A stretch of DNA of 64,000 nt from Candidatus Cloacimonadota bacterium (GTDB lineage Bacteria; Cloacimonadota; Cloacimonadia; Cloacimonadales; DAONDQ01), in the NCBI GenBank assembly GCA_035402645.1, contig DAONDQ010000001.1:15680-79679 (forward strand). The letters run 5' to 3'. Under the pieces are notes generated by a model. The model did not search any database and was not told the origin of the DNA. It worked only from the letters and a program-made list of their open reading frames with translations. Positions 1 through 64,000 of this stretch are shown one piece after another. The translations under genes were made by a program, and so were the position numbers. Each line of letters begins with the position of its first letter. Within the stretch, counting starts at the first letter, position 1.

Positions 1-235
1 GTACGCGAACGGCAGGTGATGAATATCCACCAACCATATAATCCCAGTATGTTGTGAGAAGAGCGGTTGGGGTTGTAAAAAATTGATATTCAGGAACATC
101 ACGAGTAATCGGCTGAATAGAAGCCGGTTTTAATTGAATGGCTATTTTTGATTTTGTAACGGCTTTCATTTCCTGGGCTGACAGACAGCCAAATACTAAA
201 GCAAGCAATGAAAGCAAAATAATCAAACGCTTCAT
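1..235 (-). CDS. hypothetical exported protein, 5' part only (gene continues past the left edge)
   Basis: ATG at 235-233 with an AAGGAGG Shine-Dalgarno just upstream. MKRLIILLSLLALVFGCLSAQE is a signal/lipobox-like N-terminus. The frame stays open to position 1; it is absent from the ORF track because there is no stop in the window. Confidence 0.5.
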   Translation of the reverse strand, partial: MKRLIILLSLLALVFGCLSAQEMKAVTKSKIAIQLKPASIQPITRDVPEYQFFTTPTALLTTYWDYMVGGYSSPAVRV

Positions 236-297
236 CTTTCCTCCTTGTATAATAAGTAAAACCGAAACCTATGTTTCCGTTACTTAGTTTTCATTGT

Positions 298-1329
298 TTA
301 GAATTTCATCTTTAATGATACACGATGGGCATTACCGAAGAAATCATCTCCTAAATAACCCATGTCTGTGTATGCATAATCAATGTCGAAAACTGCTATT
401 CTGGTAGCTAATTCCCAACCTAAACCAAAACTTGGGCCATACGTATCATAATTCACTTGATATCCGGCACGTGCAAATAAGGAACCATATTTGTACTCAG
501 TTCCAATATTCCAAGTTTCCTGTCTATCTATGCAGTTATCAAGTTGGGCTGAAATGATCCAGGCATCTGTATCTGTACGATAAAGATCAGCACTGACACC
601 CATCGAGAAATTCATGGGTATTTTCGCTGATAATTCAGCAGGATCTTCATCAATAAGACCATCTCCATCATTATCAAGCAAATCTACAGGATCTTCATCA
701 GTCTTTCCATCTCCATCATTGTCAATGGTGTATTTAACATCAGGTCCAAAGTTACGGAGAGACATACCAATGGTAAGGTTTTTCCATTTGGTATTATACA
801 ATGAGCCTAAATCAACTGAATAGCTGTTTATAGCATAGCCTGCTGTTGCTTCCCGCAAGTACTTTCCGGTAAAACCGAAAGCAAACTTATCGGTAAATGC
901 ACTTGCATAAGTAAAACCAAATGCCATATCCGCATAATTGAATTTTTCACCGGTTGGACCGAATTCATCTTCTCCATTAACATTCATTGGAGCCATATGT
1001 AATACGGAAGCACTTACTGCATACGCTGATACACCCGTTGAATAAGATGCTGCAACAAAGTCATGCATAATATCACTGGGCCAACTTGTATGCGAGAAAA
1101 ATGCCTGCTGTTGAGGTATGAGAGCTAAACCAGCCGGATTCCAATATACGGACGAGATGTCATTCGTTACAGCAGTATAGGCTTCACCCATACCTGTTGC
1201 ACGGGCATCTATTCCAAGTTTTAGAAACTGCAGGGAGGCTGTGCCTGTTTTGGGGAAGATACCAGCTTGCAGAAAAACAGGAGCTGCTGCAAGAACAACC
1301 ATGGTTAAAATTAGGATGATCTTTTTCAC
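298..1329 (-). CDS. PorV/PorQ-family-like outer-membrane beta-barrel protein with an acidic DxDxDG (thrombospondin-type-3-like) insert
   Basis: Signal peptide MKKIILILTMVVLAAAPVFLQA. The N-terminal motif LQFLKLGIDARATGMGEAYTAV..SSVYWNPAGLA is typical of PorV/PorQ-type barrels. C-terminal aromatic residue (KMKF). Tandem DNDGDGKTDEDP / DNDGDGLIDEDP insert. Confidence 0.6.
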   Translation of the reverse strand: MKKIILILTMVVLAAAPVFLQAGIFPKTGTASLQFLKLGIDARATGMGEAYTAVTNDISSVYWNPAGLALIPQQQAFFSHTSWPSDIMHDFVAASYSTGVSAYAVSASVLHMAPMNVNGEDEFGPTGEKFNYADMAFGFTYASAFTDKFAFGFTGKYLREATAGYAINSYSVDLGSLYNTKWKNLTIGMSLRNFGPDVKYTIDNDGDGKTDEDPVDLLDNDGDGLIDEDPAELSAKIPMNFSMGVSADLYRTDTDAWIISAQLDNCIDRQETWNIGTEYKYGSLFARAGYQVNYDTYGPSFGLGWELATRIAVFDIDYAYTDMGYLGDDFFGNAHRVSLKMKF

Positions 1330-1338
1330 AGTTCCTCC

Positions 1339-4300
1339 TTATTTAAGTAATACAAACTTACCGGTCTTTATTTTCCCGTTTTCCTTATTTTCCACAGAGA
1401 AAAGATAAATACCGCTAGCTGTTATTTGGTTATGTTTCGACAAGAGATCCCATGAATGGATACCACTTGCAGTGATACCAAGGGATGCGGCTTTACTGAC
1501 CGTGATGACATCTTCATTATAAGCGCCATCATGGTTTATTTCATCGACTAAATCACCCGCAAGGGTATAGATACGAATCTTACAGTGCTCTGGAATATTC
1601 ACGAACCATATCCGTTTGCTCTTATCACCCTTCGTATCATTTTCTCTTCTTCCGTCAAATTTACTCAATCCGAGGTAAGGGTTCGGAACTACGTATATGT
1701 TGTTCATCTTTTCCTTTGCAACAGGACCCGGGAAAAAGACTTTCATATTTGCGTCTGTATCTCGACCTGTTTCAAGGTAATTCAGATCCTGCTTCGGTAT
1801 ACCTCTGTCATATGCTGTTACGGCAACATAATATTCCAAACCCTTGGGCGGGTATAGGATCGCAGAGTTGTAATAACGACGAGCTAAACGAGTTTGACGA
1901 AGCTTTTCAAGCTTACCTGTTGTATCCCCAAATTGCGGAAGAGGTAAACTCGTCTGTCCACCGTGACTCAACAAGGGAATAAGCGCATCATCATAAAGTT
2001 CGGTATATATATCAACAGGTACATTAGGATTCCTAAATAGCAGCGCCTGTTGAATCTTTTCCTCTTTCGTAGGATATGCCGGGTTCGAAGCCATGGCGTC
2101 AGCAGCTGATTGAAGTTCAGTGGACCATTCTACGTTAGGATTATAAAGAGGCTTTCCATATAGCGTATCGCCAACGACAACCTTCTTGAACATATAATTA
2201 ACATCATACTTGTAGAACATTGTATCTGCTTCTGTGGCAATTGTCAAATTAGGAAGTCCCTTCTCAATTCCTGTATAACCACCAAAATCGGCATAAACGG
2301 GATTTCCAAGATTGACTTGATAGTCTGTCCAATCACGCCAAGTATCTTTTTTATCCCATTTTTCCTTCATTTCCCAATCTTCTTGAGAACCGCTACCTGA
2401 ACGTCCCCAAAGTGTGTACCCTTGGAAGTCATGGCGTAATCTATAAGAAGTATAGGGATTTACAATTGCATTTACATTCGGATAATCAATTCCGGGTATA
2501 TCATGACCGGGTTTGAATTCATCCGGGAATTGAGACCAATCAACATATAACTGATCACTATCAATACCTGGATGTGTTGGAGTTGTTGACTGCCAACCAG
2601 TAACTGCATTTGTAACTGTTTTTGAATCAGTTGAAAATTCTGACCGGTTATCCCAATATACATCGATTCTATTACCATTATCAGCAATAAACGCAGCCAT
2701 TTTGGGAATTGCCGGAGGTTCTGGTGGACTGTAATGTGGGTATGTATCAGGTAATACCACTGTTGCTAATGTCTGTGCTTCCCCATAAATCAATGCTGCC
2801 CAGTTGGCTGAAGCTTTCAGGGATTCGAGATCTGTGCCGGGGAATACTGCGATAACAATCTTCATCGTGTTACCTGGTTTCAGATTCCATGAATTCGCAG
2901 TAGGTGCATCGTATCCGTGCTGATCACCATAGAACGCAAAGAGATAACGGGTATCTGAAGGAGTTGGTTGTTCATATGCTCCATCCTGGTCTGGACGAAG
3001 TGAAGTATACTTATTTGTATTCGGATTATGATTTACCAATAACCAGTATTTCTCATTTGCTGTTTTCTTGGGACTGTACAGCGGTGCTAATTGTGTTGCA
3101 TCGCCATCGTCAGGTCCATCTCCTCTTTTCCAATACCAACAAGCAAATTGAAGTTCATCTGGATTAGGTGTACAGACACGGGAACCAACATAACCAGTTG
3201 TTAAACCACCGTCACCATCTGCATCACGGGTATAAGCAAATTCATAACCTTTACCACGTACGTAACCTGATACATCATCCAGTGAACGCTGGTCACCATT
3301 CCAGGTTTGTGGGCCGCAATCGCAGTCCATGTATATACCCATTGCGCAGTCATATAAAGTATCAAGAGGATTGAAATTGGTAATATCGAATTCAACATAA
3401 CATAAGTTCTTGATGTATTCATAACTCCACTGATAACTCATCTGTCTGACCATGACATTCAAGGGAACATGCTTATTCGAAGCAGCATCTCTTCCAAAAT
3501 CACGATCTCCGGCAGTTCCAAATGGACTAAAATCATAATAGTATGAATCAAAGTCCTGTTCTGAAACTGGCGCACCATCTTCATCAACAAGATGGTCATT
3601 ATCATCATCATATGGCGTTGTAAAGTTGTAATCAGTATTTGTTCCAATTTCTTTCAAATCCATGAATCCAAGAGGAAACCATATATCGATGTTGTTTCCT
3701 TTCGTTATTTGGCTAACTTGAAACTGAGTAAGTTGGGAAAGATACATTCCACTGAAACTTGAGAACTGTGCAGGTAATTCACTGCCGGGTCTGAAGGGGA
3801 ATGTATAACCAGGAAAATCCTCGTCAATGAGTCCATCACCGTCATCATCCACGCCTCTCTTTTGGAAACGTGTGGATGCTGCCATGATATCGTCTGAATT
3901 CTGGTAGGCAGTGTATTGAGCTGCAATCGCATCGTTATTACTTTCGAGAGGATTATACGCTGGCAGGAACTCATATAAACCCGCATCACCATCAAAACCT
4001 ACAGTAACGAGAGTATCAACTACAGGTTTTTTGTTCGGATTCCACAAAGGATCATCAGCAGTAATAACTCGAGCACTATCTGCGGGAGTAGCATAAGGAT
4101 TCGACGCCAACCAATATAATTTCTTTCCTGCTGAATTTCTGCGAGGTTTCTTAGCACCGAACCATAGTGCTCCCTGATATAGATAATCTATACCTGAACC
4201 ACCAGGATATTCAAGTGAGGGCCATTGCGGAACAGCTCCATCACCAGCACCAAAGAAGCCATAATTACTAACTCGCAACCAGATATTTCCAACATTATGC

Positions 4301-4419
4301 CATTTGGAAAGATCAAACTTCTTTGATTGGGATTGCGGTGAAACTGCTCTTGCCGTCAACAGGGACGCAAGTAGAAGAAACACCAGCAAAATAATAACAC
4401 ATTTTAAGGATAATCTCAT
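1339..4419 (-). CDS. large secreted protein with a T9SS C-terminal sorting domain (function unknown)
   Basis: Signal peptide MRLSLKCVIILLVFLLLASLLTARA. The last ~90 aa (IYVVPNPY...IRIYTLAGDLV...SGIYLFSVENKENGKIKTGKFVLLK) match the Por_Secre_tail pattern. Contains DDDGDGLIDED and DDDNDHLVDEDG acidic motifs. No HExxH seen. Confidence 0.75.
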   Translation of the reverse strand: MRLSLKCVIILLVFLLLASLLTARAVSPQSQSKKFDLSKWHNVGNIWLRVSNYGFFGAGDGAVPQWPSLEYPGGSGIDYLYQGALWFGAKKPRRNSAGKKLYWLASNPYATPADSARVITADDPLWNPNKKPVVDTLVTVGFDGDAGLYEFLPAYNPLESNNDAIAAQYTAYQNSDDIMAASTRFQKRGVDDDGDGLIDEDFPGYTFPFRPGSELPAQFSSFSGMYLSQLTQFQVSQITKGNNIDIWFPLGFMDLKEIGTNTDYNFTTPYDDDNDHLVDEDGAPVSEQDFDSYYYDFSPFGTAGDRDFGRDAASNKHVPLNVMVRQMSYQWSYEYIKNLCYVEFDITNFNPLDTLYDCAMGIYMDCDCGPQTWNGDQRSLDDVSGYVRGKGYEFAYTRDADGDGGLTTGYVGSRVCTPNPDELQFACWYWKRGDGPDDGDATQLAPLYSPKKTANEKYWLLVNHNPNTNKYTSLRPDQDGAYEQPTPSDTRYLFAFYGDQHGYDAPTANSWNLKPGNTMKIVIAVFPGTDLESLKASANWAALIYGEAQTLATVVLPDTYPHYSPPEPPAIPKMAAFIADNGNRIDVYWDNRSEFSTDSKTVTNAVTGWQSTTPTHPGIDSDQLYVDWSQFPDEFKPGHDIPGIDYPNVNAIVNPYTSYRLRHDFQGYTLWGRSGSGSQEDWEMKEKWDKKDTWRDWTDYQVNLGNPVYADFGGYTGIEKGLPNLTIATEADTMFYKYDVNYMFKKVVVGDTLYGKPLYNPNVEWSTELQSAADAMASNPAYPTKEEKIQQALLFRNPNVPVDIYTELYDDALIPLLSHGGQTSLPLPQFGDTTGKLEKLRQTRLARRYYNSAILYPPKGLEYYVAVTAYDRGIPKQDLNYLETGRDTDANMKVFFPGPVAKEKMNNIYVVPNPYLGLSKFDGRRENDTKGDKSKRIWFVNIPEHCKIRIYTLAGDLVDEINHDGAYNEDVITVSKAASLGITASGIHSWDLLSKHNQITASGIYLFSVENKENGKIKTGKFVLLK

Positions 4420-4479
4420 GTATAATCCTCCACTCTATACTATATTATCATCTAAATAATCGATACAAGTTATTAGCCA

Positions 4480-5133
4480 TTATTGGCTTAATGAAAATAC
4501 CACAGGAATTGATGCCCAGCAAGCTACCGGTTTTCCACCACTCTTTGCGGGTTGGAATTTCCATTTACGCACAGCAGTCTTTGCAGCATCATCAAGTCCA
4601 TTAGGGCTGCTATCCAAGGATTTCTTCACTTCAATCGCACCAACTCTACCATCCACTAAAATTTCAACGTCAAGCCACACCGTCCCTTGAATTTTAGCAC
4701 GGCGTGCAAAATCGGTGTACTCAGGAACGACTTTTGAAACAACTACTGGTGGATCTTCGTATGCTACAAATCTGGGAGTTTTACCTTCTTCACGAATGCC
4801 ACCCACTTTATTCGTCATTTGAGTACTCAACACAGTTGATTCGATTGTTTCAACTGTTCCAACATCATCACCAGTACTCTTTCCACCAACATTCTCATCG
4901 ATCACGATATTGAAAACAGGCTTGGAGATATTTTCCGGTGGCTTGATCTTTTCTCTCATCTCTGGAGGTATATCTATGGTAATAACATCCTTGCTTTCGT
5001 ATTGATATGGTTTGATACTCAGCTTGGGAGACACCATAACCAGGAATAAGAAAAAGAGTATAGCCCAACTGAAGGATTTGTCCAAATAAGACAAAGCAAC
5101 ATCTTTCCAATCGTACAAATGCTTGTGTGCCAT
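4480..5133 (-). CDS. tonB: energy transducer TonB
   Basis: N-terminal TM anchor, a Pro/Lys-rich spacer (IKPPENISKP), and a TonB_C-like end (QGTVWLDVEILVDGRVGAIEVKKS...AVRKWKFQPAKSGGKPV). Sits in an operon with exbB/exbD. Confidence 0.8.
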   Translation of the reverse strand: MAHKHLYDWKDVALSYLDKSFSWAILFFLFLVMVSPKLSIKPYQYESKDVITIDIPPEMREKIKPPENISKPVFNIVIDENVGGKSTGDDVGTVETIESTVLSTQMTNKVGGIREEGKTPRFVAYEDPPVVVSKVVPEYTDFARRAKIQGTVWLDVEILVDGRVGAIEVKKSLDSSPNGLDDAAKTAVRKWKFQPAKSGGKPVACWASIPVVFSLSQ

Positions 5134-5549
5134 TATGACCTCTTTTTTCTTGCTTCGAAGGATACTTTATAAGCACCAACATCCTGCATCTGTTTCATGA
5201 TATCAGACATCACACCATAACGAGTATCGCGATCTGTTCGAAAACATGTAACCAAGTTATAATCCAGTGCTAATTTCTGTTGTTCAACCACCCCAACCTG
5301 CTCAAGAGGAACCATAAAATCATCTATAAATATCTCTTCATTTTTCGTTACATAAATTGTAGCAGCGTGTTGACGAGGTATTTTAGTCATCTCTTCAGCA
5401 ATTGGTAAGCGATCAGTTGGAACCCAGAACTTTTTTTCCTTAACGAAAACAGTTGTAACCATAAAAAATAATAGTAGAAGGAAAGCAATATCTCCTGTAG
5501 AAGTATCAGGAATACTAACATGTTTTCTTTTTCTCAGGAACTTAATCAT
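5133..5549 (-). CDS. exbD: biopolymer transport protein ExbD/TolR
   Basis: TGDIAFLLLLFFMVTTVF TM motif. The internal ATG at 5549 (MIKFLRKRKH) is preceded by AAGGGGGAAAG and avoids overlap with the upstream gene. The ORF-track start at 5591 is probably too long. Confidence 0.85.
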   Translation of the reverse strand: MIKFLRKRKHVSIPDTSTGDIAFLLLLFFMVTTVFVKEKKFWVPTDRLPIAEEMTKIPRQHAATIYVTKNEEIFIDDFMVPLEQVGVVEQQKLALDYNLVTCFRTDRDTRYGVMSDIMKQMQDVGAYKVSFEARKKRS

Positions 5550-5559
5550 ACTTTCCCCC

Positions 5560-5973
5560 TTAATTAGTCGATAATGAAATCTTAGAAGCACCAGCTTTCT
5601 GGAGCTTGTCCAAAACCATAATCATATCATTATAGCTTGCTTCACGATCTGTCTTCAAAGAAATAACCATTTTTGGGTTAGTAGTCACGCTTTTGTGAAT
5701 CATCTCTTCAAGCTTCGGTAAGTCCTGTTGTGTCATAAGTGTCTCATTGACAAGGAATTGACCATCTTTATTGATAAAGATCCTTGTCATATTCTTTTCT
5801 GCTATTTTAACCTGTTGTGCACCTTCTACTGCTGCTGGGGGTAAGGTTAATCCCAAACCTATTTTCGTATCAAATTTGGTTGTAGCCATAAAGAATATGA
5901 TCAACAGGAAAGCAATATCTCCCGTGGATGTAGTCGGAATTGTTGAACTAGCTTTCCTTTTCCTTTTAATCAT
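5560..5973 (-). CDS. exbD: biopolymer transport protein ExbD/TolR (second copy)
   Basis: STGDIAFLLIIFFMATTKF motif. Size and position are typical of ExbD. Confidence 0.85.
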   Translation of the reverse strand: MIKRKRKASSTIPTTSTGDIAFLLIIFFMATTKFDTKIGLGLTLPPAAVEGAQQVKIAEKNMTRIFINKDGQFLVNETLMTQQDLPKLEEMIHKSVTTNPKMVISLKTDREASYNDMIMVLDKLQKAGASKISLSTN

Positions 5974-5987
5974 TTTTCAACTCCTCG

Positions 5988-6728
5988 TTAATTCTGCTCA
6001 ACGAGGGCTTCCATCACTTTTTCTGTGGATCTCTGCAAGTCAATCACCAGACCGTCAACCACAACCATATATATATTATTCAATAATTGAACAGGAATGG
6101 CAACAACCAATCCCGATACAGTTGTAATCAACGCAACCTTGATACCTGATGCCACGATGGTTGGCTCAACTGAACCGGCTCTTGCGATAGCGTCAAATGC
6201 CTGCACCATACCGGCAACTGTTCCAAGAAAGCCTAACATAGGAGCTAAAGAGATACATGTTCCAAGTTCGGTAAATCCTTTTTCAAGAAATGCCATTTCT
6301 ATCACACCAGCATTTTCGATCGCTTTTTCTACTGCTTCAATGCCCTTATCAGCTTTCAAAATAGCAGCATATAAGGTAGCTCCAATAGGACCACGTGTTT
6401 TCTTTGCCATTTCAAGGGCTTCTTTGTAGTTCTTTTTTTCAATTAGTGGAATAAATGTATCCAAAAAATTCGACACATTGATCTTCGCATAACTCAGGGA
6501 AATAAACTTCCAAATTGCATATGCAATGCCATAAATTGCTACAAAAAGGATTGGCCACATTGCCCATCCACCATCGATGAAGAATTGCACAAAACCACTG
6601 CCAAGAACTTTTCTTGCGAGAGTTTCAAATCCACTCATTTGAGGAGCGGTTGTCTCAGCAGCATATACCAAAGCTGTCATCATGAAGCTGCAGGCCATTA
6701 TCAAAGTCATTGCGATCTTCTTTCTCAT
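5988..6728 (-). CDS. exbB: MotA/TolQ/ExbB proton-channel protein
   Basis: Three TM segments. The conserved APMLGFLGTVAGMVQAF motif is typical of ExbB/TolQ. Lies upstream of exbD-exbD-tonB. Confidence 0.85.
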   Translation of the reverse strand: MRKKIAMTLIMACSFMMTALVYAAETTAPQMSGFETLARKVLGSGFVQFFIDGGWAMWPILFVAIYGIAYAIWKFISLSYAKINVSNFLDTFIPLIEKKNYKEALEMAKKTRGPIGATLYAAILKADKGIEAVEKAIENAGVIEMAFLEKGFTELGTCISLAPMLGFLGTVAGMVQAFDAIARAGSVEPTIVASGIKVALITTVSGLVVAIPVQLLNNIYMVVVDGLVIDLQRSTEKVMEALVEQN

Positions 6729-6749
6729 TTTATCATTCCTCCTAACTTT

Positions 6750-9700
6750 TTAGAAATTATATGATACACCAAAGGTGATGTTTCTTTCGTTATCGACCAT
6801 GCTTGGATCCAGTATATACAATCTATGAACGAAAACCTTCTCCGGATAAACAAAACCAGTATTGGGTTCGGCCAAATCAGGATCATCCCAATAAGGTGAG
6901 CCAGTTCGAGGATATACCGCCAAGATGTTCTTATTCTTGAACAGGTTCTCAACATCCATGAAAAGTCTCAGGGATGTTTTCTTATTCAAAGCAAAAGTCT
7001 TCGTAAGTTTCAAGTTCGTTGTCTGTGTGAAATCCTTACGCTTGCTGTTTGTATCCAGATATGTATTACCTACACTCGTCATGCCAGTATAAGGGCTACC
7101 GGAAGAAATATTATATGTCAGGTTGGCAGAAAAATCATCCAATGGCAGAATCCAGGTTGTAAACGGAATGAAATATTCTTCACCCCGATCTACCCTGAAT
7201 GTGAAATTCGCATTCAGATTATGTCTGATGTCCCAATCAAGGGGAAATTCACGAAGTGATGTTTGTTCGTCTTGAATCACAACATCGGAATTATTGCCCT
7301 GTGCCCATGCCAGTGAATATGCAAGGTTAGCGGAGAAGAAATTGGACAAATATTTCTCCAGGGTCAGATCGATTCCTCGCGTGCTGCCGTAGTCTTCTGA
7401 GATATACTGATAGTAGTATTCATTATCGGCTTTTCTAACCTTTTTTGTGCTGACATAATTGTAAATATTCTTATAATAAGCAGTGATATCAGCAACATAA
7501 TCTTCAGAGATCTGATGTTGTAGTCCGACTTCATAAGTAACCGTGATTTGCGGTTGAAGAGAAGGATTTCCAACCACTGGATGATCCGTAACATCTGTTG
7601 AGTCTCTGCTCGTAAAAACGAATTGCATCTGTGGCAACTGGTTTTGGTAATTATACGCAAAACGCAGTACATCCCTCTCAGAGATCGGATGAGATACACC
7701 TAAACGCGGAGATATCATCAACTGCATGCGATCTTTAGGTTTAAAATTAACTGAATAGTATCCATCACCATTCTTTGTGACTTTATACACTTCATATTTC
7801 TTGCCGAGATACCAGAAATCGGCACGAACACCCATATTCACGATCATACCTTCCCATTCCATTTTGTCTTGGATATAGTAGGCTCCCTGAATCGGATCAG
7901 CCTTATAACTGTCGCGAGTTCCTGATGCAGCGTATGCAGCATTCAAGTAATCTTCAGGCTTATAGATAGGAATATATGTCGTAGAGTCAGACTGAACAAC
8001 AGCAACCAATTGACTTGGTACAGAAGCAACAGAATCACTTGGGTTTGTATCTACATAATTATGCATGTTATAGATACCATTCAAGTATCTTTGACGACGA
8101 TCTTCATATGTGGAAAGGAATCCACCAAGCTGATCCTTTACGATATGGTGTTTATAGAATTCAAAACCTGTCTTTGCCAGATGTATTGAATTCAACTGAT
8201 ATTCAAGGTCAGCACGGAAGTTAAAGGTTGAGGTTTCATCATCAACAAATGTATCGAAGATTGTACCGGGAGCATTAAAGCCGGAAACAAGTTGGGCTTC
8301 TTCCAGACCTGTCACACGATATGTCCATTCTCTTGCGGCGAGGTAACCATTATCCATGACCTTGTCACCATCTGCATCGATGCTGTTGTACCCATAATCA
8401 CCATTGTTCAGAATATTATCAATATAGCGATTACGATAGGATGCATCGTTTGCAATGGAATCAGGACTGGTATACATATGGAAGTAATCACTTCTCCCAA
8501 TTCCTTTCGGTCCAAGTTTGTGAATCTTGTCATAATAACTGGCTTTCACTTTCAGGTTCATCTGGATTGGACTGAAAGAGCGGTCATACGTCATTATGTA
8601 CTGACGTTGATCAGTCTTGTCATATGCATAATGATCGAGTGCATATTTCCAAGTATGCGAATATGGGAAATTCAAAACATGGTCACCACGGACACCCAGG
8701 GTTACATTCTGCAGTGCATTGATGATATACTTTGTTTTGAGATTCACATTATATGAATTAAAATTCCTATTTCCAAGATCAAATCCCAAGAAATTGTCTC
8801 TATCTTCGTAGGGATCACTAGAAGAATATTGATTTTCAAGAAGGGGGTCATGAACTATGGAATCAGGATTGGAATAAGATTCATGGGACCATAGGAAATC
8901 CTGGTTGGGAGAATTCTTATATAAAGCACGATAACGACCATCATCCCATGCTGCAGCACCATTTAAATAGAAAGTCAGATTGGGACGTAAAGAAGGGGCA
9001 ACATCGCCTAAAATCGGTCCGCCAAGAGCGAATTTGACCAAATCAGAGTTTCTCCCCTTTAAATCGCTTCTATCATTATCAGAAAGACCGCCAAGAAGAT
9101 GATCTGTATTTAATTCCAACTTACCTGAATAAAAAGCGTCTCCATCCTTCGTCACAATATTCACAACACCGGATTGGGCATTGCCGTATTCAGCAGAGAA
9201 GCTTCCTGTCATGATCTTCATATCCTGGATTGCGTCCGTATCCACTGAAAGGGCTGCACCACCGTCAACCGGGTCAGACACCGACATGCCATCGATTGAA
9301 TAAACAACTTCATTCGCACGACCACCACGAACATGTATCTCACCACCGCTTGTTGTCACACCAGCTTCCAAGGCTATCAAACCTTCAACATCCTTCACGG
9401 CGACATCGGCACTTTGATCCATTCTGATATCGTGTCCTGAACCAACTTTTGCCTTTTCAATCTTTTCTTCCTTGGCATTCACAGTGACACCTTCGATTGC
9501 AACACCCTTGATAGAGAGCTTTGCATTTACGGTTGCCGTACCATCGGCTGATACACGTACACCGGCTACGGTATATTTATCATAACCGATTGCAGATATC
9601 ACAACATTATATACTCCGGGTGGAATATTAATAATGATAAACGATCCATTTTCCTTTGTTTGTGCACCTATCTGCGTTCCCTGTAGGATCACATTCGCAT

Positions 9701-9821
9701 AAGCGATTGGACGACCTGAAGAATCGGTCACCCTACCAGCGATACGACCCGTTGTTGATGCAAATAAGGCAATACTGAAAAGAAAGCTTAAGATTACAGC
9801 TATTATAATTAGCTTTCTCAT
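6750..9821 (-). CDS. TonB-dependent receptor with an N-terminal carboxypeptidase-regulatory-like domain
   Basis: Signal peptide. GRIAGRVTDSSGRPIAYANVILQGT...NIPPGVYNVVISAIGYD is CarboxypepD_reg-like. Plug motif IHVRGGRANEVVYSIDGMSV. Long beta-barrel ending in FGVSYNF. Confidence 0.8.
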   Translation of the reverse strand: MRKLIIIAVILSFLFSIALFASTTGRIAGRVTDSSGRPIAYANVILQGTQIGAQTKENGSFIIINIPPGVYNVVISAIGYDKYTVAGVRVSADGTATVNAKLSIKGVAIEGVTVNAKEEKIEKAKVGSGHDIRMDQSADVAVKDVEGLIALEAGVTTSGGEIHVRGGRANEVVYSIDGMSVSDPVDGGAALSVDTDAIQDMKIMTGSFSAEYGNAQSGVVNIVTKDGDAFYSGKLELNTDHLLGGLSDNDRSDLKGRNSDLVKFALGGPILGDVAPSLRPNLTFYLNGAAAWDDGRYRALYKNSPNQDFLWSHESYSNPDSIVHDPLLENQYSSSDPYEDRDNFLGFDLGNRNFNSYNVNLKTKYIINALQNVTLGVRGDHVLNFPYSHTWKYALDHYAYDKTDQRQYIMTYDRSFSPIQMNLKVKASYYDKIHKLGPKGIGRSDYFHMYTSPDSIANDASYRNRYIDNILNNGDYGYNSIDADGDKVMDNGYLAAREWTYRVTGLEEAQLVSGFNAPGTIFDTFVDDETSTFNFRADLEYQLNSIHLAKTGFEFYKHHIVKDQLGGFLSTYEDRRQRYLNGIYNMHNYVDTNPSDSVASVPSQLVAVVQSDSTTYIPIYKPEDYLNAAYAASGTRDSYKADPIQGAYYIQDKMEWEGMIVNMGVRADFWYLGKKYEVYKVTKNGDGYYSVNFKPKDRMQLMISPRLGVSHPISERDVLRFAYNYQNQLPQMQFVFTSRDSTDVTDHPVVGNPSLQPQITVTYEVGLQHQISEDYVADITAYYKNIYNYVSTKKVRKADNEYYYQYISEDYGSTRGIDLTLEKYLSNFFSANLAYSLAWAQGNNSDVVIQDEQTSLREFPLDWDIRHNLNANFTFRVDRGEEYFIPFTTWILPLDDFSANLTYNISSGSPYTGMTSVGNTYLDTNSKRKDFTQTTNLKLTKTFALNKKTSLRLFMDVENLFKNKNILAVYPRTGSPYWDDPDLAEPNTGFVYPEKVFVHRLYILDPSMVDNERNITFGVSYNF

Positions 9822-9912
9822 TACTGAATCCTCCCTTCTATGCTGACAATTTCTATAATTCTACCTTTCTATCAAAACAAATTGTGTATAGCTTTATGTC
9901 AAATTATTTTTG

Positions 9913-10755
9913 TCACTTAAGACCTTTTTTACCATGATGGTAAGTCCATTGTTCCGTGCCGTATTTTTCACGTATTAAATCGCTAACTTTTTCTTGCTCA
10001 TATATATTAAGCTGATTCACCTCAGAAAACGAATCATTTGACCAGATTTTCTTGAACCCTGAAATCATTGCAGTTACAGCATTCTCATATGAAATGCGAT
10101 TCTCCAGTATCTCATTGATCGATACTGTCTTCTTCCCAAGATATTGATACAGCCTATTTCTCTGATCCTGGGTCAATCCGGGCAGTAAATCCGCTACTTC
10201 CGATTGATTTTGATCCAATAATATTGAGCCATGTTGGAGAAACAGGTTATTTTTCCTCACTTGCGCACTGCCTACGATCTTTTTCCCCTGATAGGATAGT
10301 TCATATCGCGAACTGCTCGAGAAACATGGGTTATGCGCTTCTCTCTGTTCACGGGATGATAACGATCCCTTCTCAAAATTCACCTGAATCCCCATGATGC
10401 GAAAACCTTCTGCCAATGCCTGGCTAACCTCAGAATAGACATCAATCACATTTCCCTGGAGATGATCAGCCAGAGGGGCTATCACTGCATATGTGATTTC
10501 ATTCTTATGAAGAACCAGACGACCACCGGTGGGACGGCGAATCAGTCCATATCCTTTGGAAAAGATACGTGCCATGTCTGTTTCTTTCTCAGCATCCTGA
10601 TGGTAACCAAAGGACACAGTAGGTGGATTCCAATCGTAAAATCGAATTGTGGGTTCTGAAAAGCCATTTTCCAAACCAATTAAAATAGCTTCATCGATTG
10701 CCATATTCTCTTCAGGGGCAATCTTATTCTGCACGAGTATGCGCCATTTGATCAT
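9913..10755 (-). CDS. biotin/lipoate A/B protein ligase family protein (LplA/LipM-like)
   Basis: Motifs RRPTGGRLVLH and KKIVGSAQ are characteristic of lipoate-protein ligase/octanoyltransferase catalytic domains. 4-nt overlap with purM. Confidence 0.7.
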   Translation of the reverse strand: MIKWRILVQNKIAPEENMAIDEAILIGLENGFSEPTIRFYDWNPPTVSFGYHQDAEKETDMARIFSKGYGLIRRPTGGRLVLHKNEITYAVIAPLADHLQGNVIDVYSEVSQALAEGFRIMGIQVNFEKGSLSSREQREAHNPCFSSSSRYELSYQGKKIVGSAQVRKNNLFLQHGSILLDQNQSEVADLLPGLTQDQRNRLYQYLGKKTVSINEILENRISYENAVTAMISGFKKIWSNDSFSEVNQLNIYEQEKVSDLIREKYGTEQWTYHHGKKGLK

Positions 10756-11771
10756 AATAATAGTTTCACTTTCTCCGATAACCCCTTATTCTTTTCTATT
10801 AATCCTATCTTCACTGCATTTGTTTCATTGATAAAAGTATCAGTGTTCTTCTCCGGAACAACAATGATGAACCCTATTCCCATATTGAAAGCACGATACA
10901 TTTCATTTTCATCAATCTGTCCGGTATTCATCAGATATCTGAATATTGTCGGTCTTTCCCAGGTTTTTGTATCGATCGTTGCCTGCAAACCATCCGGAAT
11001 GATCCTTTTCACATTACCGGGTAATCCTCCGCCCGTAATATGCGCCATCCCATGTATGATTTGTGGATTTGCGTGGTTAGCAAGAATGGGAAAGTAGGAA
11101 GGATGTACTTTGAGTAATGCGGCGCCTACCGTATCCTGCAATTCAGGAATATATGAATCCACTGCAAGATTCATTTGATGAAACACGATTTGCCGTGCCA
11201 ATGAATAGCCGTTGGTATGCAAACCGTTGGATGGATATCCGAGGATGACATCACCTTCCTTGATCGTACTGCCATTGATCAGATTCTCTTTCTCTACCAA
11301 TCCAACGATTGTCCCTGCCAAATCAAAATCTTTCTCGGCATAGATACCAGGCATTTCTGCCATCTCACCACCGATTAAAGACATTCGATTTTCACTGCAT
11401 GCCTTTGACAGTCCTGAAATGATTTCCACAACAACATCGGGTGAAAGTCTGCCAACACCTATATAATCAAGAAAATACTGGGGAATTGCTCCCTGAACGA
11501 AAATGTCGTTCACACAATGATTCACTAAGTCTTGTCCCACCGTATCATAGACCCCAGCCATTTGGGCAACCAGTATTTTAGTCCCGACACCATCCATGCT
11601 CGATACAAGAACCGGATGTTTCCATTTAGCAAGATCAAGAGCATACAAACCGCCAAATCCACCGATATCAGTCAGTACATTCTGATTGAATGTCGCTCGA
11701 ACCAGTGGTTTGATACGCGATACTGCATCTTCTCCTGCTTCAATGTTCACACCTGACTTTTTATAATCCAT
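10752..11771 (-). CDS. purM: phosphoribosylformylglycinamidine cyclo-ligase (AIR synthetase)
   Basis: MDYKKSGVNIEAGE N-terminus, SSMDGVGTK motif, and length typical of PurM. The start at 11771 avoids overlap with the upstream gene; the ORF-track start is 11822. Confidence 0.9.
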   Translation of the reverse strand: MDYKKSGVNIEAGEDAVSRIKPLVRATFNQNVLTDIGGFGGLYALDLAKWKHPVLVSSMDGVGTKILVAQMAGVYDTVGQDLVNHCVNDIFVQGAIPQYFLDYIGVGRLSPDVVVEIISGLSKACSENRMSLIGGEMAEMPGIYAEKDFDLAGTIVGLVEKENLINGSTIKEGDVILGYPSNGLHTNGYSLARQIVFHQMNLAVDSYIPELQDTVGAALLKVHPSYFPILANHANPQIIHGMAHITGGGLPGNVKRIIPDGLQATIDTKTWERPTIFRYLMNTGQIDENEMYRAFNMGIGFIIVVPEKNTDTFINETNAVKIGLIEKNKGLSEKVKLLL

Positions 11772-11778
11772 CTTGCAC

Positions 11779-12675
11779 CTAAAATATGACCCAGTTGCGA
11801 ATCTCTGATTTCCTCGTTTCAATGTCCTTCTTACTCACAGATTCAAGCACGTCCGTACTGAAAGAGGATACATTGTAGGATGCCATGATCGTTCCGTAGA
11901 TCGTTGCTTCACGAATGGACTGATCGTCGAATCTCCCCACTTGTGCAAGATAGCCCATGAAACCACCGGCAAAACTGTCACCGGCACCCGTGGGATCAAC
12001 CATGTTTTTTACCGGATAGACCGGTGCAAAAAAAAGAAAGTTTCTTCCAACAGCCACGGAACCATATTCACCTCGTTTCACAATCACCAGTTGGGGTCCA
12101 AGTTCAAGTACCTGTTGTGCTGCTGAATATACATTCTCTATCTTCGTAAGGAGCCTGAGTTCATCTTCATTGATGAACACTATGTCCACTTTTCTAATCA
12201 CCTCAAGTAGTTGAATATATGCTCTGTCAATCCAATAGTTCATGGTATCACAGGAAGACAGTCGATGGGAACCAATCTGGCTCAAAACATTCAACTGCAA
12301 TTCAGGATGAATATTTCCAAGAAGAAGAAACTCACAAGCTTTGCATTCTGATGGTAACTGCGGATCAAAATCAGCAAATACATTCAGTTGTGTATCGTGC
12401 GTCAATGCCTGATTCCATTGCTGATATTCACCTTTCCAACGAAAGGTTTTTCCCATCCTTACTTCTATTCCATCCGTATTGATGCCTTTATTACTGAGCA
12501 TCTGCATGGATTGTACCGGAAAATCCTCACCAACTACACCGACGATATGGGTCTTACAGAAATGGCGGGCTGCCAATGATGCATACACCGCTGATCCTCC
12601 CAGTGCTTCTGTAATAGATCCCGCAGGTGTTGAAATTGTATCCAAGGCTATGGAGCCGACAACTACGAGGCTCAT
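11779..12675 (-). CDS. PfkB-family carbohydrate kinase
   Basis: C-terminal DPTGAGDSFAGGF signature of the ribokinase/PfkB family. N-terminal GGSAVY glycine motif. Confidence 0.8.
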   Translation of the reverse strand: MSLVVVGSIALDTISTPAGSITEALGGSAVYASLAARHFCKTHIVGVVGEDFPVQSMQMLSNKGINTDGIEVRMGKTFRWKGEYQQWNQALTHDTQLNVFADFDPQLPSECKACEFLLLGNIHPELQLNVLSQIGSHRLSSCDTMNYWIDRAYIQLLEVIRKVDIVFINEDELRLLTKIENVYSAAQQVLELGPQLVIVKRGEYGSVAVGRNFLFFAPVYPVKNMVDPTGAGDSFAGGFMGYLAQVGRFDDQSIREATIYGTIMASYNVSSFSTDVLESVSKKDIETRKSEIRNWVIF

Positions 12676-12878
12676 GGCGTCTCCTTTGGCTGTTCAATGG
12701 TTTTCTTTGCATGCTGATGGATTTGTTGGAATTTCTCGATCCCACTTTTATAATGAAGCATCAGCCAGATCACTAAGGCAAGTAATGCGATTCGGACTAT
12801 CAGACTTGACCATTTTCCGGCAGAACTTTGTCTATGAAGTCGCCATCTCCTATGCAGTTCTTCCTTGATTTCCTTCAT
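12672..12878 (-). CDS. small single-pass membrane protein, hypothetical
   Basis: One TM segment (LIVRIALLALVIWLML). 4-nt ATGA overlap with the downstream kinase gene and a 12-nt gap after the aminotransferase argue it is translated. Confidence 0.45.
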   Translation of the reverse strand: MKEIKEELHRRWRLHRQSSAGKWSSLIVRIALLALVIWLMLHYKSGIEKFQQIHQHAKKTIEQPKETP

Positions 12879-12890
12879 CTTTCGATATCT

Positions 12891-14093
12891 CTAAATCATG
12901 TTCTGCAAGCCATTGGCGAAACGTTTCACTCCTTCCTGGAGATTCTCCATGCTATTGGCATAAGAGAAGCGCATAAAACGGTCATCACCAAAGGAACTTC
13001 CCGCAACCAGGGCAACATGGAATTCATCGAGCATATACGTACTCAATTCATCCGTATTCCGAATGTTCAACAGGTTGTTCTGCAAATACCAGGAAACATT
13101 GGGCATGAGATAAAATGCACCTTTCGGATTCGTGCAAGTGATATGCGGAATCTTGCAGAGTTCTTCACGAAGGAATAATCTTCGTTTTGAGAATTCATGC
13201 CGCATTCTTTCCACCGAACCATCATCTTCTGTCAAAGCGGTTAGAACTGCTTTCTGTGTAATGGAATTCACACAGGATGTAGCATGCTCCTGTACGCGCC
13301 CAGCAGCAGCAACCACTTTCTCAGGTCCTGCTGTATAGCCGAGTCTCCAGCCTGTCATGGCATAAGCCTTTGAAACACCGTTTACGACGGCTGTCATTTC
13401 CTGCATCTCAGGACTTACCGCAGCTATCGAGAAATGAACCTGATCATCGTATACCAGTTTTTCATAAATCTCATCGGAGATAACAAAGACATGATAACGT
13501 AAGCAGATTTCAGCAATCTTCTCCAATTCAGATCGTGAATAGACCGATCCTGTTGGATTGCTTGGGGAATTGAGGATCATCACTTTGGCATTGGGACTCT
13601 TTTTCAGGAGAGCTTCCAGTTTGAGCGGATCAATCTTGAAATCATCCTGCTCTTCCGTCTGAAGATACAATGGTTCGCCATTGGCTAATTCAACCTGTGC
13701 AGGATAACTGACCCAATAAGGAACTGGAATGATGACTTGATCACCTACATCGCACAGGGCGATCAGGATATTCAGAATGGATGCCTTTGCTCCGGGAGAG
13801 ACAAGTATGTTCTTGGGTTGATATACCAGCTTATTATCTTTCTCGAACTTTTGGCATATTGCCTTGCGCAGTTCCGGGATTCCCGCATTAGGGGTATACC
13901 GTGTGAAGTTGGCATCAATTGCATTCTTACCTGCTTCCTTGATATAATCAGGTGTATTGAAGTCAGGTTCACCCACACCGAAGTTAATGACACTGATACC
14001 CTGAGCCTGCATTTCCTTGGCTTTGGTAGCAATACCAAGTGTCGGGGATGGTTGAATCAAACGAATCCGATTTGATAATTTGATCTCCATCAT
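12891..14093 (-). CDS. pyridoxal-phosphate-dependent aminotransferase (aspartate aminotransferase-like, class I)
   Basis: SKAYAMTGWRLGY (PLP-lysine motif), NSPSNPTG, and ~400 aa length. Confidence 0.9.
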   Translation of the reverse strand: MMEIKLSNRIRLIQPSPTLGIATKAKEMQAQGISVINFGVGEPDFNTPDYIKEAGKNAIDANFTRYTPNAGIPELRKAICQKFEKDNKLVYQPKNILVSPGAKASILNILIALCDVGDQVIIPVPYWVSYPAQVELANGEPLYLQTEEQDDFKIDPLKLEALLKKSPNAKVMILNSPSNPTGSVYSRSELEKIAEICLRYHVFVISDEIYEKLVYDDQVHFSIAAVSPEMQEMTAVVNGVSKAYAMTGWRLGYTAGPEKVVAAAGRVQEHATSCVNSITQKAVLTALTEDDGSVERMRHEFSKRRLFLREELCKIPHITCTNPKGAFYLMPNVSWYLQNNLLNIRNTDELSTYMLDEFHVALVAGSSFGDDRFMRFSYANSMENLQEGVKRFANGLQNMI

Positions 14094-14136
14094 TCCTCCA
14101 ATCTATCTATTTTGTTTGATTTCTTGAATTGGTTGA

Positions 14137-16260
14137 TCATTCTCCTTCCACAACGATCTTCGTCAGATCACATACCACAATGAAGAGTTTCTTGATCTTT
14201 GATAAGAGTATATACCTGTTTTTACGTAAATTCTCATCCTCACTGTTGACCAGCACATCATCAAAGAAACGGTCAATGAATGGTCCATAGTCAACGAATG
14301 CTTCCATCATTTTGTGAAATTCCTTCCTGCCAAGATAGTCTTCCACTTTCCCGGAAAGTACCTGGTATTCCTGCCAAAGTTTCTGTTCAGCCGGTTCTTT
14401 GAGCAAAGAGACATCGACCTCTCCCTCTGCCTCATCATTCCCGATTATATTAGCTACTCTTTTATATCCGATCACAAGACGGATGAAATCATCTCTCTTG
14501 CGAAATGAACGGATATCCAGTGCGCGCTGCTTGATTTCTGCAATGGAATTATACGAAATATGCATCACACTTGCAATGATGTCGTAATCGATCTCATCCT
14601 GCTGGAGCAGCCAATTTACACGCTGATGGAAATAATCATATACAAAATCTTTATTGTTCTTCTGATCCAATTTATCTTTCAATATAGCATATGCCTGGTC
14701 GATCATTGCATGCAGATCGAGATTCCAGGCAAAGGAATCAAGGATCTGTACAATGCCGTTTGCCGCTCGTCTCAAGGCAAAAGGATCATTGGAACCTGTA
14801 GGCAGCATACCAACACCGATGATTCCGCATACTGTATCCATTTTATCCGCTATCGCAGCCACTGCTCCACAAATCGTTTGCGGGAGGATATCGTTCTGTC
14901 CCCGGGGCTGATAGTGCTCATAGATACCTTGAGCCACCTGCTCGTCCTCTCCTTGGAGAAGTGCATATTTCATGCCGATATAACCCTGGAGTTTGGTAAA
15001 TTCCTTTTCTCCAAGCATCAGGGTTACAAGATCTGCCTTGGATAATTGAATGGTGCGAAGCACTTTTTGAGTTTGATCTTCAGAAAATTGTAACTCCCGG
15101 CAAATCCACTCACCCAACTGTTTCATTCGTTCTGTTTTCTCGAGAAGCGTGCCCAGTTTTGCCTGGAACGTCACTTCGCTCAACTTGGAGACATAAGATT
15201 CCAGCGGCATTTTCGTATCTTCATGGAAATAGAACTGGGCATCCTCCAGCCTGGGGATGATGACCTTCTCATTACCGCGACGGATCAAATCTGAATATTG
15301 CGGATCTCCGTTGGATATGAAAATGAATGTATTCTGGAGTTTTCCATTCATGTCTTCCACGGCAAAGTATTTCTGGTTCTCACTGATGGTGGAAGTAATG
15401 ATCTTTTCCGGTAAATTCAGATATTTTGTATCAAAGGAAGCACTCACAGCAGTCGGATATTCAACCAAGTCCACCACAATATCGAGCAATTTCTCGTCAG
15501 GGATAACCCTCATATTACTGTTGCCAAACATCTGTTCCAGCTGTTTTCGAATCGTAGCCTTTCTTTCCTCCCTATCGGCAATCACAAAGACATTCCTCAA
15601 ACACTGCTCATACTTGGATGGTTCCGGAATATCAATGGGGTTGACCAATTTCTGAAAACGATTGCCATAGGTGATTCTTCCTGAACCCAGGTTGAAAACT
15701 GATACGGGAATGATCTCAGTCCCAAGCAGTGCTATGACCCACCTGACAGCCCTGGCGTAGGATGTTTCGAGTGAACCCCAGCGCATTTGCTTGGGAAACT
15801 GGATTTGCAAAATTGATTGAGGGATCAGTTCAGAAAGAATCTCTTTTGCATGCAATCCCTTCTTTCTGATAACAACGGCTATATAATCCCCTTTGGGAGT
15901 ATTCTTCACAAGGAGTTGGTCAATTGAAACCCCGCTGCTCTTGGCAAATCCTTCCCCTGCTGGTGAAAGGCTGCCATCAGGCTTATAGGCAATCCCAACA
16001 CCGGGGCCCAGTTTTTCGATCTCTTCATCCATTTGCTGCACTTGCAGATCACGGATCATGATTGCAAGACGACGGGGAGTGGAGAATTCACTGATTCCCG
16101 AAAATTGCAGTTTCAATTCTGATAATTTCTGTTTGTAGAACGTGACCAGTTTGTCTAAAGCCGGCTTGATATAGGATGCAGGTAATTCTTCTACACCTAT
16201 CTCCAGAAGAACATCTTGAAATTCCACTAAAACCTCATGTATTGAAAATAAAGTGACCAA
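14137..16260 (-). CDS. glyS: glycine--tRNA ligase beta subunit
   Basis: LLEIGVEELPASY N-terminal signature, ~700 aa, and a C-terminal anticodon-binding-like region. The true start may lie a few codons downstream at a non-ATG codon. No glyQ is adjacent. Confidence 0.85.
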   Translation of the reverse strand: MVTLFSIHEVLVEFQDVLLEIGVEELPASYIKPALDKLVTFYKQKLSELKLQFSGISEFSTPRRLAIMIRDLQVQQMDEEIEKLGPGVGIAYKPDGSLSPAGEGFAKSSGVSIDQLLVKNTPKGDYIAVVIRKKGLHAKEILSELIPQSILQIQFPKQMRWGSLETSYARAVRWVIALLGTEIIPVSVFNLGSGRITYGNRFQKLVNPIDIPEPSKYEQCLRNVFVIADREERKATIRKQLEQMFGNSNMRVIPDEKLLDIVVDLVEYPTAVSASFDTKYLNLPEKIITSTISENQKYFAVEDMNGKLQNTFIFISNGDPQYSDLIRRGNEKVIIPRLEDAQFYFHEDTKMPLESYVSKLSEVTFQAKLGTLLEKTERMKQLGEWICRELQFSEDQTQKVLRTIQLSKADLVTLMLGEKEFTKLQGYIGMKYALLQGEDEQVAQGIYEHYQPRGQNDILPQTICGAVAAIADKMDTVCGIIGVGMLPTGSNDPFALRRAANGIVQILDSFAWNLDLHAMIDQAYAILKDKLDQKNNKDFVYDYFHQRVNWLLQQDEIDYDIIASVMHISYNSIAEIKQRALDIRSFRKRDDFIRLVIGYKRVANIIGNDEAEGEVDVSLLKEPAEQKLWQEYQVLSGKVEDYLGRKEFHKMMEAFVDYGPFIDRFFDDVLVNSEDENLRKNRYILLSKIKKLFIVVCDLTKIVVEGE

Positions 16261-16287
16261 TCCGAAAATGAATTGGTCACAGCATCA

Positions 16288-17238
16288 TTAGAAACGATAA
16301 CGTAGGGATATCTGATTCACCGTACCTAAATCACCATAGGATATAAATGCATAGTCCAAGCCCAAATCATGCCAATTGAATCCCAATCCGGCTGATAAAC
16401 CTGAAATTGCTGCCCAATCACTACCACTCTTCCAGTCATCGGCATTGGTCTTATAACCCAGGCGTCCACAGAACTGCTCATTAAATTCGTATTCTGTTCC
16501 AAAATTCACGGTTAAGTCCTGACCGCTTGGCTTTGCCAATTCGATCATTCCTTCGAAATTCGGTTTGAACATATACCTCAATCCTGCACTTGCTACGATG
16601 GGCAGACTTTCATTATAATTACTGCTGGTATAATAGGTCAGTTGTTTTCCTAAATTACGGATCGCCATCCCGATTCTAACTTTCTGGTTTACTGGCTGGT
16701 GCTGGAGCCCAATGTCAATACATACTCCGGAAGCAGAATAAGTATCGATGCTTTCCCTGAAGTATTTTGCGGCAATACCCGCCTGTACCATATCACTCAA
16801 GTGTTTGGATATGACGGCACCGGCAACCATGTCGGATGAATTGAATGTTCCTGCTGATCCACCGTAAGATGTACCATCCACCAGTGTTTTCTCGATATCA
16901 TCACTCAACAGGTAGGAAACATAGAAACCGTATGCGGTCTTATCGTTCTTTTTCGTTCCGTAAACAACCGAACCACCCTGATAGCCAGAAAGATAACTGG
17001 TGAATGTAGTCTTCAATTGTTTCTGATTGATCGTCACCAACCCACCCGGATTAAAGAATACGATATCCGCATCTTTATCGACAGCCGTGAATGCTGTTCC
17101 CATGGCATTTGCCCGGGCAGAATAAATGATCTTCAGGAAGTTGAATCCTGTCGTTCCAGCATTCTGATTAATGGCATGAAGGCTGAATGTCAGGATTGTG
17201 CTAAGAAGCAGTAGAATCCATATCTTGTTGAATTGCAT
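16288..17238 (-). CDS. PorV/PorQ-family-like outer-membrane beta-barrel protein (second copy)
   Basis: Signal peptide. The GTTGFNFLKIIYSARANAMGTAFTAV...VFFNPGGL motif parallels ORF 298-1329. Ends in LRYRF. Confidence 0.6.
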   Translation of the reverse strand: MQFNKIWILLLLSTILTFSLHAINQNAGTTGFNFLKIIYSARANAMGTAFTAVDKDADIVFFNPGGLVTINQKQLKTTFTSYLSGYQGGSVVYGTKKNDKTAYGFYVSYLLSDDIEKTLVDGTSYGGSAGTFNSSDMVAGAVISKHLSDMVQAGIAAKYFRESIDTYSASGVCIDIGLQHQPVNQKVRIGMAIRNLGKQLTYYTSSNYNESLPIVASAGLRYMFKPNFEGMIELAKPSGQDLTVNFGTEYEFNEQFCGRLGYKTNADDWKSGSDWAAISGLSAGLGFNWHDLGLDYAFISYGDLGTVNQISLRYRF

Positions 17239-17680
17239 CTTCGATCTCTTTTAATATGTTGCTTAATTCTTGTTCGGTTTGGCAGGAAAGCATCTTGTTC
17301 CGATGTTCTTCCTCCCGTGTAAAATGCGATATGCTGCTTAATACCCTCATATATTGCTTACCCGCTGACTGAGGTACGGCGATCATGAACACGATCCGTA
17401 CCGGTTCCTGGTCTAATGCGTCAAAATCAATTGGTGTGCCCAGTATGCATACTGCCACCTTCAATTCTGATACGCATATATCCCTCCCATGGGGTAAGGC
17501 AATTCCCTTTCCAATTCCGGTACTCATGATCTCTTCCCTGCCGAAGATAGCATTCTTGAATCTTTCTATCGAATCAATCGCCTTATTCGCATGAAGCATG
17601 TGTACCATCGATACCAAAAGCTCCGTTTTACTGCTAATATTGACACCCAATCGCATCAAGTCTTCAGAAAATATTGCCAT
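17201..17680 (-). CDS. PTS EIIA-type (nitrogen-regulatory PtsN-like) protein
   Basis: GIGKGIALPHGR phospho-histidine motif. The start is taken at MAIFSEDLM (17680). The 3' end overlaps the next gene by 38 nt. Confidence 0.7.
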   Translation of the reverse strand: MAIFSEDLMRLGVNISSKTELLVSMVHMLHANKAIDSIERFKNAIFGREEIMSTGIGKGIALPHGRDICVSELKVAVCILGTPIDFDALDQEPVRIVFMIAVPQSAGKQYMRVLSSISHFTREEEHRNKMLSCQTEQELSNILKEIEDAIQQDMDSTAS

Positions 17681-17836
17681 CGGCTTTCCTCGTATTTTAT
17701 CAATGTCATCACATAATTTGATAAAACAAAATAGAGTCAATTATTTTATTGGGAAATGGTAGTAATTCAGTTGGGATACATTCATAATTCATCTTGCTTC
17801 GGTTCATGTAGTCAGATTTATTCCGTTTACCACAAA

Positions 17837-20800
17837 TCACATGTTCATTATCTGATTGATGTATGTTTTTTCATCCATAAACACGACATTATTGGATATA
17901 TATTCCCCTGGTTCATATCCTCGCAATTGAAGTTCCATCTTGCCTGTCCATGATACAATCCAACTATTCAAAACAATGTCTTTATCACCAAGCCTTCTTT
18001 CAATCTCCTTGATCCGCTTATGAAATTGAATCTTCTCTGAATTGACACCTTCGTGCATTAATCCATGTGGTTCTATAAAATGAATGTATTGCTTTGTGCC
18101 ATGTAATATCCAAAGAATGAAATCAGGATGGAAATTCCCTGCTTCGAAGAATCCGACCCCTTTCCCTCGGCTCAGGTTGCGAAGCAAGAAGAGCTCCATG
18201 CTTTGGGTTTGCATTATGCGCTTATTCTCTTCGCACCAGCTTTTCAAATCCAAGACAAACTGGTACTCACTCTGGTTCAACGATACTGGTAAAACGGTAA
18301 TTCTCCCTGAATTTCTTGTATGAAGTAAAGGTTTGAAAAGATGCTTTCCAAAATTGCACACATCAAGTTCGCCGACCCTGATAACATCTTTGTTATCGCT
18401 AATATCATTTTGCAGATTTTTGATTGCTTCAATAACATTCGATGCATCTCCATCTACTATGACCTGGTATTCAGCAACATTCGGCAAATTATCATCTTCC
18501 GATGTCAATTCCCGGATTTCAAGACGAGGTTCAAGAAATTCCCTATTTCTATATTTCTGAAGTTTATCCATATAACGCTTTAATAATTCGGTCGCAACTT
18601 TCTGCAGAGTAAAGATTTCTTCATAGCTCTCGGGATGTAGGATGTAATCAGGGAGATATAATTCGTACCACGAAGCATTATGCAGCAAATCAATCAGACA
18701 CTGACTGGTGATGCTCAGATTATACCATTTCTTTTCACATCTAAATCTTTCCAGATCAAAGTACAAGTCATTATAATTCAACAGGCTCAGTTGTTCATCC
18801 TGCAAAATCACTGCCTGCTTTTGATCTTGTTGGGTACGTTTCTGTGAAGCAATTGTCTGAATGCGTGGAAACCAATTTGATACGATCTTATTCTTTTGGA
18901 GATACTCAGGTACTGAATCCAAGAGAACAGTGGGACCGTCATTCATAAAATCATATTCTTTCCCATTGATCTTCTTGGGACGTATGATCTTCAGCTTCTT
19001 CCCGAAATCATAGGTCACATTAATGGGTATGGGTATGGATTCCATCCTTTCATTACCCGGCAAACCTTCTGATGCCAGGTACTTTCTAAATTTCTCCATG
19101 AAATCTGATTCTATTCCGAATACATTCAAAGTTTCAATTTCTTCTATAAACCGCGGTTTTGTCGTGGCTTTTGTATGACCACTACGTTTCAAGCTCCACT
19201 CGAACCCTTTTAACCGTACCCCGCGTCCAAATAGTTGAATAATTTGTGTCCCTTCCGTTTTCCCCACATGCATCAGACCCATGGTGCTCACTCTCCAACA
19301 ATCCCAACCTTCTATGAATTTTTTCGAACCGATCAGCAAGTTCACTGAGGAACTTGAATCTTTGACGGTAGCGAACATGCTTTCTGTAAAATCACTATCT
19401 TTGATTAAAATTGGCATATTATCGCGTTTGGCGACAAAATCTATATGCTCGCATAGTCCTTTCGAATCACCAACATTGATCAAACCAAAGGAAGAATCTG
19501 AATTCCCCGCATATAATGCAATTTCTCCTGATTCACCTTTGATTCGTGTGAGGGATAAATGACCACCACCGCTGTTGTTGAACAAATGAAGAAGTATATG
19601 TGCATAAATAGCAGCAGGATCCGATTGGGCTATGTAATATATCTTCAAGTATTGAAAGGAACTATGGAAAATATCATTCCCTGAGCCATCCAGTAAGCCG
19701 GTATCCGCCCCTGTACCATTCATCAGCTGGTTGATATATCTCTGAAACACCTGTGGTCTGGAAAGAAAATCGGCTATGAACTTTATGACCTTACCCACAT
19801 CCGTAATCAGGTCTGCAGTGGGTACCAGAATTTGCTGATTGCCCTTTTTTTTGGTTACGGTACTTCCTACAAATACCCATAAGGGCTTTTCCAGATTAAA
19901 TAATTCCAGTTCCTTTCTTTTATCTTTGAACAGTAATAGCTGCTGATAGAACTTCAACAGACAGGCTGTTAAATATATATCCTGAACCTCCTCCAATGAC
20001 CTGGGAAGATTCAGTATCTGATAATCCTTGCCAAAACCGTCTTCATAGAACCACCTATAGGAATAATCAAAAAGAATTGCTTTGGCGTAACTTTCTGCCA
20101 GTACCTGGCTACTGGAAGCTGCCACTGCCTGTTCAAACGTTGCTGAATACTCGAAAGTAAAACCTCTCCCACATAATTGGGCACGTCTGGTAAAAAAAGC
20201 ACCCTCTTCTGTCCCGCTCATTCCCCGGTGTCCTTCGTCCACAAGCAGAAGGTTCTGGTCACCCAAGTCACGGGTGGCTTTTGTATTGGGACCGCTTTTA
20301 TCTCCAAGTTTAGTGATTTCCAGCACGTCAATTTGTTCAAGACTGCCCTCCTGTCCGGATTTCAATCTCTGTGCCAAGCCAAATCCACTTTGATTCAACT
20401 CCTCCAAATGCTGTTCTGTTAATCCCTCATTGGGGGTTATGAGAATCACATGGGAAATATCCCTCCCCAATTTTGTCTTTTTTGCATAGTGCCTGAATTG
20501 CAGCAAGTTCACATGCATGATCAGTGTTTTACCGCTTCCTGTGGCATTCTGCATGCATATCTTGTTGAGATCATCATCCGTATATGGATTTACATTTTCA
20601 TATCCAACCCAATGTTCGTTGAATTGCATAATGAAGGAATTGAGATCATTCAGCAGACCTTCACGATTCGTGAAGTACCTATCCAGGTATATTTCCACAA
20701 AGAGCAACGACAACCATTGAAAATACTTCCAGACTATGGGTCTATTTCGTCGCCTATTGATGAACAATGTATGACGCGCAATGTTCTCTTCATACGAGAG

Positions 20801-21061
20801 CAATTGTTCTCTCGTTAGACTTGAACTGTTATTGTAGAATAATTCACTATTCACCAGTGCATGATAGAATCTATGCAACCCGTCAGTGTCCAGACCTTCC
20901 GGATCAACACTTCGTATCGGTGCGGACAACCGATGAAATGGCAATTCGTTGTGATTTGCTTCCGATAGGGGATTGACTCCAAAAAGGTTGATAAGCCACT
21001 GGTTTAATACCAGTTTTTTACGAAATTCAAGTGGATTGTTCCTATTTCTTCTTGCTAACAT
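17837..21061 (-). CDS. res: Type III restriction enzyme Res subunit (SF2 helicase/nuclease)
   Basis: Helicase motif I QNATGSGKTLIMH and motif II LLLVDEGHRG. The C-terminal HPDFILWI...HFIEPHG resembles a PD-(D/E)xK-type nuclease core. Same operon as a DPPY methyltransferase. Confidence 0.8.
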   Translation of the reverse strand: MLARRNRNNPLEFRKKLVLNQWLINLFGVNPLSEANHNELPFHRLSAPIRSVDPEGLDTDGLHRFYHALVNSELFYNNSSSLTREQLLSYEENIARHTLFINRRRNRPIVWKYFQWLSLLFVEIYLDRYFTNREGLLNDLNSFIMQFNEHWVGYENVNPYTDDDLNKICMQNATGSGKTLIMHVNLLQFRHYAKKTKLGRDISHVILITPNEGLTEQHLEELNQSGFGLAQRLKSGQEGSLEQIDVLEITKLGDKSGPNTKATRDLGDQNLLLVDEGHRGMSGTEEGAFFTRRAQLCGRGFTFEYSATFEQAVAASSSQVLAESYAKAILFDYSYRWFYEDGFGKDYQILNLPRSLEEVQDIYLTACLLKFYQQLLLFKDKRKELELFNLEKPLWVFVGSTVTKKKGNQQILVPTADLITDVGKVIKFIADFLSRPQVFQRYINQLMNGTGADTGLLDGSGNDIFHSSFQYLKIYYIAQSDPAAIYAHILLHLFNNSGGGHLSLTRIKGESGEIALYAGNSDSSFGLINVGDSKGLCEHIDFVAKRDNMPILIKDSDFTESMFATVKDSSSSVNLLIGSKKFIEGWDCWRVSTMGLMHVGKTEGTQIIQLFGRGVRLKGFEWSLKRSGHTKATTKPRFIEEIETLNVFGIESDFMEKFRKYLASEGLPGNERMESIPIPINVTYDFGKKLKIIRPKKINGKEYDFMNDGPTVLLDSVPEYLQKNKIVSNWFPRIQTIASQKRTQQDQKQAVILQDEQLSLLNYNDLYFDLERFRCEKKWYNLSITSQCLIDLLHNASWYELYLPDYILHPESYEEIFTLQKVATELLKRYMDKLQKYRNREFLEPRLEIRELTSEDDNLPNVAEYQVIVDGDASNVIEAIKNLQNDISDNKDVIRVGELDVCNFGKHLFKPLLHTRNSGRITVLPVSLNQSEYQFVLDLKSWCEENKRIMQTQSMELFLLRNLSRGKGVGFFEAGNFHPDFILWILHGTKQYIHFIEPHGLMHEGVNSEKIQFHKRIKEIERRLGDKDIVLNSWIVSWTGKMELQLRGYEPGEYISNNVVFMDEKTYINQIMNM

Positions 21062-22094
21062 GAGGCTTACCGCTTTTCTTCTCGATTTGTTTCACTTCAG
21101 TTATTGCTTCCACAAAATGCTTTTCCGCTATACTGGGTTGCTTTAATTGCTCTGTATGCCACTTTTCATATTCTTTGCGAGCCTTTTCGATTGCCTTATC
21201 GTGGGCAACTTTTCCTGCGTGTGTAAGTATCTCTCTTCCGCTTAGTTTCAGAAATTCATCGAGTTTGGCAATCCAATCCCTCATATACATGGGAGTTCTA
21301 TTCAAAGCCTGTAATTCTGCAAAATCAAGATACATGGTGACTATGCGATTCAGAATATCCAACTCATTTTCATTTAGATAGTTTTTTGCCACAACGGTAT
21401 CTGTTTGTCTTGGTTCGTCTCCGATCCAATTGGTGAGTCCCATATTTAGTTTCCCGGCTTGTGCGCGTTCGTAGATGATTTCTGCAGCCGTATGCCCATG
21501 ACTTGCCCAGTGCATTTTATTCTGGATGACTTTGAAGAAGGCTTGGGAAGATTCTGCTCTCGGATCATAATCGATACTGGTGGCATATATATCCAATACC
21601 TTCCGCCAAAACAGCTTTTCCGAAGAACGGATATCCCGTATCCGCACCAGTAATTCATCGAAATAACTACCGCCTCCGTTTTTCTTCAGCCTCTCATCAT
21701 CCAGCGTAAAACCCTTGATAATATACTCGCGCAATCTCTGCGTAGCCCATTGACGGAAGTGGGTGGCAATGGTGGATTTAATTCTATAGCCAACACTGAT
21801 AATCATATCCAGACTGTAATGTGTGACCTGTCTTTGAACTTCTCTATCACCCTCATTTTGAACTATTAAGAAATCCTTAATAGTTCGATTCGAGTCCAGT
21901 TCACCTTCTGCAAAGATGTTCTTCACATGGATATTGATGTTGGCTACTGTGGTTTGAAATAGCTCTGCCAATTGTTTTTGAGTCAACCATAAGGTTTCAT
22001 TTTCCAACCTTGTTTCCAACCTCAGCTTGCCATCTGTACCGGAATAGAGAAGAATTTCACTCTTTGGAAGTTCTTTTGCTTTTTTGATCATCAT
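21042..22094 (-). CDS. rhuM: RhuM-family protein (copy 1)
   Basis: Motifs SVGYRIKS..ATHFRQWATQRLREYIIKGFTLDDERLK, FDELLVRIRDIRSSEKLFWRKV, LNRIVTMYLDFAE and PMYMRDW. The ATG at 22094 overlaps the mod stop (ATGA). Confidence 0.8.
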   Translation of the reverse strand: MMIKKAKELPKSEILLYSGTDGKLRLETRLENETLWLTQKQLAELFQTTVANINIHVKNIFAEGELDSNRTIKDFLIVQNEGDREVQRQVTHYSLDMIISVGYRIKSTIATHFRQWATQRLREYIIKGFTLDDERLKKNGGGSYFDELLVRIRDIRSSEKLFWRKVLDIYATSIDYDPRAESSQAFFKVIQNKMHWASHGHTAAEIIYERAQAGKLNMGLTNWIGDEPRQTDTVVAKNYLNENELDILNRIVTMYLDFAELQALNRTPMYMRDWIAKLDEFLKLSGREILTHAGKVAHDKAIEKARKEYEKWHTEQLKQPSIAEKHFVEAITEVKQIEKKSGKPHVSKKK

Positions 22095-24394
22095 ACATCC
22101 TCCGTTTCCCACATACTTTGGAAGAATTTTCCCTCGATGTCATATACTTCCCAATGATCTTCCTTCCTTTTCATAAGCTGCAGATTACTGCTGCCATTCA
22201 CATAAATAATGTTGTACTCTTTTCCCTTATCCTGCCTACATGTCAGTTCAAACCACGTGTTCAATACAAGGTTATCCTCTTCCAGATTATCTGTACGATT
22301 ACGCCATATCACCAATACCCTATCTTTCAAACCATCATTCGGTGCATACGGATTACGGGGTACCCAACCCTCCACTTTGCGGAACCACCATTTTCCATCC
22401 ATACGTGCTTCCAGACCACTTGCCAAAACCAATTTGGTGTTCCGGTCTCCCGGCAATTCCGGGTCAACCATGCGTGTAAAGGATGCCTGGTATCGTTGCG
22501 TTTGTGCAACATGTTCCACACGCAATCCTATCAGGTAATTGAAGGTTTCAAGCAAATCCACGTTTTTAATGATATACTCGTCACTTCCGGGTTTCTTCAC
22601 CTCGAGCTGATACTTGTCCGGCTCATCAAAAGCATCCACATTCAACAGACTACTGCTTCCCCGGGTTTCCACATCGAGCATGTAATGAAGCATGTGATCC
22701 TCTTTCAATCGGGGATTATTGGATATTGCCTTATCCTGTATGGTATCCTCGGAAAAGACCAGATTATTCAGTGTATCCTCGTAACTCTCCAGTCGCAGAT
22801 ACTTGATACATTGGCTGATGCCCGTATGCCTGTTTACAGGCTTTCCATCCTTCCAATCCCTGCTATAAACCACCTTCTCCATTCTTGGCTTCAAGACCGT
22901 ATCAAAGTAATTACCCATCTCCACTAAAACATACTTCCGGTCTCCACCATCTTCACGATTTAGATTAAGAACTGCATGACCTGTTGTACCGGAACCTGCA
23001 AAATAGTCGACCCAATTCCCAGTTTTTATCCGTACAGAAGCAAATAACTGTAATAATAATTTTGAAGGTTTAGGATAGGATACAGCATACTGTTCTCCTA
23101 ATAATTGATGTAATTCATCATTTGCATCTTCGTTTGTGCCCCATCCGAATTTACCTAGATCATTTACATCATATTGCGAATAGTTTGCTTCTCCTGTATT
23201 CCCTAATCTCAAAAGGGTATCTCTCATCCTTTTTTCACGAGGTTCAGTAACGATTCTCCTTAAATATAAATCCTGAGTAATATATAGAGTTTTATCAGCA
23301 GCATAATTCATCATAGTATCTTGTGAATAACGCCAGTTACCCTCAATAATGAGTTCTTTTGCAAGAACTCCTTTTTCGATTACTAAATCAGATAAAAGTG
23401 TTAAATACATATTTCCTGCACTTATTTTCGAGCCCTCTTTTAAATAGTAATCTTTATCTTTATACTTGCTAACAATACCAGGTGGAATTATTCGTTTATC
23501 CCTCTGATTCGATGGATTTACACACGGGTAAGTCTCTTCTTCTGATGTTATTTCCCCGACTAGTCCACCAAACTTTGTTATGTCTTTTGCAATACATATG
23601 ATATAGTCTTTCATTTTTGCTATGTAACCACTTAGAAAAGTCCCTTTTTTCTTTTTTTCCCAAATCAAAGTTGAAAAAAAAGCAGTTTTCCCATATCTCT
23701 CAGTTATTAATGTAGATAAATGTTCTTGTTCTTCATCTCCAATGCTAATAAAAAAAACACCTTCTGATGATAAGGTCTTTAATCCTAATTCTACACGGTC
23801 ACCAATCATTGTAAGCCATGTTGAGGATGGATATGAATCTTTATATATAAATCCATCATCTCCAGTATTATAAGGAGGATCAATGTATATACACTTCACT
23901 TGCTCTTTATACTTTGCCTGTATAAGGTTCAGCGCTTGATAATTCTCGCTATGGATGAGCAGTCCATCGCAATGTTCGTCAAAATCACGGATGGAATCAA
24001 TCAGTTTGGCTTTAAAGGCATCATCAAAGAACTTCGTATCCAGTACCAGCTTGTCGTTGGCTTTTAGAAAATCCACCGTCAGTGGATTGTTGTAGGAATG
24101 AGTCACAAGGTCTCCCTTGATCTCATCCACGGCAAAGAGTTTTATCCATTCCTCATGCTGTGCATGATTGGCAATTATCTCCGGATATAACTCTTGAGGT
24201 ATCCTGTCCAGTGTGATGCAGTAATTAGTTTCCACCACAAATTTCTTTTTCAGCCACAGCTTCTTCTGGAAGTCTTCCAATTGAGCCAGGAATTCAATGA
24301 GTTTCCCTGCTATCCTGCGTAACACCCTGACCTTATTAAGATAAGTCTCCACAGCCGGGGCTTCGGCATTTTCTAAGTCATCCAGACGCATCAC
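22091..24394 (-). CDS. mod: Type III-like DNA methyltransferase Mod, C-terminal (catalytic) fragment of a frameshifted gene
   Basis: Motif IV IYIDPPYNTG and motif I DYFAGSGTTGHAV (beta-class N6A/N4C MTase). This frame is open upstream to 24427 and reads FYIKNEVMRLDD, continuing the upstream ORF if one T is removed. Confidence 0.8.
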   Translation of the reverse strand: MMRLDDLENAEAPAVETYLNKVRVLRRIAGKLIEFLAQLEDFQKKLWLKKKFVVETNYCITLDRIPQELYPEIIANHAQHEEWIKLFAVDEIKGDLVTHSYNNPLTVDFLKANDKLVLDTKFFDDAFKAKLIDSIRDFDEHCDGLLIHSENYQALNLIQAKYKEQVKCIYIDPPYNTGDDGFIYKDSYPSSTWLTMIGDRVELGLKTLSSEGVFFISIGDEEQEHLSTLITERYGKTAFFSTLIWEKKKKGTFLSGYIAKMKDYIICIAKDITKFGGLVGEITSEEETYPCVNPSNQRDKRIIPPGIVSKYKDKDYYLKEGSKISAGNMYLTLLSDLVIEKGVLAKELIIEGNWRYSQDTMMNYAADKTLYITQDLYLRRIVTEPREKRMRDTLLRLGNTGEANYSQYDVNDLGKFGWGTNEDANDELHQLLGEQYAVSYPKPSKLLLQLFASVRIKTGNWVDYFAGSGTTGHAVLNLNREDGGDRKYVLVEMGNYFDTVLKPRMEKVVYSRDWKDGKPVNRHTGISQCIKYLRLESYEDTLNNLVFSEDTIQDKAISNNPRLKEDHMLHYMLDVETRGSSSLLNVDAFDEPDKYQLEVKKPGSDEYIIKNVDLLETFNYLIGLRVEHVAQTQRYQASFTRMVDPELPGDRNTKLVLASGLEARMDGKWWFRKVEGWVPRNPYAPNDGLKDRVLVIWRNRTDNLEEDNLVLNTWFELTCRQDKGKEYNIIYVNGSSNLQLMKRKEDHWEVYDIEGKFFQSMWETEDV

Positions 24395-25454
24395 TTCGTT
24401 CTTTATGTAAAAAATCCAATTCCCGCTTCAGAAAATTGCCCAAATCCTTGTGTATAAAATAGTCCATCGTATTGCGGGCTGTGTAATGATTCAAATATTT
24501 TGCCAGCAGAATACGATTTTTGTCATTTTCCGTCGGTGTTTTTGCTGTAAGCAATTGTAGATAACCTGAAGTCTGTTCCTCCTTTTTCAAAGCCTGTAGT
24601 ATCACCTGCACAGCTTCCTGGTTCTTCACATCCCGCCAGGAATTTTCCTGTTTGTTTTTTTCTTCATCGGAGCGATACTCGAAATTGATGACCAATTCTC
24701 TCTTGTCATTCCATTCAATAGGCTTCTCCCCGTGAATGATAAAGAAGCGCTTTTTGGCATCGGATTCCTTGATATTGCCATGTTCACCTTCCATGGCATC
24801 GACGATTTTGAAATGAACCATCAATTTTTCAGGTAAGTCTTCTTCCAGGTTAAACTCTTCCTGCCCCATGTCTTTACCCGATTTTTCTATAATCTTTTTA
24901 TTAGCCTGCACAAGGTCAAAACTGAAATTATTAAAGTACTCAGTAGTTTTGATATAATACTGGTCGGCATTCGCCCAATGCAGTTTGATTTCCTCCCCGT
25001 TATACGGTACGGCATAAGAGGCTGCTTTGTCTGCTGTTTCCCTGGTAATATACCTGCGGGATATGAAATCACCATCCTCATAATAGCGTTCAAAGAAACG
25101 ATACAAATGGTCATATATTTCACTCTCCGCAGATGCTGAATTTCCTGCAGCCTCATAGTTGGCTCTTGCTTCCTGTACCTTGGGAGATTTCTCAGGTTCT
25201 TCCACACCATAAGCCCTGGCATTTTCCAATTCCTGGTCAAGAACAGCTTTCAATCGTACTTTACGGTTCTCATCTTCCCTGCCGAATGTTTCCTGTATGA
25301 TCCCGAGTAGGTCATTTTCGATAAAATCACTGACTTGATTCGCTTTGGCATGCATGATACGATAGAATCCAAAATCCAAATCCGGTTGATTCAGTTGGAA
25401 TAGTTCCCTTAATTTGTTAACCAGTTTCATCCTTAATTGTGCATTTGTTGGCAT
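24378..25454 (-). CDS. mod: Mod N-terminal fragment (frameshifted)
   Basis: Start taken at MPTNAQLRMKLVNKLRELFQLNQPDLDFGFYRIM (GGGAG SD upstream of 25454). Terminates 17 nt inside the next ORF. Together the two pieces would give ~1150 aa. Confidence 0.7.
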   Translation of the reverse strand: MPTNAQLRMKLVNKLRELFQLNQPDLDFGFYRIMHAKANQVSDFIENDLLGIIQETFGREDENRKVRLKAVLDQELENARAYGVEEPEKSPKVQEARANYEAAGNSASAESEIYDHLYRFFERYYEDGDFISRRYITRETADKAASYAVPYNGEEIKLHWANADQYYIKTTEYFNNFSFDLVQANKKIIEKSGKDMGQEEFNLEEDLPEKLMVHFKIVDAMEGEHGNIKESDAKKRFFIIHGEKPIEWNDKRELVINFEYRSDEEKNKQENSWRDVKNQEAVQVILQALKKEEQTSGYLQLLTAKTPTENDKNRILLAKYLNHYTARNTMDYFIHKDLGNFLKRELDFLHKERSDASG

Positions 25455-25603
25455 GAATTCTCCCTGTAAATGTTCTAATACCTGTATAAATTGAATATTC
25501 TGGAATGAATTCCCCATGTCAAATAAAAAACAAATTCCTGTCAGCATTCGTTTAACAGGAATTTGAGATATTCTATAGATAATTACCAGTATGCTATTCT
25601 ATA

Positions 25604-25837
25604 CTATGATGAAATCAACTTAATTATTTCTACGGGATTCAGAATCTTCCCGGTTGACTTCACTTTTTCGTCTATCACCAATGCCGGTGTCGTCATCACA
25701 CCATACGCCATAATGCTTTTAATATCCATCACTTTTTCGATTTGCGCTTTTTTGCCACTTTGTTCCAAAGCCTTACGGACATTCTCCTCGAGCTTTTTGC
25801 ACTTCGAGCATCCACCACCTAATATTTTAATAATCAT
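25604..25837 (-). CDS. thioredoxin-fold protein (redox-active disulfide protein 2-like)
   Basis: MIIKILGGGCSKCKKLEENV CxxC motif, ~77 aa. AAAGGAG SD before the ATG at 25837. Confidence 0.75.
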   Translation of the reverse strand: MIIKILGGGCSKCKKLEENVRKALEQSGKKAQIEKVMDIKSIMAYGVMTTPALVIDEKVKSTGKILNPVEIIKLISS

Positions 25838-25864
25838 TATCTTCTCCTTTGTTTTATCAATCAT

Positions 25865-26830
25865 TCACATGATCCAATTGAACAGGTAACCTGTAAAAAT
25901 AATTCCCACTCCCACGATCGAAAAGAACACTGCCAATAGCTTCGGTTTTAGTACTCTCCGTAGAAGTATCATTTCAGGAAGAGAAAGCCCCGTCACTGCC
26001 ATCATGAATGCCAGGGACGTGCCCAGAGCCACTCCCGCCCTCGTAAGCTCACTCACCAGCGGTATGACTCCTGCAGCATTGGAATACAGGGGGATCCCTA
26101 TCAGCACAGCAATGATCACGGCAAAGGGATTGTCCTTTCCTGCCATATGCCCAAGTGCATTTGTTGGAATCCAGCCATGCATGATACCGCCGATACCGAT
26201 TCCAATCACCACATAGATCCAGATTTTCTTCACCAGCTCCAGAGTAAACGCCCAGGCATCGGATAAACGCTGTTTTTGAGTGGGTTTTTCCATTTGGATC
26301 TGAGCTCCCATCTGCATCTCATACACATAAGCTTCCACATGCTTCTCCATATGCAATCGTCCGATTACAATTCCGCTTACGATGGCAATGACTTCTCCTG
26401 AAGCAATGTAGATCAGGGCAATCTTCCAACCGAACAATACCCAAAGCATGCCCAAGGCGACTTCATTCACCATGGGAGCGGCGACCAAATAGGAAAAAGT
26501 GACGCCCAGAGGAATTCCCGCTTCGACAAATCCGATGAATAGCGGTACTGCTGAGCAGGAACAAAATGGAGTCACAATACCCAGCAGGGCTGCAAGAATG
26601 TGACCGATGAATGTTCCACCTTTCCGCTTTGAGAGAATGGCGCGTGTCCTTTCAGGAGGAAAATAGCTCCTGATATAGGTGATCCCATATATGATGACAG
26701 ACAATAAGATGAATATTTTGACCGTATCAAAGAGAAAGAACTGAAGAGCGGATCCCCAATGATTCTCCGCACTGATCTTCAGCATATCCCGTACGATCCA
26801 TTCCGTTACACTTTCCCACCAACCGAACAT
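25865..26830 (-). CDS. DUF318/ArsP-type permease
   Basis: Multi-TM protein with the TPFCSCSAVPLFIGF cysteine motif typical of this permease family. Abuts arsR (stop/start contiguous). Confidence 0.75.
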   Translation of the reverse strand: MFGWWESVTEWIVRDMLKISAENHWGSALQFFLFDTVKIFILLSVIIYGITYIRSYFPPERTRAILSKRKGGTFIGHILAALLGIVTPFCSCSAVPLFIGFVEAGIPLGVTFSYLVAAPMVNEVALGMLWVLFGWKIALIYIASGEVIAIVSGIVIGRLHMEKHVEAYVYEMQMGAQIQMEKPTQKQRLSDAWAFTLELVKKIWIYVVIGIGIGGIMHGWIPTNALGHMAGKDNPFAVIIAVLIGIPLYSNAAGVIPLVSELTRAGVALGTSLAFMMAVTGLSLPEMILLRRVLKPKLLAVFFSIVGVGIIFTGYLFNWIM

Positions 26831-27115
26831 TTACTCATTCCCCTTCTTCAGAATGCATTGATAAAATTCCAGTACGCAGGGACATACCAGTTTATACCAA
26901 ACCTGGTTATTCACTTTTCTACTCGAGATCAGACCTGCATTTTTCAGTACAGACAGGTGTCTCGATACGGTCGACATATCGTCATGTATTCTCTCCTGCA
27001 GTTCGCAGACACAATATTCCCGCTCATCCAGCATATCCAGGATGAATAATCTTGTCGGGTGAGCCATCGCCTTCATGACAATGCTCATTTGAACATACTT
27101 GGCATCTGTTTTCAT
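26831..27115 (-). CDS. arsR: ArsR/SmtB-family metalloregulator
   Basis: Winged-helix core HPTRLFILDML..EYCVCELQERI..STVSRHLSVLKNAGLI with a CVC metal(loid)-binding motif. Confidence 0.85.
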   Translation of the reverse strand: MKTDAKYVQMSIVMKAMAHPTRLFILDMLDEREYCVCELQERIHDDMSTVSRHLSVLKNAGLISSRKVNNQVWYKLVCPCVLEFYQCILKKGNE

Positions 27116-27137
27116 CAGAACTCTCTCCTTATATTTT

Positions 27138-27163
27138 CGTATTTGGCAAAATATGCAAATACG
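27138..27163. promoter_or_regulatory. candidate ArsR operator (8-bp inverted repeat CGTATTTG-N10-CAAATACG) overlapping the putative promoter
   Basis: Perfect 8-bp arms 23-48 nt upstream of the arsR ATG. A TTGACG -35-like hexamer (minus strand, 27162-27167) overlaps the right arm. Confidence 0.4.
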
Positions 27164-27272
27164 TCAAGAGATTATTTGTGATCAACTTTCTATTGCATAC
27201 GAGTCTATCAATCTTATGCAGAAAATTTCAGCTTTTCCCTGACTTAATCATTAGTATTCCTCATATATTAAT

Positions 27273-27355
27273 TACGGTAACATTACGGTACCAATACGGT
27301 ATTAATACGGTAAATTACCGTAATGATACCGTATTGGTACCGTATTTATATAGTA
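27273..27355. promoter_or_regulatory. array of helically phased TACGGTA heptamers forming a long palindrome
   Basis: TACGGTA at 27273, 27284, 27295 and 27306. Inverted TACCGTA at 27316, 27327 and 27338, with a degenerate site at 27349. Spacing is exactly 11 bp. 27284-27344 is a 61-nt palindrome centred on 27314 with 2 mismatches. Confidence 0.5.
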
Positions 27356-27415
27356 ATGTTCATAATAGCACCAATGAGAATTTTCGATACAAAGCTTATG
27401 CTGGTTGTTGATACG

Positions 27416-27441
27416 AAAAAGGGACACATGAAATGCGTCCC
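27416..27441 (-). terminator. rho-independent terminator of the 609-aa gene
   Basis: On the minus strand, the GGGACGC-ATTTCAT-GTGTCCC hairpin is followed by TTTTT, 13 nt after the stop at 27454. Confidence 0.6.
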
Positions 27442-27453
27442 TTGAAGATCGGT

Positions 27454-29283
27454 TTAGAAATTGGATGGTGGTTTTTTGAATTTCCAGCTTTCTGATTCGA
27501 ATGGGGTTAATCCTGCATGTGCATGAACTTCAGGGAAATTTGGCGGTTGTGTATATGAAAAGCGATTATCGAAATGATAGTCCTTCTTATATCCTACACC
27601 AACACCACTTGCACCTGTACAATTAATACCAGTGCTCGTGTCACCCCATTTATAGTTTACAAAATCCCATGTGCCATTATGGTTGGCTGTATCGGTTGTA
27701 CTTCTATGCACAAAACCTCTGCGTCTCTGCGCTACTGAACCATAAAGATGAATGGTTCCCCTTTCAAGATATGGCTGTCTTTCAGGCCAAAGAGGATTAT
27801 ACCACGGATAGTCCAGAATACCGGGCCACATCATGGTATCAGTTTGGGGATACAGGTGGGTATGCAGATCCACCTTTGTATACATAGAATTCCCAATTCT
27901 TGTATCAGGTGTTGAAGGATGGGGTCCTTGATATTCAAATGTAAATACACCGTCTTTATGTGGATTGCCATCTCCATTTCCCAATGCGCATAAGGCTGCA
28001 TATATCCAAATGCCCTGGGCGTCGGAACCACAAGTATCGTGGTGTCTGGTTCCTGAATACATTGGGTCTGCAATTCCATATTTGATCAGAATTCGTTTTT
28101 CGGAAACCAACCCAACAATATCATATGGGTTCGAATTAGCCGGAATACCATTACCATCCGGATTCTGACCTAATGCGGTTCCCTGAAGTTTAATATTGCC
28201 TACCAGGTACAGAGTATCTTTGCATCCCCAAGTCTGTTTCCCGCTGAAGATACCGTCAATCCATGTTTTCACCGGGATGTAAATCGATGAGTTATTGACT
28301 GAAATGGAAGGTCCGGGAGTCCAGACTGTGTCCAATTTCGTTAAGTAATACCAGTATAGTTCTGGTCCCGTGGGAGGTGGGTAGGCAGCATAGCAATCGA
28401 TGGATTCTCTTTGCGCATTGACCGTAACATGACCAATCCATGATTGCCCACTTGAACCATTGACGTGTACGCGAAGAAGAGTATTATTATCATGGTCAAT
28501 TTGCAGGTTATTTCCTGCCTGGATTGCCAGTGCCTGGTCAGGAAACTCGATTTTCGGTACGTGTTCATAGTAATGATCGAGAAATACACTTTCATAAGGT
28601 ATCGTTCCGTTATTCGATTGGAATATCCCTGCGGTTGAAACATTGGCATAGAATGTTGGCCATCCACCATTATTCGTACTTCCACCCTGCTCAATCCAAA
28701 TATTTGAATTACTGTGCACTTTCCCGTAAATCACATCGGGTCCCCAGAAATAAACTCTCCCTGCAACTTCACCCATATCGGCATTTTCTGAGGCTTCAGT
28801 ATCGGTGAAATAATGATATCCGGCAAACGTGGAACGATGAATGTCTTTTTCCGCATACTGCTTCACCGGTGATATGTTGTTTGACCAAAGAATACCATTA
28901 CCGCCTCCTCTTTTTGCCGTTATGAGGCTTTTCACAACATACCCGTTTGTCGAATAATATCCGCCACCTGTTGTTACATTTGATTTAGCGATCTTGGTTT
29001 TAAGAAAATACGTTGTTCTGGTATTTGTCCCAAGCAGTTCGAATTGCTGAATCGGCAGGGTAAAGCCTTCCCCTGAATAATCAGTTGTCTTGCAGGCAAG
29101 CAATCCACGAAACGCCTGGTACCTGAGAAAATGAGTTTCCTGTAGGGAATCATTCTGTGTTCGTTTGGATACAACATCTTTTAAGGCAACCGCTGTCATA
29201 CTGATGCTTGAAAGAAAGGTGATGATCACAACAGCCATAGCCAATGATAGATTCCCACGTTGTGACATAATTAATCTACTCAT
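27454..29283 (-). CDS. large PilX-N-terminal-like pilus-associated protein, paralogue A
   Basis: N-terminus MSQRGNLSLAMAVVIITFLSSISMTAVAL (hydrophobic helix, no G|FTLIE prepilin site). Co-linear similarity to ORFs 29478-31304 and 42652-44487, including VIYGKVHSNS.IW, AALCALG.GDG.PHKDG and the terminal GYKKDYHFDNRFS.TQPPNFPE...KFKKPP.NF. Confidence 0.6.
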   Translation of the reverse strand: MSRLIMSQRGNLSLAMAVVIITFLSSISMTAVALKDVVSKRTQNDSLQETHFLRYQAFRGLLACKTTDYSGEGFTLPIQQFELLGTNTRTTYFLKTKIAKSNVTTGGGYYSTNGYVVKSLITAKRGGGNGILWSNNISPVKQYAEKDIHRSTFAGYHYFTDTEASENADMGEVAGRVYFWGPDVIYGKVHSNSNIWIEQGGSTNNGGWPTFYANVSTAGIFQSNNGTIPYESVFLDHYYEHVPKIEFPDQALAIQAGNNLQIDHDNNTLLRVHVNGSSGQSWIGHVTVNAQRESIDCYAAYPPPTGPELYWYYLTKLDTVWTPGPSISVNNSSIYIPVKTWIDGIFSGKQTWGCKDTLYLVGNIKLQGTALGQNPDGNGIPANSNPYDIVGLVSEKRILIKYGIADPMYSGTRHHDTCGSDAQGIWIYAALCALGNGDGNPHKDGVFTFEYQGPHPSTPDTRIGNSMYTKVDLHTHLYPQTDTMMWPGILDYPWYNPLWPERQPYLERGTIHLYGSVAQRRRGFVHRSTTDTANHNGTWDFVNYKWGDTSTGINCTGASGVGVGYKKDYHFDNRFSYTQPPNFPEVHAHAGLTPFESESWKFKKPPSNF

Positions 29284-29477
29284 CTGCTTTCCTTTTCTTA
29301 CCTATCTGGATCATAATGAATAGGATCCTGCCCTATTTTCGCATAAAAAATGACATCACAAATCAATTCGGAACCATCTTCTGGGTTCCGGTTTCATAAT
29401 TCCGATATTTCGCTATTCATTTCACATATGGTACATGATCAAAGGAAAAATTGCTTCGCTTAGTCACAACCCCTTCA

Positions 29478-31304
29478 TCAGAAATTCGCTGGTGGTTTCT
29501 TGAATCTCCAACTTTCTGATTCGAAAGGTGTCAAACCAGCCCTTACATGGATCTCAGGAAAATTAGGGGGTTGTGTGAACGAGAAACGGTTATCGAAATG
29601 ATAATCCTTCTTGTAACCAACACCTGTACCCGACGCTCCGGGATAGTTCATTCCATCACTGGTGGAACCCCATTTATGCTGATCCAAATTCCAGGTGCCA
29701 TCGTGATGTCCGTAATCATATAAGGGACGATGGACTACACCTCGTCTTCTTTGTGCAATCGACCCATAGAGGTGTATCGATCCTCGTTCGAGATAGGGAT
29801 CCGCTTCTGGCCATAAGGGATTATACCAGGGGAAATCAATCGTTCCGGGCCAGGGATATGCATTCGTGGGTGGAAATCTCCTTTTATGGAGGTCAATTTT
29901 CGTATAGTTGATGTCGTTTAATCTGATATCAGGTGTTGAATAATGTGGTGCTTGGTATTCAAAACTGAAGATACCATCCTTGTGCGGATCCCCGTTTCCA
30001 TCCCCTAATGCACAGAGGGCAGCATATATCCAGACTCCCCCTGTATCGGGACCACTGGTGGGATGCCTTCTTCCATCGTATAAAGGATCATTGAGCCCAT
30101 ATTTTAAATAAATCCTCTGCTCGGAGATGAGACCCACAAAATCGTAGGGATTCCCAAAAGAGGCATTTCCGTTTCCATCAGGACTTGTTCCCAGGGGAGT
30201 ACCTGATAGTTCGATGTTACCAACCAAAAAAAGTGTATCTCTGCAGCCCCAGGTCTGTCTTCCCGAGAAAGTGCCATCAATCCATAATTTGCATTCACAA
30301 TATATGGAATTATTGCTCACAGAAAGCATTGGTCCCGGAGTCCATACAGTATCATTTGGGGAGAGGTAATACCAATACAATTCAGGACCGGTTGGTGGTG
30401 GATATTGGGCATAACAGTCAATCGATTCTCGCTGTGTTGCCGGAACAATCTGTCCAATCCATGATTGTGCCTGGTTACCTGAAATATGGACTCGAAGAAT
30501 TGTATTTACATCATAGGGAAGTCCAACATGAGGACCTGCCTGAACAGCATTGGCAACGCTGGGAAATTCAAGTTCTGCCACATGTTCGTAATAATGATTA
30601 TGAAAGACTGTCTGATACGGAATGGTTCCACTCACGCAACGAATGATCCCGCAAGTGGAAACGGGGGCATAAAACAAAGGCCAACCTCCGTTGATACCAC
30701 CACCCTGGTTGGCAATCCAAATATCCGAATTGCTGTGCACCTTGCCATAGATGACATCATTCCCTGCAAATACGATCCTGCCGTCATCACCGGGCATTCC
30801 AACATCCTCCGATACTTCTGTATTCGTGAAATAATGATAACCGGCAAAAGTGGAGCGCCGAACATCTTTTTCAGCATATTTTCTGACGGTGGAGTAATTT
30901 TGAGACCAGAATATCCCATTCCCGCCGCCTCTCTTTGCTGTAACGAGGCTTTTGACGGTATAACCGTTGGTCATATAATACCCGCCACCGGTGGTTACAT
31001 TCGATTGTTCCACCTTTGTCTTCATGAAATAGGTGGTCCTGGAATCTGATCCCAACATCTCGAATTGCTGTAGGGGCAATGTGAAGCCTGCTTCGGAATA
31101 GTCGGTGATTTGACATGCCATAGTACCGCGGGATGCTTCATAACGGAGCAGATGGGTTTCCTGGAGACCATCCTGTTGGATTCGACAAGCAAGAACATCC
31201 TTGAGGGCAACTTCTGTTAGAGTAATGCTGGATAGGAATGCGATAATGAGAACAGCCATGGCAACTGCAATATTCCCTCTTTCATCCATCTTCAAAATGC
31301 TCAT
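29478..31304 (-). CDS. large PilX-N-terminal-like pilus-associated protein, paralogue B
   Basis: Same architecture and motifs as paralogue A. Separate gene with a 194-nt spacer containing a hairpin (29369-29390). Confidence 0.6.
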   Translation of the reverse strand: MSILKMDERGNIAVAMAVLIIAFLSSITLTEVALKDVLACRIQQDGLQETHLLRYEASRGTMACQITDYSEAGFTLPLQQFEMLGSDSRTTYFMKTKVEQSNVTTGGGYYMTNGYTVKSLVTAKRGGGNGIFWSQNYSTVRKYAEKDVRRSTFAGYHYFTNTEVSEDVGMPGDDGRIVFAGNDVIYGKVHSNSDIWIANQGGGINGGWPLFYAPVSTCGIIRCVSGTIPYQTVFHNHYYEHVAELEFPSVANAVQAGPHVGLPYDVNTILRVHISGNQAQSWIGQIVPATQRESIDCYAQYPPPTGPELYWYYLSPNDTVWTPGPMLSVSNNSIYCECKLWIDGTFSGRQTWGCRDTLFLVGNIELSGTPLGTSPDGNGNASFGNPYDFVGLISEQRIYLKYGLNDPLYDGRRHPTSGPDTGGVWIYAALCALGDGNGDPHKDGIFSFEYQAPHYSTPDIRLNDINYTKIDLHKRRFPPTNAYPWPGTIDFPWYNPLWPEADPYLERGSIHLYGSIAQRRRGVVHRPLYDYGHHDGTWNLDQHKWGSTSDGMNYPGASGTGVGYKKDYHFDNRFSFTQPPNFPEIHVRAGLTPFESESWRFKKPPANF

Positions 31305-31577
31305 TAATCATCCCTTTCTTTTACTTTACATATAGAAGCGATGTGACCACTTGATATCAATCCCATTTATCGGGTGATGTGCACATCTTCAAGGAACAGA
31401 ATGAACTAAATGCCAATAATCTGGGAAGAAAAAATAACAATATTTATTCCAAATATTGATTATTCGTGCTATTATTTTATATATTTTCAATATATTATAA
31501 AGATTATATGTATGTTCATGCTTGTTGAATCATAAACCATGAACTCGCAACATACTGGTCTTTAATCGATTTCAATT

Positions 31578-32885
31578 TTATTGTTGGATACGCTTACGAA
31601 ATTCCTTTGCCCTTTCGAGGAGTATATCCTCATCCAGAGTAAGTAGTTTCCTGTTCTTCATGACAATCTTGCCATTAATGATGACATTCTTTACCTGCTC
31701 GGTGGATGTGCAGTAAACAAGATGTGAATAAGGATCGTAAACAGGCTGTGAATCGATCGTATTCATATCGATCATGATCATATCTGCGAGTTTGCCCACT
31801 TCCAGCGAACCGATCTTTTCATCGAGATCGAGAGCTTTTGCACCTCCATTGATGCACTTTTGCAATATATGTTTTGCAGGAAGGAAAGAGGCATCCCGGT
31901 TAAGAGCCTTATGAAGACGGGCTGTTGTCGAAATTTCGCTGAACATATCGAGTTTATTATTACTTGCAACACCATCGGTGCCCAGGCAGTAGTTCACATG
32001 ATACTGCTCGTACTTATGAATAGGGGCAAAACCGGATGCAAGTTTCAGATTACTGATGGTATTGACTGCAATGGAAACACCTCTTTTATGCAGAATCTCA
32101 AGTTCTCTATCTTCCAGATGGATACCGTGAGCAAGAAGGGTCTTTGCTTCGAAAATACCAAGACCATCAAGGTATTCAACCGGTAATTTGCCGTGTTCCT
32201 TCGTGCAGGCTTCCACCTCCTCCTGTGTCTCTGAAAGATGGATATGGAGCAGCATATTTTCATCCAGGGCATTTTTCAGGGCTTTCTTCAGATTATCCTT
32301 ATTGCAGGTATAGATCGCATGCGGGGCAATGGCAAAGGTGATTAAGTCATTTTTGTTTTCCTTATGCAACCGCGTTACATAATTGATCATATCATCGGCA
32401 CCCTGGTGCATGGCAACAGGGTAGTCAATTACCCCTTCCCCAATCACAGCGCGGATACCTGCAACTTCACAGGATGTAGCTGCTTCATGACTGTAAAAGT
32501 ACATATCACTAAATGTCGTGATACCGCTTCTTATCATTTCGGCGGCAGCATGTTCCACACCAAGTCGAACAAATTCAGCATTCATGTATTTGGCTTCTGC
32601 GGGCCAGATCTTCTCATTTAGCCAGCGGATAACCGGCATGTCATCTGCCATGCCTTTAAAATAACTCATTCCTGCATGTGTATGACCATTGACCAATCCT
32701 GGAAGAACGAGCATATCGCTCGCATCGATCACTTCCCTACCCTGCCAGTCATTCATATCCAGTATGGTCCCAATCTCTGCTATCTGCTTTTCTATGATCG
32801 CGATACAGCCATTTTCAATGACATGCATCTCTTGATCAAAAGTCAGAACCATTGCGTTTTTAATCAGGATATCCGCTGTATTCAT
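31578..32885 (-). CDS. mtaD: amidohydrolase, 5-methylthioadenosine/S-adenosylhomocysteine deaminase-like
   Basis: LPGLVNGHTHAGMSYFKG metal-binding HxH motif and HLSET, ~435 aa. Start taken at MNTADILIKNAMV (32885). Confidence 0.75.
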   Translation of the reverse strand: MNTADILIKNAMVLTFDQEMHVIENGCIAIIEKQIAEIGTILDMNDWQGREVIDASDMLVLPGLVNGHTHAGMSYFKGMADDMPVIRWLNEKIWPAEAKYMNAEFVRLGVEHAAAEMIRSGITTFSDMYFYSHEAATSCEVAGIRAVIGEGVIDYPVAMHQGADDMINYVTRLHKENKNDLITFAIAPHAIYTCNKDNLKKALKNALDENMLLHIHLSETQEEVEACTKEHGKLPVEYLDGLGIFEAKTLLAHGIHLEDRELEILHKRGVSIAVNTISNLKLASGFAPIHKYEQYHVNYCLGTDGVASNNKLDMFSEISTTARLHKALNRDASFLPAKHILQKCINGGAKALDLDEKIGSLEVGKLADMIMIDMNTIDSQPVYDPYSHLVYCTSTEQVKNVIINGKIVMKNRKLLTLDEDILLERAKEFRKRIQQ

Positions 32886-32975
32886 GAAAACTCCCATATG
32901 TTGCGGTCTGCATCAGCAGACCCATCATGATGTACGTTCATAGGTTTGGGGGTTATTAATTCGAACCCCATATAT

Positions 32976-33000
32976 AAAAAAACCCCGTCTTTCAACGGGG
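32976..33000 (-). terminator. rho-independent terminator ending the type IV pilus operon
   Basis: On the minus strand, the CCCCGT-TGAAAG-ACGGGG hairpin is followed by a T7 run, 20 nt after the pilC stop. Confidence 0.7.
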
Positions 33001-33020
33001 TCAATGTATTTGTTTTAATA

Positions 33021-34274
33021 TTACTTGTAGCCTTGGCTCATTGCCTGTCCCAAATCGAAGATGGGTAGGTAAATCACGATAATGATCGAGCCCACAACCA
33101 CACCCATGATAATGATCAGTGATGGTTCAATTAGAACCGTGAGACGGTCAATAACGGAATCAACCAATTTCTCGTAGAATTCACCTGCTTTTTTCAATAG
33201 TTGATCCATATCACCTGTTTCTTCACCAGTATTCATCAATTGAAGGAGTGTAGGCGGGAACATTCCGGTTTTTCTGAATGCATTTGCCACACCATAGCCT
33301 TCTTTCACCCATGCTCTTGCCTTGTTGATCGCTTCTTCGATCGGCGCATTCTGCACAACTCCTTCCACCAGTTCCAAAGTATCCATAATGGGTACACCGG
33401 CAGCAGTCAGAATGGAGAATGTACGTGCAAACTTACTCATAATCGAATTGTTCAGCAGTTGACCAATCACGGGTAATTTCAGTTTAAGTCTATCGTAGAT
33501 ATACCTGCCCCTGTCAGTTAGAGTGACCAGGAAACCGACAATGAAAAGTATGATCAGTATGAGAATACTGACGAACAGGTTATGAACAATGAAATTACTG
33601 ATGGCAATGGCAATAAGAGTAGGACCGGGAAGATCAGCACCAAAATTGCTATAAACATCCTGGAATTTGGGTATGATGAAATAGAACAGACCCCAAACGA
33701 CAAGACACAAGAATACCAGGATGAAAACCGGATATGACATTGCAGAAATCACTTTTCTGCGTGTGTCTTCCATTTTCTCGAGATAGTCTGATAATTCGCC
33801 CAGAACCGTGTGCAGTGTTCCTGATACTTCACCAGCTTTCACCAATGCAATATAGAGCGGATTGAATACACCCGGGTGCTGTTCCATCGCCTCAGAAAGG
33901 GAGAATCCTTTCTTGATATCATCACTGAGTCTGTTGAGTACCTTCTGGAAACGAGCGGTCTTTTCTTCTTTAGCCAAATCAGAAATGGCTTTTTCAATCG
34001 TAAGACCTGCAGAGAACATTGTGGATAATTGGCGTGTAAAAAATACCAATGTACGCAATGAAACGCTGGTTCTGAGTTTGTAGATGGTGAAAACGACCTT
34101 GTCGAAGAGAGACATTTTTGTGCGCATTGCGCTCTCAGAAATGCTCTTCACGGAAATGATCGTACCGCCATCCTTCGATAGCTTATCAATCACTTCATCG
34201 AGTGATGAGGCTTTCATCATGCCTTCAACACGAGCCCCTTTCGCATCATGTATGATATACGAAAATGCTGCCAT
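33021..34274 (-). CDS. pilC: type IV pilus platform protein PilC (GspF family)
   Basis: ~417 aa with a duplicated T2SS-F architecture and 3 TM segments. Immediately downstream of pilB. Confidence 0.85.
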   Translation of the reverse strand: MAAFSYIIHDAKGARVEGMMKASSLDEVIDKLSKDGGTIISVKSISESAMRTKMSLFDKVVFTIYKLRTSVSLRTLVFFTRQLSTMFSAGLTIEKAISDLAKEEKTARFQKVLNRLSDDIKKGFSLSEAMEQHPGVFNPLYIALVKAGEVSGTLHTVLGELSDYLEKMEDTRRKVISAMSYPVFILVFLCLVVWGLFYFIIPKFQDVYSNFGADLPGPTLIAIAISNFIVHNLFVSILILIILFIVGFLVTLTDRGRYIYDRLKLKLPVIGQLLNNSIMSKFARTFSILTAAGVPIMDTLELVEGVVQNAPIEEAINKARAWVKEGYGVANAFRKTGMFPPTLLQLMNTGEETGDMDQLLKKAGEFYEKLVDSVIDRLTVLIEPSLIIIMGVVVGSIIIVIYLPIFDLGQAMSQGYK

Positions 34275-34306
34275 ATACTATCCTTTCGCTATAATGAGAT
34301 CTATTG

Positions 34307-36001
34307 TTATTCGACTATAGTCAGTTTGATGACTTCACGAATCGTAGTCATGCCACGCTTCATCTTGACGATTGCGCTGTCATGCAGGGTACGCATACCT
34401 TTTCTCAAAGCCGCTTCGCGTATAAGGTCCTGATTTCCGCCATCATAGATGATCTTACGGATCTCGGCATCTACGAGCAGAACTTCGAATATACCTGTAC
34501 GACCGGAGTAACCTGTATTATCGCAATGAACACAACCAATGCCATTCTTGAACTGGATCGTTGCTGCTTCTTCAGGAGAGATACCAGCATCTTTCAGTTC
34601 ATCAGCGGAAGGCTTATATTCTGTAACGCAATGTGGGCATACCTTACGAACAAGACGCTGTGCCATCACAAGACTCAAGGATGATCCGACAAGGTATGGT
34701 TTGATACCAATATCGATCATACGAGTCACAGTGGAAGGTGCATCGTTAGCGTGAAGAGTACTGAAAACAAGGTGACCGGTAAGAGAGAATTTCGTCGCAA
34801 TATCTGCGGTTTCTTCATCTCGAATTTCACCAATAAGCACGATATCCGGGTCTTGACGAAGAACGGAACGCAATGCCGAACCGAAAGTCAAACCTATCTG
34901 TTCCTTGGTTTCAATTTGTGTGATACCGTCCAAGCGATATTCGACAGGATCTTCAACCGTGATGATGTTAGTCTCAATGTCCTGAATGGTTTTCAATGAT
35001 GCATGCAAAGTGGTTGATTTACCGCTTCCAGTAGGACCGGAAACGATGATGATACCATACGGACGACGGATGACTCGTTTGAATGTTACCATATCATCAT
35101 CTTCAAATCCAAGGGTCTGAAGCTTGAAACCGAATTCACCTTTATCAAGAAGACGCATCACCACCTTTTCACCTATCACTGTTGGTGTGATGGATACACG
35201 GACGTCCACACTCTTCATCTGGGTTTTCAGAGAAATATGACCGTCCTGGGGTAAACGTCTTTCCGCAATGTTCAACTTTGACATAACCTTCACAATGGAT
35301 ATAAGTCCCATGTGAAGACCAATCGGCGGATTCATGACTTCACGCAAGGCACCGTCAACACGGAATCGGATTCGGGTGTTCTTGGTAAGCGGTTCAATAT
35401 GTATATCAGTTGCACCAGCTTTGATTGCTTCCGTAATGATCAGATTGATCAATTTAACAACGGGAGCATCAGCAGAGCCTTGCGCACCGATGTTGATTTC
35501 GTTTTCATCATCATCCATGGCGACAAAATCAAAATTACCAACAGCATCTTCGACCTGAGAGGTCGTTCTGATACTCTTATAATATTTTTCCAGAGTATCT
35601 GTTAATGCCTCTTCGCCAATGAGTATCGGTTTGATATTCTTAGACAGGAGTTTTTTCAGGCTGTCGAGAATTTCAATATTCTCAGGGTCGGTCATGGCAA
35701 CTACCAAGCCATCCTTTGTGTCTCGAACGGCAATGACTCGGTTTTCGACAGCGAACATTTCAGGAATCAGTCCCACTACATCGACATTCAGGTCTTTCAT
35801 CTCCTGCATATCTGCAATGTCATATCCTAATTGTTCACTTAAAGCCACGAGGAGTTTTTTTTCATCCAGATAGCCTAATTTTATGAGTGTTTCACCAATT
35901 TTTAACCGGAAGTTTCCTTGCTTTGATAGTGCATCGCGCAATTGCTCTTCGGTTATCAACTGTTTATCGATCAGTAACTGACCTAAACGTTTGAAAGTCA
36001 T
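34307..36001 (-). CDS. pilB: type IV pilus assembly ATPase PilB (GspE family)
   Basis: Walker A VSGPTGSGKSTTL. N-terminal T2SSE_N-like region (LGQLLIDKQLITEEQL). Tetracysteine CPHC...CVHC motif. Confidence 0.9.
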   Translation of the reverse strand: MTFKRLGQLLIDKQLITEEQLRDALSKQGNFRLKIGETLIKLGYLDEKKLLVALSEQLGYDIADMQEMKDLNVDVVGLIPEMFAVENRVIAVRDTKDGLVVAMTDPENIEILDSLKKLLSKNIKPILIGEEALTDTLEKYYKSIRTTSQVEDAVGNFDFVAMDDDENEINIGAQGSADAPVVKLINLIITEAIKAGATDIHIEPLTKNTRIRFRVDGALREVMNPPIGLHMGLISIVKVMSKLNIAERRLPQDGHISLKTQMKSVDVRVSITPTVIGEKVVMRLLDKGEFGFKLQTLGFEDDDMVTFKRVIRRPYGIIIVSGPTGSGKSTTLHASLKTIQDIETNIITVEDPVEYRLDGITQIETKEQIGLTFGSALRSVLRQDPDIVLIGEIRDEETADIATKFSLTGHLVFSTLHANDAPSTVTRMIDIGIKPYLVGSSLSLVMAQRLVRKVCPHCVTEYKPSADELKDAGISPEEAATIQFKNGIGCVHCDNTGYSGRTGIFEVLLVDAEIRKIIYDGGNQDLIREAALRKGMRTLHDSAIVKMKRGMTTIREVIKLTIVE

Positions 36002-36028
36002 TGATTAGATCCTTTGTTTCGTGTTTAT

Positions 36029-36059
36029 GGAGAGTCCCGGAGCAACTCCGGAACTCTCC
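36029..36059. other. strong intra-operon hairpin (14-bp stem, 1 mismatch, 3-nt loop)
   Basis: GGAGAGTCCCGGAG-CAA-CTCCGGAACTCTCC between the Ig-repeat lipoprotein stop (36070) and the pilB start (36001). No U-tract follows on the coding (minus) strand. Confidence 0.4.
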
Positions 36060-36069
36060 AAAAAATTAA

Positions 36070-38385
36070 TTAAAGACCAGGTTGGGCAAATGGGTACTTG
36101 AGCAGAATACAGGTCGTTTCAGCTGATACATTCGTACCCAGCAAACGTACGGTTATTGTTACTGCAACAGTTCCTGGCGTACCTGTCTGCGGATCACCGT
36201 TCGGAATTTCATAAGCGGTGAACTTAATCCTTCCTTCCGCGATACCGTTTGTTGAACCGTCTGAATTGTTGTCATGTATCACATGACCAGTACCATCTAA
36301 CCCTGTCCAACTCGGATCATACCAGTCGGTAATGATCGTATTCCATAGTGAAGAATCATTGGGATGGTCAGGATCATTAGGGCCACCTGGATTAGGCCAT
36401 TGTAAACTAGTTCCAGCCCAGTAGACAAAAAATCCACGGGTTGCAGTAAGCACTAACCTGGCATGATGTATCGGATTCCCCTGTCCATCGGTCAGGGATA
36501 TTCTGATAATGCAGTATTTAACACCGCTATTGCCATCAGAGGTAAAGTAATCAAGATGTCCGGGAATTATCACGGCTTCCATATTCGGTGAGTTAAGAGG
36601 AAGGGACAGGTCACCTTCACCGATGATCAGATTTCCCTGAAGGTCGGTTGTCGTCGCTCTCACCTTAACTAATTCATAGGTATAAACACCATTATAAATG
36701 ATCGTTGTATAGGCTACACCGGCAGTGGAATCACCATCGACGTTCTCATTACCAACGTAGGCATTACCAATAATGGAGCAATTGGCAAGAATGCTTTGAT
36801 TAGGCTGATTCTCTGGAAGAGAGAAGAATACACTTGTACCGTAATCAACAGGATTACCATATGCATCTTTCACGACTGCTTCAGCGACGATTCTCCACAA
36901 ACCGCCACCCTGTGCAGTACCGGTGTTGAAATCACCAATACTTAGAATCACCTGGCTTGGAGCACCGGAATGGATAACAATATTTGCTTTCGTTGCAGAC
37001 ACCGTTGTTCCATCGATTTTCTGAGCAGTAGCACGAATCGAAAGCGGTCCTGAGACAGTGCCGCTGTTGACCGATATTTGCGCTATACCTCCACTGGATA
37101 TTGTCGTAATCGGTCCAACACCTTGCCCGTTTAGGTTGGCTCCGGCGGGAACATTACCAATCAAACTAAAATCTACATTCGTAGGATGATCGATCAGGTT
37201 TCCGTTAATATCGAAAAGTTTCACTTTCAGGATTGCCGATTCATGACCACCAGTATGCGCAACATTCAGATCAATCTGACCTGAATTTTCGAATTGCATC
37301 GAATATATCTCATCAGATGTGACTGTAAATAAGACATGAGTGGTTAAAGAATCATGGTTTATGTAAGAATCAATCGTAGCACTTCCAGAACTTAAACCAG
37401 GTGTGAAACGAACAGCAGCAATGCCTTGAGAATTTGTATTTTTATAGGTAATGTTGTTCGTACTCAGGAATGTCCCTAATGATGTCTGGAACTTAACCAG
37501 CGCATTCGGACAGGCATTGTTGTGGATATCAGAAACAGAAGCACTGATAAAAATGGAATCAGGGTTGTTCACAGTGCTTTCATCTGTAATCGTTTGAACA
37601 CCATTATGAACCGTATAGGATGACATCACCAAATTGGTGGGCCAACCGGGTAGAATCGTTATATCCTTGCCAGTTATCTTCGTTCCGATTCTGACATGAA
37701 TTGTGGCTGGTCCGGATAAAGGTCCGGCATTATACTGAACTGTGGCAGTACCGTTAGAAGTCTTTACAACGATGGAATCACCATTTGCGGAAAGATCAGG
37801 ATTCAAGAAGAAACCTCTTGTCGCGCTGAAGGTAAGCAGCGTATTATCAGGTACATCAGCACCTAATATATTCTTCGCCTTTGAGCGAAGTGTAACGACC
37901 TGATCAACCAGCATTGTAGTTGCGTTCAATTCAAGTGTAAGATTGGATACAGCTGGAATTGGAATAATGTGAACTATTGTTGAAGTAGAATCAATAGTCA
38001 AACCAGTTGTAGCACTCTTAATGATTGCTTCTACTTTCGCATCACCGGTCTCATTTTCACCACGTGAATAGAAAGTGGTCTTTGCAACACCGGAACTGTC
38101 TGTAGTGACTTGCCTGATTATTCCACCAAGATTGGAACGGAAATAAACAGTCACTTGTGAAGCTGCCAAGTCCTCACTATCTTTCACTAAAACAGATATA
38201 TTCGAATAAGTGATACCATTATCAGCATATATCGTATCTGTTGAAGCAGTCATATTGACAATATGCACCAATTCACTTAATGGGGTGGTTGCCTTGGTAA
38301 TCGGAGGATTACGCTTATCGCAACCGGTAAAGAAAACGAGAGATACCAATATCAGACAACAGGTTAGAGTGAGTATTTTTTTCAT
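36070..38385 (-). CDS. lipoprotein with multiple bacterial Ig-like repeats
   Basis: Lipobox LVSLVFFTGC. Repeated ~90-aa units rich in T/S/G with recurring GxAxVxxxAG..SGxAxIxA-type patterns (Big_1/invasin-like). No catalytic motif seen. Confidence 0.6.
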   Translation of the reverse strand: MKKILTLTCCLILVSLVFFTGCDKRNPPITKATTPLSELVHIVNMTASTDTIYADNGITYSNISVLVKDSEDLAASQVTVYFRSNLGGIIRQVTTDSSGVAKTTFYSRGENETGDAKVEAIIKSATTGLTIDSTSTIVHIIPIPAVSNLTLELNATTMLVDQVVTLRSKAKNILGADVPDNTLLTFSATRGFFLNPDLSANGDSIVVKTSNGTATVQYNAGPLSGPATIHVRIGTKITGKDITILPGWPTNLVMSSYTVHNGVQTITDESTVNNPDSIFISASVSDIHNNACPNALVKFQTSLGTFLSTNNITYKNTNSQGIAAVRFTPGLSSGSATIDSYINHDSLTTHVLFTVTSDEIYSMQFENSGQIDLNVAHTGGHESAILKVKLFDINGNLIDHPTNVDFSLIGNVPAGANLNGQGVGPITTISSGGIAQISVNSGTVSGPLSIRATAQKIDGTTVSATKANIVIHSGAPSQVILSIGDFNTGTAQGGGLWRIVAEAVVKDAYGNPVDYGTSVFFSLPENQPNQSILANCSIIGNAYVGNENVDGDSTAGVAYTTIIYNGVYTYELVKVRATTTDLQGNLIIGEGDLSLPLNSPNMEAVIIPGHLDYFTSDGNSGVKYCIIRISLTDGQGNPIHHARLVLTATRGFFVYWAGTSLQWPNPGGPNDPDHPNDSSLWNTIITDWYDPSWTGLDGTGHVIHDNNSDGSTNGIAEGRIKFTAYEIPNGDPQTGTPGTVAVTITVRLLGTNVSAETTCILLKYPFAQPGL

Positions 38386-38398
38386 CTTTCCATCCTTC

Positions 38399-39805
38399 CT
38401 AATCTTTATACTGGATTAGGTGTTTATCCAATCTGGAATCAACATCTGCTTCTTTTTGATCCTTGGTCATATCCACTAAGCGTGGTGTGATCTCAATGAT
38501 CAAATCTGTATTATCTAAAACTTCATAGCGATGCTGGAATATTTTTCCGATAAATGGGATATCGCTGAGCAATGGAAGTTTGCTTGTCTTTTGGCTCAAG
38601 GTTGAATTCAACAAACCACCGACAATGATCTTCTTTCCATCCGGTACCGTTACCGTTGAGTTTACTCTACGTACTTTCGTACGAGGGACATAACCACCAA
38701 CCAATTCAATCACGGAACTGACTTCCGGACTGATGGTGGTCGTAATTTGACCATCCTTGTTTACAGTGGCTTTCACTTTCAATTTAATACCAACATCCTG
38801 ACGTTCCACTTCAACCTGGTTCACATTATTGGTTACCACGAAAGGAACAGTTTCACCAATCAAGATGTCTGCATCTTCACCATTCATGGCAGTGATGCGA
38901 GTATCTGTAAGAAGTTTGGCGGCATTATTTTCTAAAAGCCAATCCATTGTAATGTCAAAGGCTGATAGCTGGCGACTGAAATGACCAACATCATCCCAAC
39001 CTGTCATCTTCTGGAAATACTGAGTCTTGGGTAAGACTTCGAAATCAAGAGGATCACCGTGTGGAAGAGAACCATCAACATAAGATGTATTGTAGTTATA
39101 TGGTAATCCAATTCCACTGCCATTGACCGGATCTTCTGCCAAAATTGTGGTTAAATGGTTCAGTTTTGACCAATCGATTCCATACTGTTTTGAAGATTCG
39201 AGAGAAACTTCAATCACACGTGCACGGATCTCAATTTGCTTTTGGGGGATATCCAATTCCTGGATACGAGCTAATAATTCATTAAAAGTTTCAGGATTTG
39301 CTCTGATAATCACGGCATTTTGTTCAGAAAGAGGAACAATCTGACCAGGCATCATCGAGAAGGCTTTTGAAAGCTTGTCAGCACTGATATTATTCAGATA
39401 CAGTGTATAACTGCGTTCTCCTGTCTCTTCAGAGATTCTTGCTTTATCGCCAACGATAAAAGTATTATCTCCAATCAGACGATAGGATAATCCAACAGAT
39501 TTTGAAACCAAAGAGATAGCATTCTCAATTGGTACATCCTTCAGATGTACAGTAATACGTTTTTCTGCGTTTCTGTCTTTATCTGTTCCACCTGTGCTTG
39601 TATCGACAGCAAGAACGATATTGGTGTTGCTCAACTTGGATAATGTTGTTAGCACAGCGGATAAAGCTGCATCATCAGCATCAAGGGACACCTTCTGATT
39701 CATCAGTTGATCCCTTGTTATTGCGTACATGGGCAGTGCAATGCTAAACAAAAGAATAAAAACGAAGAACACCCATTTCTTCTGCGAAAAATGCGAAATT
39801 TTCAT
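38399..39805 (-). CDS. pilQ: type IV pilus secretin PilQ
   Basis: C-terminal secretin motif VPDGKKIIVGGL...KLPLLSDIPFIGKIFQ. Signal peptide. Start taken at MKISHF (GGGAG SD); the ORF-track start is 39817. Confidence 0.8.
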   Translation of the reverse strand: MKISHFSQKKWVFFVFILLFSIALPMYAITRDQLMNQKVSLDADDAALSAVLTTLSKLSNTNIVLAVDTSTGGTDKDRNAEKRITVHLKDVPIENAISLVSKSVGLSYRLIGDNTFIVGDKARISEETGERSYTLYLNNISADKLSKAFSMMPGQIVPLSEQNAVIIRANPETFNELLARIQELDIPQKQIEIRARVIEVSLESSKQYGIDWSKLNHLTTILAEDPVNGSGIGLPYNYNTSYVDGSLPHGDPLDFEVLPKTQYFQKMTGWDDVGHFSRQLSAFDITMDWLLENNAAKLLTDTRITAMNGEDADILIGETVPFVVTNNVNQVEVERQDVGIKLKVKATVNKDGQITTTISPEVSSVIELVGGYVPRTKVRRVNSTVTVPDGKKIIVGGLLNSTLSQKTSKLPLLSDIPFIGKIFQHRYEVLDNTDLIIEITPRLVDMTKDQKEADVDSRLDKHLIQYKD

Positions 39806-39831
39806 ATTTTCTCCCATTGATGTTTATTTCT

Positions 39832-40383
39832 TTAGTAGTTCATATCTGACTGGGTAGCCTGATTGGCTTTATTGGTATCCAGTTCCACTGGTCGAGGCGG
39901 AATGGGTTCAAGATACATCACACCGCGCTGACCGTTTGCAAGATACACAATTTGACCATTATGAATTTCTTCAATTTTCCTACCGGCGACATAGTCTCCA
40001 ATATAGTATCTTCCATCAGATCCCTGATAGGAAATAATGGCAGTTCTCTTTCCATTTTCATCGATGAAGGTACCTGCAAGGCGAACCATATTTCTGACCA
40101 TATTTTGCCATTGTTGAAGCAAATCGATCTTATCCTGTACGATTAGGTCTTGCTTCAGCGGATCCTTGGTTACGGTGAAAATGAAACTCTTTCTATCCTG
40201 TATTGACCTTTCTATATCCTGAATAGTAGCCATCAAACTGTCACTGACAGACATCTTTGAATAGACGGATTTGTCAGGAACATTCAATTCCTTCTTATAC
40301 AAAGCAGCATCTCTAAGAAGAAAAACAACGAGCATAATGATCGTCAAGCTGACAGCGAAGTCTTTCAAATACTTGTAATCCAT
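39832..40383 (-). CDS. hypothetical membrane-anchored protein in the PilP position
   Basis: Single N-terminal TM segment. Lies between the pilO-like gene and pilQ with a TAATG stop/start overlap. Assigned by synteny only. Confidence 0.4.
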   Translation of the reverse strand: MDYKYLKDFAVSLTIIMLVVFLLRDAALYKKELNVPDKSVYSKMSVSDSLMATIQDIERSIQDRKSFIFTVTKDPLKQDLIVQDKIDLLQQWQNMVRNMVRLAGTFIDENGKRTAIISYQGSDGRYYIGDYVAGRKIEEIHNGQIVYLANGQRGVMYLEPIPPRPVELDTNKANQATQSDMNY

Positions 40384-40943
40384 TATGCCTCCTTGACTAC
40401 CTTGAATATTGACAATTCAAGTGTGACCTTGTACCTTGTTACCTGGGTAGAAGCAGTAAGTGTCTTGGAATTTGCATCCTGTACTTGAACTGGTGTCACA
40501 TCAAGAGTATTGATTTTGATGATGTTATCCATTCCTTCCAGTTCGGATAAGAACTGACCGGTCTGGACATAGGTGCAATTCAGTTCCAGTATATACTGCT
40601 GCTCCAACATGGATGCATTTGAAAAAACTGCTTTCGGATAAATGGAGACGACTGCGATCTTATATTGATCACACATGTCAGCAAGTTGTTTCACGAAGGC
40701 ATTGACTTCGTCCGGACTGAATTGCTTCTCTGTTGTAAGGCTATTATTAATGATCAGATTGAATTGACTCAACTGTTCATTCATGATCTTTGCACTATTG
40801 AGTTTTTCCTGTGCTTTTTTGATCTTTTTATCTACAGAATTGATTTTGTTGATCTTCGAATTGATCATGGAACCACTGATGACAAAGAACAGCACACTAA
40901 CGAGAGCAATCAGAAGCAAGAATATTATGTATTGTCTTCTCAT
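40383..40943 (-). CDS. pilO: PilO-like pilus assembly protein
   Basis: N-terminal TM segment plus coiled coil (KKIKKAQEKLNSAKIMNEQL) and a ferredoxin-like C-terminal region. Position after the pilN-like gene, with a 4-nt overlap. Confidence 0.5.
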   Translation of the reverse strand: MRRQYIIFLLLIALVSVLFFVISGSMINSKINKINSVDKKIKKAQEKLNSAKIMNEQLSQFNLIINNSLTTEKQFSPDEVNAFVKQLADMCDQYKIAVVSIYPKAVFSNASMLEQQYILELNCTYVQTGQFLSELEGMDNIIKINTLDVTPVQVQDANSKTLTASTQVTRYKVTLELSIFKVVKEA

Positions 40944-41542
40944 TTTTTACCTGCCTTTGCCTGTTGGGTAATGCTGTCTTTCCCGAAACAATCGACTTGG
41001 AAACGGATGATATCCGTATCTTTTTCACGATCACGGTTAGAGCGGATAAATTCGATATCTTTAAAATCTGCACTGATTTGAGGATTTGCTTTTAAACTTT
41101 CGATAAAGTTGTTAATCAAATCAAATTCCTTTTCGTTCTTATTCACCTTTGTTATTCCATATAAACTCAAGATACCGCGCTTATATGAAAAATGGGTAAT
41201 TGCAATCTGGTTTTGTGTTCTGTCTGCCAATGCCACCAATTTCCTTGCCCAGAATATTCTGTCGGTAAAGGCATCTGACAAACGATCAAGATCTGACTTC
41301 GAAAGAAAATCACCACTGACTTCATAGGTTGCCACCTGATCTTCGATCTGCTTCAAGAAATGTTCTCTTGCATCAAGTTTATGTGCCAGTTGTGTATTCA
41401 GGTAAATAACGACTGCGAATAGTAAAATTGTTCCCAAAACGAATAAACTGACGAACGTTTGAAATGCTTTCCGTTCTGCTTCCTGCTGAAGTCTCAGTTC
41501 TCCGAATTTGTTCAGATTTATCTTAAAAAAGAATCTCGTCAT
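40940..41542 (-). CDS. pilN: PilN-like pilus assembly protein
   Basis: Short cytoplasmic N-terminus, one TM segment (FVSLFVLGTILLFAVVIYL), then a periplasmic domain. Directly follows pilM. Confidence 0.55.
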   Translation of the reverse strand: MTRFFFKINLNKFGELRLQQEAERKAFQTFVSLFVLGTILLFAVVIYLNTQLAHKLDAREHFLKQIEDQVATYEVSGDFLSKSDLDRLSDAFTDRIFWARKLVALADRTQNQIAITHFSYKRGILSLYGITKVNKNEKEFDLINNFIESLKANPQISADFKDIEFIRSNRDREKDTDIIRFQVDCFGKDSITQQAKAGKK

Positions 41543-41550
41543 CGTGCCTC

Positions 41551-42621
41551 CTATTCTTCCCGCATTGCCAAACCAATCGCCAATGCAAATTGCGGATCCC
41601 GCTTATCAGCAAGACGATCCGGAACATCAAGGTTAGCGAATGGATTGTATAATTCGGTGGAGATGTTGATTCGTTCCTGAATATATTCAGCCAATCCTTT
41701 CATTTTCGCTGTACCCCCAAGTAGATACACCTTTCTGAAATCACTATTGTTGGCTTCCTTAACATAGAAACGAAGCGAGCGACGAATTTCATCGACGAGT
41801 TGATCTTCAACTGTTTTTTCAGAGATATCCAACATGCTCAAAGCATCAGCATTCGCGGCTACTGGAGGTTTATTCAACCCGTATTCAACCTTATGCTGTT
41901 CTGCTTCTTCGAACGTCAGATTATAGCGCCGCATAAAATCTCTGCTGAAATGATATCCACCATAGGAGATATCCCTGGCAAAGAACTTTGCCTGTGGACC
42001 ATAGATCACCATATTTGTGGAATGACCGCCCAAATTCAATAATACATATGTACCTTCTTCAACAATTGTATTGAGTACAAAGGCATTGGCGATCGCCAGT
42101 GAATCGATATCCACAATATTAGCTGTCAGACCGGCTGCTGTCAGAACTTCAGTATGATCGTTCAACAGGTCTTTGTTGGCAGCGGCTAAAAGGATATTCA
42201 TATTATTGGTTTTTTCTTCAATGCTGAGGACTTGATAATCCAGCACCATTTCATTGCTGCTGATGGGAATATGCTTCTTGGCTTCAAAGAAAAGCGCAGA
42301 TTCCAATTCTTCATCAGGCAGAAATATGGTTTTAATCTGTTTGATGCTCGTATCCTCACCACCGATTGACGTCACAAGATGCTGGATATGCTTGGGACTC
42401 AGTCTCATGCTCTTCAGTACTTCCACGAGAACCGGAGCAAATCTGTCCTTTCTCAAATCGGAAGGAACATATTCGATTCCAGAAGGTACTGTAGGGCGCA
42501 CCTCGCAACTCAGTAACTTGAATCCCTCGTGAACTTTTCTCAGGTGAACAGCCTTGATGCTGTGGGTCCCGATATCAATTCCAAGAGATTCCTTGAATTT
42601 GATGGTCTTCTTCTTATTCAT
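41551..42621 (-). CDS. pilM: type IV pilus assembly protein PilM (actin-like ATPase)
   Basis: LGIDIGTHSIKAVHL phosphate-1 motif and LLGGTAKMKGL. ~355 aa. Confidence 0.85.
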   Translation of the reverse strand: MNKKKTIKFKESLGIDIGTHSIKAVHLRKVHEGFKLLSCEVRPTVPSGIEYVPSDLRKDRFAPVLVEVLKSMRLSPKHIQHLVTSIGGEDTSIKQIKTIFLPDEELESALFFEAKKHIPISSNEMVLDYQVLSIEEKTNNMNILLAAANKDLLNDHTEVLTAAGLTANIVDIDSLAIANAFVLNTIVEEGTYVLLNLGGHSTNMVIYGPQAKFFARDISYGGYHFSRDFMRRYNLTFEEAEQHKVEYGLNKPPVAANADALSMLDISEKTVEDQLVDEIRRSLRFYVKEANNSDFRKVYLLGGTAKMKGLAEYIQERINISTELYNPFANLDVPDRLADKRDPQFALAIGLAMREE

Positions 42622-42651
42622 ACAGCCTCTTCTATATATTGATTTCTGATA

Positions 42652-44487
42652 TTAAAAATTCGTTGGTGGTTTCTTGAACTTCCAACTCTCTGAATCGAAA
42701 GGTGTCAAACCCGCCTTGGTATGTGTTTCCGGAAAGTTTGGTGGTTGCGTGAATGAGAAGCGATTATCAAAATGATAGTCCTTCTTATAACCAACTCCCG
42801 CACCACTTGCGCCCGGATAATTCATACCCTGACATGCGCCACCGTATTTGTAATTAGGAAAATTCCATGTATTATTATGATTGGGGGGATCGTTCGTACT
42901 TCTGTGCACAAAACCACGTCGTCTTTGAGCCACGGATCCATACAGATGGATATACCCTCTTTCCATATAAGGAGCTGCTTCAGGCCATAATGGATTGAAC
43001 CAGGGATAATCGAGGGCAGGAGGCCATGGATTTAACGATGTTTGCGGATATGGCCGCAAATGAAGATCAATCTTGTTATACACCGTATTCCCTATCCTGA
43101 TGTCCGGTGTGGAAGGGTGAGGATGCTGATATTCAAATGTAAATACACCATCCTTGTGCGGATCTCCGTCTCCATCACCCAAAGCACAAACGGCTGCATA
43201 AATCCAGATACCCGTATGATCTCCTGTGTCACCACCACATGTATCGTGATGTCTCAATGAATCGACCGGGTCTCTGAACCCGTATTTAATATTGACCCTT
43301 TGTTCTGAAACCAGACCAACAAAATCATGCAGATTACCGTTCCCTGGAAGCGCACCTCCATCCGGGTTAACTCCCCTGGGCGTTTCGGTCAGAACAATAT
43401 CACCGATCAGCGATAAAGTATCAGCGCATCCCCAAGTTTGCTTCCCTGTGAAAGTTCCTTCGATCCAAGTTTCATTTGGACAATAAATGGAATTGTTGGA
43501 AACAGAACCGGCTGGTCCTTCAACCCATACGGTATCCATTTTGGTCAGCCAATAACCGAACAACTCAGGACCCTGAGGTGGCGGATATGCAGCATATACA
43601 TCGATTGATTCAGGTCTTGCATGCATTTGAATCGTACCGATCCATGAATGATAGTTTGTTCCAGAAACCTTGACCCGAACAATCTTGGAAGGATCGTGAC
43701 CACCTGGAAAATGGGGGCCGGCTTCAATCAGGTTGGCTGTTGCGGGAAATTCCAACTGCGGGGAATGTTCAAAATAATTAGCATGGAAAATCGTAGTATA
43801 GGGAACAGTACCACTTGAACTTTGAAAAACACCCGATGTTGATACATCGCCATAGAATGTCGGCCAGCCATTATTTAATCCACCGCCCAGCTGCTCAACC
43901 CAGATATCTGAATTACTATGAACCTTACCGTAGATCACGTCGGGACCATAAAAATATACACGTCCTGCTTCAACACCGAGATCGGAATTTTCGGACTGGT
44001 CGATATCAGAGAAATAATGATATCCTGCAAAGGTCGAACGCCGAATGTCTTTTTCAGCGTATTTTTTTACAGGAGATACATTTCTCGACCAAACCATTCC
44101 GGAACCGCTTCCTCTCTTTGCTGATACAAGAGATTGTACCGTATATCCGTTCGTAGTATATAGACCGCCTCCAGTCGTAACGTTTGCTTTCACGATCTTT
44201 GTTTTCATGAAATAGGCTGTTCTGGCATCGGTTGACATAACATCAAATTGTTGCGTAGGCAATGTAAATCCTTCGCCAGAATAATCGGTCGTCCTACAAG
44301 CCAATAAACCACGAAAAGCCTGGTAGCGCAATAAATGCGTTTCCTGAAGCCCGTCATATTGCACACGGGCAGAAACTGCATCCTTGAGTGCCACACCAGT
44401 CATCGCAACACTGGACAAAAAGGCAACGACAACAACTGCCATGGCAAGTCCAAGATTACCTTTTTGATTCATTAAGAATAAACGCAT
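42652..44487 (-). CDS. large PilX-N-terminal-like pilus-associated protein, paralogue C (inside the pilus operon)
   Basis: MRLFLMNQKGNLGLAMAVVVVAFLSSVAMTGVAL aligns residue-for-residue with the N-termini of paralogues A and B, so the start is taken at 44487. Same C-terminal ...KFKKPPTNF. Confidence 0.6.
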   Translation of the reverse strand: MRLFLMNQKGNLGLAMAVVVVAFLSSVAMTGVALKDAVSARVQYDGLQETHLLRYQAFRGLLACRTTDYSGEGFTLPTQQFDVMSTDARTAYFMKTKIVKANVTTGGGLYTTNGYTVQSLVSAKRGSGSGMVWSRNVSPVKKYAEKDIRRSTFAGYHYFSDIDQSENSDLGVEAGRVYFYGPDVIYGKVHSNSDIWVEQLGGGLNNGWPTFYGDVSTSGVFQSSSGTVPYTTIFHANYFEHSPQLEFPATANLIEAGPHFPGGHDPSKIVRVKVSGTNYHSWIGTIQMHARPESIDVYAAYPPPQGPELFGYWLTKMDTVWVEGPAGSVSNNSIYCPNETWIEGTFTGKQTWGCADTLSLIGDIVLTETPRGVNPDGGALPGNGNLHDFVGLVSEQRVNIKYGFRDPVDSLRHHDTCGGDTGDHTGIWIYAAVCALGDGDGDPHKDGVFTFEYQHPHPSTPDIRIGNTVYNKIDLHLRPYPQTSLNPWPPALDYPWFNPLWPEAAPYMERGYIHLYGSVAQRRRGFVHRSTNDPPNHNNTWNFPNYKYGGACQGMNYPGASGAGVGYKKDYHFDNRFSFTQPPNFPETHTKAGLTPFDSESWKFKKPPTNF

Positions 44488-44541
44488 GTCCATTCCTTTC
44501 TTACACGGTCTGAAATGTGTGCCCATGACAAATCAGCTATC

Positions 44542-45141
44542 CTACATCTTGTTGATAGCCATTTTTGTCGAATAGCTCACATATCGATATACGTTCTTAC
44601 GGATCTCTACTTTTGCAGACAAATTAACTTGCAGCACCTTTGCCGGTGATGACGAGTTGACTTGTGAAAATGATAATCCCGTAACTTTGATTTTATTATT
44701 TCTGCTTTGCTTGGGGAAGAGATAGATCGGGGATGATGGTTGCAAAGTACCATGTAAATAGGTACCCCGAACTGCTTTCCCATCGAACCAGAATTTGACA
44801 TAATCGCCCTGATGGGTAATATCCTGTGCCTGTGTCTTCAATACAATCCCGGCGGCACCATTGGGACCACCCTGGAAGAATGATACAGTATCTGCATTGG
44901 CAACACCATACCATACCTTCTGGTTCGTTCCTTCGCTCATTATTAATCCGTATTTGATCCCTCTCTGCAGGCAATCATATGCTTGCGTTTGAAGATCAGA
45001 GACACGGGTAAGCTCTTCATATTTAGAGAAGAATGCTGCAAAAGCAGTAGCGGCGGCAGCAAAGATGACACCGGAAATTGCGATGGCAACAACCAGTTCT
45101 ATGAGTGTAAAACCAAATTGTGATTTTGCATTTCGTATCAT
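44542..45141 (-). CDS. minor pilin (prepilin-type N-terminal cleavage/methylation domain)
   Basis: MIRNAKSQFG|FTLIELVVAIAISGVIF class III signal. Confidence 0.75.
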   Translation of the reverse strand: MIRNAKSQFGFTLIELVVAIAISGVIFAAAATAFAAFFSKYEELTRVSDLQTQAYDCLQRGIKYGLIMSEGTNQKVWYGVANADTVSFFQGGPNGAAGIVLKTQAQDITHQGDYVKFWFDGKAVRGTYLHGTLQPSSPIYLFPKQSRNNKIKVTGLSFSQVNSSSPAKVLQVNLSAKVEIRKNVYRYVSYSTKMAINKM

Positions 45142-45152
45142 ATTTGCTCTTC

Positions 45153-45584
45153 CTATTGTGCTATATCCGCAGAAATTGCGAAGTCTTCTCTTAATGCTAC
45201 TGAACGTAACCTTCGATCTCCGGGCTCAGTCCACTGTACTGTAATGATGATCGGCTGATGATACATAAGTTGACCCAAGGCATTGTCAGATTGAATGTTT
45301 GGCTTGGAAAAAAGCATCTTTCCAATCAACTGATGACCATTTGGATATGTGTCTATCACCACCGGCATCCAATTAAATTCATCGAAGTTCTTTAGCGCAT
45401 TGAACATATAGTATTGCCATTCCAGTTCACCGGAAGCAATTAATGTCGCAACCCTGTCATGAGAATTGCGGACAAGCGTCTTCTGGCTATACACGATGGC
45501 AATATATAATGCTGCAAATGATGCCACTACAATGACAGCAGATAATATAACATCCAGTAGGGTAAACCCTTTTTCATTATTCAT
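45153..45584 (-). CDS. minor pilin-like protein with Asp at +5
   Basis: MNNEKG|FTLLDVILSAVIVV has a prepilin-like leader, but Asp replaces the canonical Glu5. An alternative start lies at 45602. Confidence 0.6.
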   Translation of the reverse strand: MNNEKGFTLLDVILSAVIVVASFAALYIAIVYSQKTLVRNSHDRVATLIASGELEWQYYMFNALKNFDEFNWMPVVIDTYPNGHQLIGKMLFSKPNIQSDNALGQLMYHQPIIITVQWTEPGDRRLRSVALREDFAISADIAQ

Positions 45585-45605
45585 GATCCGACCTATGTGC
45601 ATCGC

Positions 45606-46661
45606 TTAGAAACCAACACCTGTAGCGAACAATTTAGGATTATCCGCCACCTGTTCGGCCAGTGTTCTATCGACGAGATTATTCATTACATGATTGTAGA
45701 GAGATTGATCTTTGGTTTGCATGCCTTCTTTCGTTCCAGCCTGGATCACAGAAGGTATCTGATATGTCTTTTCCTCACGGATAAGATTTCTAACAGCAGC
45801 GTTCGCGATCATGATCTCAAGAGCCGGAACACGTCCCTTGCCGTCCTTTGTGGGAAGCAGGGTTTGTGCCACGACAGCTTCCAGGGATTCGGACAACATG
45901 GAACGAACCTGTTGCTGTTGCTCTTTCGGGAACATGTCGATCACACGGTCGATGGATTTTGTTGCACTGCTGGTATGCAGGGTGGCTAAAACCAAGTGAC
46001 CGGTTTCTGCAGCGGTCAAAGCTAATTGAACCGTTGCAAGATCACGCATTTCACCAACGAGAATCACATCAGGGTCTTCACGAAGAGCTGACTTCAAGGC
46101 GGCGGTAAATGACCATGTGTCATGTCCGAGTTCGCGTTGATTGATCAACGAGTTCTTACTGCGATGGACAAATTCGATCGGGTCTTCGATTGTAATGATA
46201 TGGCAATATCTGCTTTCATTGACCTGGTCGATCATCGTGGCAAGAGTCGTTGATTTTCCGCTTCCGGTAGGTCCCGTCACAAGAATGAGTCCCTTTTCTT
46301 TCGTGGTAAGCTTCTTGAGAGAATCCGGCAGGTGAAGTTCATCGAAAGTTTTTATTTCGTTTGGAATTACACGAAACGCAGCAGCTAATCCATTGATCTG
46401 ATGAAATGCATTCACACGGAATCGAACATCATTGGACAGTTTTGTGGAAAAGTCCAATTCCAGGTTCTTCTTGAAAATCTCTTTCTGCGAGTCATTCATA
46501 ACTCCATAAATCAGATTTTCAATCTCTTCTGCAGACAGTATCGGCAGATTGAGACGCTTCATCCTTCCGTTGACACGCACCATCGGATAAGAACCTGTAC
46601 TGATGTGCAGATCCGATGCTCCTGCATCTGATGTAAATTTCAATAATTCTTGAATGGTCAA
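45606..46661 (-). CDS. pilT: twitching-motility retraction ATPase PilT
   Basis: Walker A VTGPTGSGKSTTLA and TAAETGHLVLATLHT. ~350 aa with no N-terminal extension. Confidence 0.9.
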   Translation of the reverse strand: MTIQELLKFTSDAGASDLHISTGSYPMVRVNGRMKRLNLPILSAEEIENLIYGVMNDSQKEIFKKNLELDFSTKLSNDVRFRVNAFHQINGLAAAFRVIPNEIKTFDELHLPDSLKKLTTKEKGLILVTGPTGSGKSTTLATMIDQVNESRYCHIITIEDPIEFVHRSKNSLINQRELGHDTWSFTAALKSALREDPDVILVGEMRDLATVQLALTAAETGHLVLATLHTSSATKSIDRVIDMFPKEQQQQVRSMLSESLEAVVAQTLLPTKDGKGRVPALEIMIANAAVRNLIREEKTYQIPSVIQAGTKEGMQTKDQSLYNHVMNNLVDRTLAEQVADNPKLFATGVGF

Positions 46662-46681
46662 AACAACCTCCCAGCGGTCAA

Positions 46682-47113
46682 CTACTCCTTACTTCCGGTA
46701 TTGATATCTGTCCATTCATCAATGCCGTAACCGTGGAATTTTGCTTCATTTTCGTCATAATAGACTTGTTTGCCTTCGCCAGCTGCAAAATCTGCTGTTG
46801 AAGTTGCTATATATTTGGTTGGGGGATTGCCGACAACTTCAAACGTCCAGTTCTTTGCAGTTGCATTACCGATCTTAGCATCTTTCAGTGCTTCGTCGAT
46901 CGAGTAGTTTTCTGTGCTGCCGTAGGTCTGCTGATAAACATCATATGCAGTACGAATTGAACGAAGAGCAGTCTGCGCTTCGGTTGAACGGGATTTCTCC
47001 ACATAACGAAGGTATCTTGGTACTGCGAATGCAGCCAAAATCGCAACGATGATAACAACCACCAAGATTTCAATCAATGTGAAGCCTTTTTGATTTTTCA
47101 TGTTTCTGAACAT
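46682..47113 (-). CDS. pilA: major type IV pilin (PilA-like)
   Basis: MFRNMKNQKG|FTLIEILVVVIIVAILAAFAVPRY. 143 aa and first gene of the operon. GGAGG SD. Confidence 0.8.
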   Translation of the reverse strand: MFRNMKNQKGFTLIEILVVVIIVAILAAFAVPRYLRYVEKSRSTEAQTALRSIRTAYDVYQQTYGSTENYSIDEALKDAKIGNATAKNWTFEVVGNPPTKYIATSTADFAAGEGKQVYYDENEAKFHGYGIDEWTDINTGSKE

Positions 47114-47149
47114 TATGTTCCTCCTGGATTTTTTTGCTCATTTTTAATA

Positions 47150-47166
47150 AAGCACATTGTGTGCCA
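47150..47166 (-). promoter_or_regulatory. candidate sigma-54 (-24/-12) promoter for pilA
   Basis: Minus strand TGGCACACAATGTGCTT compared with consensus TGGCAC-N5-TTGCW. GG-N10-GC spacing is correct. About 27 nt of leader before the SD. Confidence 0.4.
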
Positions 47167-47290
47167 ATCGCTCAAACTATTTTCATGGGGAAATACATAC
47201 TTTGCTGATAATGAATTTGCTTGACTGTTTTACCGCTCTACCGGACAAAGAAAAACGAATGTTTCTACATCTGTATCAAAAGGAGTTAAG

Positions 47291-49429
47291 ATGTTAAAAA
47301 AAGCACTCATACTGACATTGTCCTTCCTATTCTGTATTGCAACAATCGTTTTTGCCATACAATCGGTCAAACAAAAAAATAATAATCAGATTAAAAATGG
47401 AAAGGCAAAAACAGTCAATGTAAAAAAATCAACTGTCCAATCCGTAACTCCAGATACCACTGCAACTAAAAAAAGCAGTCCCATTGTAGCCGATTATAAA
47501 GGCGGAGTCATTACCAGAGCAGACGTTGAAGAAAGAATTGCCAAAATCCCCGCACAATATCAACCACAATACCAGACAACCCAAGGTATGGGTAAGATCC
47601 TCGACATGATGGCAACTGAAGTTGTTTTCTATCAGAAAGCCCTGAAAGAAGGTTTAGATAAGGATCCGACTCTTATCCAGAAGATGAATGATGGCTTAAA
47701 GCCTTTATTCATGCAGGAATATTATCAGCGTAACATCCAGAAACGTGTTCAGATATCACCAGCCGATAAGGAAACTTATTACAATCAGAACAAGAAGAAA
47801 TATTTTGATAGCCCGAACACGACCATCGCATATCTCCAAACTTCCGATAAGAAGGATGCAGACAAGGCAATTGCTGCTCTCAGGAAAGGCATGTCTTTTG
47901 CTGAAGCGGTGAAGGAATTCTCCACCAACAAATATTCCAAGGAATTACAGGGAAAGATCAAGAATATCCGCTCCAACGGTTATATCCCGGGTGTTGGAAA
48001 TGATACTGGTCTTGATTCCCTGATCACTTCTGCGGTTGCAGATTCAACCACTCTTTACGGTCCATATCAGACATCCAATGGATTTCATATTTTCAAGGTG
48101 ATGTCCCGTGTTCCAGGCAGACAAAAGACATTTGAAGAAGTGGCTGGTGACATCGAAAATAAAATTCGCCCCACCAAGGAAAATGATCTGACCAAATTCG
48201 TCGTAGACAGCCTGAAAACTGTGTATCAGATCAAGATCAATAATTCTGTTCTGGACTCTCTGAATCAAAAGAACGATAAGCTCAGCAATGATCTGATGAA
48301 CCAAAAACTGGTCACCTCCAACGACCCTTCCCTTGATTTGACAGCGAAGGACTTTCTCGATATCATGAAATCCCTGTCTCCCCAAGAACAAATGATGTTT
48401 ACGAAAGGATCTGGAAAGACACAATTCCTTGATCAGGTTCTCACACGTAATCTATTCGCTGCTGAAGCAAAAAGACTCAATTATGACAAGTTGCTCGCAA
48501 ATACGGATAATTACATCCAGACCAAGCGTTATGTGCTTCTTCAGCAAATCTATACCGATCTTGTGCTGAATGCGATCAAGATCACTAATGAAGACAAACA
48601 ACAGTACTATAACCAAAACAAGGAACTGTTTGCGATTCAGCCGAATCGTAAGATTCAACAACTGACCTTCCTCAAGGAAGATGAAGCAAAGAAAATGAGA
48701 ACCAAATACGTTGGTCTTCTGAAAAAGCACAAGAATGACGCTATCCTCGATATGATCCGTAAGTCATCAACCAAACCTGAACAGGATGGTAACATCGATA
48801 ATATCTATCGTAATAACATCATTCCCGGAATCGGTACCGATTCCACTTATAGCCAAATGGTTTGGAAAACCCCATTGAATGAAACAAGCCCTGTCTTCAA
48901 GAACAGCAAAGGCAACTTTGTTTTCCTGACAGTCCTTGCTGATAATCCGATAACCTATCGTTCCTTTAACGAAGTCGAACCACGAATTGAGCTGGCTTTG
49001 AAGAAAGATAAGGAAAAAGAAAAGAGAGATAGTGTTACCCAGGATCTGAAGACTGAATTCAACTTCAAGGAATATCCTGAAAGACTTGAAGTCACACGCA
49101 CTGCAAAAGAGTACTTTGACATGGCTGATACCGCAGCCCGTAACCAAAAATACTCTGATGCCATCTCCAGTTATGATGAGATCATCAAACGTTATGCGAA
49201 TGGTACAGATGATTATAAGGCAATGTTCATGAAGGGATTCCTGTTGGCAGAAGAAATGAAGAAAACTGATGAAGCCGTCAAAGTCTTCGAAACTTTCCTG
49301 TCTAAATACAAGCAGGGTGAATTGAATGAATCAGCAAAATACATGTTGGATGAATTGAAAAACGGTACCGCTAACGAAGAAATCCCAATCAAGAATCAAG
49401 ATACTGGCAGCTCCGACGATAAGGAGTAA
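47291..49429 (+). CDS. PpiD/SurA-like peptidyl-prolyl isomerase with a C-terminal TPR-like region
   Basis: N-terminal TM/signal anchor. Parvulin motif SNGFHIFKV. SurA_N-like chaperone segments. Confidence 0.7.
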   Translation: MLKKALILTLSFLFCIATIVFAIQSVKQKNNNQIKNGKAKTVNVKKSTVQSVTPDTTATKKSSPIVADYKGGVITRADVEERIAKIPAQYQPQYQTTQGMGKILDMMATEVVFYQKALKEGLDKDPTLIQKMNDGLKPLFMQEYYQRNIQKRVQISPADKETYYNQNKKKYFDSPNTTIAYLQTSDKKDADKAIAALRKGMSFAEAVKEFSTNKYSKELQGKIKNIRSNGYIPGVGNDTGLDSLITSAVADSTTLYGPYQTSNGFHIFKVMSRVPGRQKTFEEVAGDIENKIRPTKENDLTKFVVDSLKTVYQIKINNSVLDSLNQKNDKLSNDLMNQKLVTSNDPSLDLTAKDFLDIMKSLSPQEQMMFTKGSGKTQFLDQVLTRNLFAAEAKRLNYDKLLANTDNYIQTKRYVLLQQIYTDLVLNAIKITNEDKQQYYNQNKELFAIQPNRKIQQLTFLKEDEAKKMRTKYVGLLKKHKNDAILDMIRKSSTKPEQDGNIDNIYRNNIIPGIGTDSTYSQMVWKTPLNETSPVFKNSKGNFVFLTVLADNPITYRSFNEVEPRIELALKKDKEKEKRDSVTQDLKTEFNFKEYPERLEVTRTAKEYFDMADTAARNQKYSDAISSYDEIIKRYANGTDDYKAMFMKGFLLAEEMKKTDEAVKVFETFLSKYKQGELNESAKYMLDELKNGTANEEIPIKNQDTGSSDDKE

Positions 49430-49445
49430 TCCTACATAAATCATG

Positions 49446-49476
49446 AAAAACCGCATCTCCGGATGCGGTTTTTTAT
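49446..49476 (+). terminator. rho-independent terminator
   Basis: AAAAACCGCATC-TCCG-GATGCGGTTTTTTAT, 17 nt after the stop. Confidence 0.8.
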
Positions 49477-49561
49477 TATCGTTTACTTTTGATTATCAAT
49501 TGTAAACTCTGTAAACACTTTGCGAATATTCATTTCTAAAATACATGATGATGAGAGCTTC

Positions 49562-50269
49562 TTAAATGACAGAAAATTCAAGCCTGGCTTTTCTCTGCTG
49601 CCAATCGGGCATTACCCTTGATAACTTACGATAAAATCCGGTATTATGCTTCGGGTGGAAGATATGGCATAACTCGTGTACAATGATATAATCGATACAA
49701 ACCATCGGTGTCTTGATCAATTCAGTATTGAATAAAATCCTATTCCCCGTGCAGCTGCCCCATCGCTTTTGCATTTTTCGAAAAGTCAGAACCGGTTCCT
49801 CTTCCAAGGTATTTTCAAACTGCTGATAATACACCCGGAACCTTTCGGAAATTCTTCTGACAGCTTGTTTCCGATACCAGCCGTGCATGAGTTTGCGGAC
49901 CCTTTCCTTATTATTTATATCTGTTAGTTCTACGATAAACCACTTCCCGAGTAATCGAACCCTATTATGGGTGGATTCCACCTTTTTCAATCTATATTGC
50001 CTTCCCAAATAATAGAACGTTTCCCCGCTTTCATACCGGTGTTCAACAGGTAATGGGAAGAACTGCTCGAAGTAATGTCTTTTCTTGCGGATAAGGAGTG
50101 CCTTCTTATCAAGGACACTCGTGATATTTTCCCAGGTAATGGATACATTTCCCCTGAACTCGATTGATAGATCAGGCTTAATGAAGATGCTGCTTGTTTT
50201 CCTTGAACTCAGGACCACATTGATCTCAATCACTTGGTCATCGAGTACCCATTCACGTTTATAATTCAT
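49562..50269 (-). CDS. DUF45/YgjP-like zinc metallopeptidase
   Basis: HELCHIFHPKH (HExxH) near the C-terminus. 4-nt overlap with the hsdR stop. Confidence 0.75.
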   Translation of the reverse strand: MNYKREWVLDDQVIEINVVLSSRKTSSIFIKPDLSIEFRGNVSITWENITSVLDKKALLIRKKRHYFEQFFPLPVEHRYESGETFYYLGRQYRLKKVESTHNRVRLLGKWFIVELTDINNKERVRKLMHGWYRKQAVRRISERFRVYYQQFENTLEEEPVLTFRKMQKRWGSCTGNRILFNTELIKTPMVCIDYIIVHELCHIFHPKHNTGFYRKLSRVMPDWQQRKARLEFSVI

Positions 50270-53200
50270 GGTCTTCTATGCTGCGCTATACTGATGCATT
50301 GATCAAGGATTTCATCGATCTTATCGAAATCAGGTTTCACCTCGTATTCCTGCATCTCCTCATAGATACGGTCTTCCATATCGATCTTCATTTTGTTCTG
50401 AACATCGATATTGTTCGCCCAGTCCACAATTCTATCTTTTTCTATGATCTTATCAATTTCCAAAGCCATCTTTGCCAAGACATCATTCTTATTCGGCAAA
50501 TCTATGGAACTCAAAGATTTATTGATCGCTCCAAAATATGCCTTCGCCACATCATTTTCCGCAAGAACAGAAGGTGTATCATCTCCTGTCCTGCTTATGA
50601 TATTCTTCATGATATCCGATACTTTCTTAAGATAATCGAGAGCATTGATTCGCCCTTCCCTGAAAGCCTTAATCGTATCATCGAGAAGCTCAGAGAACTT
50701 CCTGTAAAAAATCGGATCATTATCCATTCGGGTCTGAATTTCCAACTTTGTCCTATGTGCGATGGTATCAGCCTTTGCAGTATCGGAGTGTAACTGCTCC
50801 ACTTCATCCTTGAAGGCATCGTCGAAGATATTGACCAAATTCGTTATAGGTACGGCAGGATTGGCTTTCACGTATGTATTCAGGAGATCCTGGATTTTCT
50901 TCTCATAATCACTGAACTTGATTTTCTCTGCATATCTCTGTGCTACGGACGATTTCAGTTTCTGGAAAAACTGATTGTCATTCTGGTATTGCATCACCTT
51001 TTGATTGTCCGTTGTCAGGTAGAAATCCTCGCTGGACGTAGCAATCATCAAAGCCCTGCTGTAAGCGGAAAGTCTTTCATAGAATTGCTCCCGAAGTGCC
51101 TTATCACCCAATAGCAGTTCAAATTCCTCTTCATCTGCAGGATTATTTATGGTTTTGAATGTATCCCAGAGAATGGTATGTTTTTCAGGAAGCTTTGCCG
51201 TCTCCACTTTGATATCACTCAATAAGCAGGCAATGTCTGCCTCATCGAATTCCGGTAACTTCGAATATAGGTCAAGAGCGTTATTCAACCCTTCCAGAAT
51301 ACCATAATAGTCTATAATAAAGCCAAAATCCTTTTCATCATACAGACGATTCACACGCGCAATAGCTTGCAGCAAGGTATGATCCTTCAGGTTTCTCGTC
51401 AGGTATAGTACCGTATTCAGTGGCGCATCAAAACCTGTCAGCAGTTTATCCACGACAATGATGATCTCAGGTGTATCGGAATACTTGAAGGCATTGATGA
51501 TTTGTTTGTTATATTGCTTTTCATCTCCAAAGCGCTTCATCATATGTTGCCAGAAGGGAATTATTTCATTTGCATTGGGACTCTCGATATCTGTTTCACC
51601 TTCTCTGTCATCCGGTCCTGATATAAGAACTTCTGTGCTCACTTTACCGAATTCATCCAGAAACTTCTTATACTTGAGTGCAGTTGGTCTATCATTTGCA
51701 ACCAACTGCCCCTTGAAACCGGAGTTCTGAAAATAGGTTGAGTAATGAATCCCAATATCCCATGCAATGGCTTTGACTGTTTCATCGGTTTTCTGGATTT
51801 GATCGGTGGTGGAATACTTCCTTTTCAAATCGGCTTTCTGTTCTTTGGTCAGATTAGCCGTTACTGCTTCAAACCATCTGTCTATGCCTTCCTTTTGAAC
51901 TTCCTGGATAACATGCCTACCCTCATAAAGCAGGGGTACTACCGCTTTGTCTTTCACAGCTTCCTGCATGGTATAGGTATTGATGAGTCCCCCGAATTTC
52001 ATCAGCGTGTTCTTCTCACCCTTCATGATGGGTGTGCCTGTAAAACCTATATAACAGGCATTGGGGAGAACTCTTTTCAGTTTGGCATGCAATCTTCCAA
52101 ATTGGGCACGGTGACTCTCATCCACCAATACAAATATATCAGGCGATGAGTTGATCACATCCTGTGCATTCAGGGCTACATCGAATTTATTGATGATAGC
52201 AGTAATGATGGTTGCCTTGTTCTGCTCGATCAGCCTTGCCAGGTGCGCTCCTGAACGGGCTTGCTCCGGCTCCTTCCCGCAGGCTCTGAAAGTATCATAT
52301 ATCTGGTCATCCAAATCCACTCTATCCGTCACCAGCACGATCCTGTAATTGGGAATATCGGGCGACAGCACCAGGCATTTTGCCAGCATGACCATGGTAA
52401 GTGATTTACCGCTGCCTTGCGTATGCCAGACCACTCCGCCTTTTCTCTTTTTATTGTCACCTGACAGGCGAATACGTTCCAAGATCGTTTGCACACAAAA
52501 ATACTGCTGATACCTGGCGATCTTCTTTTCACCCCCATCATAGAGAATGAACTTGTATGTCAGCTCCAGCAGTCTTTCAGGACGGCACAGGGAATAAAGC
52601 ATCCTGTCCTGTTCCGTAACCAGGTTCTCAGAGCATGACTCGATGACATTCCGGATATGGGCGTCATTGCCATAAGCAGCAATGATCCTGGTGGTTTCAC
52701 TTTCCAGCAGCACTTTTTGTTTGACTGCCTGTGCTTCGGTATCCACTTCCTCACGCCAGATTGCCCAGAACTTCGCTGAAGTTCCACACGTTGCATACAT
52801 CGCTTCATTCTTGGATAGTACCATCAGCATCTGGCTGTAATGAAACAACCTGGGTATCTCATCGTTCTTCTGGTTTCGTATCTGCTGACTTATCGCCTGA
52901 TCCATGGGATCTTTGATGGATGGACTCTTGCATTCTATCACCACCAGGGGGATACCGTTTACAAACAGGACAATATCCGGTCTCCTGGTTTCATAACTAC
53001 CTGTCCTTTCCACGGCAAATTCTTCCGTAACCTGGTAGATATTGTTCTTCGGCTGCTTCCAATCGATGTAATTCATCCAGAAGCTTTTCAGGTCTCCTTC
53101 CACGATCTGGGGCAGGCTTTTCCCAAGTGAAAGCAAATCGAATATCCTCTCGTTCGTTCGAATCAAACCCTCATAGGATATCTCCTTGAGCGTTTCCACT

Positions 53201-53430
53201 GCGGAAATGATATTGCTTTCTGAAAAAGGCTGTTCCTTTCCCCTGTATTCAATCCTGTTATGCTCCCGCAACCACGGAATCAACACATCTTCCAGTAATA
53301 CGGCTGACTGCTTGCTCCCCCTCAATTTGTTGACTTCCACCGGACTGAGATATTCCCAACCCAATTTCTGCAAATACAACAATGCCGGAATCTTCGACAA
53401 ACAGTCTTCATCAAACCTTAGATACGCCAT
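50266..53430 (-). CDS. hsdR: Type I restriction endonuclease subunit R
   Basis: HTQGSGKSLTMV (motif I) and FVLVDESHRAQ (DEAH-type motif II). N-terminal nuclease region and ~1050 aa. Confidence 0.9.
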   Translation of the reverse strand: MAYLRFDEDCLSKIPALLYLQKLGWEYLSPVEVNKLRGSKQSAVLLEDVLIPWLREHNRIEYRGKEQPFSESNIISAVETLKEISYEGLIRTNERIFDLLSLGKSLPQIVEGDLKSFWMNYIDWKQPKNNIYQVTEEFAVERTGSYETRRPDIVLFVNGIPLVVIECKSPSIKDPMDQAISQQIRNQKNDEIPRLFHYSQMLMVLSKNEAMYATCGTSAKFWAIWREEVDTEAQAVKQKVLLESETTRIIAAYGNDAHIRNVIESCSENLVTEQDRMLYSLCRPERLLELTYKFILYDGGEKKIARYQQYFCVQTILERIRLSGDNKKRKGGVVWHTQGSGKSLTMVMLAKCLVLSPDIPNYRIVLVTDRVDLDDQIYDTFRACGKEPEQARSGAHLARLIEQNKATIITAIINKFDVALNAQDVINSSPDIFVLVDESHRAQFGRLHAKLKRVLPNACYIGFTGTPIMKGEKNTLMKFGGLINTYTMQEAVKDKAVVPLLYEGRHVIQEVQKEGIDRWFEAVTANLTKEQKADLKRKYSTTDQIQKTDETVKAIAWDIGIHYSTYFQNSGFKGQLVANDRPTALKYKKFLDEFGKVSTEVLISGPDDREGETDIESPNANEIIPFWQHMMKRFGDEKQYNKQIINAFKYSDTPEIIIVVDKLLTGFDAPLNTVLYLTRNLKDHTLLQAIARVNRLYDEKDFGFIIDYYGILEGLNNALDLYSKLPEFDEADIACLLSDIKVETAKLPEKHTILWDTFKTINNPADEEEFELLLGDKALREQFYERLSAYSRALMIATSSEDFYLTTDNQKVMQYQNDNQFFQKLKSSVAQRYAEKIKFSDYEKKIQDLLNTYVKANPAVPITNLVNIFDDAFKDEVEQLHSDTAKADTIAHRTKLEIQTRMDNDPIFYRKFSELLDDTIKAFREGRINALDYLKKVSDIMKNIISRTGDDTPSVLAENDVAKAYFGAINKSLSSIDLPNKNDVLAKMALEIDKIIEKDRIVDWANNIDVQNKMKIDMEDRIYEEMQEYEVKPDFDKIDEILDQCISIAQHRRP

Positions 53431-53473
53431 GCTGCTCCTTCATTCCCGATCTGAGATCGGGAACAAATTCCTT

Positions 53474-53710
53474 TTACTTCTTATCCTTCGGTGGACATGG
53501 ATCATTCCCATGACTGTCCGGGTTTTGTATCTTTCCGTCTTTGCCATGTATAACGAGTTCAGTACCCTGGTTTATGCTGATTTGCCTTCCGGCTTTCTCA
53601 GCTTCTGCCTTTGTATCAAAATGTCCACTGGCACGTTCCGCATTGTTACGTTTTACGTCCCAGCCACCATTCCGGTTAGGTACAACATGATGTTGATTGT
53701 TAGCCATCAT
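53474..53710 (-). CDS. DUF2188-like small protein
   Basis: GGWDVKR...FDTKAEAEKAGRQIS...ELVIHGKDGKIQ...HGNDPCPPKD matches my recollection of the DUF2188 pattern. A GGAGG SD overlaps the end of the upstream gene. Confidence 0.65.
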   Translation of the reverse strand: MMANNQHHVVPNRNGGWDVKRNNAERASGHFDTKAEAEKAGRQISINQGTELVIHGKDGKIQNPDSHGNDPCPPKDKK

Positions 53711-53716
53711 ATCCTC

Positions 53717-54208
53717 CTATTTGATTTTAACAATAACAGCTATAACGATTATGAGAACAAAGACTGCCATAAAAACAAATGGAATTATTTGCTCCAATTT
53801 CGTTACAGGTATATAAGTTCTATTATTTTCTCCTGCATCCAAAGCTTCCCATTCTGCCGTAAACAACTTAAGAGGTAAATAGTGTTCAATTTCATGAATC
53901 ACTTTGAAATGACCCGATGATATTTGCTTATAGGAGTTCAATATGGCTTTCCACAGAAAGCAGTTTACAATCCCTACAAGAGAAAGCCCTGCAATTATCC
54001 AGGAAGAGATGCACTTTTCAATCATGATCCCAATCAGTGCAATAAAGCCTGTGTTCAAAGTAATGAACCAATTAACTAATTGTTGTCTTCTCTGGTGCAT
54101 CCTATCTGTCATTTCAACAAACAACTTATACTGATCATAAAGATCTTTATGATAAAGTTCTTTATCATAATAATCTTTTTCAGCTTTACCCATTAGTTTC
54201 TTTAACAT
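53717..54208 (-). CDS. small 3-TM membrane protein (SLATT-like candidate effector)
   Basis: ~40-aa charged N-terminal helix (YDQYKLFVEMTDRMHQRRQQ). TM hairpin WFITLNTGFIALIGIMI / WIIAGLSLVGIVNCFLW. C-terminal TM segment IIPFVFMAVFVLIIVIAVIV. 10-nt gap after the TIR-like gene. Confidence 0.6.
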   Translation of the reverse strand: MLKKLMGKAEKDYYDKELYHKDLYDQYKLFVEMTDRMHQRRQQLVNWFITLNTGFIALIGIMIEKCISSWIIAGLSLVGIVNCFLWKAILNSYKQISSGHFKVIHEIEHYLPLKLFTAEWEALDAGENNRTYIPVTKLEQIIPFVFMAVFVLIIVIAVIVKIK

Positions 54209-54218
54209 TGATTTACCC

Positions 54219-54605
54219 TTATGTTAGTTCTCTAATTGCTTGAACAATAGATTCTGTGTTCCAGTTGACTGTTTTATCAGCATATTTCGTTAATGAACTT
54301 GATAATTGATTACCCCATGGTTTAATTGCTAGTATTGGTTTTCCATTCGCTATAGCGATGTTGATTTCTTTTATTATTGAATTACTATAGGATGCATATA
54401 CGCCAGCAATCAGTATCACAATATTAGACCATTTGATACTGTTTTCGATTTCTTCCCATACCTTTTTGTTGTTGCCTGAAACAGGATTATCTTCTGGTAT
54501 AGAATAATTCCTAAAATCAAAGTAATTTCTCTCTTCTAGTAAACCGACAAGATCCTCATAGTGTTTGCTATAGTCCCAACTATGGCTAATAAAGATGTTT
54601 GGCAT
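54219..54605 (-). CDS. TIR-like domain protein (DUF1863 / ThsB-like)
   Basis: IFISHSWDY start, then SNIVILIAGVYASYSNSIIKEINIA and GKPILAIKPW, which is the layout of MTH538-type TIR-like domains. 128 aa. GGAGGAAAA SD. Confidence 0.65.
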   Translation of the reverse strand: MPNIFISHSWDYSKHYEDLVGLLEERNYFDFRNYSIPEDNPVSGNNKKVWEEIENSIKWSNIVILIAGVYASYSNSIIKEINIAIANGKPILAIKPWGNQLSSSLTKYADKTVNWNTESIVQAIRELT

Positions 54606-54615
54606 TTTTCCTCCG

Positions 54616-55905
54616 TTACTTAAAAAACAGAGACATTAGTCCCAGTTTTTGGTTTTGTAATTTGTTTTTTGTCTGAGATAGATTCTCAGTTTCCTTATCG
54701 TAGTAGTATAATATTTGTGCGATTTTCTTTTGTTCTTCAACATGAGGTATTAATAACATTACATTCTCGATATCCCCCTTTGCCAGACCAAATCTGGTTA
54801 CCCCGTTAGCCTTTTTTGAAAAATAGTCTTTTACTGCTTTGCTTTTCAATGCGTTAAAAAGATACAAGGGATAAACATTGTCTGAATTTGATCTTATTAT
54901 TGCTAAATGGTATCCACAAACTAAATTAGATACATCTTTCCCGATATAAGCAGGGATTCCAATATCGTCTGCTGTTTCAGAGTCTTTTGTAATGATGATA
55001 TCTTTTTCATGTATTGAAAACTTCTTGATTTCGTCTTCAGAAGCAGTAGCTGTCATAAATAGTATTTTATCATCAATGTAGTTATTCTGGTACACATCAA
55101 GATAGTTACATAAAAGCACTTTCTTTTGATTAGGATATGTCTTTTTATCTACATTGCTCACAACAATCTGGGAAATATCCTTTAACTGTGTCCTCTCCCA
55201 CCCCTCGGGTAGCTCACCAGCTTGAGAGACAGGCTTTCCGAAGCCCGGGAAACGGATTTGCCCTGTGAGCAATTTCTGCATAAGTGTTTTTTTAAAAGTC
55301 TGCTTTGCTTCGATAAGCTTCTCGAGCTTCTCTATGGCTTGATCCCATGTAAGAAGGATCAACGAAAGTTTTCTCTGATCCTGCACGTTCTTAGGAATAT
55401 TGAGTTCCATATTTCTAATGGAAGGTAGAGTTAATCCAAATCTTGTTGCACCAGTTGCATACTTACGATATCTCTTATGTATGCTCATATTCCATAAATA
55501 ATACATAAGAAATAATGGATCTATAATTTGTTGATTAGGTCTTAATAGAGCTAAATGATAACCACAAATAAGGAAAGGAACTTCTTCGATTATCAGAGAC
55601 GGAACACCAATATCATCTGGTGATTCTGAGTCTTTCGTAATAACTACATCTCCTTGTTTAAGACAGTATTTTGTGATTTCACTTTCTGATGCGGATGATT
55701 GCATGAAATTCAAAGTTCTGTTTATAAAACGATTCCTATACACATCAATATAGTTACATAGTAGTACTATTTTCTGAGCAACATACTCTTTCTTATCTAC
55801 ATTACTTACTTTGATATCTGCTATCTGTGAAAGTTGCTTAGTAATCCTTCCATCAGTATTCATTATGATATCAACTTTATCCAATTGCGTGTTATTTATT
55901 GTCAT
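54616..55905 (-). CDS. hsdS: Type I restriction-modification specificity subunit S (full length, two TRDs)
   Basis: Two variable target-recognition halves, each followed by a conserved helical spacer (IPKNVQDQRKLSLIL...; IPHVEEQKKIAQILYYYD...). Confidence 0.85.
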   Translation of the reverse strand: MTINNTQLDKVDIIMNTDGRITKQLSQIADIKVSNVDKKEYVAQKIVLLCNYIDVYRNRFINRTLNFMQSSASESEITKYCLKQGDVVITKDSESPDDIGVPSLIIEEVPFLICGYHLALLRPNQQIIDPLFLMYYLWNMSIHKRYRKYATGATRFGLTLPSIRNMELNIPKNVQDQRKLSLILLTWDQAIEKLEKLIEAKQTFKKTLMQKLLTGQIRFPGFGKPVSQAGELPEGWERTQLKDISQIVVSNVDKKTYPNQKKVLLCNYLDVYQNNYIDDKILFMTATASEDEIKKFSIHEKDIIITKDSETADDIGIPAYIGKDVSNLVCGYHLAIIRSNSDNVYPLYLFNALKSKAVKDYFSKKANGVTRFGLAKGDIENVMLLIPHVEEQKKIAQILYYYDKETENLSQTKNKLQNQKLGLMSLFFK

Positions 55906-55920
55906 CAGCTCTCCGGTCCT

Positions 55921-56961
55921 CTATTTCCTCTTCAGGCTTCTTTTCAGTTTTGTAGTATGCTGTGTCAGTTCATCGAGTTGTTTCACGTCATCATGGGTCT
56001 TATCTTCCAGTTGGATACGTTTTCCCCTGAATTTTTCATATTCTTTATGCGCCAATGCCTGTGCCACTTCATGTGACACTTTCCCTGAATTCTTCAGAAT
56101 TTCCCTGCCGTTGAATCGCAGGAAGGCATCCAGTTTTTCCTTCCAGTCCCTCATATACATAGGCAATTGTCGTTCTGCCTGGTCTTCCGCATAGTCTAAA
56201 TACATGGTGACGATTCGATTCAGTTCTTTCAATTCCTGTTCGTTCAGGTAATTCTTGGCAACCTCCACATCCGTTTTCCTGACTTTTTTCCCTTTCCATG
56301 ATGTTAAGCCCATATTGGGTTTCTCAGCATTGGCTCTATCTGAAATCAATTCTGCCGCAGTTTTGCCATGCACGGCATAATGAAGCTTGTTCTGAACCGT
56401 GGCATAGAACTCCACCGTGATGGGAGCATTGGGATCATAATCCACAGCAAGGCTGTAAAGTTCTGTAATCTTCCTATAGAACATTTTCTCGGAAGAACGG
56501 ATATCCCGAATACGTTCCAGCAGTTCATCGAAATAGTCCCTTCCGAAGGCTTTTGCTTCCTTGAGCCTGTAATCATCAAGGACAAATCCCTTCTGCAGCA
56601 ACTCTTTCAGCTTTTCGGTAGCCCATCTGCGGAATTGCATACCCCGATGAGATTTTACCCGATAACCTACTGCGAGAATTGCTTCCAGGCTATAATAAGC
56701 TAACGGTCTATTTATCTTACGGTTACCTTCCTGTTGAACTGTCAAGAATTCCTTGACAGTTGCCCCATAATCCAATTCCCCATCGTTATAACTATTTAAT
56801 AAATGGCGACTTACATTCTGTTTCGTTGTTTGATACAATTCAGCAATTGCCAACTGACTCAGCCACACGTTCTCATTTTCGAATTTCACATCGATCCGGG
56901 TTGAACCATCTTCGGTCTGGTAGAGCAGGAAATTGGAGCTTATCAAATCCGTTTTTTTCAT
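55921..56961 (-). CDS. rhuM: RhuM-family protein (copy 2)
   Basis: Same motif set as copy 1 (AVGYRVKSHRGMQFRRWATEKLKELLQKGFVLDDYRLK, IRDIRSSEKMFYRKI, LNRIVTMYLDYAE, PMYMRDW). ATGA overlap with the hsdM stop. Confidence 0.8.
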   Translation of the reverse strand: MKKTDLISSNFLLYQTEDGSTRIDVKFENENVWLSQLAIAELYQTTKQNVSRHLLNSYNDGELDYGATVKEFLTVQQEGNRKINRPLAYYSLEAILAVGYRVKSHRGMQFRRWATEKLKELLQKGFVLDDYRLKEAKAFGRDYFDELLERIRDIRSSEKMFYRKITELYSLAVDYDPNAPITVEFYATVQNKLHYAVHGKTAAELISDRANAEKPNMGLTSWKGKKVRKTDVEVAKNYLNEQELKELNRIVTMYLDYAEDQAERQLPMYMRDWKEKLDAFLRFNGREILKNSGKVSHEVAQALAHKEYEKFRGKRIQLEDKTHDDVKQLDELTQHTTKLKRSLKRK

Positions 56962-58490
56962 GACTCATCTCCAAAGCCCAATTCCTGCAAGTATTCCTGC
57001 ATTTCCTTCTTCAGGGTTTCCAATTCACCCTCAAGCGTTTTAATGCTCTCCTGTACCGCCTTGATATCGATTTCCTCTTCTGCTTCAAATGTATCCACAT
57101 AACGAGGTATGTTTAGATTGTATTCATTGGATTTGATCTCGTCCAACGTGGAAAGGTGGGAGTATTTAGCCAATTCTGTGAAATCATCATACGTCTGCAC
57201 GATCTTCCTGATGGCGTCCTGATTCAGGATATTTTGCTTCTTTCCCGGAGTATAATCCTTGCTGGCATCGATGAAGAGAACATGCTTGTCTCGCTTTTCC
57301 ACCGCTTTATCCCACACTTTGCGGGCTTTGTTGAAAATGAGGATACAGGCTGAAATCCCTGCACCATAGAAGAGCTTCTCCGGTAAGCCGATCACAGCTT
57401 CCAACAGGTTATCATCCACCAGCTTGGTACGAATCATACCTTCTGCCCCGCCCCTGAACAGCACGCCATGCGGAACGATCACTGCAACCCGTCCTTCATC
57501 CTTGAGAGTTGTCTCGATCATGTGACTGATAAAGGCATAATCACCCTTGCTTTTCGGCGGAATTCCTCTCCAGAATCGATTGAAACGATCATGACCGGCA
57601 TCCTCGTATCCCCATTTTTCCAACGAAAACGGGGGATTGGCTACCACGATATTGAATCTCATCAATTCATCATTCTCGATCAAACGCGGACTGTTGATCG
57701 TGTCCCCCCATTCAATCTGGGCACTATCCATACCATGCAGGAACATGTTCATCCTGCACAGGGACCAGGTGGAGCCATTGGATTCCTGACCATAGAGGGC
57801 ATAATTGCTGTCCTTCACTTCTTTCGCAACCTTGATCAATAAAGAACCCGAGCCGCACGTAGGGTCGCAAATCCTATCTCCGGGCTTGGGATGTACCAAT
57901 TTTGCCAGTAATTCAGATACTTCAGCAGGTGTGTAGAACTCACCCGCTTTCTTACCTGCACCTGCTGCAAATCGAGCAATGAGGTATTCATAGACATCAC
58001 CGATCACGTCCCTGCTGTGCAATACAGAAGGACGTAAATCCAGTTTGGGATTATTGAAATCGTTCAGCAGGTTGCGAAGTCTTCGATTTCTATCCTTTGT
58101 CTGCCCGAGAGCGGCTTCACTGTTGAAGTCAACATTGCGAAACACATTTTCCAATTTCAGTTTATTGGCATCTTCAATCTTATTGAGCGCTTTGTTGATT
58201 ATTTCGCCGATATTGGCATCCTCTTTCCTGCTGAACAGGTACGTAAAATCAGATTCGGGCGGAACCTTGAACCGCTCGCGTTCCAATGCCCTCTTGATTC
58301 GCTCTGCGTCGCCTGCATAGCGCTCACTGTATTCTTCATATTTATCCTTCCAGAGATCGCTGATGTACTTGATAAACAACATGGTCAGGATATAATCTTT
58401 ATACTGACCTGCATCGATTGCTCCGCGGAACGTATCGCACGCTTGCCAGACAATCTCGTTGATTTCATCTTTGGTGGGAATGGGGGTCAT
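56958..58490 (-). CDS. hsdM: Type I restriction-modification methyltransferase subunit M
   Basis: Motif I DPTCGSGSLL and motif IV VVANPPFS. N-terminal HsdM_N-like region. Confidence 0.9.
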   Translation of the reverse strand: MTPIPTKDEINEIVWQACDTFRGAIDAGQYKDYILTMLFIKYISDLWKDKYEEYSERYAGDAERIKRALERERFKVPPESDFTYLFSRKEDANIGEIINKALNKIEDANKLKLENVFRNVDFNSEAALGQTKDRNRRLRNLLNDFNNPKLDLRPSVLHSRDVIGDVYEYLIARFAAGAGKKAGEFYTPAEVSELLAKLVHPKPGDRICDPTCGSGSLLIKVAKEVKDSNYALYGQESNGSTWSLCRMNMFLHGMDSAQIEWGDTINSPRLIENDELMRFNIVVANPPFSLEKWGYEDAGHDRFNRFWRGIPPKSKGDYAFISHMIETTLKDEGRVAVIVPHGVLFRGGAEGMIRTKLVDDNLLEAVIGLPEKLFYGAGISACILIFNKARKVWDKAVEKRDKHVLFIDASKDYTPGKKQNILNQDAIRKIVQTYDDFTELAKYSHLSTLDEIKSNEYNLNIPRYVDTFEAEEEIDIKAVQESIKTLEGELETLKKEMQEYLQELGFGDES

Positions 58491-59077
58491 GCTTTCTCCT
58501 CTTTGATTATGGCTCTATATGTTACCGTGTTGATTAAATCTGACTGTAATTCCAGCAGTTTCTTCGTTTTATTCTTCATCTGACTGTATAGTTCTGCCAA
58601 TTTGACGATTTTTCGCTGCATCTCGATTTCCGGTATGAGTATGGGGGTATTCCGCAAGGCTTCGGCGGTAATAAACGAAAGAGTGGCGCCTGAGGAGCGG
58701 TTGATTGCAAAATACTCCTGCGCCATCCTCTGATTGAGCCACCATGCAAGATAACCCGGTTCCATGTCGGATACAGTGATCCGAATCGCATAGAATGACC
58801 CGGAAGCCACAGTATTGTGCAAAGACTGTTTCGGATAAACCGCCAGGTTGCTGGTGCCTTTTGCCATGAAAAGAACATCCTTCCTTTGCAGTAAGAACTT
58901 ACTATCCTCTGTCTTCAAATCGATCCTTACCAGGTTCGAGACATCAATCTCATTCTCAGCAGAAATATCCTTCCCGAGAATGATGGTATAGTCGGACTCT
59001 GCCACAGGTTCCAATCTCGTTCTTGCCTGGTAGCCCATCTGAATGGCAGCAACTTCTTTCAGTAATGCCTTTCTCAT
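58487..59077 (-). CDS. hsdS: half-size specificity subunit (single TRD HsdS-like)
   Basis: One TRD followed by an IPEIEMQRKIVKLAELY...-type conserved helix. The ATG at 59077 has a GAGGTG SD; the ORF-track GTG start is at 59098. 4-nt overlap with hsdM. Confidence 0.65.
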   Translation of the reverse strand: MRKALLKEVAAIQMGYQARTRLEPVAESDYTIILGKDISAENEIDVSNLVRIDLKTEDSKFLLQRKDVLFMAKGTSNLAVYPKQSLHNTVASGSFYAIRITVSDMEPGYLAWWLNQRMAQEYFAINRSSGATLSFITAEALRNTPILIPEIEMQRKIVKLAELYSQMKNKTKKLLELQSDLINTVTYRAIIKEEKA

Positions 59078-59391
59078 TTCACCTCTTTCCTGATTCACGA
59101 TGAAATACTTTCACGTAATTGAATCTACATCTAATTTAAAAAGAGGATTGGAATTGTCAAGCATTATTTTACGTGTAGTAGGTCTAATTATGCAGTCTGA
59201 TATATCTGCTTTATGTCCTCAACCTTTCCTTTATTCGTTCATCTTCATAATAAGATTCATTCGCCGAATTTTGTCCACTTATTTCCCTTCGCACTGAGTG
59301 TTTGTCCATCTCTCTATTATCTGTTTGGATTTTAGCACCATAGAGACACCATTTAACAAAGCATAAGCGACAGGTAAAAGACTCTCAACCA

Positions 59392-59455
59392 TCTCTTAAA
59401 TCCTAAGAGATTCTTGAGGGAGGCTTGAGGGATGTTTAAGAGAGGTTTAAGAGAC
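59392..59455. repeat. cluster of short direct and inverted repeats upstream of the Type I operon
   Basis: TCTCTTA-N5-TAAGAGA (59392-59410). CTTGAGGGA x2 at 11-nt period (59413, 59424). GTTTAAGAGA x2 at 11-nt period (59434, 59445). Confidence 0.4.
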
Positions 59456-59649
59456 GTGGTATGGAAATAAATCAGTCATAGAGTATTACCATAGAATGAT
59501 CATAATAATCCATATTCACCTCAATGGGGTTCGCTATCCTATATACGAAAGATGAAAAGCACATGATGTTTCTTATATCAGAATAAGAAAGATATTGACA
59601 GCAGAAATCATTAGCCGTAAGAAGAGTATAGATTGAAAGGGAGGCGTTT

Positions 59650-59973
59650 ATGCTGGAAGATCAAGATTTTACAGAGTCAATTCAGGAACAACCTCAGCCC
59701 ATTTTAAATCGTGTCAATTTTATGTCATCCGATGAAGTTTCCATCAGCGAATGGATCGTCGTAATGCTTCTGATGTGTATACCTTTGGCAAATATTATAT
59801 TGCTGTTTGTATGGGCATTTGATAGCAATGTCAAACCAAGCAAAGCGAATTGGGCTAAAGCGTCCCTCATTTTCTTTGCGATATCATTCGTCCTTACAAT
59901 AATATTCGTTATTGCATTCGGTTCCATGTTTTCATCCATGATGGGAGGAGCAAACCCGGGCAGTTTCTATTAA
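59650..59973 (+). CDS. small membrane protein, hypothetical
   Basis: GGGAGG SD. Two TM segments (WIVVMLLMCIPLANIILLFVWAF; LIFFAISFVLTIIFVIAFG). Followed by a strong terminator. Confidence 0.6.
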   Translation: MLEDQDFTESIQEQPQPILNRVNFMSSDEVSISEWIVVMLLMCIPLANIILLFVWAFDSNVKPSKANWAKASLIFFAISFVLTIIFVIAFGSMFSSMMGGANPGSFY

Positions 59974-60012
59974 TTAATACTTTTTAACATGGTCTTATTA
60001 TTATCAAGAAAA

Positions 60013-60040
60013 AGAGACAGCATTGCTGTCTCTTTTTTTA
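60013..60040 (+). terminator. rho-independent terminator
   Basis: AGAGACAGC-ATT-GCTGTCTCT followed by TTTTTTTA. Confidence 0.75.
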
Positions 60041-60049
60041 TGCTTGTTT

Positions 60050-60218
60050 GGAGTTCAAATTGCCTTCGTGATTGAAGATGATTTGACAGTTTTAGGCAAT
60101 GCGGACTTCAAAACATGACTTCAGCTCATGGTAGAAAGCATAAAATTCAGCAGCCATGAAGTCCGCACATCCAAGGAATCTTCCTTTCTTTCTCAATCAC
60201 GTAGGATGTTTGAACTCC
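60050..60218. repeat. 169-nt nested imperfect palindrome (MITE-like element or structured RNA)
   Basis: Paired arms GGAGTTCAAA (60050) / TTTGAACTCC (60209), CGTGATTGA (60067) / TCAATCACG (60193), and TGCGGACTTCA (60100) / TGAAGTCCGCA (60157). All are symmetric about ~60134. Confidence 0.4.
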
Positions 60219-60232
60219 ATAGCAAAGGGGAC

Positions 60233-60256
60233 GATAGACACATGGGTCTATCCCTA
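60233..60256. repeat. 24-nt hairpin repeat, copy 1 (GATAGACACATGGGTCTATCCCTA)
   Basis: Identical to 62950-62973. Internally palindromic (GATAGAC-ACATGG-GTCTATC). Confidence 0.6.
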
Positions 60257-60291
60257 GATGCATCACAGCAAGAACGGAGTCTTGCTCCACA

Positions 60292-61530
60292 TTAGAACTT
60301 CACGATCTTGCCTGTATGACTTTTCCCATTTGCTGTTGCTTTGATCAAGTATACACCGTTGCTGACCTTCATGTTATTGCTATCCCTTCCATCCCAAGTC
60401 AGGGTACTCTCTCGCATATGTTCCCATTTCTTCACCAGTTGACCGCGGATGTTGTAAATGGCAATATCTGCGGGGGAGTTTGCTTTATCAGGCATTTCCA
60501 GTTTTACTTCATTTCTGAATGGGTTGGGAGAAACATGCAGGGAAAATAAGGGATTGGGAGCAATTGGGTCATCGTTGGAAACGTAGTCTGCCCATGTGAG
60601 TACAAGGCTGTTTTGCGATGAATGGTAAGAGTTGCCGTCTATCCAAGACTGCGAATCATTATAATGAGTTAAATATCCCATTGAATCGAAGAGCATGTCG
60701 TATGATCTTATATTTTGGAATTGAATATTCAGGCTTTGTCCTTCCAAATTGTATAACGGGTGAATGATCGAATCGGAGAAATCAGTCATAAAAAAACTGT
60801 CTATTTGATATACAGGATTCAATACCATCATCCATTTTAACATAGGTTCATCTATATAGTATTCGAAAACCTTATCAAAATGAAGTCCAACCATATTGAG
60901 CGGCAGATCATTGGGATAAGTAATCAGAATCGAATTAATCGGTGGGCTTACAATTCCGTCTGTAGAATAAGTTATCTGGTCAAGAAAACCCTGGGTATCG
61001 TAGTGCATTCTATATGTATGCTGGTTCCCATCTAAACTGGTTTTAATGCTGTCCAAATTGTCTGATGGATTATAGTAATACCTGACTCTTTGGTTTGGCC
61101 AATTATAATTGTAGTCTACGATTCTATCCAGGCTATCTTTATAGATGTCAAGAGTCTGATCATAATCAGGTGGTTGCGGTACGTGGTAGTGGATGTGCTT
61201 ATATCCGTTTTCGAAACTGATTTCACTTGTATAATCTATTGTGGTCGTATGAGATTCAGAGGAAGTCGAAGTGAAAAGAATATCCTCTATATTCACGTAA
61301 TCTATCAGTTCCGGATTATCTGCCTGATAAAAATAATGAGTAGTGGTAGAGTGATTTGAATCATAAGTATAATCTGGAGGCCCGCTTTCAAATATTGAAA
61401 AATAATCATTTACCGCTTTGGTAATGACATGCCTGTATGTATCCGGGCGTGAATCAGCAAAACTGAGGATTGGGTATAAGAATAAAACAAGAACCATTAA
61501 TAACGGTTTCAACACTAGTTGCTCTTTCAT
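60292..61530 (-). CDS. secreted protein with a T9SS C-terminal sorting domain (paralogue 1)
   Basis: Start at MKEQLVLKPLL (GGAGG SD). Signal peptide. C-terminal SPNPFRNEVKLEM...ADIAIYNIRGQLVKKW...NGVYLIKATANGKSHTGKIVKF. Confidence 0.75.
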   Translation of the reverse strand: MKEQLVLKPLLMVLVLFLYPILSFADSRPDTYRHVITKAVNDYFSIFESGPPDYTYDSNHSTTTHYFYQADNPELIDYVNIEDILFTSTSSESHTTTIDYTSEISFENGYKHIHYHVPQPPDYDQTLDIYKDSLDRIVDYNYNWPNQRVRYYYNPSDNLDSIKTSLDGNQHTYRMHYDTQGFLDQITYSTDGIVSPPINSILITYPNDLPLNMVGLHFDKVFEYYIDEPMLKWMMVLNPVYQIDSFFMTDFSDSIIHPLYNLEGQSLNIQFQNIRSYDMLFDSMGYLTHYNDSQSWIDGNSYHSSQNSLVLTWADYVSNDDPIAPNPLFSLHVSPNPFRNEVKLEMPDKANSPADIAIYNIRGQLVKKWEHMRESTLTWDGRDSNNMKVSNGVYLIKATANGKSHTGKIVKF

Positions 61531-61538
61531 GATACCTC

Positions 61539-62726
61539 CTACCATATCTTCACAACCTTGCCAACACTGTTCTTTGCTCCCTGCCTGGCTTTGATGAGAT
61601 ATATCCCACTACTGACCTGATTATTGTTTTTGTCTTTTCCATCCCAAGTTAAGGAAGTCTCTCTGACATTATCCCATCTTCTCACCAATTGCCCGCGGAT
61701 ATTGTAAATGGCTATATCTGCGGGGGAGTTTGTCTTTTCGGAAAACTCTAGTTTTACGGTATTGTGGAAAGGGTTGGGATAAGCATTAATTGAAATAGCT
61801 GGAGTGGGTGCACTTTCATCATCGTTTGCTGTAATGGTTTCCCAAGTAAAATTCTCCCCGAAGCTTTGATGATAACTAATGCTCGAAGTTGAGCTAAAGG
61901 TGGAGCTATCTTCAGTAAGATACCCAGAATTAAATGAATAGGTATACTCAGTACCTGTATCACTGGTAAACGAAACCGTATTATCAGTATATTGTGGATG
62001 AATTGTATGATTGTCTTCCGAGTAACTTTCAATGTTATATGTTGGATCAAAAGTCACTCTGAATAACAATAAGGCAGGATTAAAACCATACAAAAATACA
62101 TCATCAATATTCAAAGGATAAGTATATGGAATTATTCCCGAACATGAAATCTGAATTTCGTCATTATTTTGATAGTCATTTACATAAGAAACGGTGCCAT
62201 TATTTGCATAATGGAGTTTATAAGCGTAGACTATTCCATTGTAAGAATAATATGTACTATCTAATTTGCCACTAGTGTTATAATAATTCCGAATTCTATA
62301 ACTTGGATCTGTTGAATCATACTCCAGTATTCTGTTTTGCACATCCTTCCAAATATCCATATTGTTATTTTGCGATGTTTGATAAGATATATGCTTGAAT
62401 CCATTTTCCCAAGTTAATGTACCAAAGTAAAAAACCGTACTTGAATCACTTGATGTCACATTTCCTGTATATTCATTCCAAGAGCTGCTGGTATGTTGAT
62501 TGAATATAGAGCTTATCAACTCAGGATTATCGGGACAATATTGATAGGTTTGATTTGTCGTGGACGAAGACACCGAGGTATGGCTAGAAAAATCCATATT
62601 ATTTGTATAATGCATGAGTCGCTTTGTTTCAATTTGACGAGTTTGCCCTGGGCAGGAAATAGGATACAGACCATACAAAAGAAAAATATAAAAGATTGCT
62701 TTTTTGATTAACCCCTGAGATTTCAT
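61539..62726 (-). CDS. secreted protein with a T9SS C-terminal sorting domain (paralogue 2)
   Basis: GGGAGGTG SD. Signal peptide. C-terminal YPNPFHNTVKLEF...ADIAIYNIRGQLVRRW...SGIYLIKARQGAKNSVGKVVKIW. The body shares motifs with paralogue 1 (DNPELI, ENG.KHI.Y). Confidence 0.75.
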   Translation of the reverse strand: MKSQGLIKKAIFYIFLLYGLYPISCPGQTRQIETKRLMHYTNNMDFSSHTSVSSSTTNQTYQYCPDNPELISSIFNQHTSSSWNEYTGNVTSSDSSTVFYFGTLTWENGFKHISYQTSQNNNMDIWKDVQNRILEYDSTDPSYRIRNYYNTSGKLDSTYYSYNGIVYAYKLHYANNGTVSYVNDYQNNDEIQISCSGIIPYTYPLNIDDVFLYGFNPALLLFRVTFDPTYNIESYSEDNHTIHPQYTDNTVSFTSDTGTEYTYSFNSGYLTEDSSTFSSTSSISYHQSFGENFTWETITANDDESAPTPAISINAYPNPFHNTVKLEFSEKTNSPADIAIYNIRGQLVRRWDNVRETSLTWDGKDKNNNQVSSGIYLIKARQGAKNSVGKVVKIW

Positions 62727-62949
62727 TCTTCACCTCCCTATCATTTTAAAAAGACAATTTTCTTCGTATAAGAATACCTTATTAAATGGAATGATAGTAA
62801 TCATAGCATCCCTCCTATGAATATGTTTTAAATCTCACCAATGAAAACAATTAAATTACATGCATATTTTATTCATAATTGAATATTATTTGTCAAGTTT
62901 TGTTGTTCGCAGCAGTGCAGCGAAGCTTTGTATAGGATGCGAGGAAGAG

Positions 62950-62973
62950 GATAGACACATGGGTCTATCCCTA
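62950..62973. repeat. 24-nt hairpin repeat, copy 2
   Basis: Exact copy of 60233-60256. Here the stem is 8 bp (GGATAGAC/GTCTATCC). Confidence 0.6.
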
Positions 62974-62974
62974 C

Positions 62975-63005
62975 ATAAAAAAAGACGCCCGTATAGGGCG
63001 TCTTT
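62975..63005 (-). terminator. rho-independent terminator of the right-edge gene
   Basis: On the minus strand, AAAGACGCCC-TATAC-GGGCGTCTTT is followed by TTTTTTT. Confidence 0.7.
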
Positions 63006-63074
63006 ACATATTATTTTTGGGTCTGCTGACGCGGACCCCTACTGATACCTGTTACCTGTTACCTGGTACCTAAT

Positions 63075-64000
63075 TTATTCTTCAATCACTTCCACATTGG
63101 CACGTGGAATAACGATCGTTGACCCGTCTTCCAATTTGGCTTCGAGAACACGGACTTTCGTTTCGCTTTCAACCACCGTGAGCAATTCAGGGAGTCCTGT
63201 GACTCTGCCTATCTTGCCAAAACCGGGTTGACGAATGACACGGATGAGTGTTCCGATATCCAATGAAGGCATGGCAGCTTCCTTGACCACAAGTTCCTTT
63301 TCGTCGAAGGGCAGCGGGATGATAAGTTCGGGTCTCATCACACCGGCACGAATCTGGGTCTTACCATGGATGGAAGCAGCATGTCCATCGAATTTTTTCA
63401 GAAGCTCATAGGTCTTCTTTGCCATATTGATCGGTCCGAAACCTTCCGTTACGAGGATAGTGATACCCAGGTTTTCATGTCCGGTAATGGCAACACCGAT
63501 ATCATAACCGAGAAGTTTCTTGAGTTCCTGGTCATCGATACCACCGGTGATGATCGCCATCACTCCAACCTGTTTAGCTTTCATGATGACATCGTAGCTG
63601 CACATGTTACCGGAAACGATGATCTGCCCTTTATTGGCTTCACTGAGCATATCGGTCGAGATCTGTGAATCCGGTGATTTAGCCAGGACATGGATAGTGC
63701 CGAAGGTTTCTCCGCCAATACCAAAGATTCCCTGGACATAGGCTGACTTATTTTCGACTTCCACGCCTTCGCCTTCAATGACCTTGGTGATTATGCCATC
63801 GATAAAGGCTTTTACCTGGACGGGGATACGAGGTTCACGAAGCAAGACTTGACCTGTCAGTTTGGAAATACTCTCGACTTCACCATCAATCGGTGATTTC
63901 ACGGAATTCTTCATGAATCCCAAGCCGAAAAGACCTTTGTTCTCAGCCAGAATCTGGTTCTTCGTGATCTGTTGTCCAGGCTCGACTTTGATGAAATCAG
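63075..64000 (-). CDS. hypothetical protein, 3' part (gene continues past the right edge)
   Basis: The frame stays open from 63923 to 64000 (DFIKVEPGQQITKNQILAENKGLFGLGF...), so the TTG start in the ORF track is not the real start. The N-terminal portion resembles a lipoyl/barrel-sandwich-hybrid motif. Function unknown. Confidence 0.55.
   Translation of the reverse strand, partial: DFIKVEPGQQITKNQILAENKGLFGLGFMKNSVKSPIDGEVESISKLTGQVLLREPRIPVQVKAFIDGIITKVIEGEGVEVENKSAYVQGIFGIGGETFGTIHVLAKSPDSQISTDMLSEANKGQIIVSGNMCSYDVIMKAKQVGVMAIITGGIDDQELKKLLGYDIGVAITGHENLGITILVTEGFGPINMAKKTYELLKKFDGHAASIHGKTQIRAGVMRPELIIPLPFDEKELVVKEAAMPSLDIGTLIRVIRQPGFGKIGRVTGLPELLTVVESETKVRVLEAKLEDGSTIVIPRANVEVIEE

Follow-up and report, generated by a model that had tools for sequence, protein, structure and literature searches.

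RhuM genes are enriched near restriction-modification (R-M) genes, and their embedding in R-M operons was published in 2013, 2023 and 2024. A RhuM-like toxin was predicted in R-M/PrrC neighbourhoods, and a multilevel defence combining R-M with a toxin was proposed (Anantharaman et al., 2013; PMC3710099). RhuM is also PADLOC phage-defence candidate PDC-S05, identified through 'guilt-by-embedding' within Type I R-M, BREX and DISARM systems (Payne et al., 2024; bioRxiv 10.1101/2024.01.29.577857), where it is listed as FAM_00003 in the supplementary table of embedded families. A single PDC-S05 gene, alone in E. coli B, reduced the plating of T7 and T5 by ~1000-fold and also protected against T4. 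The gene tested was a family member other than the two described here, and was over-expressed from pQE82L by IPTG induction, such that non-specific toxicity is a possible cause of the resistance. A sequence-only reading of the DNA described here had stated that RhuM-family genes have no assigned function; with PDC-S05 a defence candidate and one member conferring phage resistance, that statement is partly out of date. Its suggestion of a 'toxin-like back-up' is in line with the toxin prediction in the literature. Our search recovered 30,263 representative RhuM clusters (50% identity) from bacteria and archaea, which makes RhuM one of the biggest defence-associated families that still lack a mechanism, and RhuM biochemistry would therefore matter.

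We analysed a 64,000-nucleotide stretch of a Candidatus Cloacimonadota genome ('the window'; coordinates are counted from its first nucleotide), which contains two rhuM genes. rhuM1 (21042-22094, minus strand) is part of a Type III R-M operon with the gene order ORF389-mod-rhuM1-res, all on the minus strand. The mod gene (22091..24394) encodes the catalytic and C-terminal part of the methyltransferase (PF01555 N6_N4_Mtase, E 6e-24), res (17837..21061) has ResIII/DEAD matches, and ORF389 (24378..25547), for which a Pfam scan gave no match, corresponds to the N-terminal third of Mod by comparison with relatives. Mod is a single ORF in those relatives: ORF389 aligns with residues 13-360 of Mod from locus L024 (1152 aa) at 36% identity (E 9e-63) and is 60% identical to the N-terminal part of Mod from locus L087 (1121 aa), the mod product aligns with residues 366-1147 of the L024 Mod, and the res product is 63% identical to the L087 Res. 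ORF389 overlaps the mod start by 14-17 nt. Inspection of the ORF389/mod junction revealed no repeat tract, and the split is found in independent assemblies with an overlapping ATG, indicating a natural two-ORF arrangement and ruling out a frameshifted or phase-variable mod at this junction. The first rhuM1 ATG (22094-22092) and the mod stop codon TGA (22093-22091) form an ATGA overlap. A second in-frame ATG at 22091, which overlaps the mod stop by one base (TGATG), is the start chosen by public gene calls and gives a product of 349 aa; the sequence GGAGGA lies 4 nt upstream of the first ATG and 7 nt upstream of the second. At its other end, rhuM1 shares its last 20 nt with the start of res (ATG at 21061). 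The GC and GC3 content of rhuM1 agrees with that of mod and res, ruling out a recent insert of foreign composition.

rhuM2 (55921-56961, minus strand) lies in a Type I R-M operon, again entirely on the minus strand, that begins with a half-size HsdS-like ORF (58487..59098; Methylase_S, E 6e-5), followed by hsdM (56958..58490; HsdM_N and N6_Mtase, E 4e-105), rhuM2, hsdS (54616..55905; Methylase_S, E 4e-23), a gene for a ThsB-like TIR protein (54219..54605; PF08937 ThsB_TIR, E 1.5e-15), a gene for an 8xMP membrane protein (53717..54208; PF24838, E 2.4e-38), hsdR (50266..53430; HSDR_N, SWI2_SNF2 and T1RH-like_C) and, as the last gene, ygjP, which encodes a YgjP-like metallopeptidase (49562..50269; PF01863, E 6e-47). 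The paired TIR and 8xMP genes are cargo in the window's own hsdS/hsdR (S/R) slot; a literature search for '8xMP' returned only irrelevant matches. The rhuM2 ATG (56961-56959) and the hsdM stop codon TGA (56960-56958) form an ATGA overlap, GGAG lies 7 nt upstream of the ATG, and the hsdS start is 15 nt downstream of the rhuM2 stop. The half-size HsdS-like ORF, which is kept in eight other loci, overlaps hsdM by 4 nt, and ygjP overlaps the hsdR stop by 4 nt. A terminator-like hairpin (49443-49476) is located 3' of ygjP, and in two other loci (L082 and L093) the gene order is the same as in the window through the ygjP end of the operon. hsdS opens a low-GC block (GC 0.34, versus 0.43-0.47 for hsdM, rhuM2 and hsdR). 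Promoter and terminator scans within both operons gave counts equal to the shuffled expectation, and are therefore uninformative. The positions of rhuM1 and rhuM2, with an ATGA on the stop codon of the preceding methyltransferase gene, are as the sequence-only reading had described them. These overlaps, and the GGAGGA and GGAG sequences inside the upstream genes, are putative features of translational coupling, suggesting that both rhuM genes are coupled to the genes that precede them.

Both proteins are members of the RhuM family. They matched PF13310 (Virulence_RhuM) over profile positions 1-249 of 252, with scores of 374.1 bits for RhuM1 (E 3.7e-112) and 390.6 bits for RhuM2 (E 3.6e-117) relative to a gathering score of 33.7 bits, and matched the PDC-S05 PADLOC models over their full length (residues ~7-340; E 2e-143 and E 5e-143, respectively). 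Both genes are embedded in the sense used for PDC-S05, at mod/res and hsdM/hsdS positions with overlapping or near-abutting codons. The two proteins are co-linear, with IRDIRSSEK, LNRIVTMYLD and PMYMRDW in both, as noted previously, and the alignment proposed in the sequence-only reading gave 54% identity over 316 aa (E 1e-124). A relationship to the E. coli DNA-damage-inducible protein D (DinD) appears in a CDD annotation quoted in PMC9881135. For the window proteins this was ruled out (hhalign probability 0.2%, BLASTP E 0.19); in the PMC9881135 case, the DinD/Bro-N part probably represents an additional domain at the N-terminus, of the kind seen in P0269.

For each copy, more than 100 proteins of other phyla show higher identity (63-81%) than the other window copy does (54%), the best of these being 81% identical to RhuM1 and 76% identical to RhuM2. 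The closest relative of rhuM1 is located in an SNF2-Mod-RhuM-Res cassette, and the relatives of rhuM2 are located in halfS-HsdM-RhuM-HsdS(-HsdR-YgjP) cassettes, where HsdM identity (67-68%) parallels RhuM identity (64-66%). The existence of closer relatives in other phyla, in the same cassettes, indicates that the copies came separately with their own R-M operons. Hence, rhuM1 and rhuM2 are independent acquisitions, each with its R-M cassette. Together with the RhuM tree, these relatives rule out intragenomic duplication, which the sequence-only reading had set against independent acquisition as a question for phylogeny.

Each RhuM protein has an N-terminal module (~residues 11-140) and a C-terminal module (~residues 140-320). 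An AlphaFold2 model of moderate quality (pLDDT 70, pTM 0.46; N-terminal region pLDDT 70-86) predicted a helix-turn-helix and a wing at residues 39-93. Foldseek matched the N-domain to Bro-N, KilA-N, antirepressor and phage 'repressor domain' proteins (E 1e-7 to 1e-3), with Bro-N/KilA-N matches in BFVD having a probability of 1.0 and TM scores of up to 0.64 on short targets. A Pfam Bro-N (PF02498) scan of the window proteins themselves gave no match; the homologous N-domain of locus L086 scored 20.6 bits, under the 25.6-bit cut-off. Using hhalign, we observed that the N-domain is homologous to that of a RhuM-N/Fic fusion located in the S/R slot of a Type I operon, with homology stopping at residue 140. 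Similarly, the PDC-S23 models have in common with the window proteins just the N-terminal 130-170 residues, and an additional Cro/CI HTH or Bro-N domain is present in some RhuM relatives. The C-domain is predicted to be all-helical, and is strongly conserved and rich in invariant polar residues; conserved residues (rhuM1 numbering) include R156, S158, E159, D175, N192, K193, E205, K237 and N238. The sequence-only reading had suggested a winged helix-turn-helix plus a Fic/DOC-like domain; the N-domain is indeed predicted to be winged-helix-like, but a Fic/DOC-like C-domain is ruled out, since the isolated C-domains had no match to the Fic domain (PF02661) even at E up to 10, the HxFx(D/E)GN(G/K)R motif is missing from both sequences, and homology to the fusion does not extend into this domain. 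Sequence and profile searches of the PDB yielded no homologue (the best match was Ntox15 protein 8fzz, E 0.036, in addition to chance matches to ribosomal protein S9), and Foldseek searches of the PDB gave just weak DdrC and generic winged-helix matches (TM < 0.3); we found neither a catalytic motif nor a structural homologue of the C-domain. We conclude that RhuM proteins are modular: a probably Bro-N-like N-domain is followed by a putative effector, and either RhuM-C or Fic can fill this second position. The structural model suggests that the N-domain binds DNA, and the C-domain may be the effector.

An N-domain of this type could also belong to a DNA-binding regulator, controller-like or antirepressor-like, that tunes the R-M operon or mobile-element genes. 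The predicted helix-turn-helix and wing, the Foldseek matches to repressor-domain, antirepressor and Bro-N phage proteins, the additional Cro/CI HTH or Bro-N domains of some relatives, and the label 'putative DNA-binding protein' that RhuM carries in public phage-satellite records are all consistent with such a role. However, R-M controller (C) proteins are ~80-100 aa, have an Xre-type HTH and are encoded upstream of the genes they control, whereas the window RhuM proteins are 350 aa, have no Xre/HTH_3 match and are encoded mid-operon, not upstream of their would-be targets. Moreover, their large C-domain, with its invariant polar residues, is interchangeable with a Fic enzyme domain, and most RhuM loci are without any R-M system. 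We consider a regulatory function highly improbable.

We surveyed the neighbourhoods of RhuM genes at 80 loci from different species, labelling neighbours with iterated local HMMs and Pfam scans in place of single-sequence phmmer, which was too insensitive. An upstream neighbour could be scored for 76 loci, in a dataset with approximate gene calls, approximate local HMMs and many short contigs. DNA methyltransferases were the commonest upstream neighbour (~15/76, ~20%, of species-representative loci), were of four kinds (HsdM, Mod, MmeI-type and Eco57I-type), and usually overlapped RhuM by 4 nt; none was among the 25 commonest downstream families. This methyltransferase excess is real and extends across unrelated classes, such that a functional link between RhuM and methyltransferases is possible, and RhuM is non-randomly associated with R-M operons. 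By contrast, 46 of the 76 RhuM genes (61%) had no tight link to any upstream gene, and other tight partners were nSTAND3, radical SAM, GmrSD, an AEP-TOTE helicase and an AAA_21/DUF4435 protein. RhuM occupied the hsdM/hsdS (M/S) slot in eight Type I loci and the S/R or a later slot in 6-7; across all loci, its positions included the M/S, S/R, post-hsdR and post-res slots and places beside MmeI-type and Eco57I-type enzymes. Roughly half of the R-M-embedded RhuM genes were in slots other than that following the methyltransferase gene (hsdS/hsdR, or after res). In a Type III mod-res operon the sole internal junction is that after mod, which any embedded gene therefore necessarily follows; in res-first Type III-like loci, RhuM comes after the helicase subunit. 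This distribution is about that expected of an internal passenger. The sequence-only reading had proposed a generic partnership with the methyltransferase module, to be abandoned if the methyltransferase-proximal position was no more frequent than expected by chance, which is what these slot counts indicate. The non-random association with R-M operons stands, but a specific partnership with the methyltransferase is unsupported, and the methyltransferase-adjacent position is best read as a consequence of operon cargo slots.

A related possibility is that RhuM is functionally tied to the R-M system, serving as its guard or back-up on the PrrC/EcoprrI model: RhuM would be kept inactive by, or signalled from, the methyltransferase or R-M complex and freed once that complex is disabled by an anti-restriction protein of a phage; alternatively, its target would be the DNA ends that restriction generates. 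The finding that methyltransferases, of four classes, are the commonest upstream neighbour of RhuM, usually with a 4-nt overlap, and the published proposal of multilevel R-M and toxin defence, are consistent with this model. In addition, R-M contexts are scattered over the RhuM tree and persist where the partner HsdM or Mod is only 24-28% identical (RhuM itself remaining 46-60% identical), suggesting repeated origin of the arrangement, and in the halfS-hsdM cassette lineage RhuM is steady in the M/S slot while the S/R cargo varies. On the other hand, that tree contains no clade specific to one R-M type, most family members are away from any R-M gene, and one RhuM protein sufficed alone in E. 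coli B. HsdM (N6_Mtase/HsdM_N) and Mod (N6_N4_Mtase) belong to different Pfam families, making a common interface unlikely. Furthermore, where HsdM is 70-72% identical to the window HsdM, the M/S slot is occupied by Abi_2 and a large ATPase or by a protein other than RhuM; elsewhere in the same HsdM lineage this slot contains IVP, RhuM, Abi_2, MBL and patatin genes. Based on these observations, we regard the guard model as credible but unlikely.

The sequence-only reading had argued against hitch-hiking, but equivalent slots elsewhere contain other cargo, and each copy came with its own cassette. In its extreme form, hitch-hiking would make RhuM a selfish, addiction-type toxin or a neutral passenger spread by mobile cassettes with no defence benefit to the host. 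Carriage of RhuM by phage satellites of Streptococcus, by Wolbachia phage WO and by plasmids, and its occurrence in prophages and transposon-rich regions, are as this would predict; there are also fusions of RhuM-N to Doc/Fic toxins that have no neighbouring antitoxin. We nonetheless consider a purely selfish or neutral role very unlikely, given the very strong conservation of RhuM across bacterial and archaeal phyla, even relative to its R-M partners, its integration through overlapping codons in many independent operons, and the reported phage-resistance phenotype.

We favour the explanation that the RhuM copies are passenger defence genes in R-M cassettes, forming an autonomous second layer against phage and other mobile genetic elements, and consider it probable. 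Autonomy is supported by the 46 of 76 RhuM genes without a tight upstream link, by the carriage of RhuM on phage satellites, phage WO and plasmids, and by the resistance that a lone PDC-S05 gene conferred on E. coli B. Each rhuM gene would have been built as a passenger into a horizontally acquired R-M cassette. The overlapping stop and start codons would place RhuM under operon transcription, with translation probably coupled to the upstream gene, meaning that RhuM would be made whenever the R-M system is made. The predicted Bro-N/KilA-N-like winged helix may recognise nucleic acid or a phage factor, the C-domain may act as an effector, and RhuM would work independently of the methyltransferase, beside DNA cleavage by the R-M enzyme. 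RhuM probably serves in defence in the Cloacimonadota host. A more elaborate scheme, which we judge quite unlikely, is that RhuM is a sensor-effector that reads DNA-modification state; for example, the Bro-N-like domain might bind DNA or an anti-restriction factor when the methyltransferase complex is blocked, unleashing a new helical effector, with placement after the methyltransferase gene selected for stoichiometric co-production.

The embedding of RhuM in R-M operons is a real and already documented arrangement, and its novelty here is low. The Cloacimonadota locus is a clean natural example, with two 54%-identical copies in two R-M types and cassettes kept across phyla, but adds little beyond that; the useful outcomes are negative or clarifying, namely the cargo-slot account, the modular family, and a C-domain without a detectable relative of solved structure in the PDB. 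Like the PDC-S05 genes of Payne et al. (2024), the window copies are R-M-embedded and match the family models over their full length; unlike them, one copy belongs to a Type III operon, which that study's screen did not cover, and two diverged copies occur in one genome, although mechanistically there is nothing new. In the systems of Anantharaman et al. (2013), RhuM is found where R-M operons otherwise have Doc/Fic toxins, to which it is in some cases fused, as the RhuM-N/Fic fusion in a Type I operon confirms, whereas the window operons have no PrrC/HEPN gene and a RhuM C-domain instead of Fic. Phage Bro-N/KilA-N antirepressor-type proteins resemble the RhuM N-domain at the fold level in Foldseek searches, but the window proteins lack a Pfam Bro-N match and their C-domain is RhuM-specific. 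TgvAB, a Type IV system located within the Type I operon of VPI-2 in Vibrio cholerae (PMC11411939), is likewise embedded cargo and a self-sufficient defence that complements R-M, but is a two-gene GmrSD-like nuclease targeting hypermodified DNA, whereas RhuM is a single gene. PrrC in EcoprrI is also a non-R-M gene within a Type I operon, co-expressed and thought to be a second line of defence. However, PrrC is an ABC-ATPase with a HEPN nuclease, is kept silent by the R-M complex and rarely occurs other than embedded, whereas RhuM has no domain in common with it (neither ABC-ATPase nor HEPN domains were detected in the window proteins) and is mostly found outside R-M operons. Between PrrC/RloC-type nucleases and the RhuM proteins of the window, the embedded position alone is analogous.

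The window carries two rhuM genes (RhuM: Pfam PF13310, COG3943, PADLOC PDC-S05), each on the minus strand within a restriction-modification (R-M) operon and each starting in an ATGA overlap on the preceding methyltransferase gene, as the sequence-only reading had described. rhuM1 (21042–22094; protein P0001, unnamed in public records) lies in an operon of four cistrons with an overlap at each junction, following ORF389 (24378–25547) and the Type III mod gene (22091–24394) and preceding res (17837–21061), whose start is overlapped by 20 nt by the 3' end of rhuM1. The ATGA combines the mod stop codon with the rhuM1 ATG at 22094; a second ATG at 22091, giving TGATG and a one-base overlap, is the start used in public gene calls, and both ATGs are preceded by GGAGGA. 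Two overlapping ORFs take the place of a single Type III mod, with ORF389 representing the N-terminal 360 residues of one-ORF Mods (1121–1152 aa; loci L087 and L024 from other genomes). We found no repeat tract at the ORF389/mod junction, the overlap contains a new ATG, and the identical split occurs in independent assemblies, arguing against a frameshift and making it probable that the two-subunit arrangement of ORF389 and mod is natural. We also observed two adjoining minus-strand ORFs of 609 and 608 aa (27454–29283 and 29478–31304), neither with a Pfam match, flanked by the ArsP/Type III region and by housekeeping genes.

rhuM2 (55921–56961; protein P0121, publicly named 'virulence RhuM family protein') lies in a Type I operon carrying additional genes, also on the minus strand. 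A half-size HsdS-like ORF (halfS; 58487–59098) comes first, followed by hsdM (56958–58490), rhuM2, hsdS (54616–55905), a ThsB-like TIR gene (54219–54605), an 8xMP membrane protein gene (PF24838; 53717–54208), hsdR (50266–53430) and a YgjP-like metallopeptidase gene (49562–50269). The ATGA joining the hsdM stop to the rhuM2 start has GGAG 7 nt upstream, and 15 nt separate the rhuM2 stop from the hsdS start. halfS (~190–200 aa) overlaps hsdM by 4 nt, is present besides the full-length downstream hsdS, and is kept before hsdM in this cassette lineage in several phyla (L058, L070, L074, L093, L094, L096, L097, L099). The TIR and 8xMP genes, 10 nt apart between hsdS and hsdR, may be a two-gene defence module that pairs TIR with a membrane effector; a literature search on 8xMP returned no relevant report. 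In cassette relatives, this hsdS|hsdR (S|R) slot is empty in L093, holds HAD and DUF2188 genes in L094, and holds other ORFs in L070 and L074. A 4-nt overlap joins the hsdR stop to the YgjP-like gene, beyond which lies a strong bidirectional hairpin (49443–49476); the hsdR-ygjP pairing recurs in L093 and L082.

Aligned over 316 residues, the RhuM proteins share 54% identity (E 1e-124); both match PF13310 (E <1e-110), and both contain the three motifs that the sequence-only reading had quoted. Each copy has at least 119 relatives listed in other organisms at 63–81% identity, closer than the copies are to one another, and the two fall in different major branches of a neighbour-joining tree built without support values. 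The closest rhuM1 relative among the matches listed (P0002, 81%) lies in the context SNF2-Mod(1121 aa)-RhuM-Res, where RhuM overlaps each neighbour by one base; identity of the Type III cassette to the window is 49–60% for Mod, 63% for Res and 81% for RhuM. Relatives of rhuM2 in Chloroflexota, Bacteroidota and Cloacimonadota lie in halfS-HsdM-RhuM-HsdS cassettes, continuing into HsdR-YgjP where the contig extends, with HsdM identities to the window (67–68%) tracking those of RhuM (64–66%), and the top HsdM relatives (82%, 81% and 77%) appear, from matching lengths of the longest contig, to share contigs with the top RhuM2 relatives. The closer foreign relatives, shared cassettes and tree branches rule out intragenomic duplication, one of the two origins that had been left to be distinguished by identity and phylogeny, and indicate independent acquisition, each copy having entered inside an R-M cassette that was already assembled. 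Separate entry is also consistent with base composition: rhuM1 matches mod and res (GC ~0.40), and rhuM2 groups with hsdM and hsdR (0.43–0.47), apart from a low-GC block (0.33) of hsdS, TIR and 8xMP. Another genome also has two diverged copies (L091 and L093, both on contig ctg45485l of ERZ21878447), one in a halfS-hsdM-rhuM-hsdS-hsdR-ygjP cassette and the other alone in a transposase/integrase-rich region beside an ORF6N gene and a zeta toxin gene.

From the same position in two R-M types, RhuM had been proposed to be a generic partner of the methyltransferase module. We tested whether the position next to METHYLTRANSFERASE is special in 80 loci from different GTDB species of many phyla, calling genes with our own script and labelling neighbours by Pfam and iterated local HMMs. 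Among the 76 loci with a scorable immediate upstream neighbour, a methyltransferase lay directly upstream of RhuM in about 15 (~20%), the families being N6_Mtase (nine, eight with HsdM_N), N6_N4_Mtase (four) and MmeI_Mtase (two), plus one Eco57I-type fusion. A 4-nt overlap was present at 9 of 14 methyltransferase-to-RhuM junctions. These counts and overlaps support a real association of RhuM with R-M operons, as already published. Downstream, Methylase_S (9) and ResIII (7) were commonest, and no methyltransferase family was within the 25 commonest. RhuM lacked a tight link to any upstream gene in 46 of the 76 loci, and an R-M gene lay within 7 kb of it in only ~28 of the 80. In Type I loci, RhuM occupied the hsdM|hsdS (M|S) slot eight times, the S|R or a later slot six to seven times and the position after hsdR once; in Type III-like loci, it followed Mod four times and the helicase subunit in two to three res-first operons. 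We conclude from these counts that RhuM associates with R-M operons without specificity for the methyltransferase. rhuM1 could hardly lie elsewhere, since a mod-res operon has one internal junction. Further tightly linked partners were nSTAND3, a radical SAM protein, GmrSD, an AEP-TOTE helicase and an AAA_21/DUF4435 protein.

The most telling evidence against methyltransferase specificity was the differing cargo, that is, extra genes within the operon, in the M|S slot beside HsdM proteins 70–72% identical to that of the window. This slot holds Abi_2 and a 1543-aa ATPase (AAA_16) without RhuM in Leptospira (L097 7763–13263), a 309-aa protein other than RhuM, with a possibly Fic_N-like N-terminus, in L099 (7573–8499), and five genes in L096 (7537–12353): 23S_rRNA_IVP, RhuM, Abi_2, metallo-beta-lactamase and patatin, this RhuM sharing only 52% identity with each of the window copies. 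In the halfS-hsdM cassette lineage, the M|S junction is therefore a cargo slot, behaving as a defence-cargo hotspot, and RhuM is a frequent yet dispensable occupant. Given the other slots, the unlinked loci and this other cargo, a methyltransferase partnership is not supported, and the methyltransferase-proximal position is about as frequent as an internal passenger gene would make it, an outcome that the sequence-only reading had named as refuting the partnership. RhuM stays 46–58% identical with HsdM partners only 24–28% identical, and R-M contexts are dispersed over the RhuM tree, indicating that the association probably arose many times. Such repetition is the one point left favouring a RhuM-R-M link, and would suit a PrrC-like guard functionally coupled to the R-M complex; weighed with the many unlinked loci, we consider such a guard unlikely.

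An AlphaFold2 model of RhuM (mean pLDDT 70, pTM 0.46; pLDDT 80–90 over residues 170–320) predicts an N-domain with a beta-hairpin, a helix-turn-helix (39–62), a long beta-hairpin wing (72–93) and two more helices, and an all-helical C-domain. The helix-turn-helix and wing agree with the winged-helix part of the fold guessed from sequence; the Fic/DOC part does not hold, as neither window protein has a Fic domain or motif. Foldseek matched viral models of Bro-N, KilA-N, 'repressor domain' and antirepressor proteins (E 1e-7 to 1e-3; TM up to 0.64, on short targets) and gave only weak PDB matches, to DdrC and generic winged-helix proteins; PDB sequence and profile searches gave no significant match. 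Profile positions 265–336 (rhuM1 residues ~250–320) had a below-significance match (E 0.036) to the Ntox15-domain protein 8fzz_A in the PDB, at most a lead to what the C-domain does. A search for homology to DinD found none. A Type I operon on a Methylophaga plasmid has, in its S|R slot, a protein that shares the RhuM N-domain (44% identity over residues 11–140, hhalign probability 99.9%) and then continues into a Fic domain, the homology ending exactly at residue 140. Similarly, PADLOC PDC-S23 models have only the N-terminal part in common with RhuM, and a 2006 report described the RhuM N-terminus fused to Doc. RhuM is thus built of modules: the Bro-N-like N-domain is conserved, and the C-terminal domain can be exchanged. 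In two library proteins (P0257, P0329), RhuM appears joined to the C-terminal half of phosphate acetyltransferase or glycogen phosphorylase; a chimeric gene call, or an insertion into those genes, is more probable here than a true domain fusion.

Polar residues of the C-domain are invariant or nearly so (rhuM1 numbering: R156, S158, E159, D175, Y176, Q191 and N192, with others including K193, E205, R210, K237, N238 and E244), a pattern that would fit an enzyme or precise ligand binder. The N-domain may bind DNA, as a DNA-binding regulator would; set beside the C-domain pattern, this role for RhuM seems very improbable. RhuM is a very large family (30,263 matching proteins at E ≤0.001 in a 50%-identity representative library), and full-length genes also occur on Streptococcus phage satellites, Wolbachia phage WO, a Gordonia phage and plasmids. 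That distribution would suit a selfish toxin or neutral hitch-hiker; with phage resistance reported for one family member, we give this little credence. The best supported of the readings considered, and in our judgement a probable one, makes RhuM an autonomous defence-type effector that R-M operons carry as cargo. Expressed together with the R-M operon, it would act alongside DNA restriction, in parallel, possibly through a C-domain effector. A defence role would follow from published guilt-by-embedding and one experiment with another RhuM member, over-expression of which in E. coli B reduced plating of T7 and T5 ~1000-fold and of T4 ~10-fold.

The C-domain function is no more testable at this locus than at many others, and RhuM embedding in R-M operons is a known phenomenon, of which the window is a tidy example whose sequence was read correctly. 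RhuM (COG3943) was recorded beside a Mod gene in 2005; in 2013 it was put forward as a toxin of R-M neighbourhoods (PMC3710099), and in 2023 its enrichment close to inverting hsdS genes was reported. It is a defence candidate, FAM_00003, in a supplementary table of embedded families from 2024 (bioRxiv 10.1101/2024.01.29.577857), PADLOC lists it as PDC-S05, and a 2024–25 preprint described a phage-resistance phenotype for one member.

Follow-up and report, generated by a model that had tools for sequence, protein, structure and literature searches.

A probable fixed frameshift in the mod gene of a Type III-like restriction-modification locus from Cloacimonadota

[quoted passage not shown] The locus described here, located in a 64-kb stretch of DNA from a Cloacimonadota bacterium that is referred to below as the window, encodes an intact Res, and its mod gene is distributed over two reading frames. 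This raises the question of whether the break is a switch caught in its OFF state, an inactivating mutation, a genuine arrangement of two genes or an error of the assembly. The features of the locus are listed in Table 1.

Table 1. Features of the mod-res locus, with positions numbered along the window.
Feature	Position	Strand	Description
res	17837..21061	-	1074 aa, intact; SF2 helicase motifs NATGSGKT, DEGH, QLFGRGVRLKG
RhuM-family cargo gene (PADLOC PDC-S05)	21042..22094	-	between mod and res
Whole mod gene	22091..25454	-	Type III-like beta-class N6-adenine DNA methyltransferase (predicted); 1120 aa with one T deleted
C-terminal mod frame	22091..24427	-	motif IV (DPPY), target-recognition region, motif I (FAGSGTT), C-terminal region
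N-terminal mod fragment	24378..25454	-	358 aa including the 10-residue out-of-frame tail LHKERSDASG, plus stop codon
GTGATG	24389..24394	-	sole candidate restart codons of the C-terminal fragment; 15-20 nt past the tract
Lesion T6	24409..24414	-	codons GAT TTT T/TAC; relatives have in-frame GAT TTT TAY (T5) or GAY TTC TAY
Shine-Dalgarno-like AGGGAGA	25459..25465	-	4 nt upstream of the mod ATG (25454..25452)
Sigma-70-like TTGACA-17-AATATT	25522..25494	-	upstream of mod

A +1 shift at a run of six T on the coding strand, which corresponds to A6 on the plus strand, splits the Mod open reading frame (ORF) in two, the surrounding coding sequence being ...GAAGCGGGAATTGGATTTTTTACATAAAGAACGAAGTGATGCG... 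The upstream ORF ends in ...KRELDFLHKERSDASG*, with the TGA at 24380..24378 and DFLHKERSDASG as its out-of-frame tail, and the downstream frame, open from 24427, has the sequence SGNWIFYIKNEVMRLDDLEN... When one T is removed, the product is uninterrupted and its junction reads ...FLKRELDFYIKNEVMRLDD..., a near-invariant motif in full-length relatives; a Mod encoded in a single frame would carry ...RELDFYIKNEVM... across the junction. Both ORFs match the same PADLOC MTase_III profile (PDLC03646, 1057 positions) in colinear order, with the N-terminal one covering positions 6-333 (E 1.8e-62) and the C-terminal one positions 336-961 (E 8e-124), which rules out the chance juxtaposition of two genes. 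The frames and the colinear match thus confirm what had been proposed from the sequence alone, namely one large mod gene split by a one-base homopolymer expansion. In the NCBI annotation, the N-terminal fragment is labelled as a hypothetical protein (HNX00783.1, HPT70673.1) and the C-terminal product, with its start placed at ATG 24391, as a site-specific DNA-methyltransferase of 766 aa.

The repaired product had been estimated at about 1150 aa and measures 1151 aa from the first ATG; this figure had to be corrected to 1120 aa, as the start of the homologues, which begin at the equivalent Met with MP(S/T)xEQLR, and the Shine-Dalgarno-like (SD) motif place the true start at 25454. Homologues lack an equivalent of the 31 codons upstream of it, which reach back to 25547. 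Mod matches PF01555 (E 6e-24) and carries IYIDPPYNT about 300 residues ahead of DYFAGSGTTGH, so that motif IV lies N-terminal to motif I; this is the beta-class order of amino-methyltransferases, with the target-recognition region in between. A fold search was carried out with the AF2 model of a 68%-identical homologue (P0001), a model of moderate quality (pLDDT 73.6), and its top Foldseek matches were 6k0w, EcoP15I Mod (4zcf_A/B) and Mbo45V Mod (7dsu) with E-values from 1e-16 to 1e-12, a modelled likeness to solved Type III Mod subunits. Conserved extensions of about 480 aa at the N-terminus and about 250 aa at the C-terminus are present.

The comparison with relatives indicates the state from which the lesion arose. 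The motif ELDFYIKNE(V/I)M is read straight across the junction in twelve full-length homologues, which verifies the read-through that the sequence-only reading had ascribed to homologues, and the repaired junction matches the near-invariant ELDFYIKNE core of this motif exactly. An in-frame T5 (GAT TTT TAY for D-F-Y) occupies the exact lesion site in 14 of 78 relatives, and the window adds one T to it; one of these relatives (L020) reads GAGCTGGATTTTTACATAAAGAACGAG compared with GAATTGGATTTTTTACATAAAGAACGAA in the window. Most relatives have TTC at this site, and none has more than T5, save one with an in-frame T6 encoding Phe-Phe. Among the best 120 of 8000 scored database homologues, all are single proteins of 1071-1220 aa with two exceptions, the 766-aa fragment of the window itself (P0002) and a 927-aa partial sequence cut by its contig end (P0037). 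A frame change in Mod was found in 0 of 80 genome loci of relatives, which were picked by best tblastn score, a choice that favours intact genes, and no relative naturally without the N-terminal region occurred in either set. The comparison of orthologues for a contiguous ORF, as called for earlier, therefore does not uphold a genuine two-gene arrangement.

It is nevertheless conceivable that the two halves are both made and function, either jointly as an active Mod or with the C-terminal fragment methylating alone. The 358-aa fragment would then be followed by termination and reinitiation at the GTG or ATG at 24394 and 24391, codons which lie 9-14 nt ahead of the upstream stop, an overlap that suits translational coupling; in addition, the C-terminal fragment contains the complete catalytic core and neither half shows a second lesion. 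However, the internal GTGATG has no SD motif ahead of it, while one is present at the true mod start and at 16 of the 32 genes in the window. The break also falls in one of the most conserved stretches of Mod, in a place where the P0001 model predicts an alpha-helix (residues 338-354; block pLDDT 80) and not a linker, and the absence of any split relative from the 120 homologues and 80 loci weighs in the same direction. We consider a functional split unlikely, although the undamaged state of both halves would also fit continued selection on a split or bypassed gene.

The same tract was found in every further copy of the locus. Besides the window, eight further contigs carry T6, giving nine assemblies in all; these contigs come from NCBI GCA_964460515.1, ENA ERZ795026, JGI 3300009694, 3300025858 and 3300025867, and Logan SRR4236661, SRR5007244 and SRR34774206. 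Each is 100.000% identical to the window, and the nine differ nowhere over up to 14.3 kb although they were obtained through four or more assembly pipelines or sources; several contig names are SPAdes-style, which suggests short-read assemblies. With zero SNPs among them, the nine assemblies cover one clonal strain to the exclusion of sister strains. A gapped-pattern scan (N{3,10} between exact flanks) matched the window and had zero matches in metagenome_contigs and genome_contigs, collections that apparently do not hold the strain; exact-protein look-ups replaced such scans for finding further copies. The end of one Logan contig (L008), 29 nt beyond the tract, was considered as a T5/T6 bubble and rejected, since, assuming k=31, this contig does not end in the k-mer at which a branch would be expected.

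These data bear first on a sequencing or assembly artefact with a true T5 in the genome. Homopolymer indels are a known class of error, and at one independent relative locus (L095) the reading frames are broken up into many small ORFs, in a manner that looks like such indels. Against this stand the nine otherwise identical contigs and the state of the window itself, in which all homopolymers of at least 5 nt were scanned for two-frame junctions. Three further candidates at 5143, 54622 and 56952 were rejected as gene splits, being the normal boundaries ExbD/TonB, HsdS/ThsB-TIR and HsdM/RhuM, so that, in answer to the earlier call to check other homopolymers for indels, no homopolymer in the 64-kb window apart from the mod tract splits a gene. 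A Type I system, from which a methylation motif would be expected, lies at 50-58 kb of the window. An artefact is accordingly highly improbable, and of the three outcomes originally offered, an OFF state, a recent pseudogene or an assembly error, the last falls away and a recent pseudogene or a stable OFF state fits best.

A reversible OFF state would require that the T-tract is a contingency repeat from which one T is lost at an appreciable rate. The lesion does sit in a homopolymer in which single-base slippage would mend the frame, the intact res suits a reversible state, and mod genes of Type III systems are the classic case of phase-variable methyltransferases, with qualifying repeats in 17.4% of the ones listed in REBASE (PMC5909438). 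However, the criterion for mononucleotide repeats in that survey is at least 9 nt, and the shortest tracts seen to vary have 7-8 nt and are largely poly-G (PMC5909438), so T6 lies below both limits; the earlier remark that six nucleotides are short for efficient slippage holds, and no length variants were found. The tract is T6 in 9 of 9 assemblies and derives from ordinary codons for which relatives mostly have TTC; A6/T6 runs number 44 in the window (16 A6 and 28 T6 on the plus strand), this one included. An in-frame allele spanning the junction with at least 90% identity was absent among 5.8e9 proteins, protein clusters hold split forms only, and a search with the 170-aa repaired-junction peptide returned only fragments of at most 85% identity from other lineages and no ON allele. 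Thus, the tract has neither the length of phasevarion repeats nor length differences among samples, and phase variation is quite unlikely.

Full-length Mod might also be produced from the T6 allele itself, by +1 frameshifting on UUU_UUA with re-pairing of tRNA-Phe or by slippage of RNA polymerase with the loss of one U. The sequence U UUU UUA permits perfect +1 re-pairing, and the T6 allele is stably kept. On the other hand, the frameshift is conserved in 0 of 80 relatives, the 0-frame A-site codon UUA is a common one (15% of Leu codons, 13.7 per 1000), the RNA around the tract shows no better folding than shuffled sequences (z -0.05 to -1.36), and the coding strand has no terminator-like hairpin abutting the tract. 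The site thus lacks the conservation, the slow or stop A-site codon and the stimulator of a prfB-type programmed +1 frameshift. Efficient transcriptional slippage usually takes A/T runs of about 9 or more. Recoding is very unlikely on these grounds.

The explanation that we favour, with a probability of about 0.74, is a recent, fixed loss-of-function frameshift in mod, i.e., an ordinary inactivating mutation and not a switch. In this explanation, replication slippage would have inserted one T into an ancestral in-frame T5 (GAT-TTT-TAC, Asp-Phe-Tyr) of a large Type III-like mod, so that the ribosome would leave the conserved frame after Phe and terminate 10 codons on, cutting off 347 native N-terminal residues from the 773 residues with the methyltransferase core. 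Wherever this Cloacimonadota strain has been sequenced, T6 is the consensus; no full-length Mod would be made, and we infer from the frames that Mod function is lost. The whole R-M system would most likely be silent, because Type III Res needs Mod for DNA recognition, and without toxicity to the cell itself. Reversion by -1 slippage would be possible, at ordinary mutation rates only, and the best reading of mod is that of a pseudogene in the making and not of an evolved ON/OFF switch.

A silent system without self-toxicity would account for the intact state of res and of the RhuM cargo gene. Res, which had been described as intact from the outset, is indeed full length, can be aligned over its whole length with five homologues, has every motif, and matches the PADLOC profile REase_III (E 8e-162) with no other PADLOC defence match. 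Its C-terminal motif HPDF...FIEPHG has a His where Lys is expected; a reading of this His as a sign of Res decay through loss of the catalytic Lys was rejected, as the same residue is kept in 6 of 6 aligned sequences (the window and all five homologues). RhuM homologues occupy the equivalent position in five relatives, and base composition, at 0.34-0.44 across the locus compared with 0.416 for the window, gives no clear island signal.

The lack of a second lesion in mod and res suggests that the event is evolutionarily recent. The Mod of the window keeps 122 of 123 invariant columns; of the 278 columns conserved to at least 95%, 10 are changed, where the median among 64 intact homologues is 3. 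The C-terminal 230 aa of this Mod are unusually divergent. The altered conserved sites may hint at relaxed constraint, with a value that lies within the range of the intact homologues (0-44). Relative-rate tests for relaxed selection give a suggestive signal that varies with the outgroup, and dN/dS is precluded by the distance to the closest Mod homologue (68% identity) and by the zero SNPs among the nine assemblies.

A more speculative and improbable variant is that the T6 allele is still live in this globally sampled clonal strain, either as a split Mod composed of an accessory N-terminal fragment and a catalytic fragment restarted at GTGATG or through low-level +1 slippage. If true, it would tune a Type III-like system that is already without its SNF2 partner, and it would be a natural experiment on the role of the long N-terminal extension in this large Mod family. 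Under the favoured explanation of a fixed frameshift, the two NCBI gene calls should be merged into one frameshifted mod pseudogene, and defence-system censuses and methylome interpretation should score the Type III-like system of this strain as probably inactive. The locus would then be a clean example of an R-M system shut off safely via Mod.

The background family is widespread and more interesting than the lesion. In 48 of 63 relatives, mod is directly preceded by a DrmD-like SNF2 gene, and 25 of 43 have cargo genes between mod and res. Relatives of the module of SNF2, an 1100-aa Mod, cargo and a 1075-aa Res were confirmed in 541 of 599 scanned stretches of a one-genome-per-species collection, and full-text literature searches found no paper describing this SNF2-Mod-Res family. 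The window has no SNF2 gene.

Type III R-M systems form a Mod2Res complex with ATP-dependent cleavage at inversely oriented unmethylated sites and hemi-specific methylation. The locus resembles EcoP15I and EcoP1I in the co-oriented gene order mod then res, in the beta-class N6_N4_Mtase with DPPY ahead of FxGxG and the target-recognition region between them, and in a Res that has SF2 motifs of the ResIII/DEAD type together with a nuclease-like motif at its C-terminus; PADLOC assigns the pair to MTase_III and REase_III. However, Mod has 1120 aa as opposed to the 612-616-aa chain in the EcoP15I structure, the nuclease motif is PD...E-P-H and not ExK throughout the family, and cargo and SNF2 genes accompany mod and res. 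The original assignment to Type III is thus retained as Type III-like, and the locus is not a canonical Type III operon of two genes, in which Mod has about 600-650 aa, given the size of its Mod, the RhuM gene between mod and res, and the SNF2 gene of the relatives. DISARM class 1 (DrmD-DrmMI-DrmA-DrmB-DrmC) is approached through the SNF2 gene of the relatives, which scores 690-706 bits against the PADLOC DrmD profile PDLC02619. Unlike DISARM, the methylase is a Type III-like N6_N4_Mtase and the window has no SNF2 gene; DrmA, DrmB and DrmC are absent from the loci examined, whose gene tables consist of SNF2, Mod, cargo and Res, and the locus does not belong to DISARM class 1.

With the phasevarions (modA, modB, modD, modH, modM, modS), the locus shares a mod broken at a simple repeat next to a retained res, where loss of Mod silences both activities safely. 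The repeats of phasevarions are long and evolved, with a minimum of 9 mononucleotides or of 3 units of 3-5 nt, and vary in length between isolates (PMC5909438), whereas the tract here is a T6 made of ordinary codons and invariant in all nine assemblies. Closest are R-M genes decayed by frameshifts or insertion sequences (IS), in which a single lesion affects one subunit and the rest of the defence locus is intact; an independent case from the same mod family (L096) is broken by an IS insertion and has an intact res. The mod locus most likely belongs with such ordinary R-M decay, from which nothing substantive sets it apart.

On the minus strand, mod is divided at a run of six T (T6), across which the sequence reads ...CTGAAGCGGGAATTGGATTTTTTACATAAAGAACGAAGTGATGCGTCTGGATGAC..., and the deletion of one T merges both parts into a single open frame, as the sequence-only reading had proposed; its coordinates and peptides were all correct on re-examination. 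The repaired Mod, i.e., the in silico product after this deletion, has 1120 aa instead of the ~1150 aa given there, because homologues start (MPTNAQLRMKL) at Met 25454, which is preceded by AGGGAGA (25465..25459) and a promoter-like TTGACA-17-AATATT. A single PADLOC profile for Type III methyltransferases, PDLC03646 (1057 positions), aligns with the upstream part (N-ORF) at positions 6-333 (E 1.8e-62) and the downstream part (C-ORF) at positions 336-961 (E 8e-124). PF01555 (N6_N4_Mtase) was found in the C-ORF and no Pfam match in the N-ORF. In a search of 5.8 billion proteins, 8000 homologues received scores, and the best 120 listed are single proteins of 1071-1220 aa, except for the window's own 766-aa C-fragment (P0002), the sole near-identical match among those listed, and a contig-cut 927-aa sequence (P0037). 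The listed single proteins cover 97% of the repaired Mod, or 51-57% where the recognition domain differs. Alignments of 12 and 64 full-length homologues show little or no variation in the junction motif R-E-L-D-F-Y-I-K-N-E, and the repaired Mod has precisely this motif, in line with the read-through previously suggested. The family is widespread: scanning 599 stretches of a one-genome-per-species collection confirmed relatives in 541, spanning many phyla. The comparison with orthologues that had been suggested gave a contiguous Mod in one frame at 80/80 loci (tblastn), these being the best-scoring of the 541, a choice that favours intact genes. The N-ORF and C-ORF are one gene.

Features of the mod-res locus, its relatives and other parts of the window
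Feature	Position	Strand	Remark
Upstream ORF of mod	24378..25547	minus	terminates ...NFLKRELDFLHKERSDASG*
T6 run	24414..24409	minus	A6 on plus strand, 24409-24414
Downstream frame of mod, one base ahead	24427 to 22091	minus	open for 767 codons, reads SGNWIFYIKNEVMRLDDLEN...
Mod C-terminal ~230 aa	22091..22780
mod-res cargo, RhuM/PDC-S05	21042..22094		also in five genome loci (L018, L030, L063, L064, L067)
Presumed Res nuclease motif	17837..18100
mod-res cargo, Fic; AAA_15 + DUF4276 (PADLOC HEC-01A-like); PDC-M59A			homologue loci L012, L013, L014
Tandem ORFs, 609 and 608 aa	27454..29283, 29478..31304	minus	no Pfam match
Type I locus	50266..58490	minus	second R-M locus
HsdM	56958..58490	minus	Type I locus
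Second RhuM paralogue	55921..56961	minus	wedged between hsdM and hsdS
HsdS	54616..55905	minus	Type I locus
ThsB-like TIR protein	54219..54605	minus	Type I locus
1054-aa ORF	50266..53430	minus	putative HsdR

The split had been attributed to an OFF state, a recent pseudogene or a homopolymer assembly error. The last option did not hold, as T6 is reproduced in eight further contigs retrieved by exact-protein look-up (NCBI GCA_964460515.1; ENA ERZ795026; JGI 3300009694, 3300025858, 3300025867; Logan SRR4236661, SRR5007244, SRR34774206), each of which agrees with the window at 100.000% identity along 1.3-14.3 kb. Two Candidatus Cloacimonadota MAGs at NCBI list the halves of mod as separate proteins (HNX00783/4, HPT70672/3). 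The assemblies differ by zero SNPs and so amount to repeated sampling of a single clonal strain, in which T6 is fixed; they exclude error, but speak for that strain alone. Indels in other homopolymers had been named as a further check, and a scan of all runs of at least 5 nt in the 64-kb window revealed no second split gene, so that a sequencing or assembly artefact is extremely improbable. Three other two-frame junctions (ExbD/TonB, HsdS/ThsB-TIR, HsdM/RhuM) were rejected as ordinary gene boundaries.

Among the 78 relatives in which the motif was located, Asp-Phe-Tyr is mostly encoded by GAY TTC TAY, and 14 carry an in-frame T5 (GAT TTT TAY); the sequence of one of the relatives' loci, L020 (GAGCTGGATTTTTACATAAAGAACGAG), nearly equals the window minus one T. 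The window allele is therefore T5+1, a textbook slippage insertion, and the run into which the T was inserted stems from ordinary codon choice and is not an evolved repeat. Phase variation of mod at this tract, previously listed as one possibility, is quite unlikely. The shortness of the tract was borne out: Atack et al. (PMC5909438), who surveyed 3805 mod genes of Type III, set the lower limit for a potentially phase-variable mononucleotide tract at 9 nt and cite tracts of 7-8 nt as the shortest shown to vary, both above T6. Length variants did not appear, as all nine assemblies have T6, being consensus contigs in which minority alleles within a sample are invisible. No in-frame allele was found among the best 120 homologues listed from the full-length search or with a 170-aa junction-spanning peptide, whose best matches (at most 85% identity) belong to other lineages, and protein clusters hold split forms only. 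The tract is also unremarkable, since A6 occurs 16 times and T6 28 times on the plus strand of the window. A low switching rate at T6 may exist.

Translation could also bypass the lesion by +1 ribosomal frameshifting, for which UUU_U permits re-pairing. However, UUA, the A-site codon in the 0 frame, is frequently used (15% of Leu codons, 13.7 per 1000), RNA folding around the site is not stronger than in shuffled controls (z -0.05, -0.61, -1.36), and the frameshift occurs in none of the relatives examined (80 best-scoring loci), making such recoding highly unlikely. A functional split of Mod, with GTG/ATG at 24394/24391 as a candidate restart overlapping the upstream stop, is unlikely as well, because this restart has no SD motif, whereas 16/32 genes of the window have one, as does the true start of mod, and the N-terminal region is present in all relatives examined (best 120 homologues; 80 loci). 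In an AlphaFold2 model of P0001, a full-length homologue with 68% identity (64-sequence alignment, pLDDT 73.6), the junction lies between F348 and Y349 in the predicted helix 338-354, within a highly conserved segment rather than a domain linker.

Res (1074 aa) can be aligned over its full length with five homologues (57-64% identity) and keeps the motifs NATGSGKT, DEGH, QLFGRGVRLKG and C-terminal HPDF...FIEPHG, confirming that res is intact. The presumed nuclease motif, HPDF...(x19)...FIEPHG, is present in 6/6 aligned sequences (window and five homologues), each with His at the PD-(D/E)xK Lys position, which was rejected as a sign of decay because it is common to the whole family. RhuM is likewise intact (PF13310, E 4e-112; PADLOC PDC-S05). 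Of 123 columns without variation in 64 homologues, the window Mod keeps 122, and it is changed at 10 of 278 columns of at least 95% conservation (homologue median 3, range 0-44; nearest relatives 0-3), with six of the ten changes being radical and in the C-terminal part. Its C-terminal ~230 aa show 52-61% identity to peers, compared with 62-87% peer to peer, and relative-rate tests detected excess window-specific changes there with some outgroups only. This divergence is a hint, not proof, of relaxed constraint, and could reflect relaxation that followed the frameshift, or recombination of a module. The N-terminal region, unlike the C-terminus, is without unusual divergence. That the operon carries only one lesion and is intact elsewhere suggests that the event was recent.

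We therefore favour, with a probability of roughly three in four, a recent +1 frameshift that arose by slippage (T5 to T6), became fixed and caused loss of function of a Type III-like mod in a clonal Cloacimonadota strain; the split is real and was correctly described, but ordinary. Translation would stop 10 codons past Phe-347, so that full-length Mod would not be made. In EcoP1I and EcoP15I, DNA recognition by Res depends on Mod, and by analogy methylation and restriction would both be off. If this mechanism is true, Mod loss is a non-toxic route to losing the system. Mod as a tolerated first hit fits an independent locus, L096 (7001-13890), in which a DDE transposase IS interrupts mod and res is intact. 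Further copies of the family have decayed as well: frame changes in res occur in L036 (Halomonas sp. E19) and L089, and locus L095 is broken up into numerous small ORFs, for which long-read indel errors are the probable cause.

Elsewhere in the window, the 1054-aa ORF of the Type I locus is probably HsdR. Both R-M loci contain an embedded RhuM gene, as RhuM sits in the mod-res and the hsdM-hsdS gap. Four independent assemblies (L002, L003, L005, L006) break near window position 27170, just downstream of the tandem ORFs, and given these breaks the pair may be repeated or strain-variable.

The large Mod/Res pair of the window (17837..25454) is part of the widespread module to which the relatives belong. 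Res follows Mod in 43/43 loci with enough downstream flank, and 25 of these 43 hold 0.7-4.6 kb of cargo between mod and res, a position that is a cargo hot-spot. A co-oriented SNF2 helicase gene (~960 aa; ~700 bits against the PADLOC DrmD model) lies directly upstream of mod in 48/63 loci. It is missing from the whole window, where thioredoxin, ArsP and ArsR genes adjoin mod; since fifteen relatives whose Mod frame is unbroken also lack it, its absence is in itself no evidence of decay. A full-text literature search found no description of an SNF2-Mod-Res three-gene module, and the SNF2-Mod-cargo-Res family is a more promising lead than the frameshift. The window Mod core resembles Type III Mods in having DPPY before FAGSGTT, the top Foldseek matches of the P0001 model are the Type III Mods 6k0w, EcoP15I Mod (4zcf) and Mbo45V Mod (7dsu) (E 1e-16 to 1e-12), and Res is classified as REase_III by PADLOC (E 8e-162). 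However, the family differs from canonical Type III systems in the size of its Mod (~1100 aa), which has long conserved extensions at both termini, and SNF2-Mod-Res has the appearance of a Type III-like, DISARM-flavoured system of three genes.

Follow-up and report, generated by a model that had tools for sequence, protein, structure and literature searches.

REP and REPIN sequences form within-genome populations of tens to hundreds of strictly intergenic copies, which persist vertically and are not accompanied by target duplications. Some BIMEs (RIP/RIB) carry, in addition, binding sites for DNA-bending proteins. Regularly repeated sites are also found in other settings. The parC site of plasmid R1 consists of ten 11-bp iterons bound by ParR, and Pho boxes, the sites of OmpR/PhoB-family regulators, are built from an 11-bp unit of 7 conserved and 4 less conserved bases arranged head to tail. 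In the pac site of phage P1, hexamers are arranged 4+3. Short extragenic palindromic repeats have been described in Proteobacteria as REP/BIME and REPIN sequences, together with RAYT transposases (PMC3733652, PMC3116915). A REP unit is a palindrome of 20-40 bp with a conserved GTAG or CGTC head (PMC3733652).

In this study, we analyzed a helically phased array of heptamers in a Cloacimonadota genome and searched for its relatives. The window (i.e., the whole 64-kb stretch of DNA that was analyzed) contains the array between an uncharacterised 609-aa gene and an arsR operon. The features of the locus are as follows.

27254 to 27366, no strand: whole repeat element, delimited with a profile from 42 Cloacimonadota copies.
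27273 to 27312, plus strand: left arm, four 11-bp units with the core TACGGTA and the spacers ACAT, CCAA and TTAA.
27313 to 27315, no strand: symmetry centre AAT; the best palindrome centre is 27314.
27316 to 27355, plus strand: right arm, three TACCGTA units and the variant TATAGTA, a unit that recurs in other copies.
27419 to 27443, minus strand: intrinsic terminator of the 609-aa gene (context, outside the element), an 11-bp stem with 5 GC pairs, then a T-run.
27138 to 27172, minus strand: arsR promoter and inverted repeat (context, outside the element), -35 box TTGACG and CGTATTTG-N10-CAAATACG.

TACGGTA starts at positions 27273, 27284, 27295 and 27306, and TACCGTA at 27316, 27327 and 27338; the eighth unit, TATAGTA, starts at 27349. 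Units begin every 11 bp, the sole exception being the gap across the array centre, which is 10 bp. The core at 27284-27344 is a 61-nt palindrome with exactly 2 mismatches (pairs 27303/27325 and 27305/27323), and 27273-27355 taken as a palindrome has 7. Tandem Repeats Finder reported period-11 arrays at 27271-27323 and 27316-27350, and an inverted-repeat search gave arms of 43 nt each, 84% complementary and separated by 1 nt. Because TACGGTA is a palindrome except for its central base (TAC-G-GTA), the distinction between direct and inverted units is encoded by G versus C at that base only. The window holds 17 heptamers, 7 of them in the array, versus 2.6 +/- 1.6 expected (100 shuffles, maximum 8), and no heptamer pair with 11-bp spacing and up to 2 mismatches occurs elsewhere in the 64 kb. 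Other short tandem repeats found in the window with the same program lie at 31713-31784, 40819-40866, 54134-54182 and 63042-63071 (periods 24/15, 21, 15 and 7).

Sequence and repeat analysis thus confirmed every detail of the original prediction as regards the eight phased sites and the 61-nt core with 2 mismatches, and the heptamer excess and the 11-bp starts bear out its view of the array as non-random and helically phased. The eighth site had been called degenerate. Its sequence does deviate, but TATAGTA or TATAGCA also occupies the third or fourth right-arm unit in copies of the element (see below) from OY759316.1, CAZWJK01 and DAHVPA01, and recurrence in several genomes identifies it as a conserved variant rather than a product of decay.

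We scanned 185,579 species genomes, one per species, for three perfect TACGGTA heptamers at 11-bp spacing. The scan matched more than 114 loci, whereas about 0.3 were estimated for uniform random sequence. At least 43 loci were found in 6 Cloacimonadota assemblies, this and the other copy counts being lower bounds from an incomplete and biased census, since three perfect heptamers were demanded. The family is present in at least 7 Cloacimonadota genomes. One Cloacimonadales chromosome of 4.38 Mb (OY759316.1) carries at least 19 copies, which span 0.15 to 3.36 Mb. An nhmmer profile built from 42 Cloacimonadota copies recognized the element in the window on both strands, at 27255-27365 (plus strand, E 3.8e-26) and 27366-27254 (minus strand, E 1.5e-26), as a single copy within the 64 kb.

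The palindrome-centred copies, together with that of the window, align in register over approximately 110-150 bp. From the outside in, their common layout comprises a weak pyrimidine-rich end, CCATA..GCA, 4-5 units of (G/C)CA(A/T)-TACGGTA and an A-rich centre, followed by 4-5 units of TACCGTA-(A/T)TG(G/C), TGC..TATGG and a purine-rich end. The consensus of the 11-bp unit is approximately CAW-TACGGTA-N, whereas the element ends are weaker and genome-specific. Most other copies have AAAAA or CATTG at the centre, versus AAT in the window copy. In 398 kb of Cloacimonadota DNA, 224 heptamers are located inside 45 elements and 28 outside, and isolated heptamer pairs outside elements were absent from these 398 kb. 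What is scattered is the whole cassette and not the single site.

Copies within a genome are 79-89% identical and those of different genomes 73% on average; no pair within a genome reaches 95% identity. These values indicate that the family is old and has had no recent burst. The window and the other copy-bearing loci have no 25-mer in common, and contigs identical to the window came from GCA_964460515.1 and digester metagenomes. The array belongs to an imperfectly palindromic repeat family of Cloacimonadota, whose dispersed copies are strictly intergenic. It had initially been regarded as an unexplained site belonging to the arsR locus, a view that does not hold, because dozens of unrelated intergenic loci in this phylum share its architecture, spacers and flanks.

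The element could not be assigned to a described family. Rfam contained no family at threshold, the best match being a chance miRNA hairpin model (46.6 bits versus 88), and a known RNA family was rejected because all Rfam matches were such sub-threshold miRNA-like hairpins. BLAST searches against 72,556 plasmid and 50,697 phage records gave no match, and the searchable literature on the heptamer, on Cloacimonas or Cloacimonadota repeats and on phased heptamer transposase sites contained no description of the element. Further simple tandem repeats (CTAGCACCTAG..., GGTGTTAGGTGCTAGG...) share long intergenic regions with it on OY759316.1, at L098 4390-4500 and L041 about 2760-2800.

All 42 other copies are intergenic. 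They are flanked by divergent genes in 10 cases, convergent genes in 2 and tandem genes in 23, and the orientation of the element relative to the downstream gene shows no bias among the 42 copies. Outward-facing TTGAC(A) is enriched 55-110 nt from the centre (20 matches in five 10-nt bins versus about 1.3 per bin further out), and the inward-facing reverse complement of TTGAC is not enriched around the copies. This enrichment just past the element end indicates that many copies immediately precede sigma-70-type promoters. Measured from the outermost heptamer, the distances to TTGAC cluster approximately 10 bp apart (n=25; Rayleigh p 0.005 for 10 bp and 0.05 for 10.5 bp, in a test that was run over several periods).

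Genes downstream of the copies are mixed and include those for secreted T9SS proteins, hydrolases, a methylase, trigger factor and transporters, among others. Neither transposases or integrases nor a RAYT (Y1 transposase) gene are among the recurrent neighbour families, and no half-elements or transposases were detected in approximately 400 kb around the copies. Recurrent neighbours were also considered as candidates for a mobiliser or binder and rejected: T9SS cargo, methylases, enhancer-binding proteins and ABC ATPases were the only ones, and all are common families. Inspection of copy coordinates versus orientations on OY759316.1 revealed no pattern of chromosome polarity of the Ter- or KOPS-like type. 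An outward promoter formed by the conserved TGnTATAGT unit was likewise discarded, since genes on that side are not preferentially co-oriented.

One case points to spread by duplication. On OY759316.1, an 871-bp duplication (L015/L065) includes the element, a promoter and a gene, and ends at the distal edge of the element. At three loci (L015 5055-5908, L065 3964-4780 and L023 887-1336), the element precedes a gene for a conserved hypothetical protein of 150-190 aa, which has no Pfam match; on OY759316.1, this gene is part of the duplication. Target-site duplications of 5 bp or longer were not found above the null: the longest flanking direct repeats averaged 4.8 nt, versus 4.6 nt when flanks were paired across copies; shorter duplications, of 2-4 bp, may be present. 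A clean filled-versus-empty site was not recovered between genomes, since at 52-73% protein identity synteny does not extend far enough for a precise junction.

In other samples, contigs of this species (L134, L135, L136, L243 and L244) start or end at 27162-27170, 27237 and 27370. L244 retains the 609-aa gene and the element and continues into unrelated DNA from 27237, i.e., 18 nt past the element, where the arsR side should begin. This divergence and the contig ends near the element show that the locus is structurally variable around it, and indicate that, at strain level, the DNA between element and arsR promoter has been rearranged.

At the locus itself, arsR (HTH_5, minus strand, 26831-27115) starts 158-240 bp from the array and is followed by genes for an ArsP_1 permease and a thioredoxin-like protein. 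ArsR and the permease are 68-77% identical to the proteins of Cloacimonadota loci. On the other side, the 609-aa gene stops at 27454, and the terminator hairpin at 27443-27419 separates it from the array. Gene calls and the hairpin search therefore agree with the context given in the original prediction, i.e., the distance to arsR, the 609-aa gene and a terminator of its own.

Several further features of the window may be recorded here. The 609-aa gene and a 608-aa gene are tandem paralogues (27454-29283 and 29478-31304, minus strand; 66.5% identical); they have no Pfam match, and their hydrophobic N-terminus resembles, by eye, that of a minor pilin. They adjoin type IV pilus/T2SS genes (T2SSF at 33021-34274 and T2SSE at 34307-36001). 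A PorV-like gene is also present in the window; together with the repeat family and the ArsR and permease identities, it suggests that the source organism belongs to Cloacimonadota. Directly adjoining the arsR operon is a type III restriction-modification cluster (17837-25547, minus strand), which encodes a Res helicase (1074 aa), a RhuM-family protein, an N6/N4 methylase (767 aa) and a 389-aa unknown protein, and which may be a strain-variable defence island.

The -35 box of arsR, TTGACG, is 146 nt from the element centre, and the 8-N10-8 inverted repeat CGTATTTG-N10-CAAATACG is located at 27138-27163. A box composed of TTGAC and (G)CTATTTGGCAAA(T)A is common to the window and to the regions upstream of arsR in L101, L050, L137 and L138. 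In L101, this promoter-operator module occupies 363-400, its counterpart in the window being 27138-27172, and the CTATTTGGCAAA-type box of the window falls inside the 8-N10-8 repeat. TTGAC with (G)CTATTTGGCAAA(T)A is probably the ArsR box of operons of the ArsR / ArsP_1 permease / thioredoxin-like type. The ArsR operator is likely this TATTTGGCAAATA-like box near the arsR promoter and not the array, because the box overlaps the promoter and is shared with four arsR loci, most of which have no array. The suggestion that the 8-N10-8 repeat would suit ArsR better than the array is strengthened by the recurrence of the TATTTGGCAAATA-like box at these four homologous loci.

We also examined 80 metagenomic loci with homologues of the ArsP_1 permease (53-80% identity), several of which also have an ArsR homologue. 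A heptamer pair was found in none of these 80 homologous loci (0/80), in conflict with the idea that the array would be conserved upstream of orthologous arsR operons; the arsR operon does not include the element as a conserved component. The array was accordingly rejected as the ArsR operator, given its position upstream of the -35 box at a distance of approximately 100 nt or more, its absence from 80/80 loci and the presence of another box suited to this role. At this locus, the element is most probably a bystander or a general modulator of promoter surroundings and not an arsR-specific switch.

Some copies are nevertheless associated with related genes, an ArsR-family gene being located downstream of 3 of the 43 copies. 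In L101, whose ArsR is 73% identical to that of the window, an ArsP_1 permease gene comes after arsR, and the element directly adjoins the -35 box; in L071, a copy lies upstream of an ArsR-family paralogue that is 28% identical to the window ArsR. The distance between the element and the conserved promoter is approximately 95 nt in the window and 0 nt in L101. The element is absent from the arsR promoters of L050, the closest Cloacimonadales arsR-permease operon, and of L137 and L138, as well as from further orthologous promoters (that of the DUF3467 gene in L056 and others). Homologous operons that carry a copy in different genomes are arsR (window and L101), DUF4405-helicase (L024 and L097) and that of the 150-190-aa protein (L015, L065 and L023), and the genomes that share them are 52-73% identical at the protein level. 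Such coincidences upstream of homologous operons, arsR included, exceed the chance expectation, which is 0.2-0.7 by a rough estimate (p approximately 0.01-0.04). They are no more than suggestive, and hint at a role of the element in host regulation rather than that of a bystander.

Whether the palindrome serves as a protein site or as a hairpin can be addressed by comparing copies. Across 40 of them, the heptamer columns are invariant or nearly so, with a mean information of 1.69 bits for heptamers, 1.23 bits for spacers and 0.30 bits for flanks. Arm positions pair in 72.6% of cases within a copy, versus 71.7% when arms are shuffled between copies. The spacer positions beside the centre are mostly unpaired; the column pair 68/87, for example, is unpaired in 32 of the 40 copies. 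The similarity of the two pairing values implies that complementarity is a by-product of conserved near-palindromic heptamers, and it speaks for an array of phased protein sites on duplex DNA rather than for a hairpin under selection. A unit of 11 bp in which 9-10 positions are constrained, present once per helical turn, would be the signature of a protein on one DNA face. Cooperative binding to one face, as originally proposed, accordingly still appears the best reading of these sequences. The cruciform or RNA hairpin proposed along with it fared less well. The window copy can indeed fold, with -28 kcal/mol as DNA (z -6.7) and -42.9 kcal/mol as RNA (z -6.2), but the arms of the family as a whole keep no complementarity outside the heptamers. 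As an intrinsic terminator the element is unsuited, its stem being AT-rich and lacking a T-run.

TACGGTA arrays were also found beyond Cloacimonadota. Multi-copy palindromes in some Bacteroidales MAGs have this heptamer and this phase, but their spacers differ and they carry GC-rich clamps, flanks that are unrelated to the Cloacimonadota ends. They occur in rumen and gut Bacteroidales as near-perfect palindromes with 3+3 or 4+4 TACGGTA units at 11 bp (L009, L011, L028, L035, L038, L043, L049, L051, L067, L075, L078, L085-L087, L099, L100 and L106); one example reads CCTCCGCCATTTT-[TACGGTA GTAT]x3-TACGCTTTAAAAGCGTA-...-AAAATGGCGGAGG. In other Bacteroidota, TACGGTA arrays are direct only. Such arrays of the Bacteroidales UMGS451 (L046, L062, L064, L076 and L103) are followed by GATAAT..TTTTTGTA(A/C)TACTTTTGTAAGG, which contains TAnnTTTG, the motif of the -7 promoter box in Bacteroidetes; the array seems to be repeated as one with this promoter.

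In IMG/VR contigs (L115/L125, L122 and L120/L124/L127), phased 11-bp heptamer arrays are located 24-450 nt from small-terminase genes. The number of viral arrays is 17 for TACGGTA and 13, 2 and 9 for three control heptamers, and L125 has, at 12900-13040, a second array, in which about eleven 11-bp units have CACTGA as their core. That control heptamers also give viral arrays, and that L125 has more than one, indicates that phased 11-bp arrays are generic in phage DNA. The same two observations weakened two notions that the Bacteroidales and viral arrays had suggested, i.e., a single conserved binder across the FCB phyla and a link to terminases.

The reading that we prefer, with a probability of roughly 0.5, is that of a phased protein-binding array that spread as a non-autonomous element. 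Its units would be binding sites for a protein on successive helical turns of duplex DNA, all on one face, with one unit bound per turn and the two arms bound in mirror orientation. Spread would have occurred as a non-autonomous, REPIN/MITE-like unit mobilised in trans, in addition to segmental duplication, and the element would have persisted for long afterwards; in the window, it has the terminator that ends the 609-aa gene on one side and the promoter of arsR on the other. As a tentative extension, which we regard as speculative, the elements may be dispersed docking sites of an undescribed filament-forming Cloacimonadota protein, possibly with relatives on the Bacteroidales TACGGTA palindromes; the subunits of this protein would line the mirrored arms immediately upstream of promoters, one for each helical turn. 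If so, they would constitute a genome-wide regulatory or architectural system whose sites are distributed and kept homogeneous like a mobile element.

Other readings have to be weighed against the phased, mobile array. The elements could be a cis-regulatory or architectural module of the host, i.e., platforms for a global regulator or a nucleoid-associated protein that would coat one DNA face upstream of approximately 1% of promoters, that of arsR included, with repeat-like spread as the route of distribution only. We consider this the main rival, possible though doubtful. Copies that abut -35 boxes, the clustering of heptamer-TTGAC distances approximately 10 bp apart, the excess of divergent over convergent intergenic regions (10 to 2) and heptamers that are still perfect in old, diverged copies all fit such a module, as do the ArsR-family genes downstream of 3 of the 43 copies and the homologous operons that both carry a copy in genomes only 52-73% identical in protein sequence. 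However, the functions of the downstream genes are heterogeneous, the element has no orientation bias relative to them, its sites are never single or paired as are usual regulon operators, and orthologous promoters occur without a copy (arsR in L050, L137 and L138, DUF3467 in L056, and others). Furthermore, the ortholog coincidences exceed chance only by a small margin, and several periods were tried in the periodicity test. The alternative of a structure-forming element, i.e., a cruciform or an RNA or ssDNA hairpin serving as a supercoil sink or insulator, a transcript-end stabiliser or, as with REP, a Y1/HUH-type substrate, seems unlikely to us. It accounts for the strong folding of the window copy as both DNA and RNA and for the near-perfect palindromes with GC-rich clamps at the base among UBA5614 copies and Bacteroidales analogues, and absent target duplications are expected for HUH-type mobilisation. 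Against it stand pairing that is no better within than between 40 copies, centre-adjacent spacers that mostly mismatch, the systematic asymmetry of the OY759316.1 subfamily (four good units in the left arm, two in the right arm) and a strict 11-bp periodicity that has no obvious purpose in a plain hairpin; moreover, the window copy lies beyond a canonical terminator and so need not be transcribed.

Much further removed from the evidence is an operator specific to this locus, serving the arsR operon or the 609-aa gene and bound by ArsR or another local regulator. The position of the array 158-240 bp upstream of arsR, and the copies upstream of ArsR-family genes in L101 (73%) and L071 (28%), are what such an operator would predict. 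Yet the element is found at dozens of unrelated loci, it is present in 0/80 homologous operons and lacking in the closest Cloacimonadales arsR-permease operon, L050, a distinct conserved box accounts for putative ArsR binding, the strain variant L244 has the element with no arsR beside it, and the distance to the promoter differs (approximately 95 nt in the window versus 0 nt in L101). The dispersed copies and the homologous loci thus largely refute this explanation, which is very unlikely. The least probable of the readings is a packaging-type (pac- or cos-like) phage site, or a small-terminase decoy, in copies spread over the host chromosome. In at least 2 lineages (L115/L125, where the large terminase is next, and L122, Terminase_2), small-terminase genes are indeed found 24-310 nt from IMG/VR arrays, and the 4+4 layout recalls the 4+3 hexamers of P1 pac. 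On the other hand, control heptamers give viral arrays as well (13, 2 and 9 versus 17 for TACGGTA), the L125 region has other 11-bp arrays too, and other viral arrays are beside an integrase, a repressor or a helicase loader. In addition, phage genes are absent near the chromosomal copies, and the 50,697 phage and 72,556 plasmid records contained no BLAST match.

The phased-array family has several implications. Cloacimonadota are abundant uncultured fermenters of anaerobic digesters, and their gene regulation and genome change are barely known. An explicit binding grammar (mirror arrays of 8-10 sites, spaced one helical turn apart, by promoters at dozens of loci) provides a handle on the binding protein, and the family allows one to test whether repeats resembling mobile elements distribute regulatory sites in this phylum. 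At the arsR locus, the element coincides with points of strain-level rearrangement, which is relevant to MAG quality. For the arsR operon, the outcome is deflationary, in that its operator would be the conserved box beside the promoter rather than the array.

Comparison with described systems places the element between several classes. With ArsR/SmtB operators, it shares a position upstream of an arsR gene; such operators are single imperfect inverted repeats that overlap the promoter, and here the box at 27138-27163, not the array, fills that role. Like REP and REPIN sequences, the element is present in high copy (at least 19 on OY759316.1) and extragenic (42/42). In contrast to their 20-40-bp hairpins, its arms are 40-55-bp tandem arrays of 11-bp units, and it has no conserved GTAG or CGTC tag (GTAG occurs only where a spacer starts with G, and the window copy has none). 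It further differs from them in that hairpin complementarity is not kept by compensatory change (72.6% versus 71.7%), a RAYT gene is not among the recurrent neighbours, and the phylum is another one. The likeness to MITEs (Correia/NEMIS, ERIC and RUP) comprises a length of approximately 100-150 bp, terminal inverted symmetry, intergenic location near promoters and genome-specific subfamilies; the element, of about 110-150 bp, is an inverted repeat throughout and has no ORF. Unlike MITEs, it showed no target-site duplication of 5 bp or longer and no related insertion sequence or transposase, near-identical recent copies are lacking, and its interior consists entirely of helically phased repeats, which known MITEs do not have.

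The parC site of plasmid R1 resembles the element in having clusters of 11-bp repeats, 4-5 on each side of a central point, with one small DNA-binding unit per helical turn that gives rise to a cooperative nucleoprotein filament. The iterons of parC, however, are all direct and confined to a single plasmid locus by parMR, whereas here the arms are inverted and copies are found chromosome-wide; no partition or replication-initiator genes lie beside the element, whose neighbours are chromosomal housekeeping and secreted-protein genes. Pho boxes are similar in that their units repeat upstream of the -35 box or overlap it. There are 2-4 of them, they differ from promoter to promoter, and together they mark out a coherent regulon; the 8-10 units of the element, in contrast, are found at unrelated genes and always within one fixed palindromic cassette whose ends are conserved. 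In its behaviour, then, the element is most like REP/BIME/REPIN sequences and MITEs, yet it departs from the defining properties of each: there is no GTAG- or CGTC-headed hairpin, no kept pairing, no detectable target duplication, and no parent insertion sequence or RAYT was found. With nothing alike in Rfam, the plasmid and phage records or the searchable literature, we place it among the dispersed intergenic palindromic repeats, as a variety of its own whose interior resembles arrays of the iteron or Pho-box type, which are absent from the REP/REPIN and MITE families.
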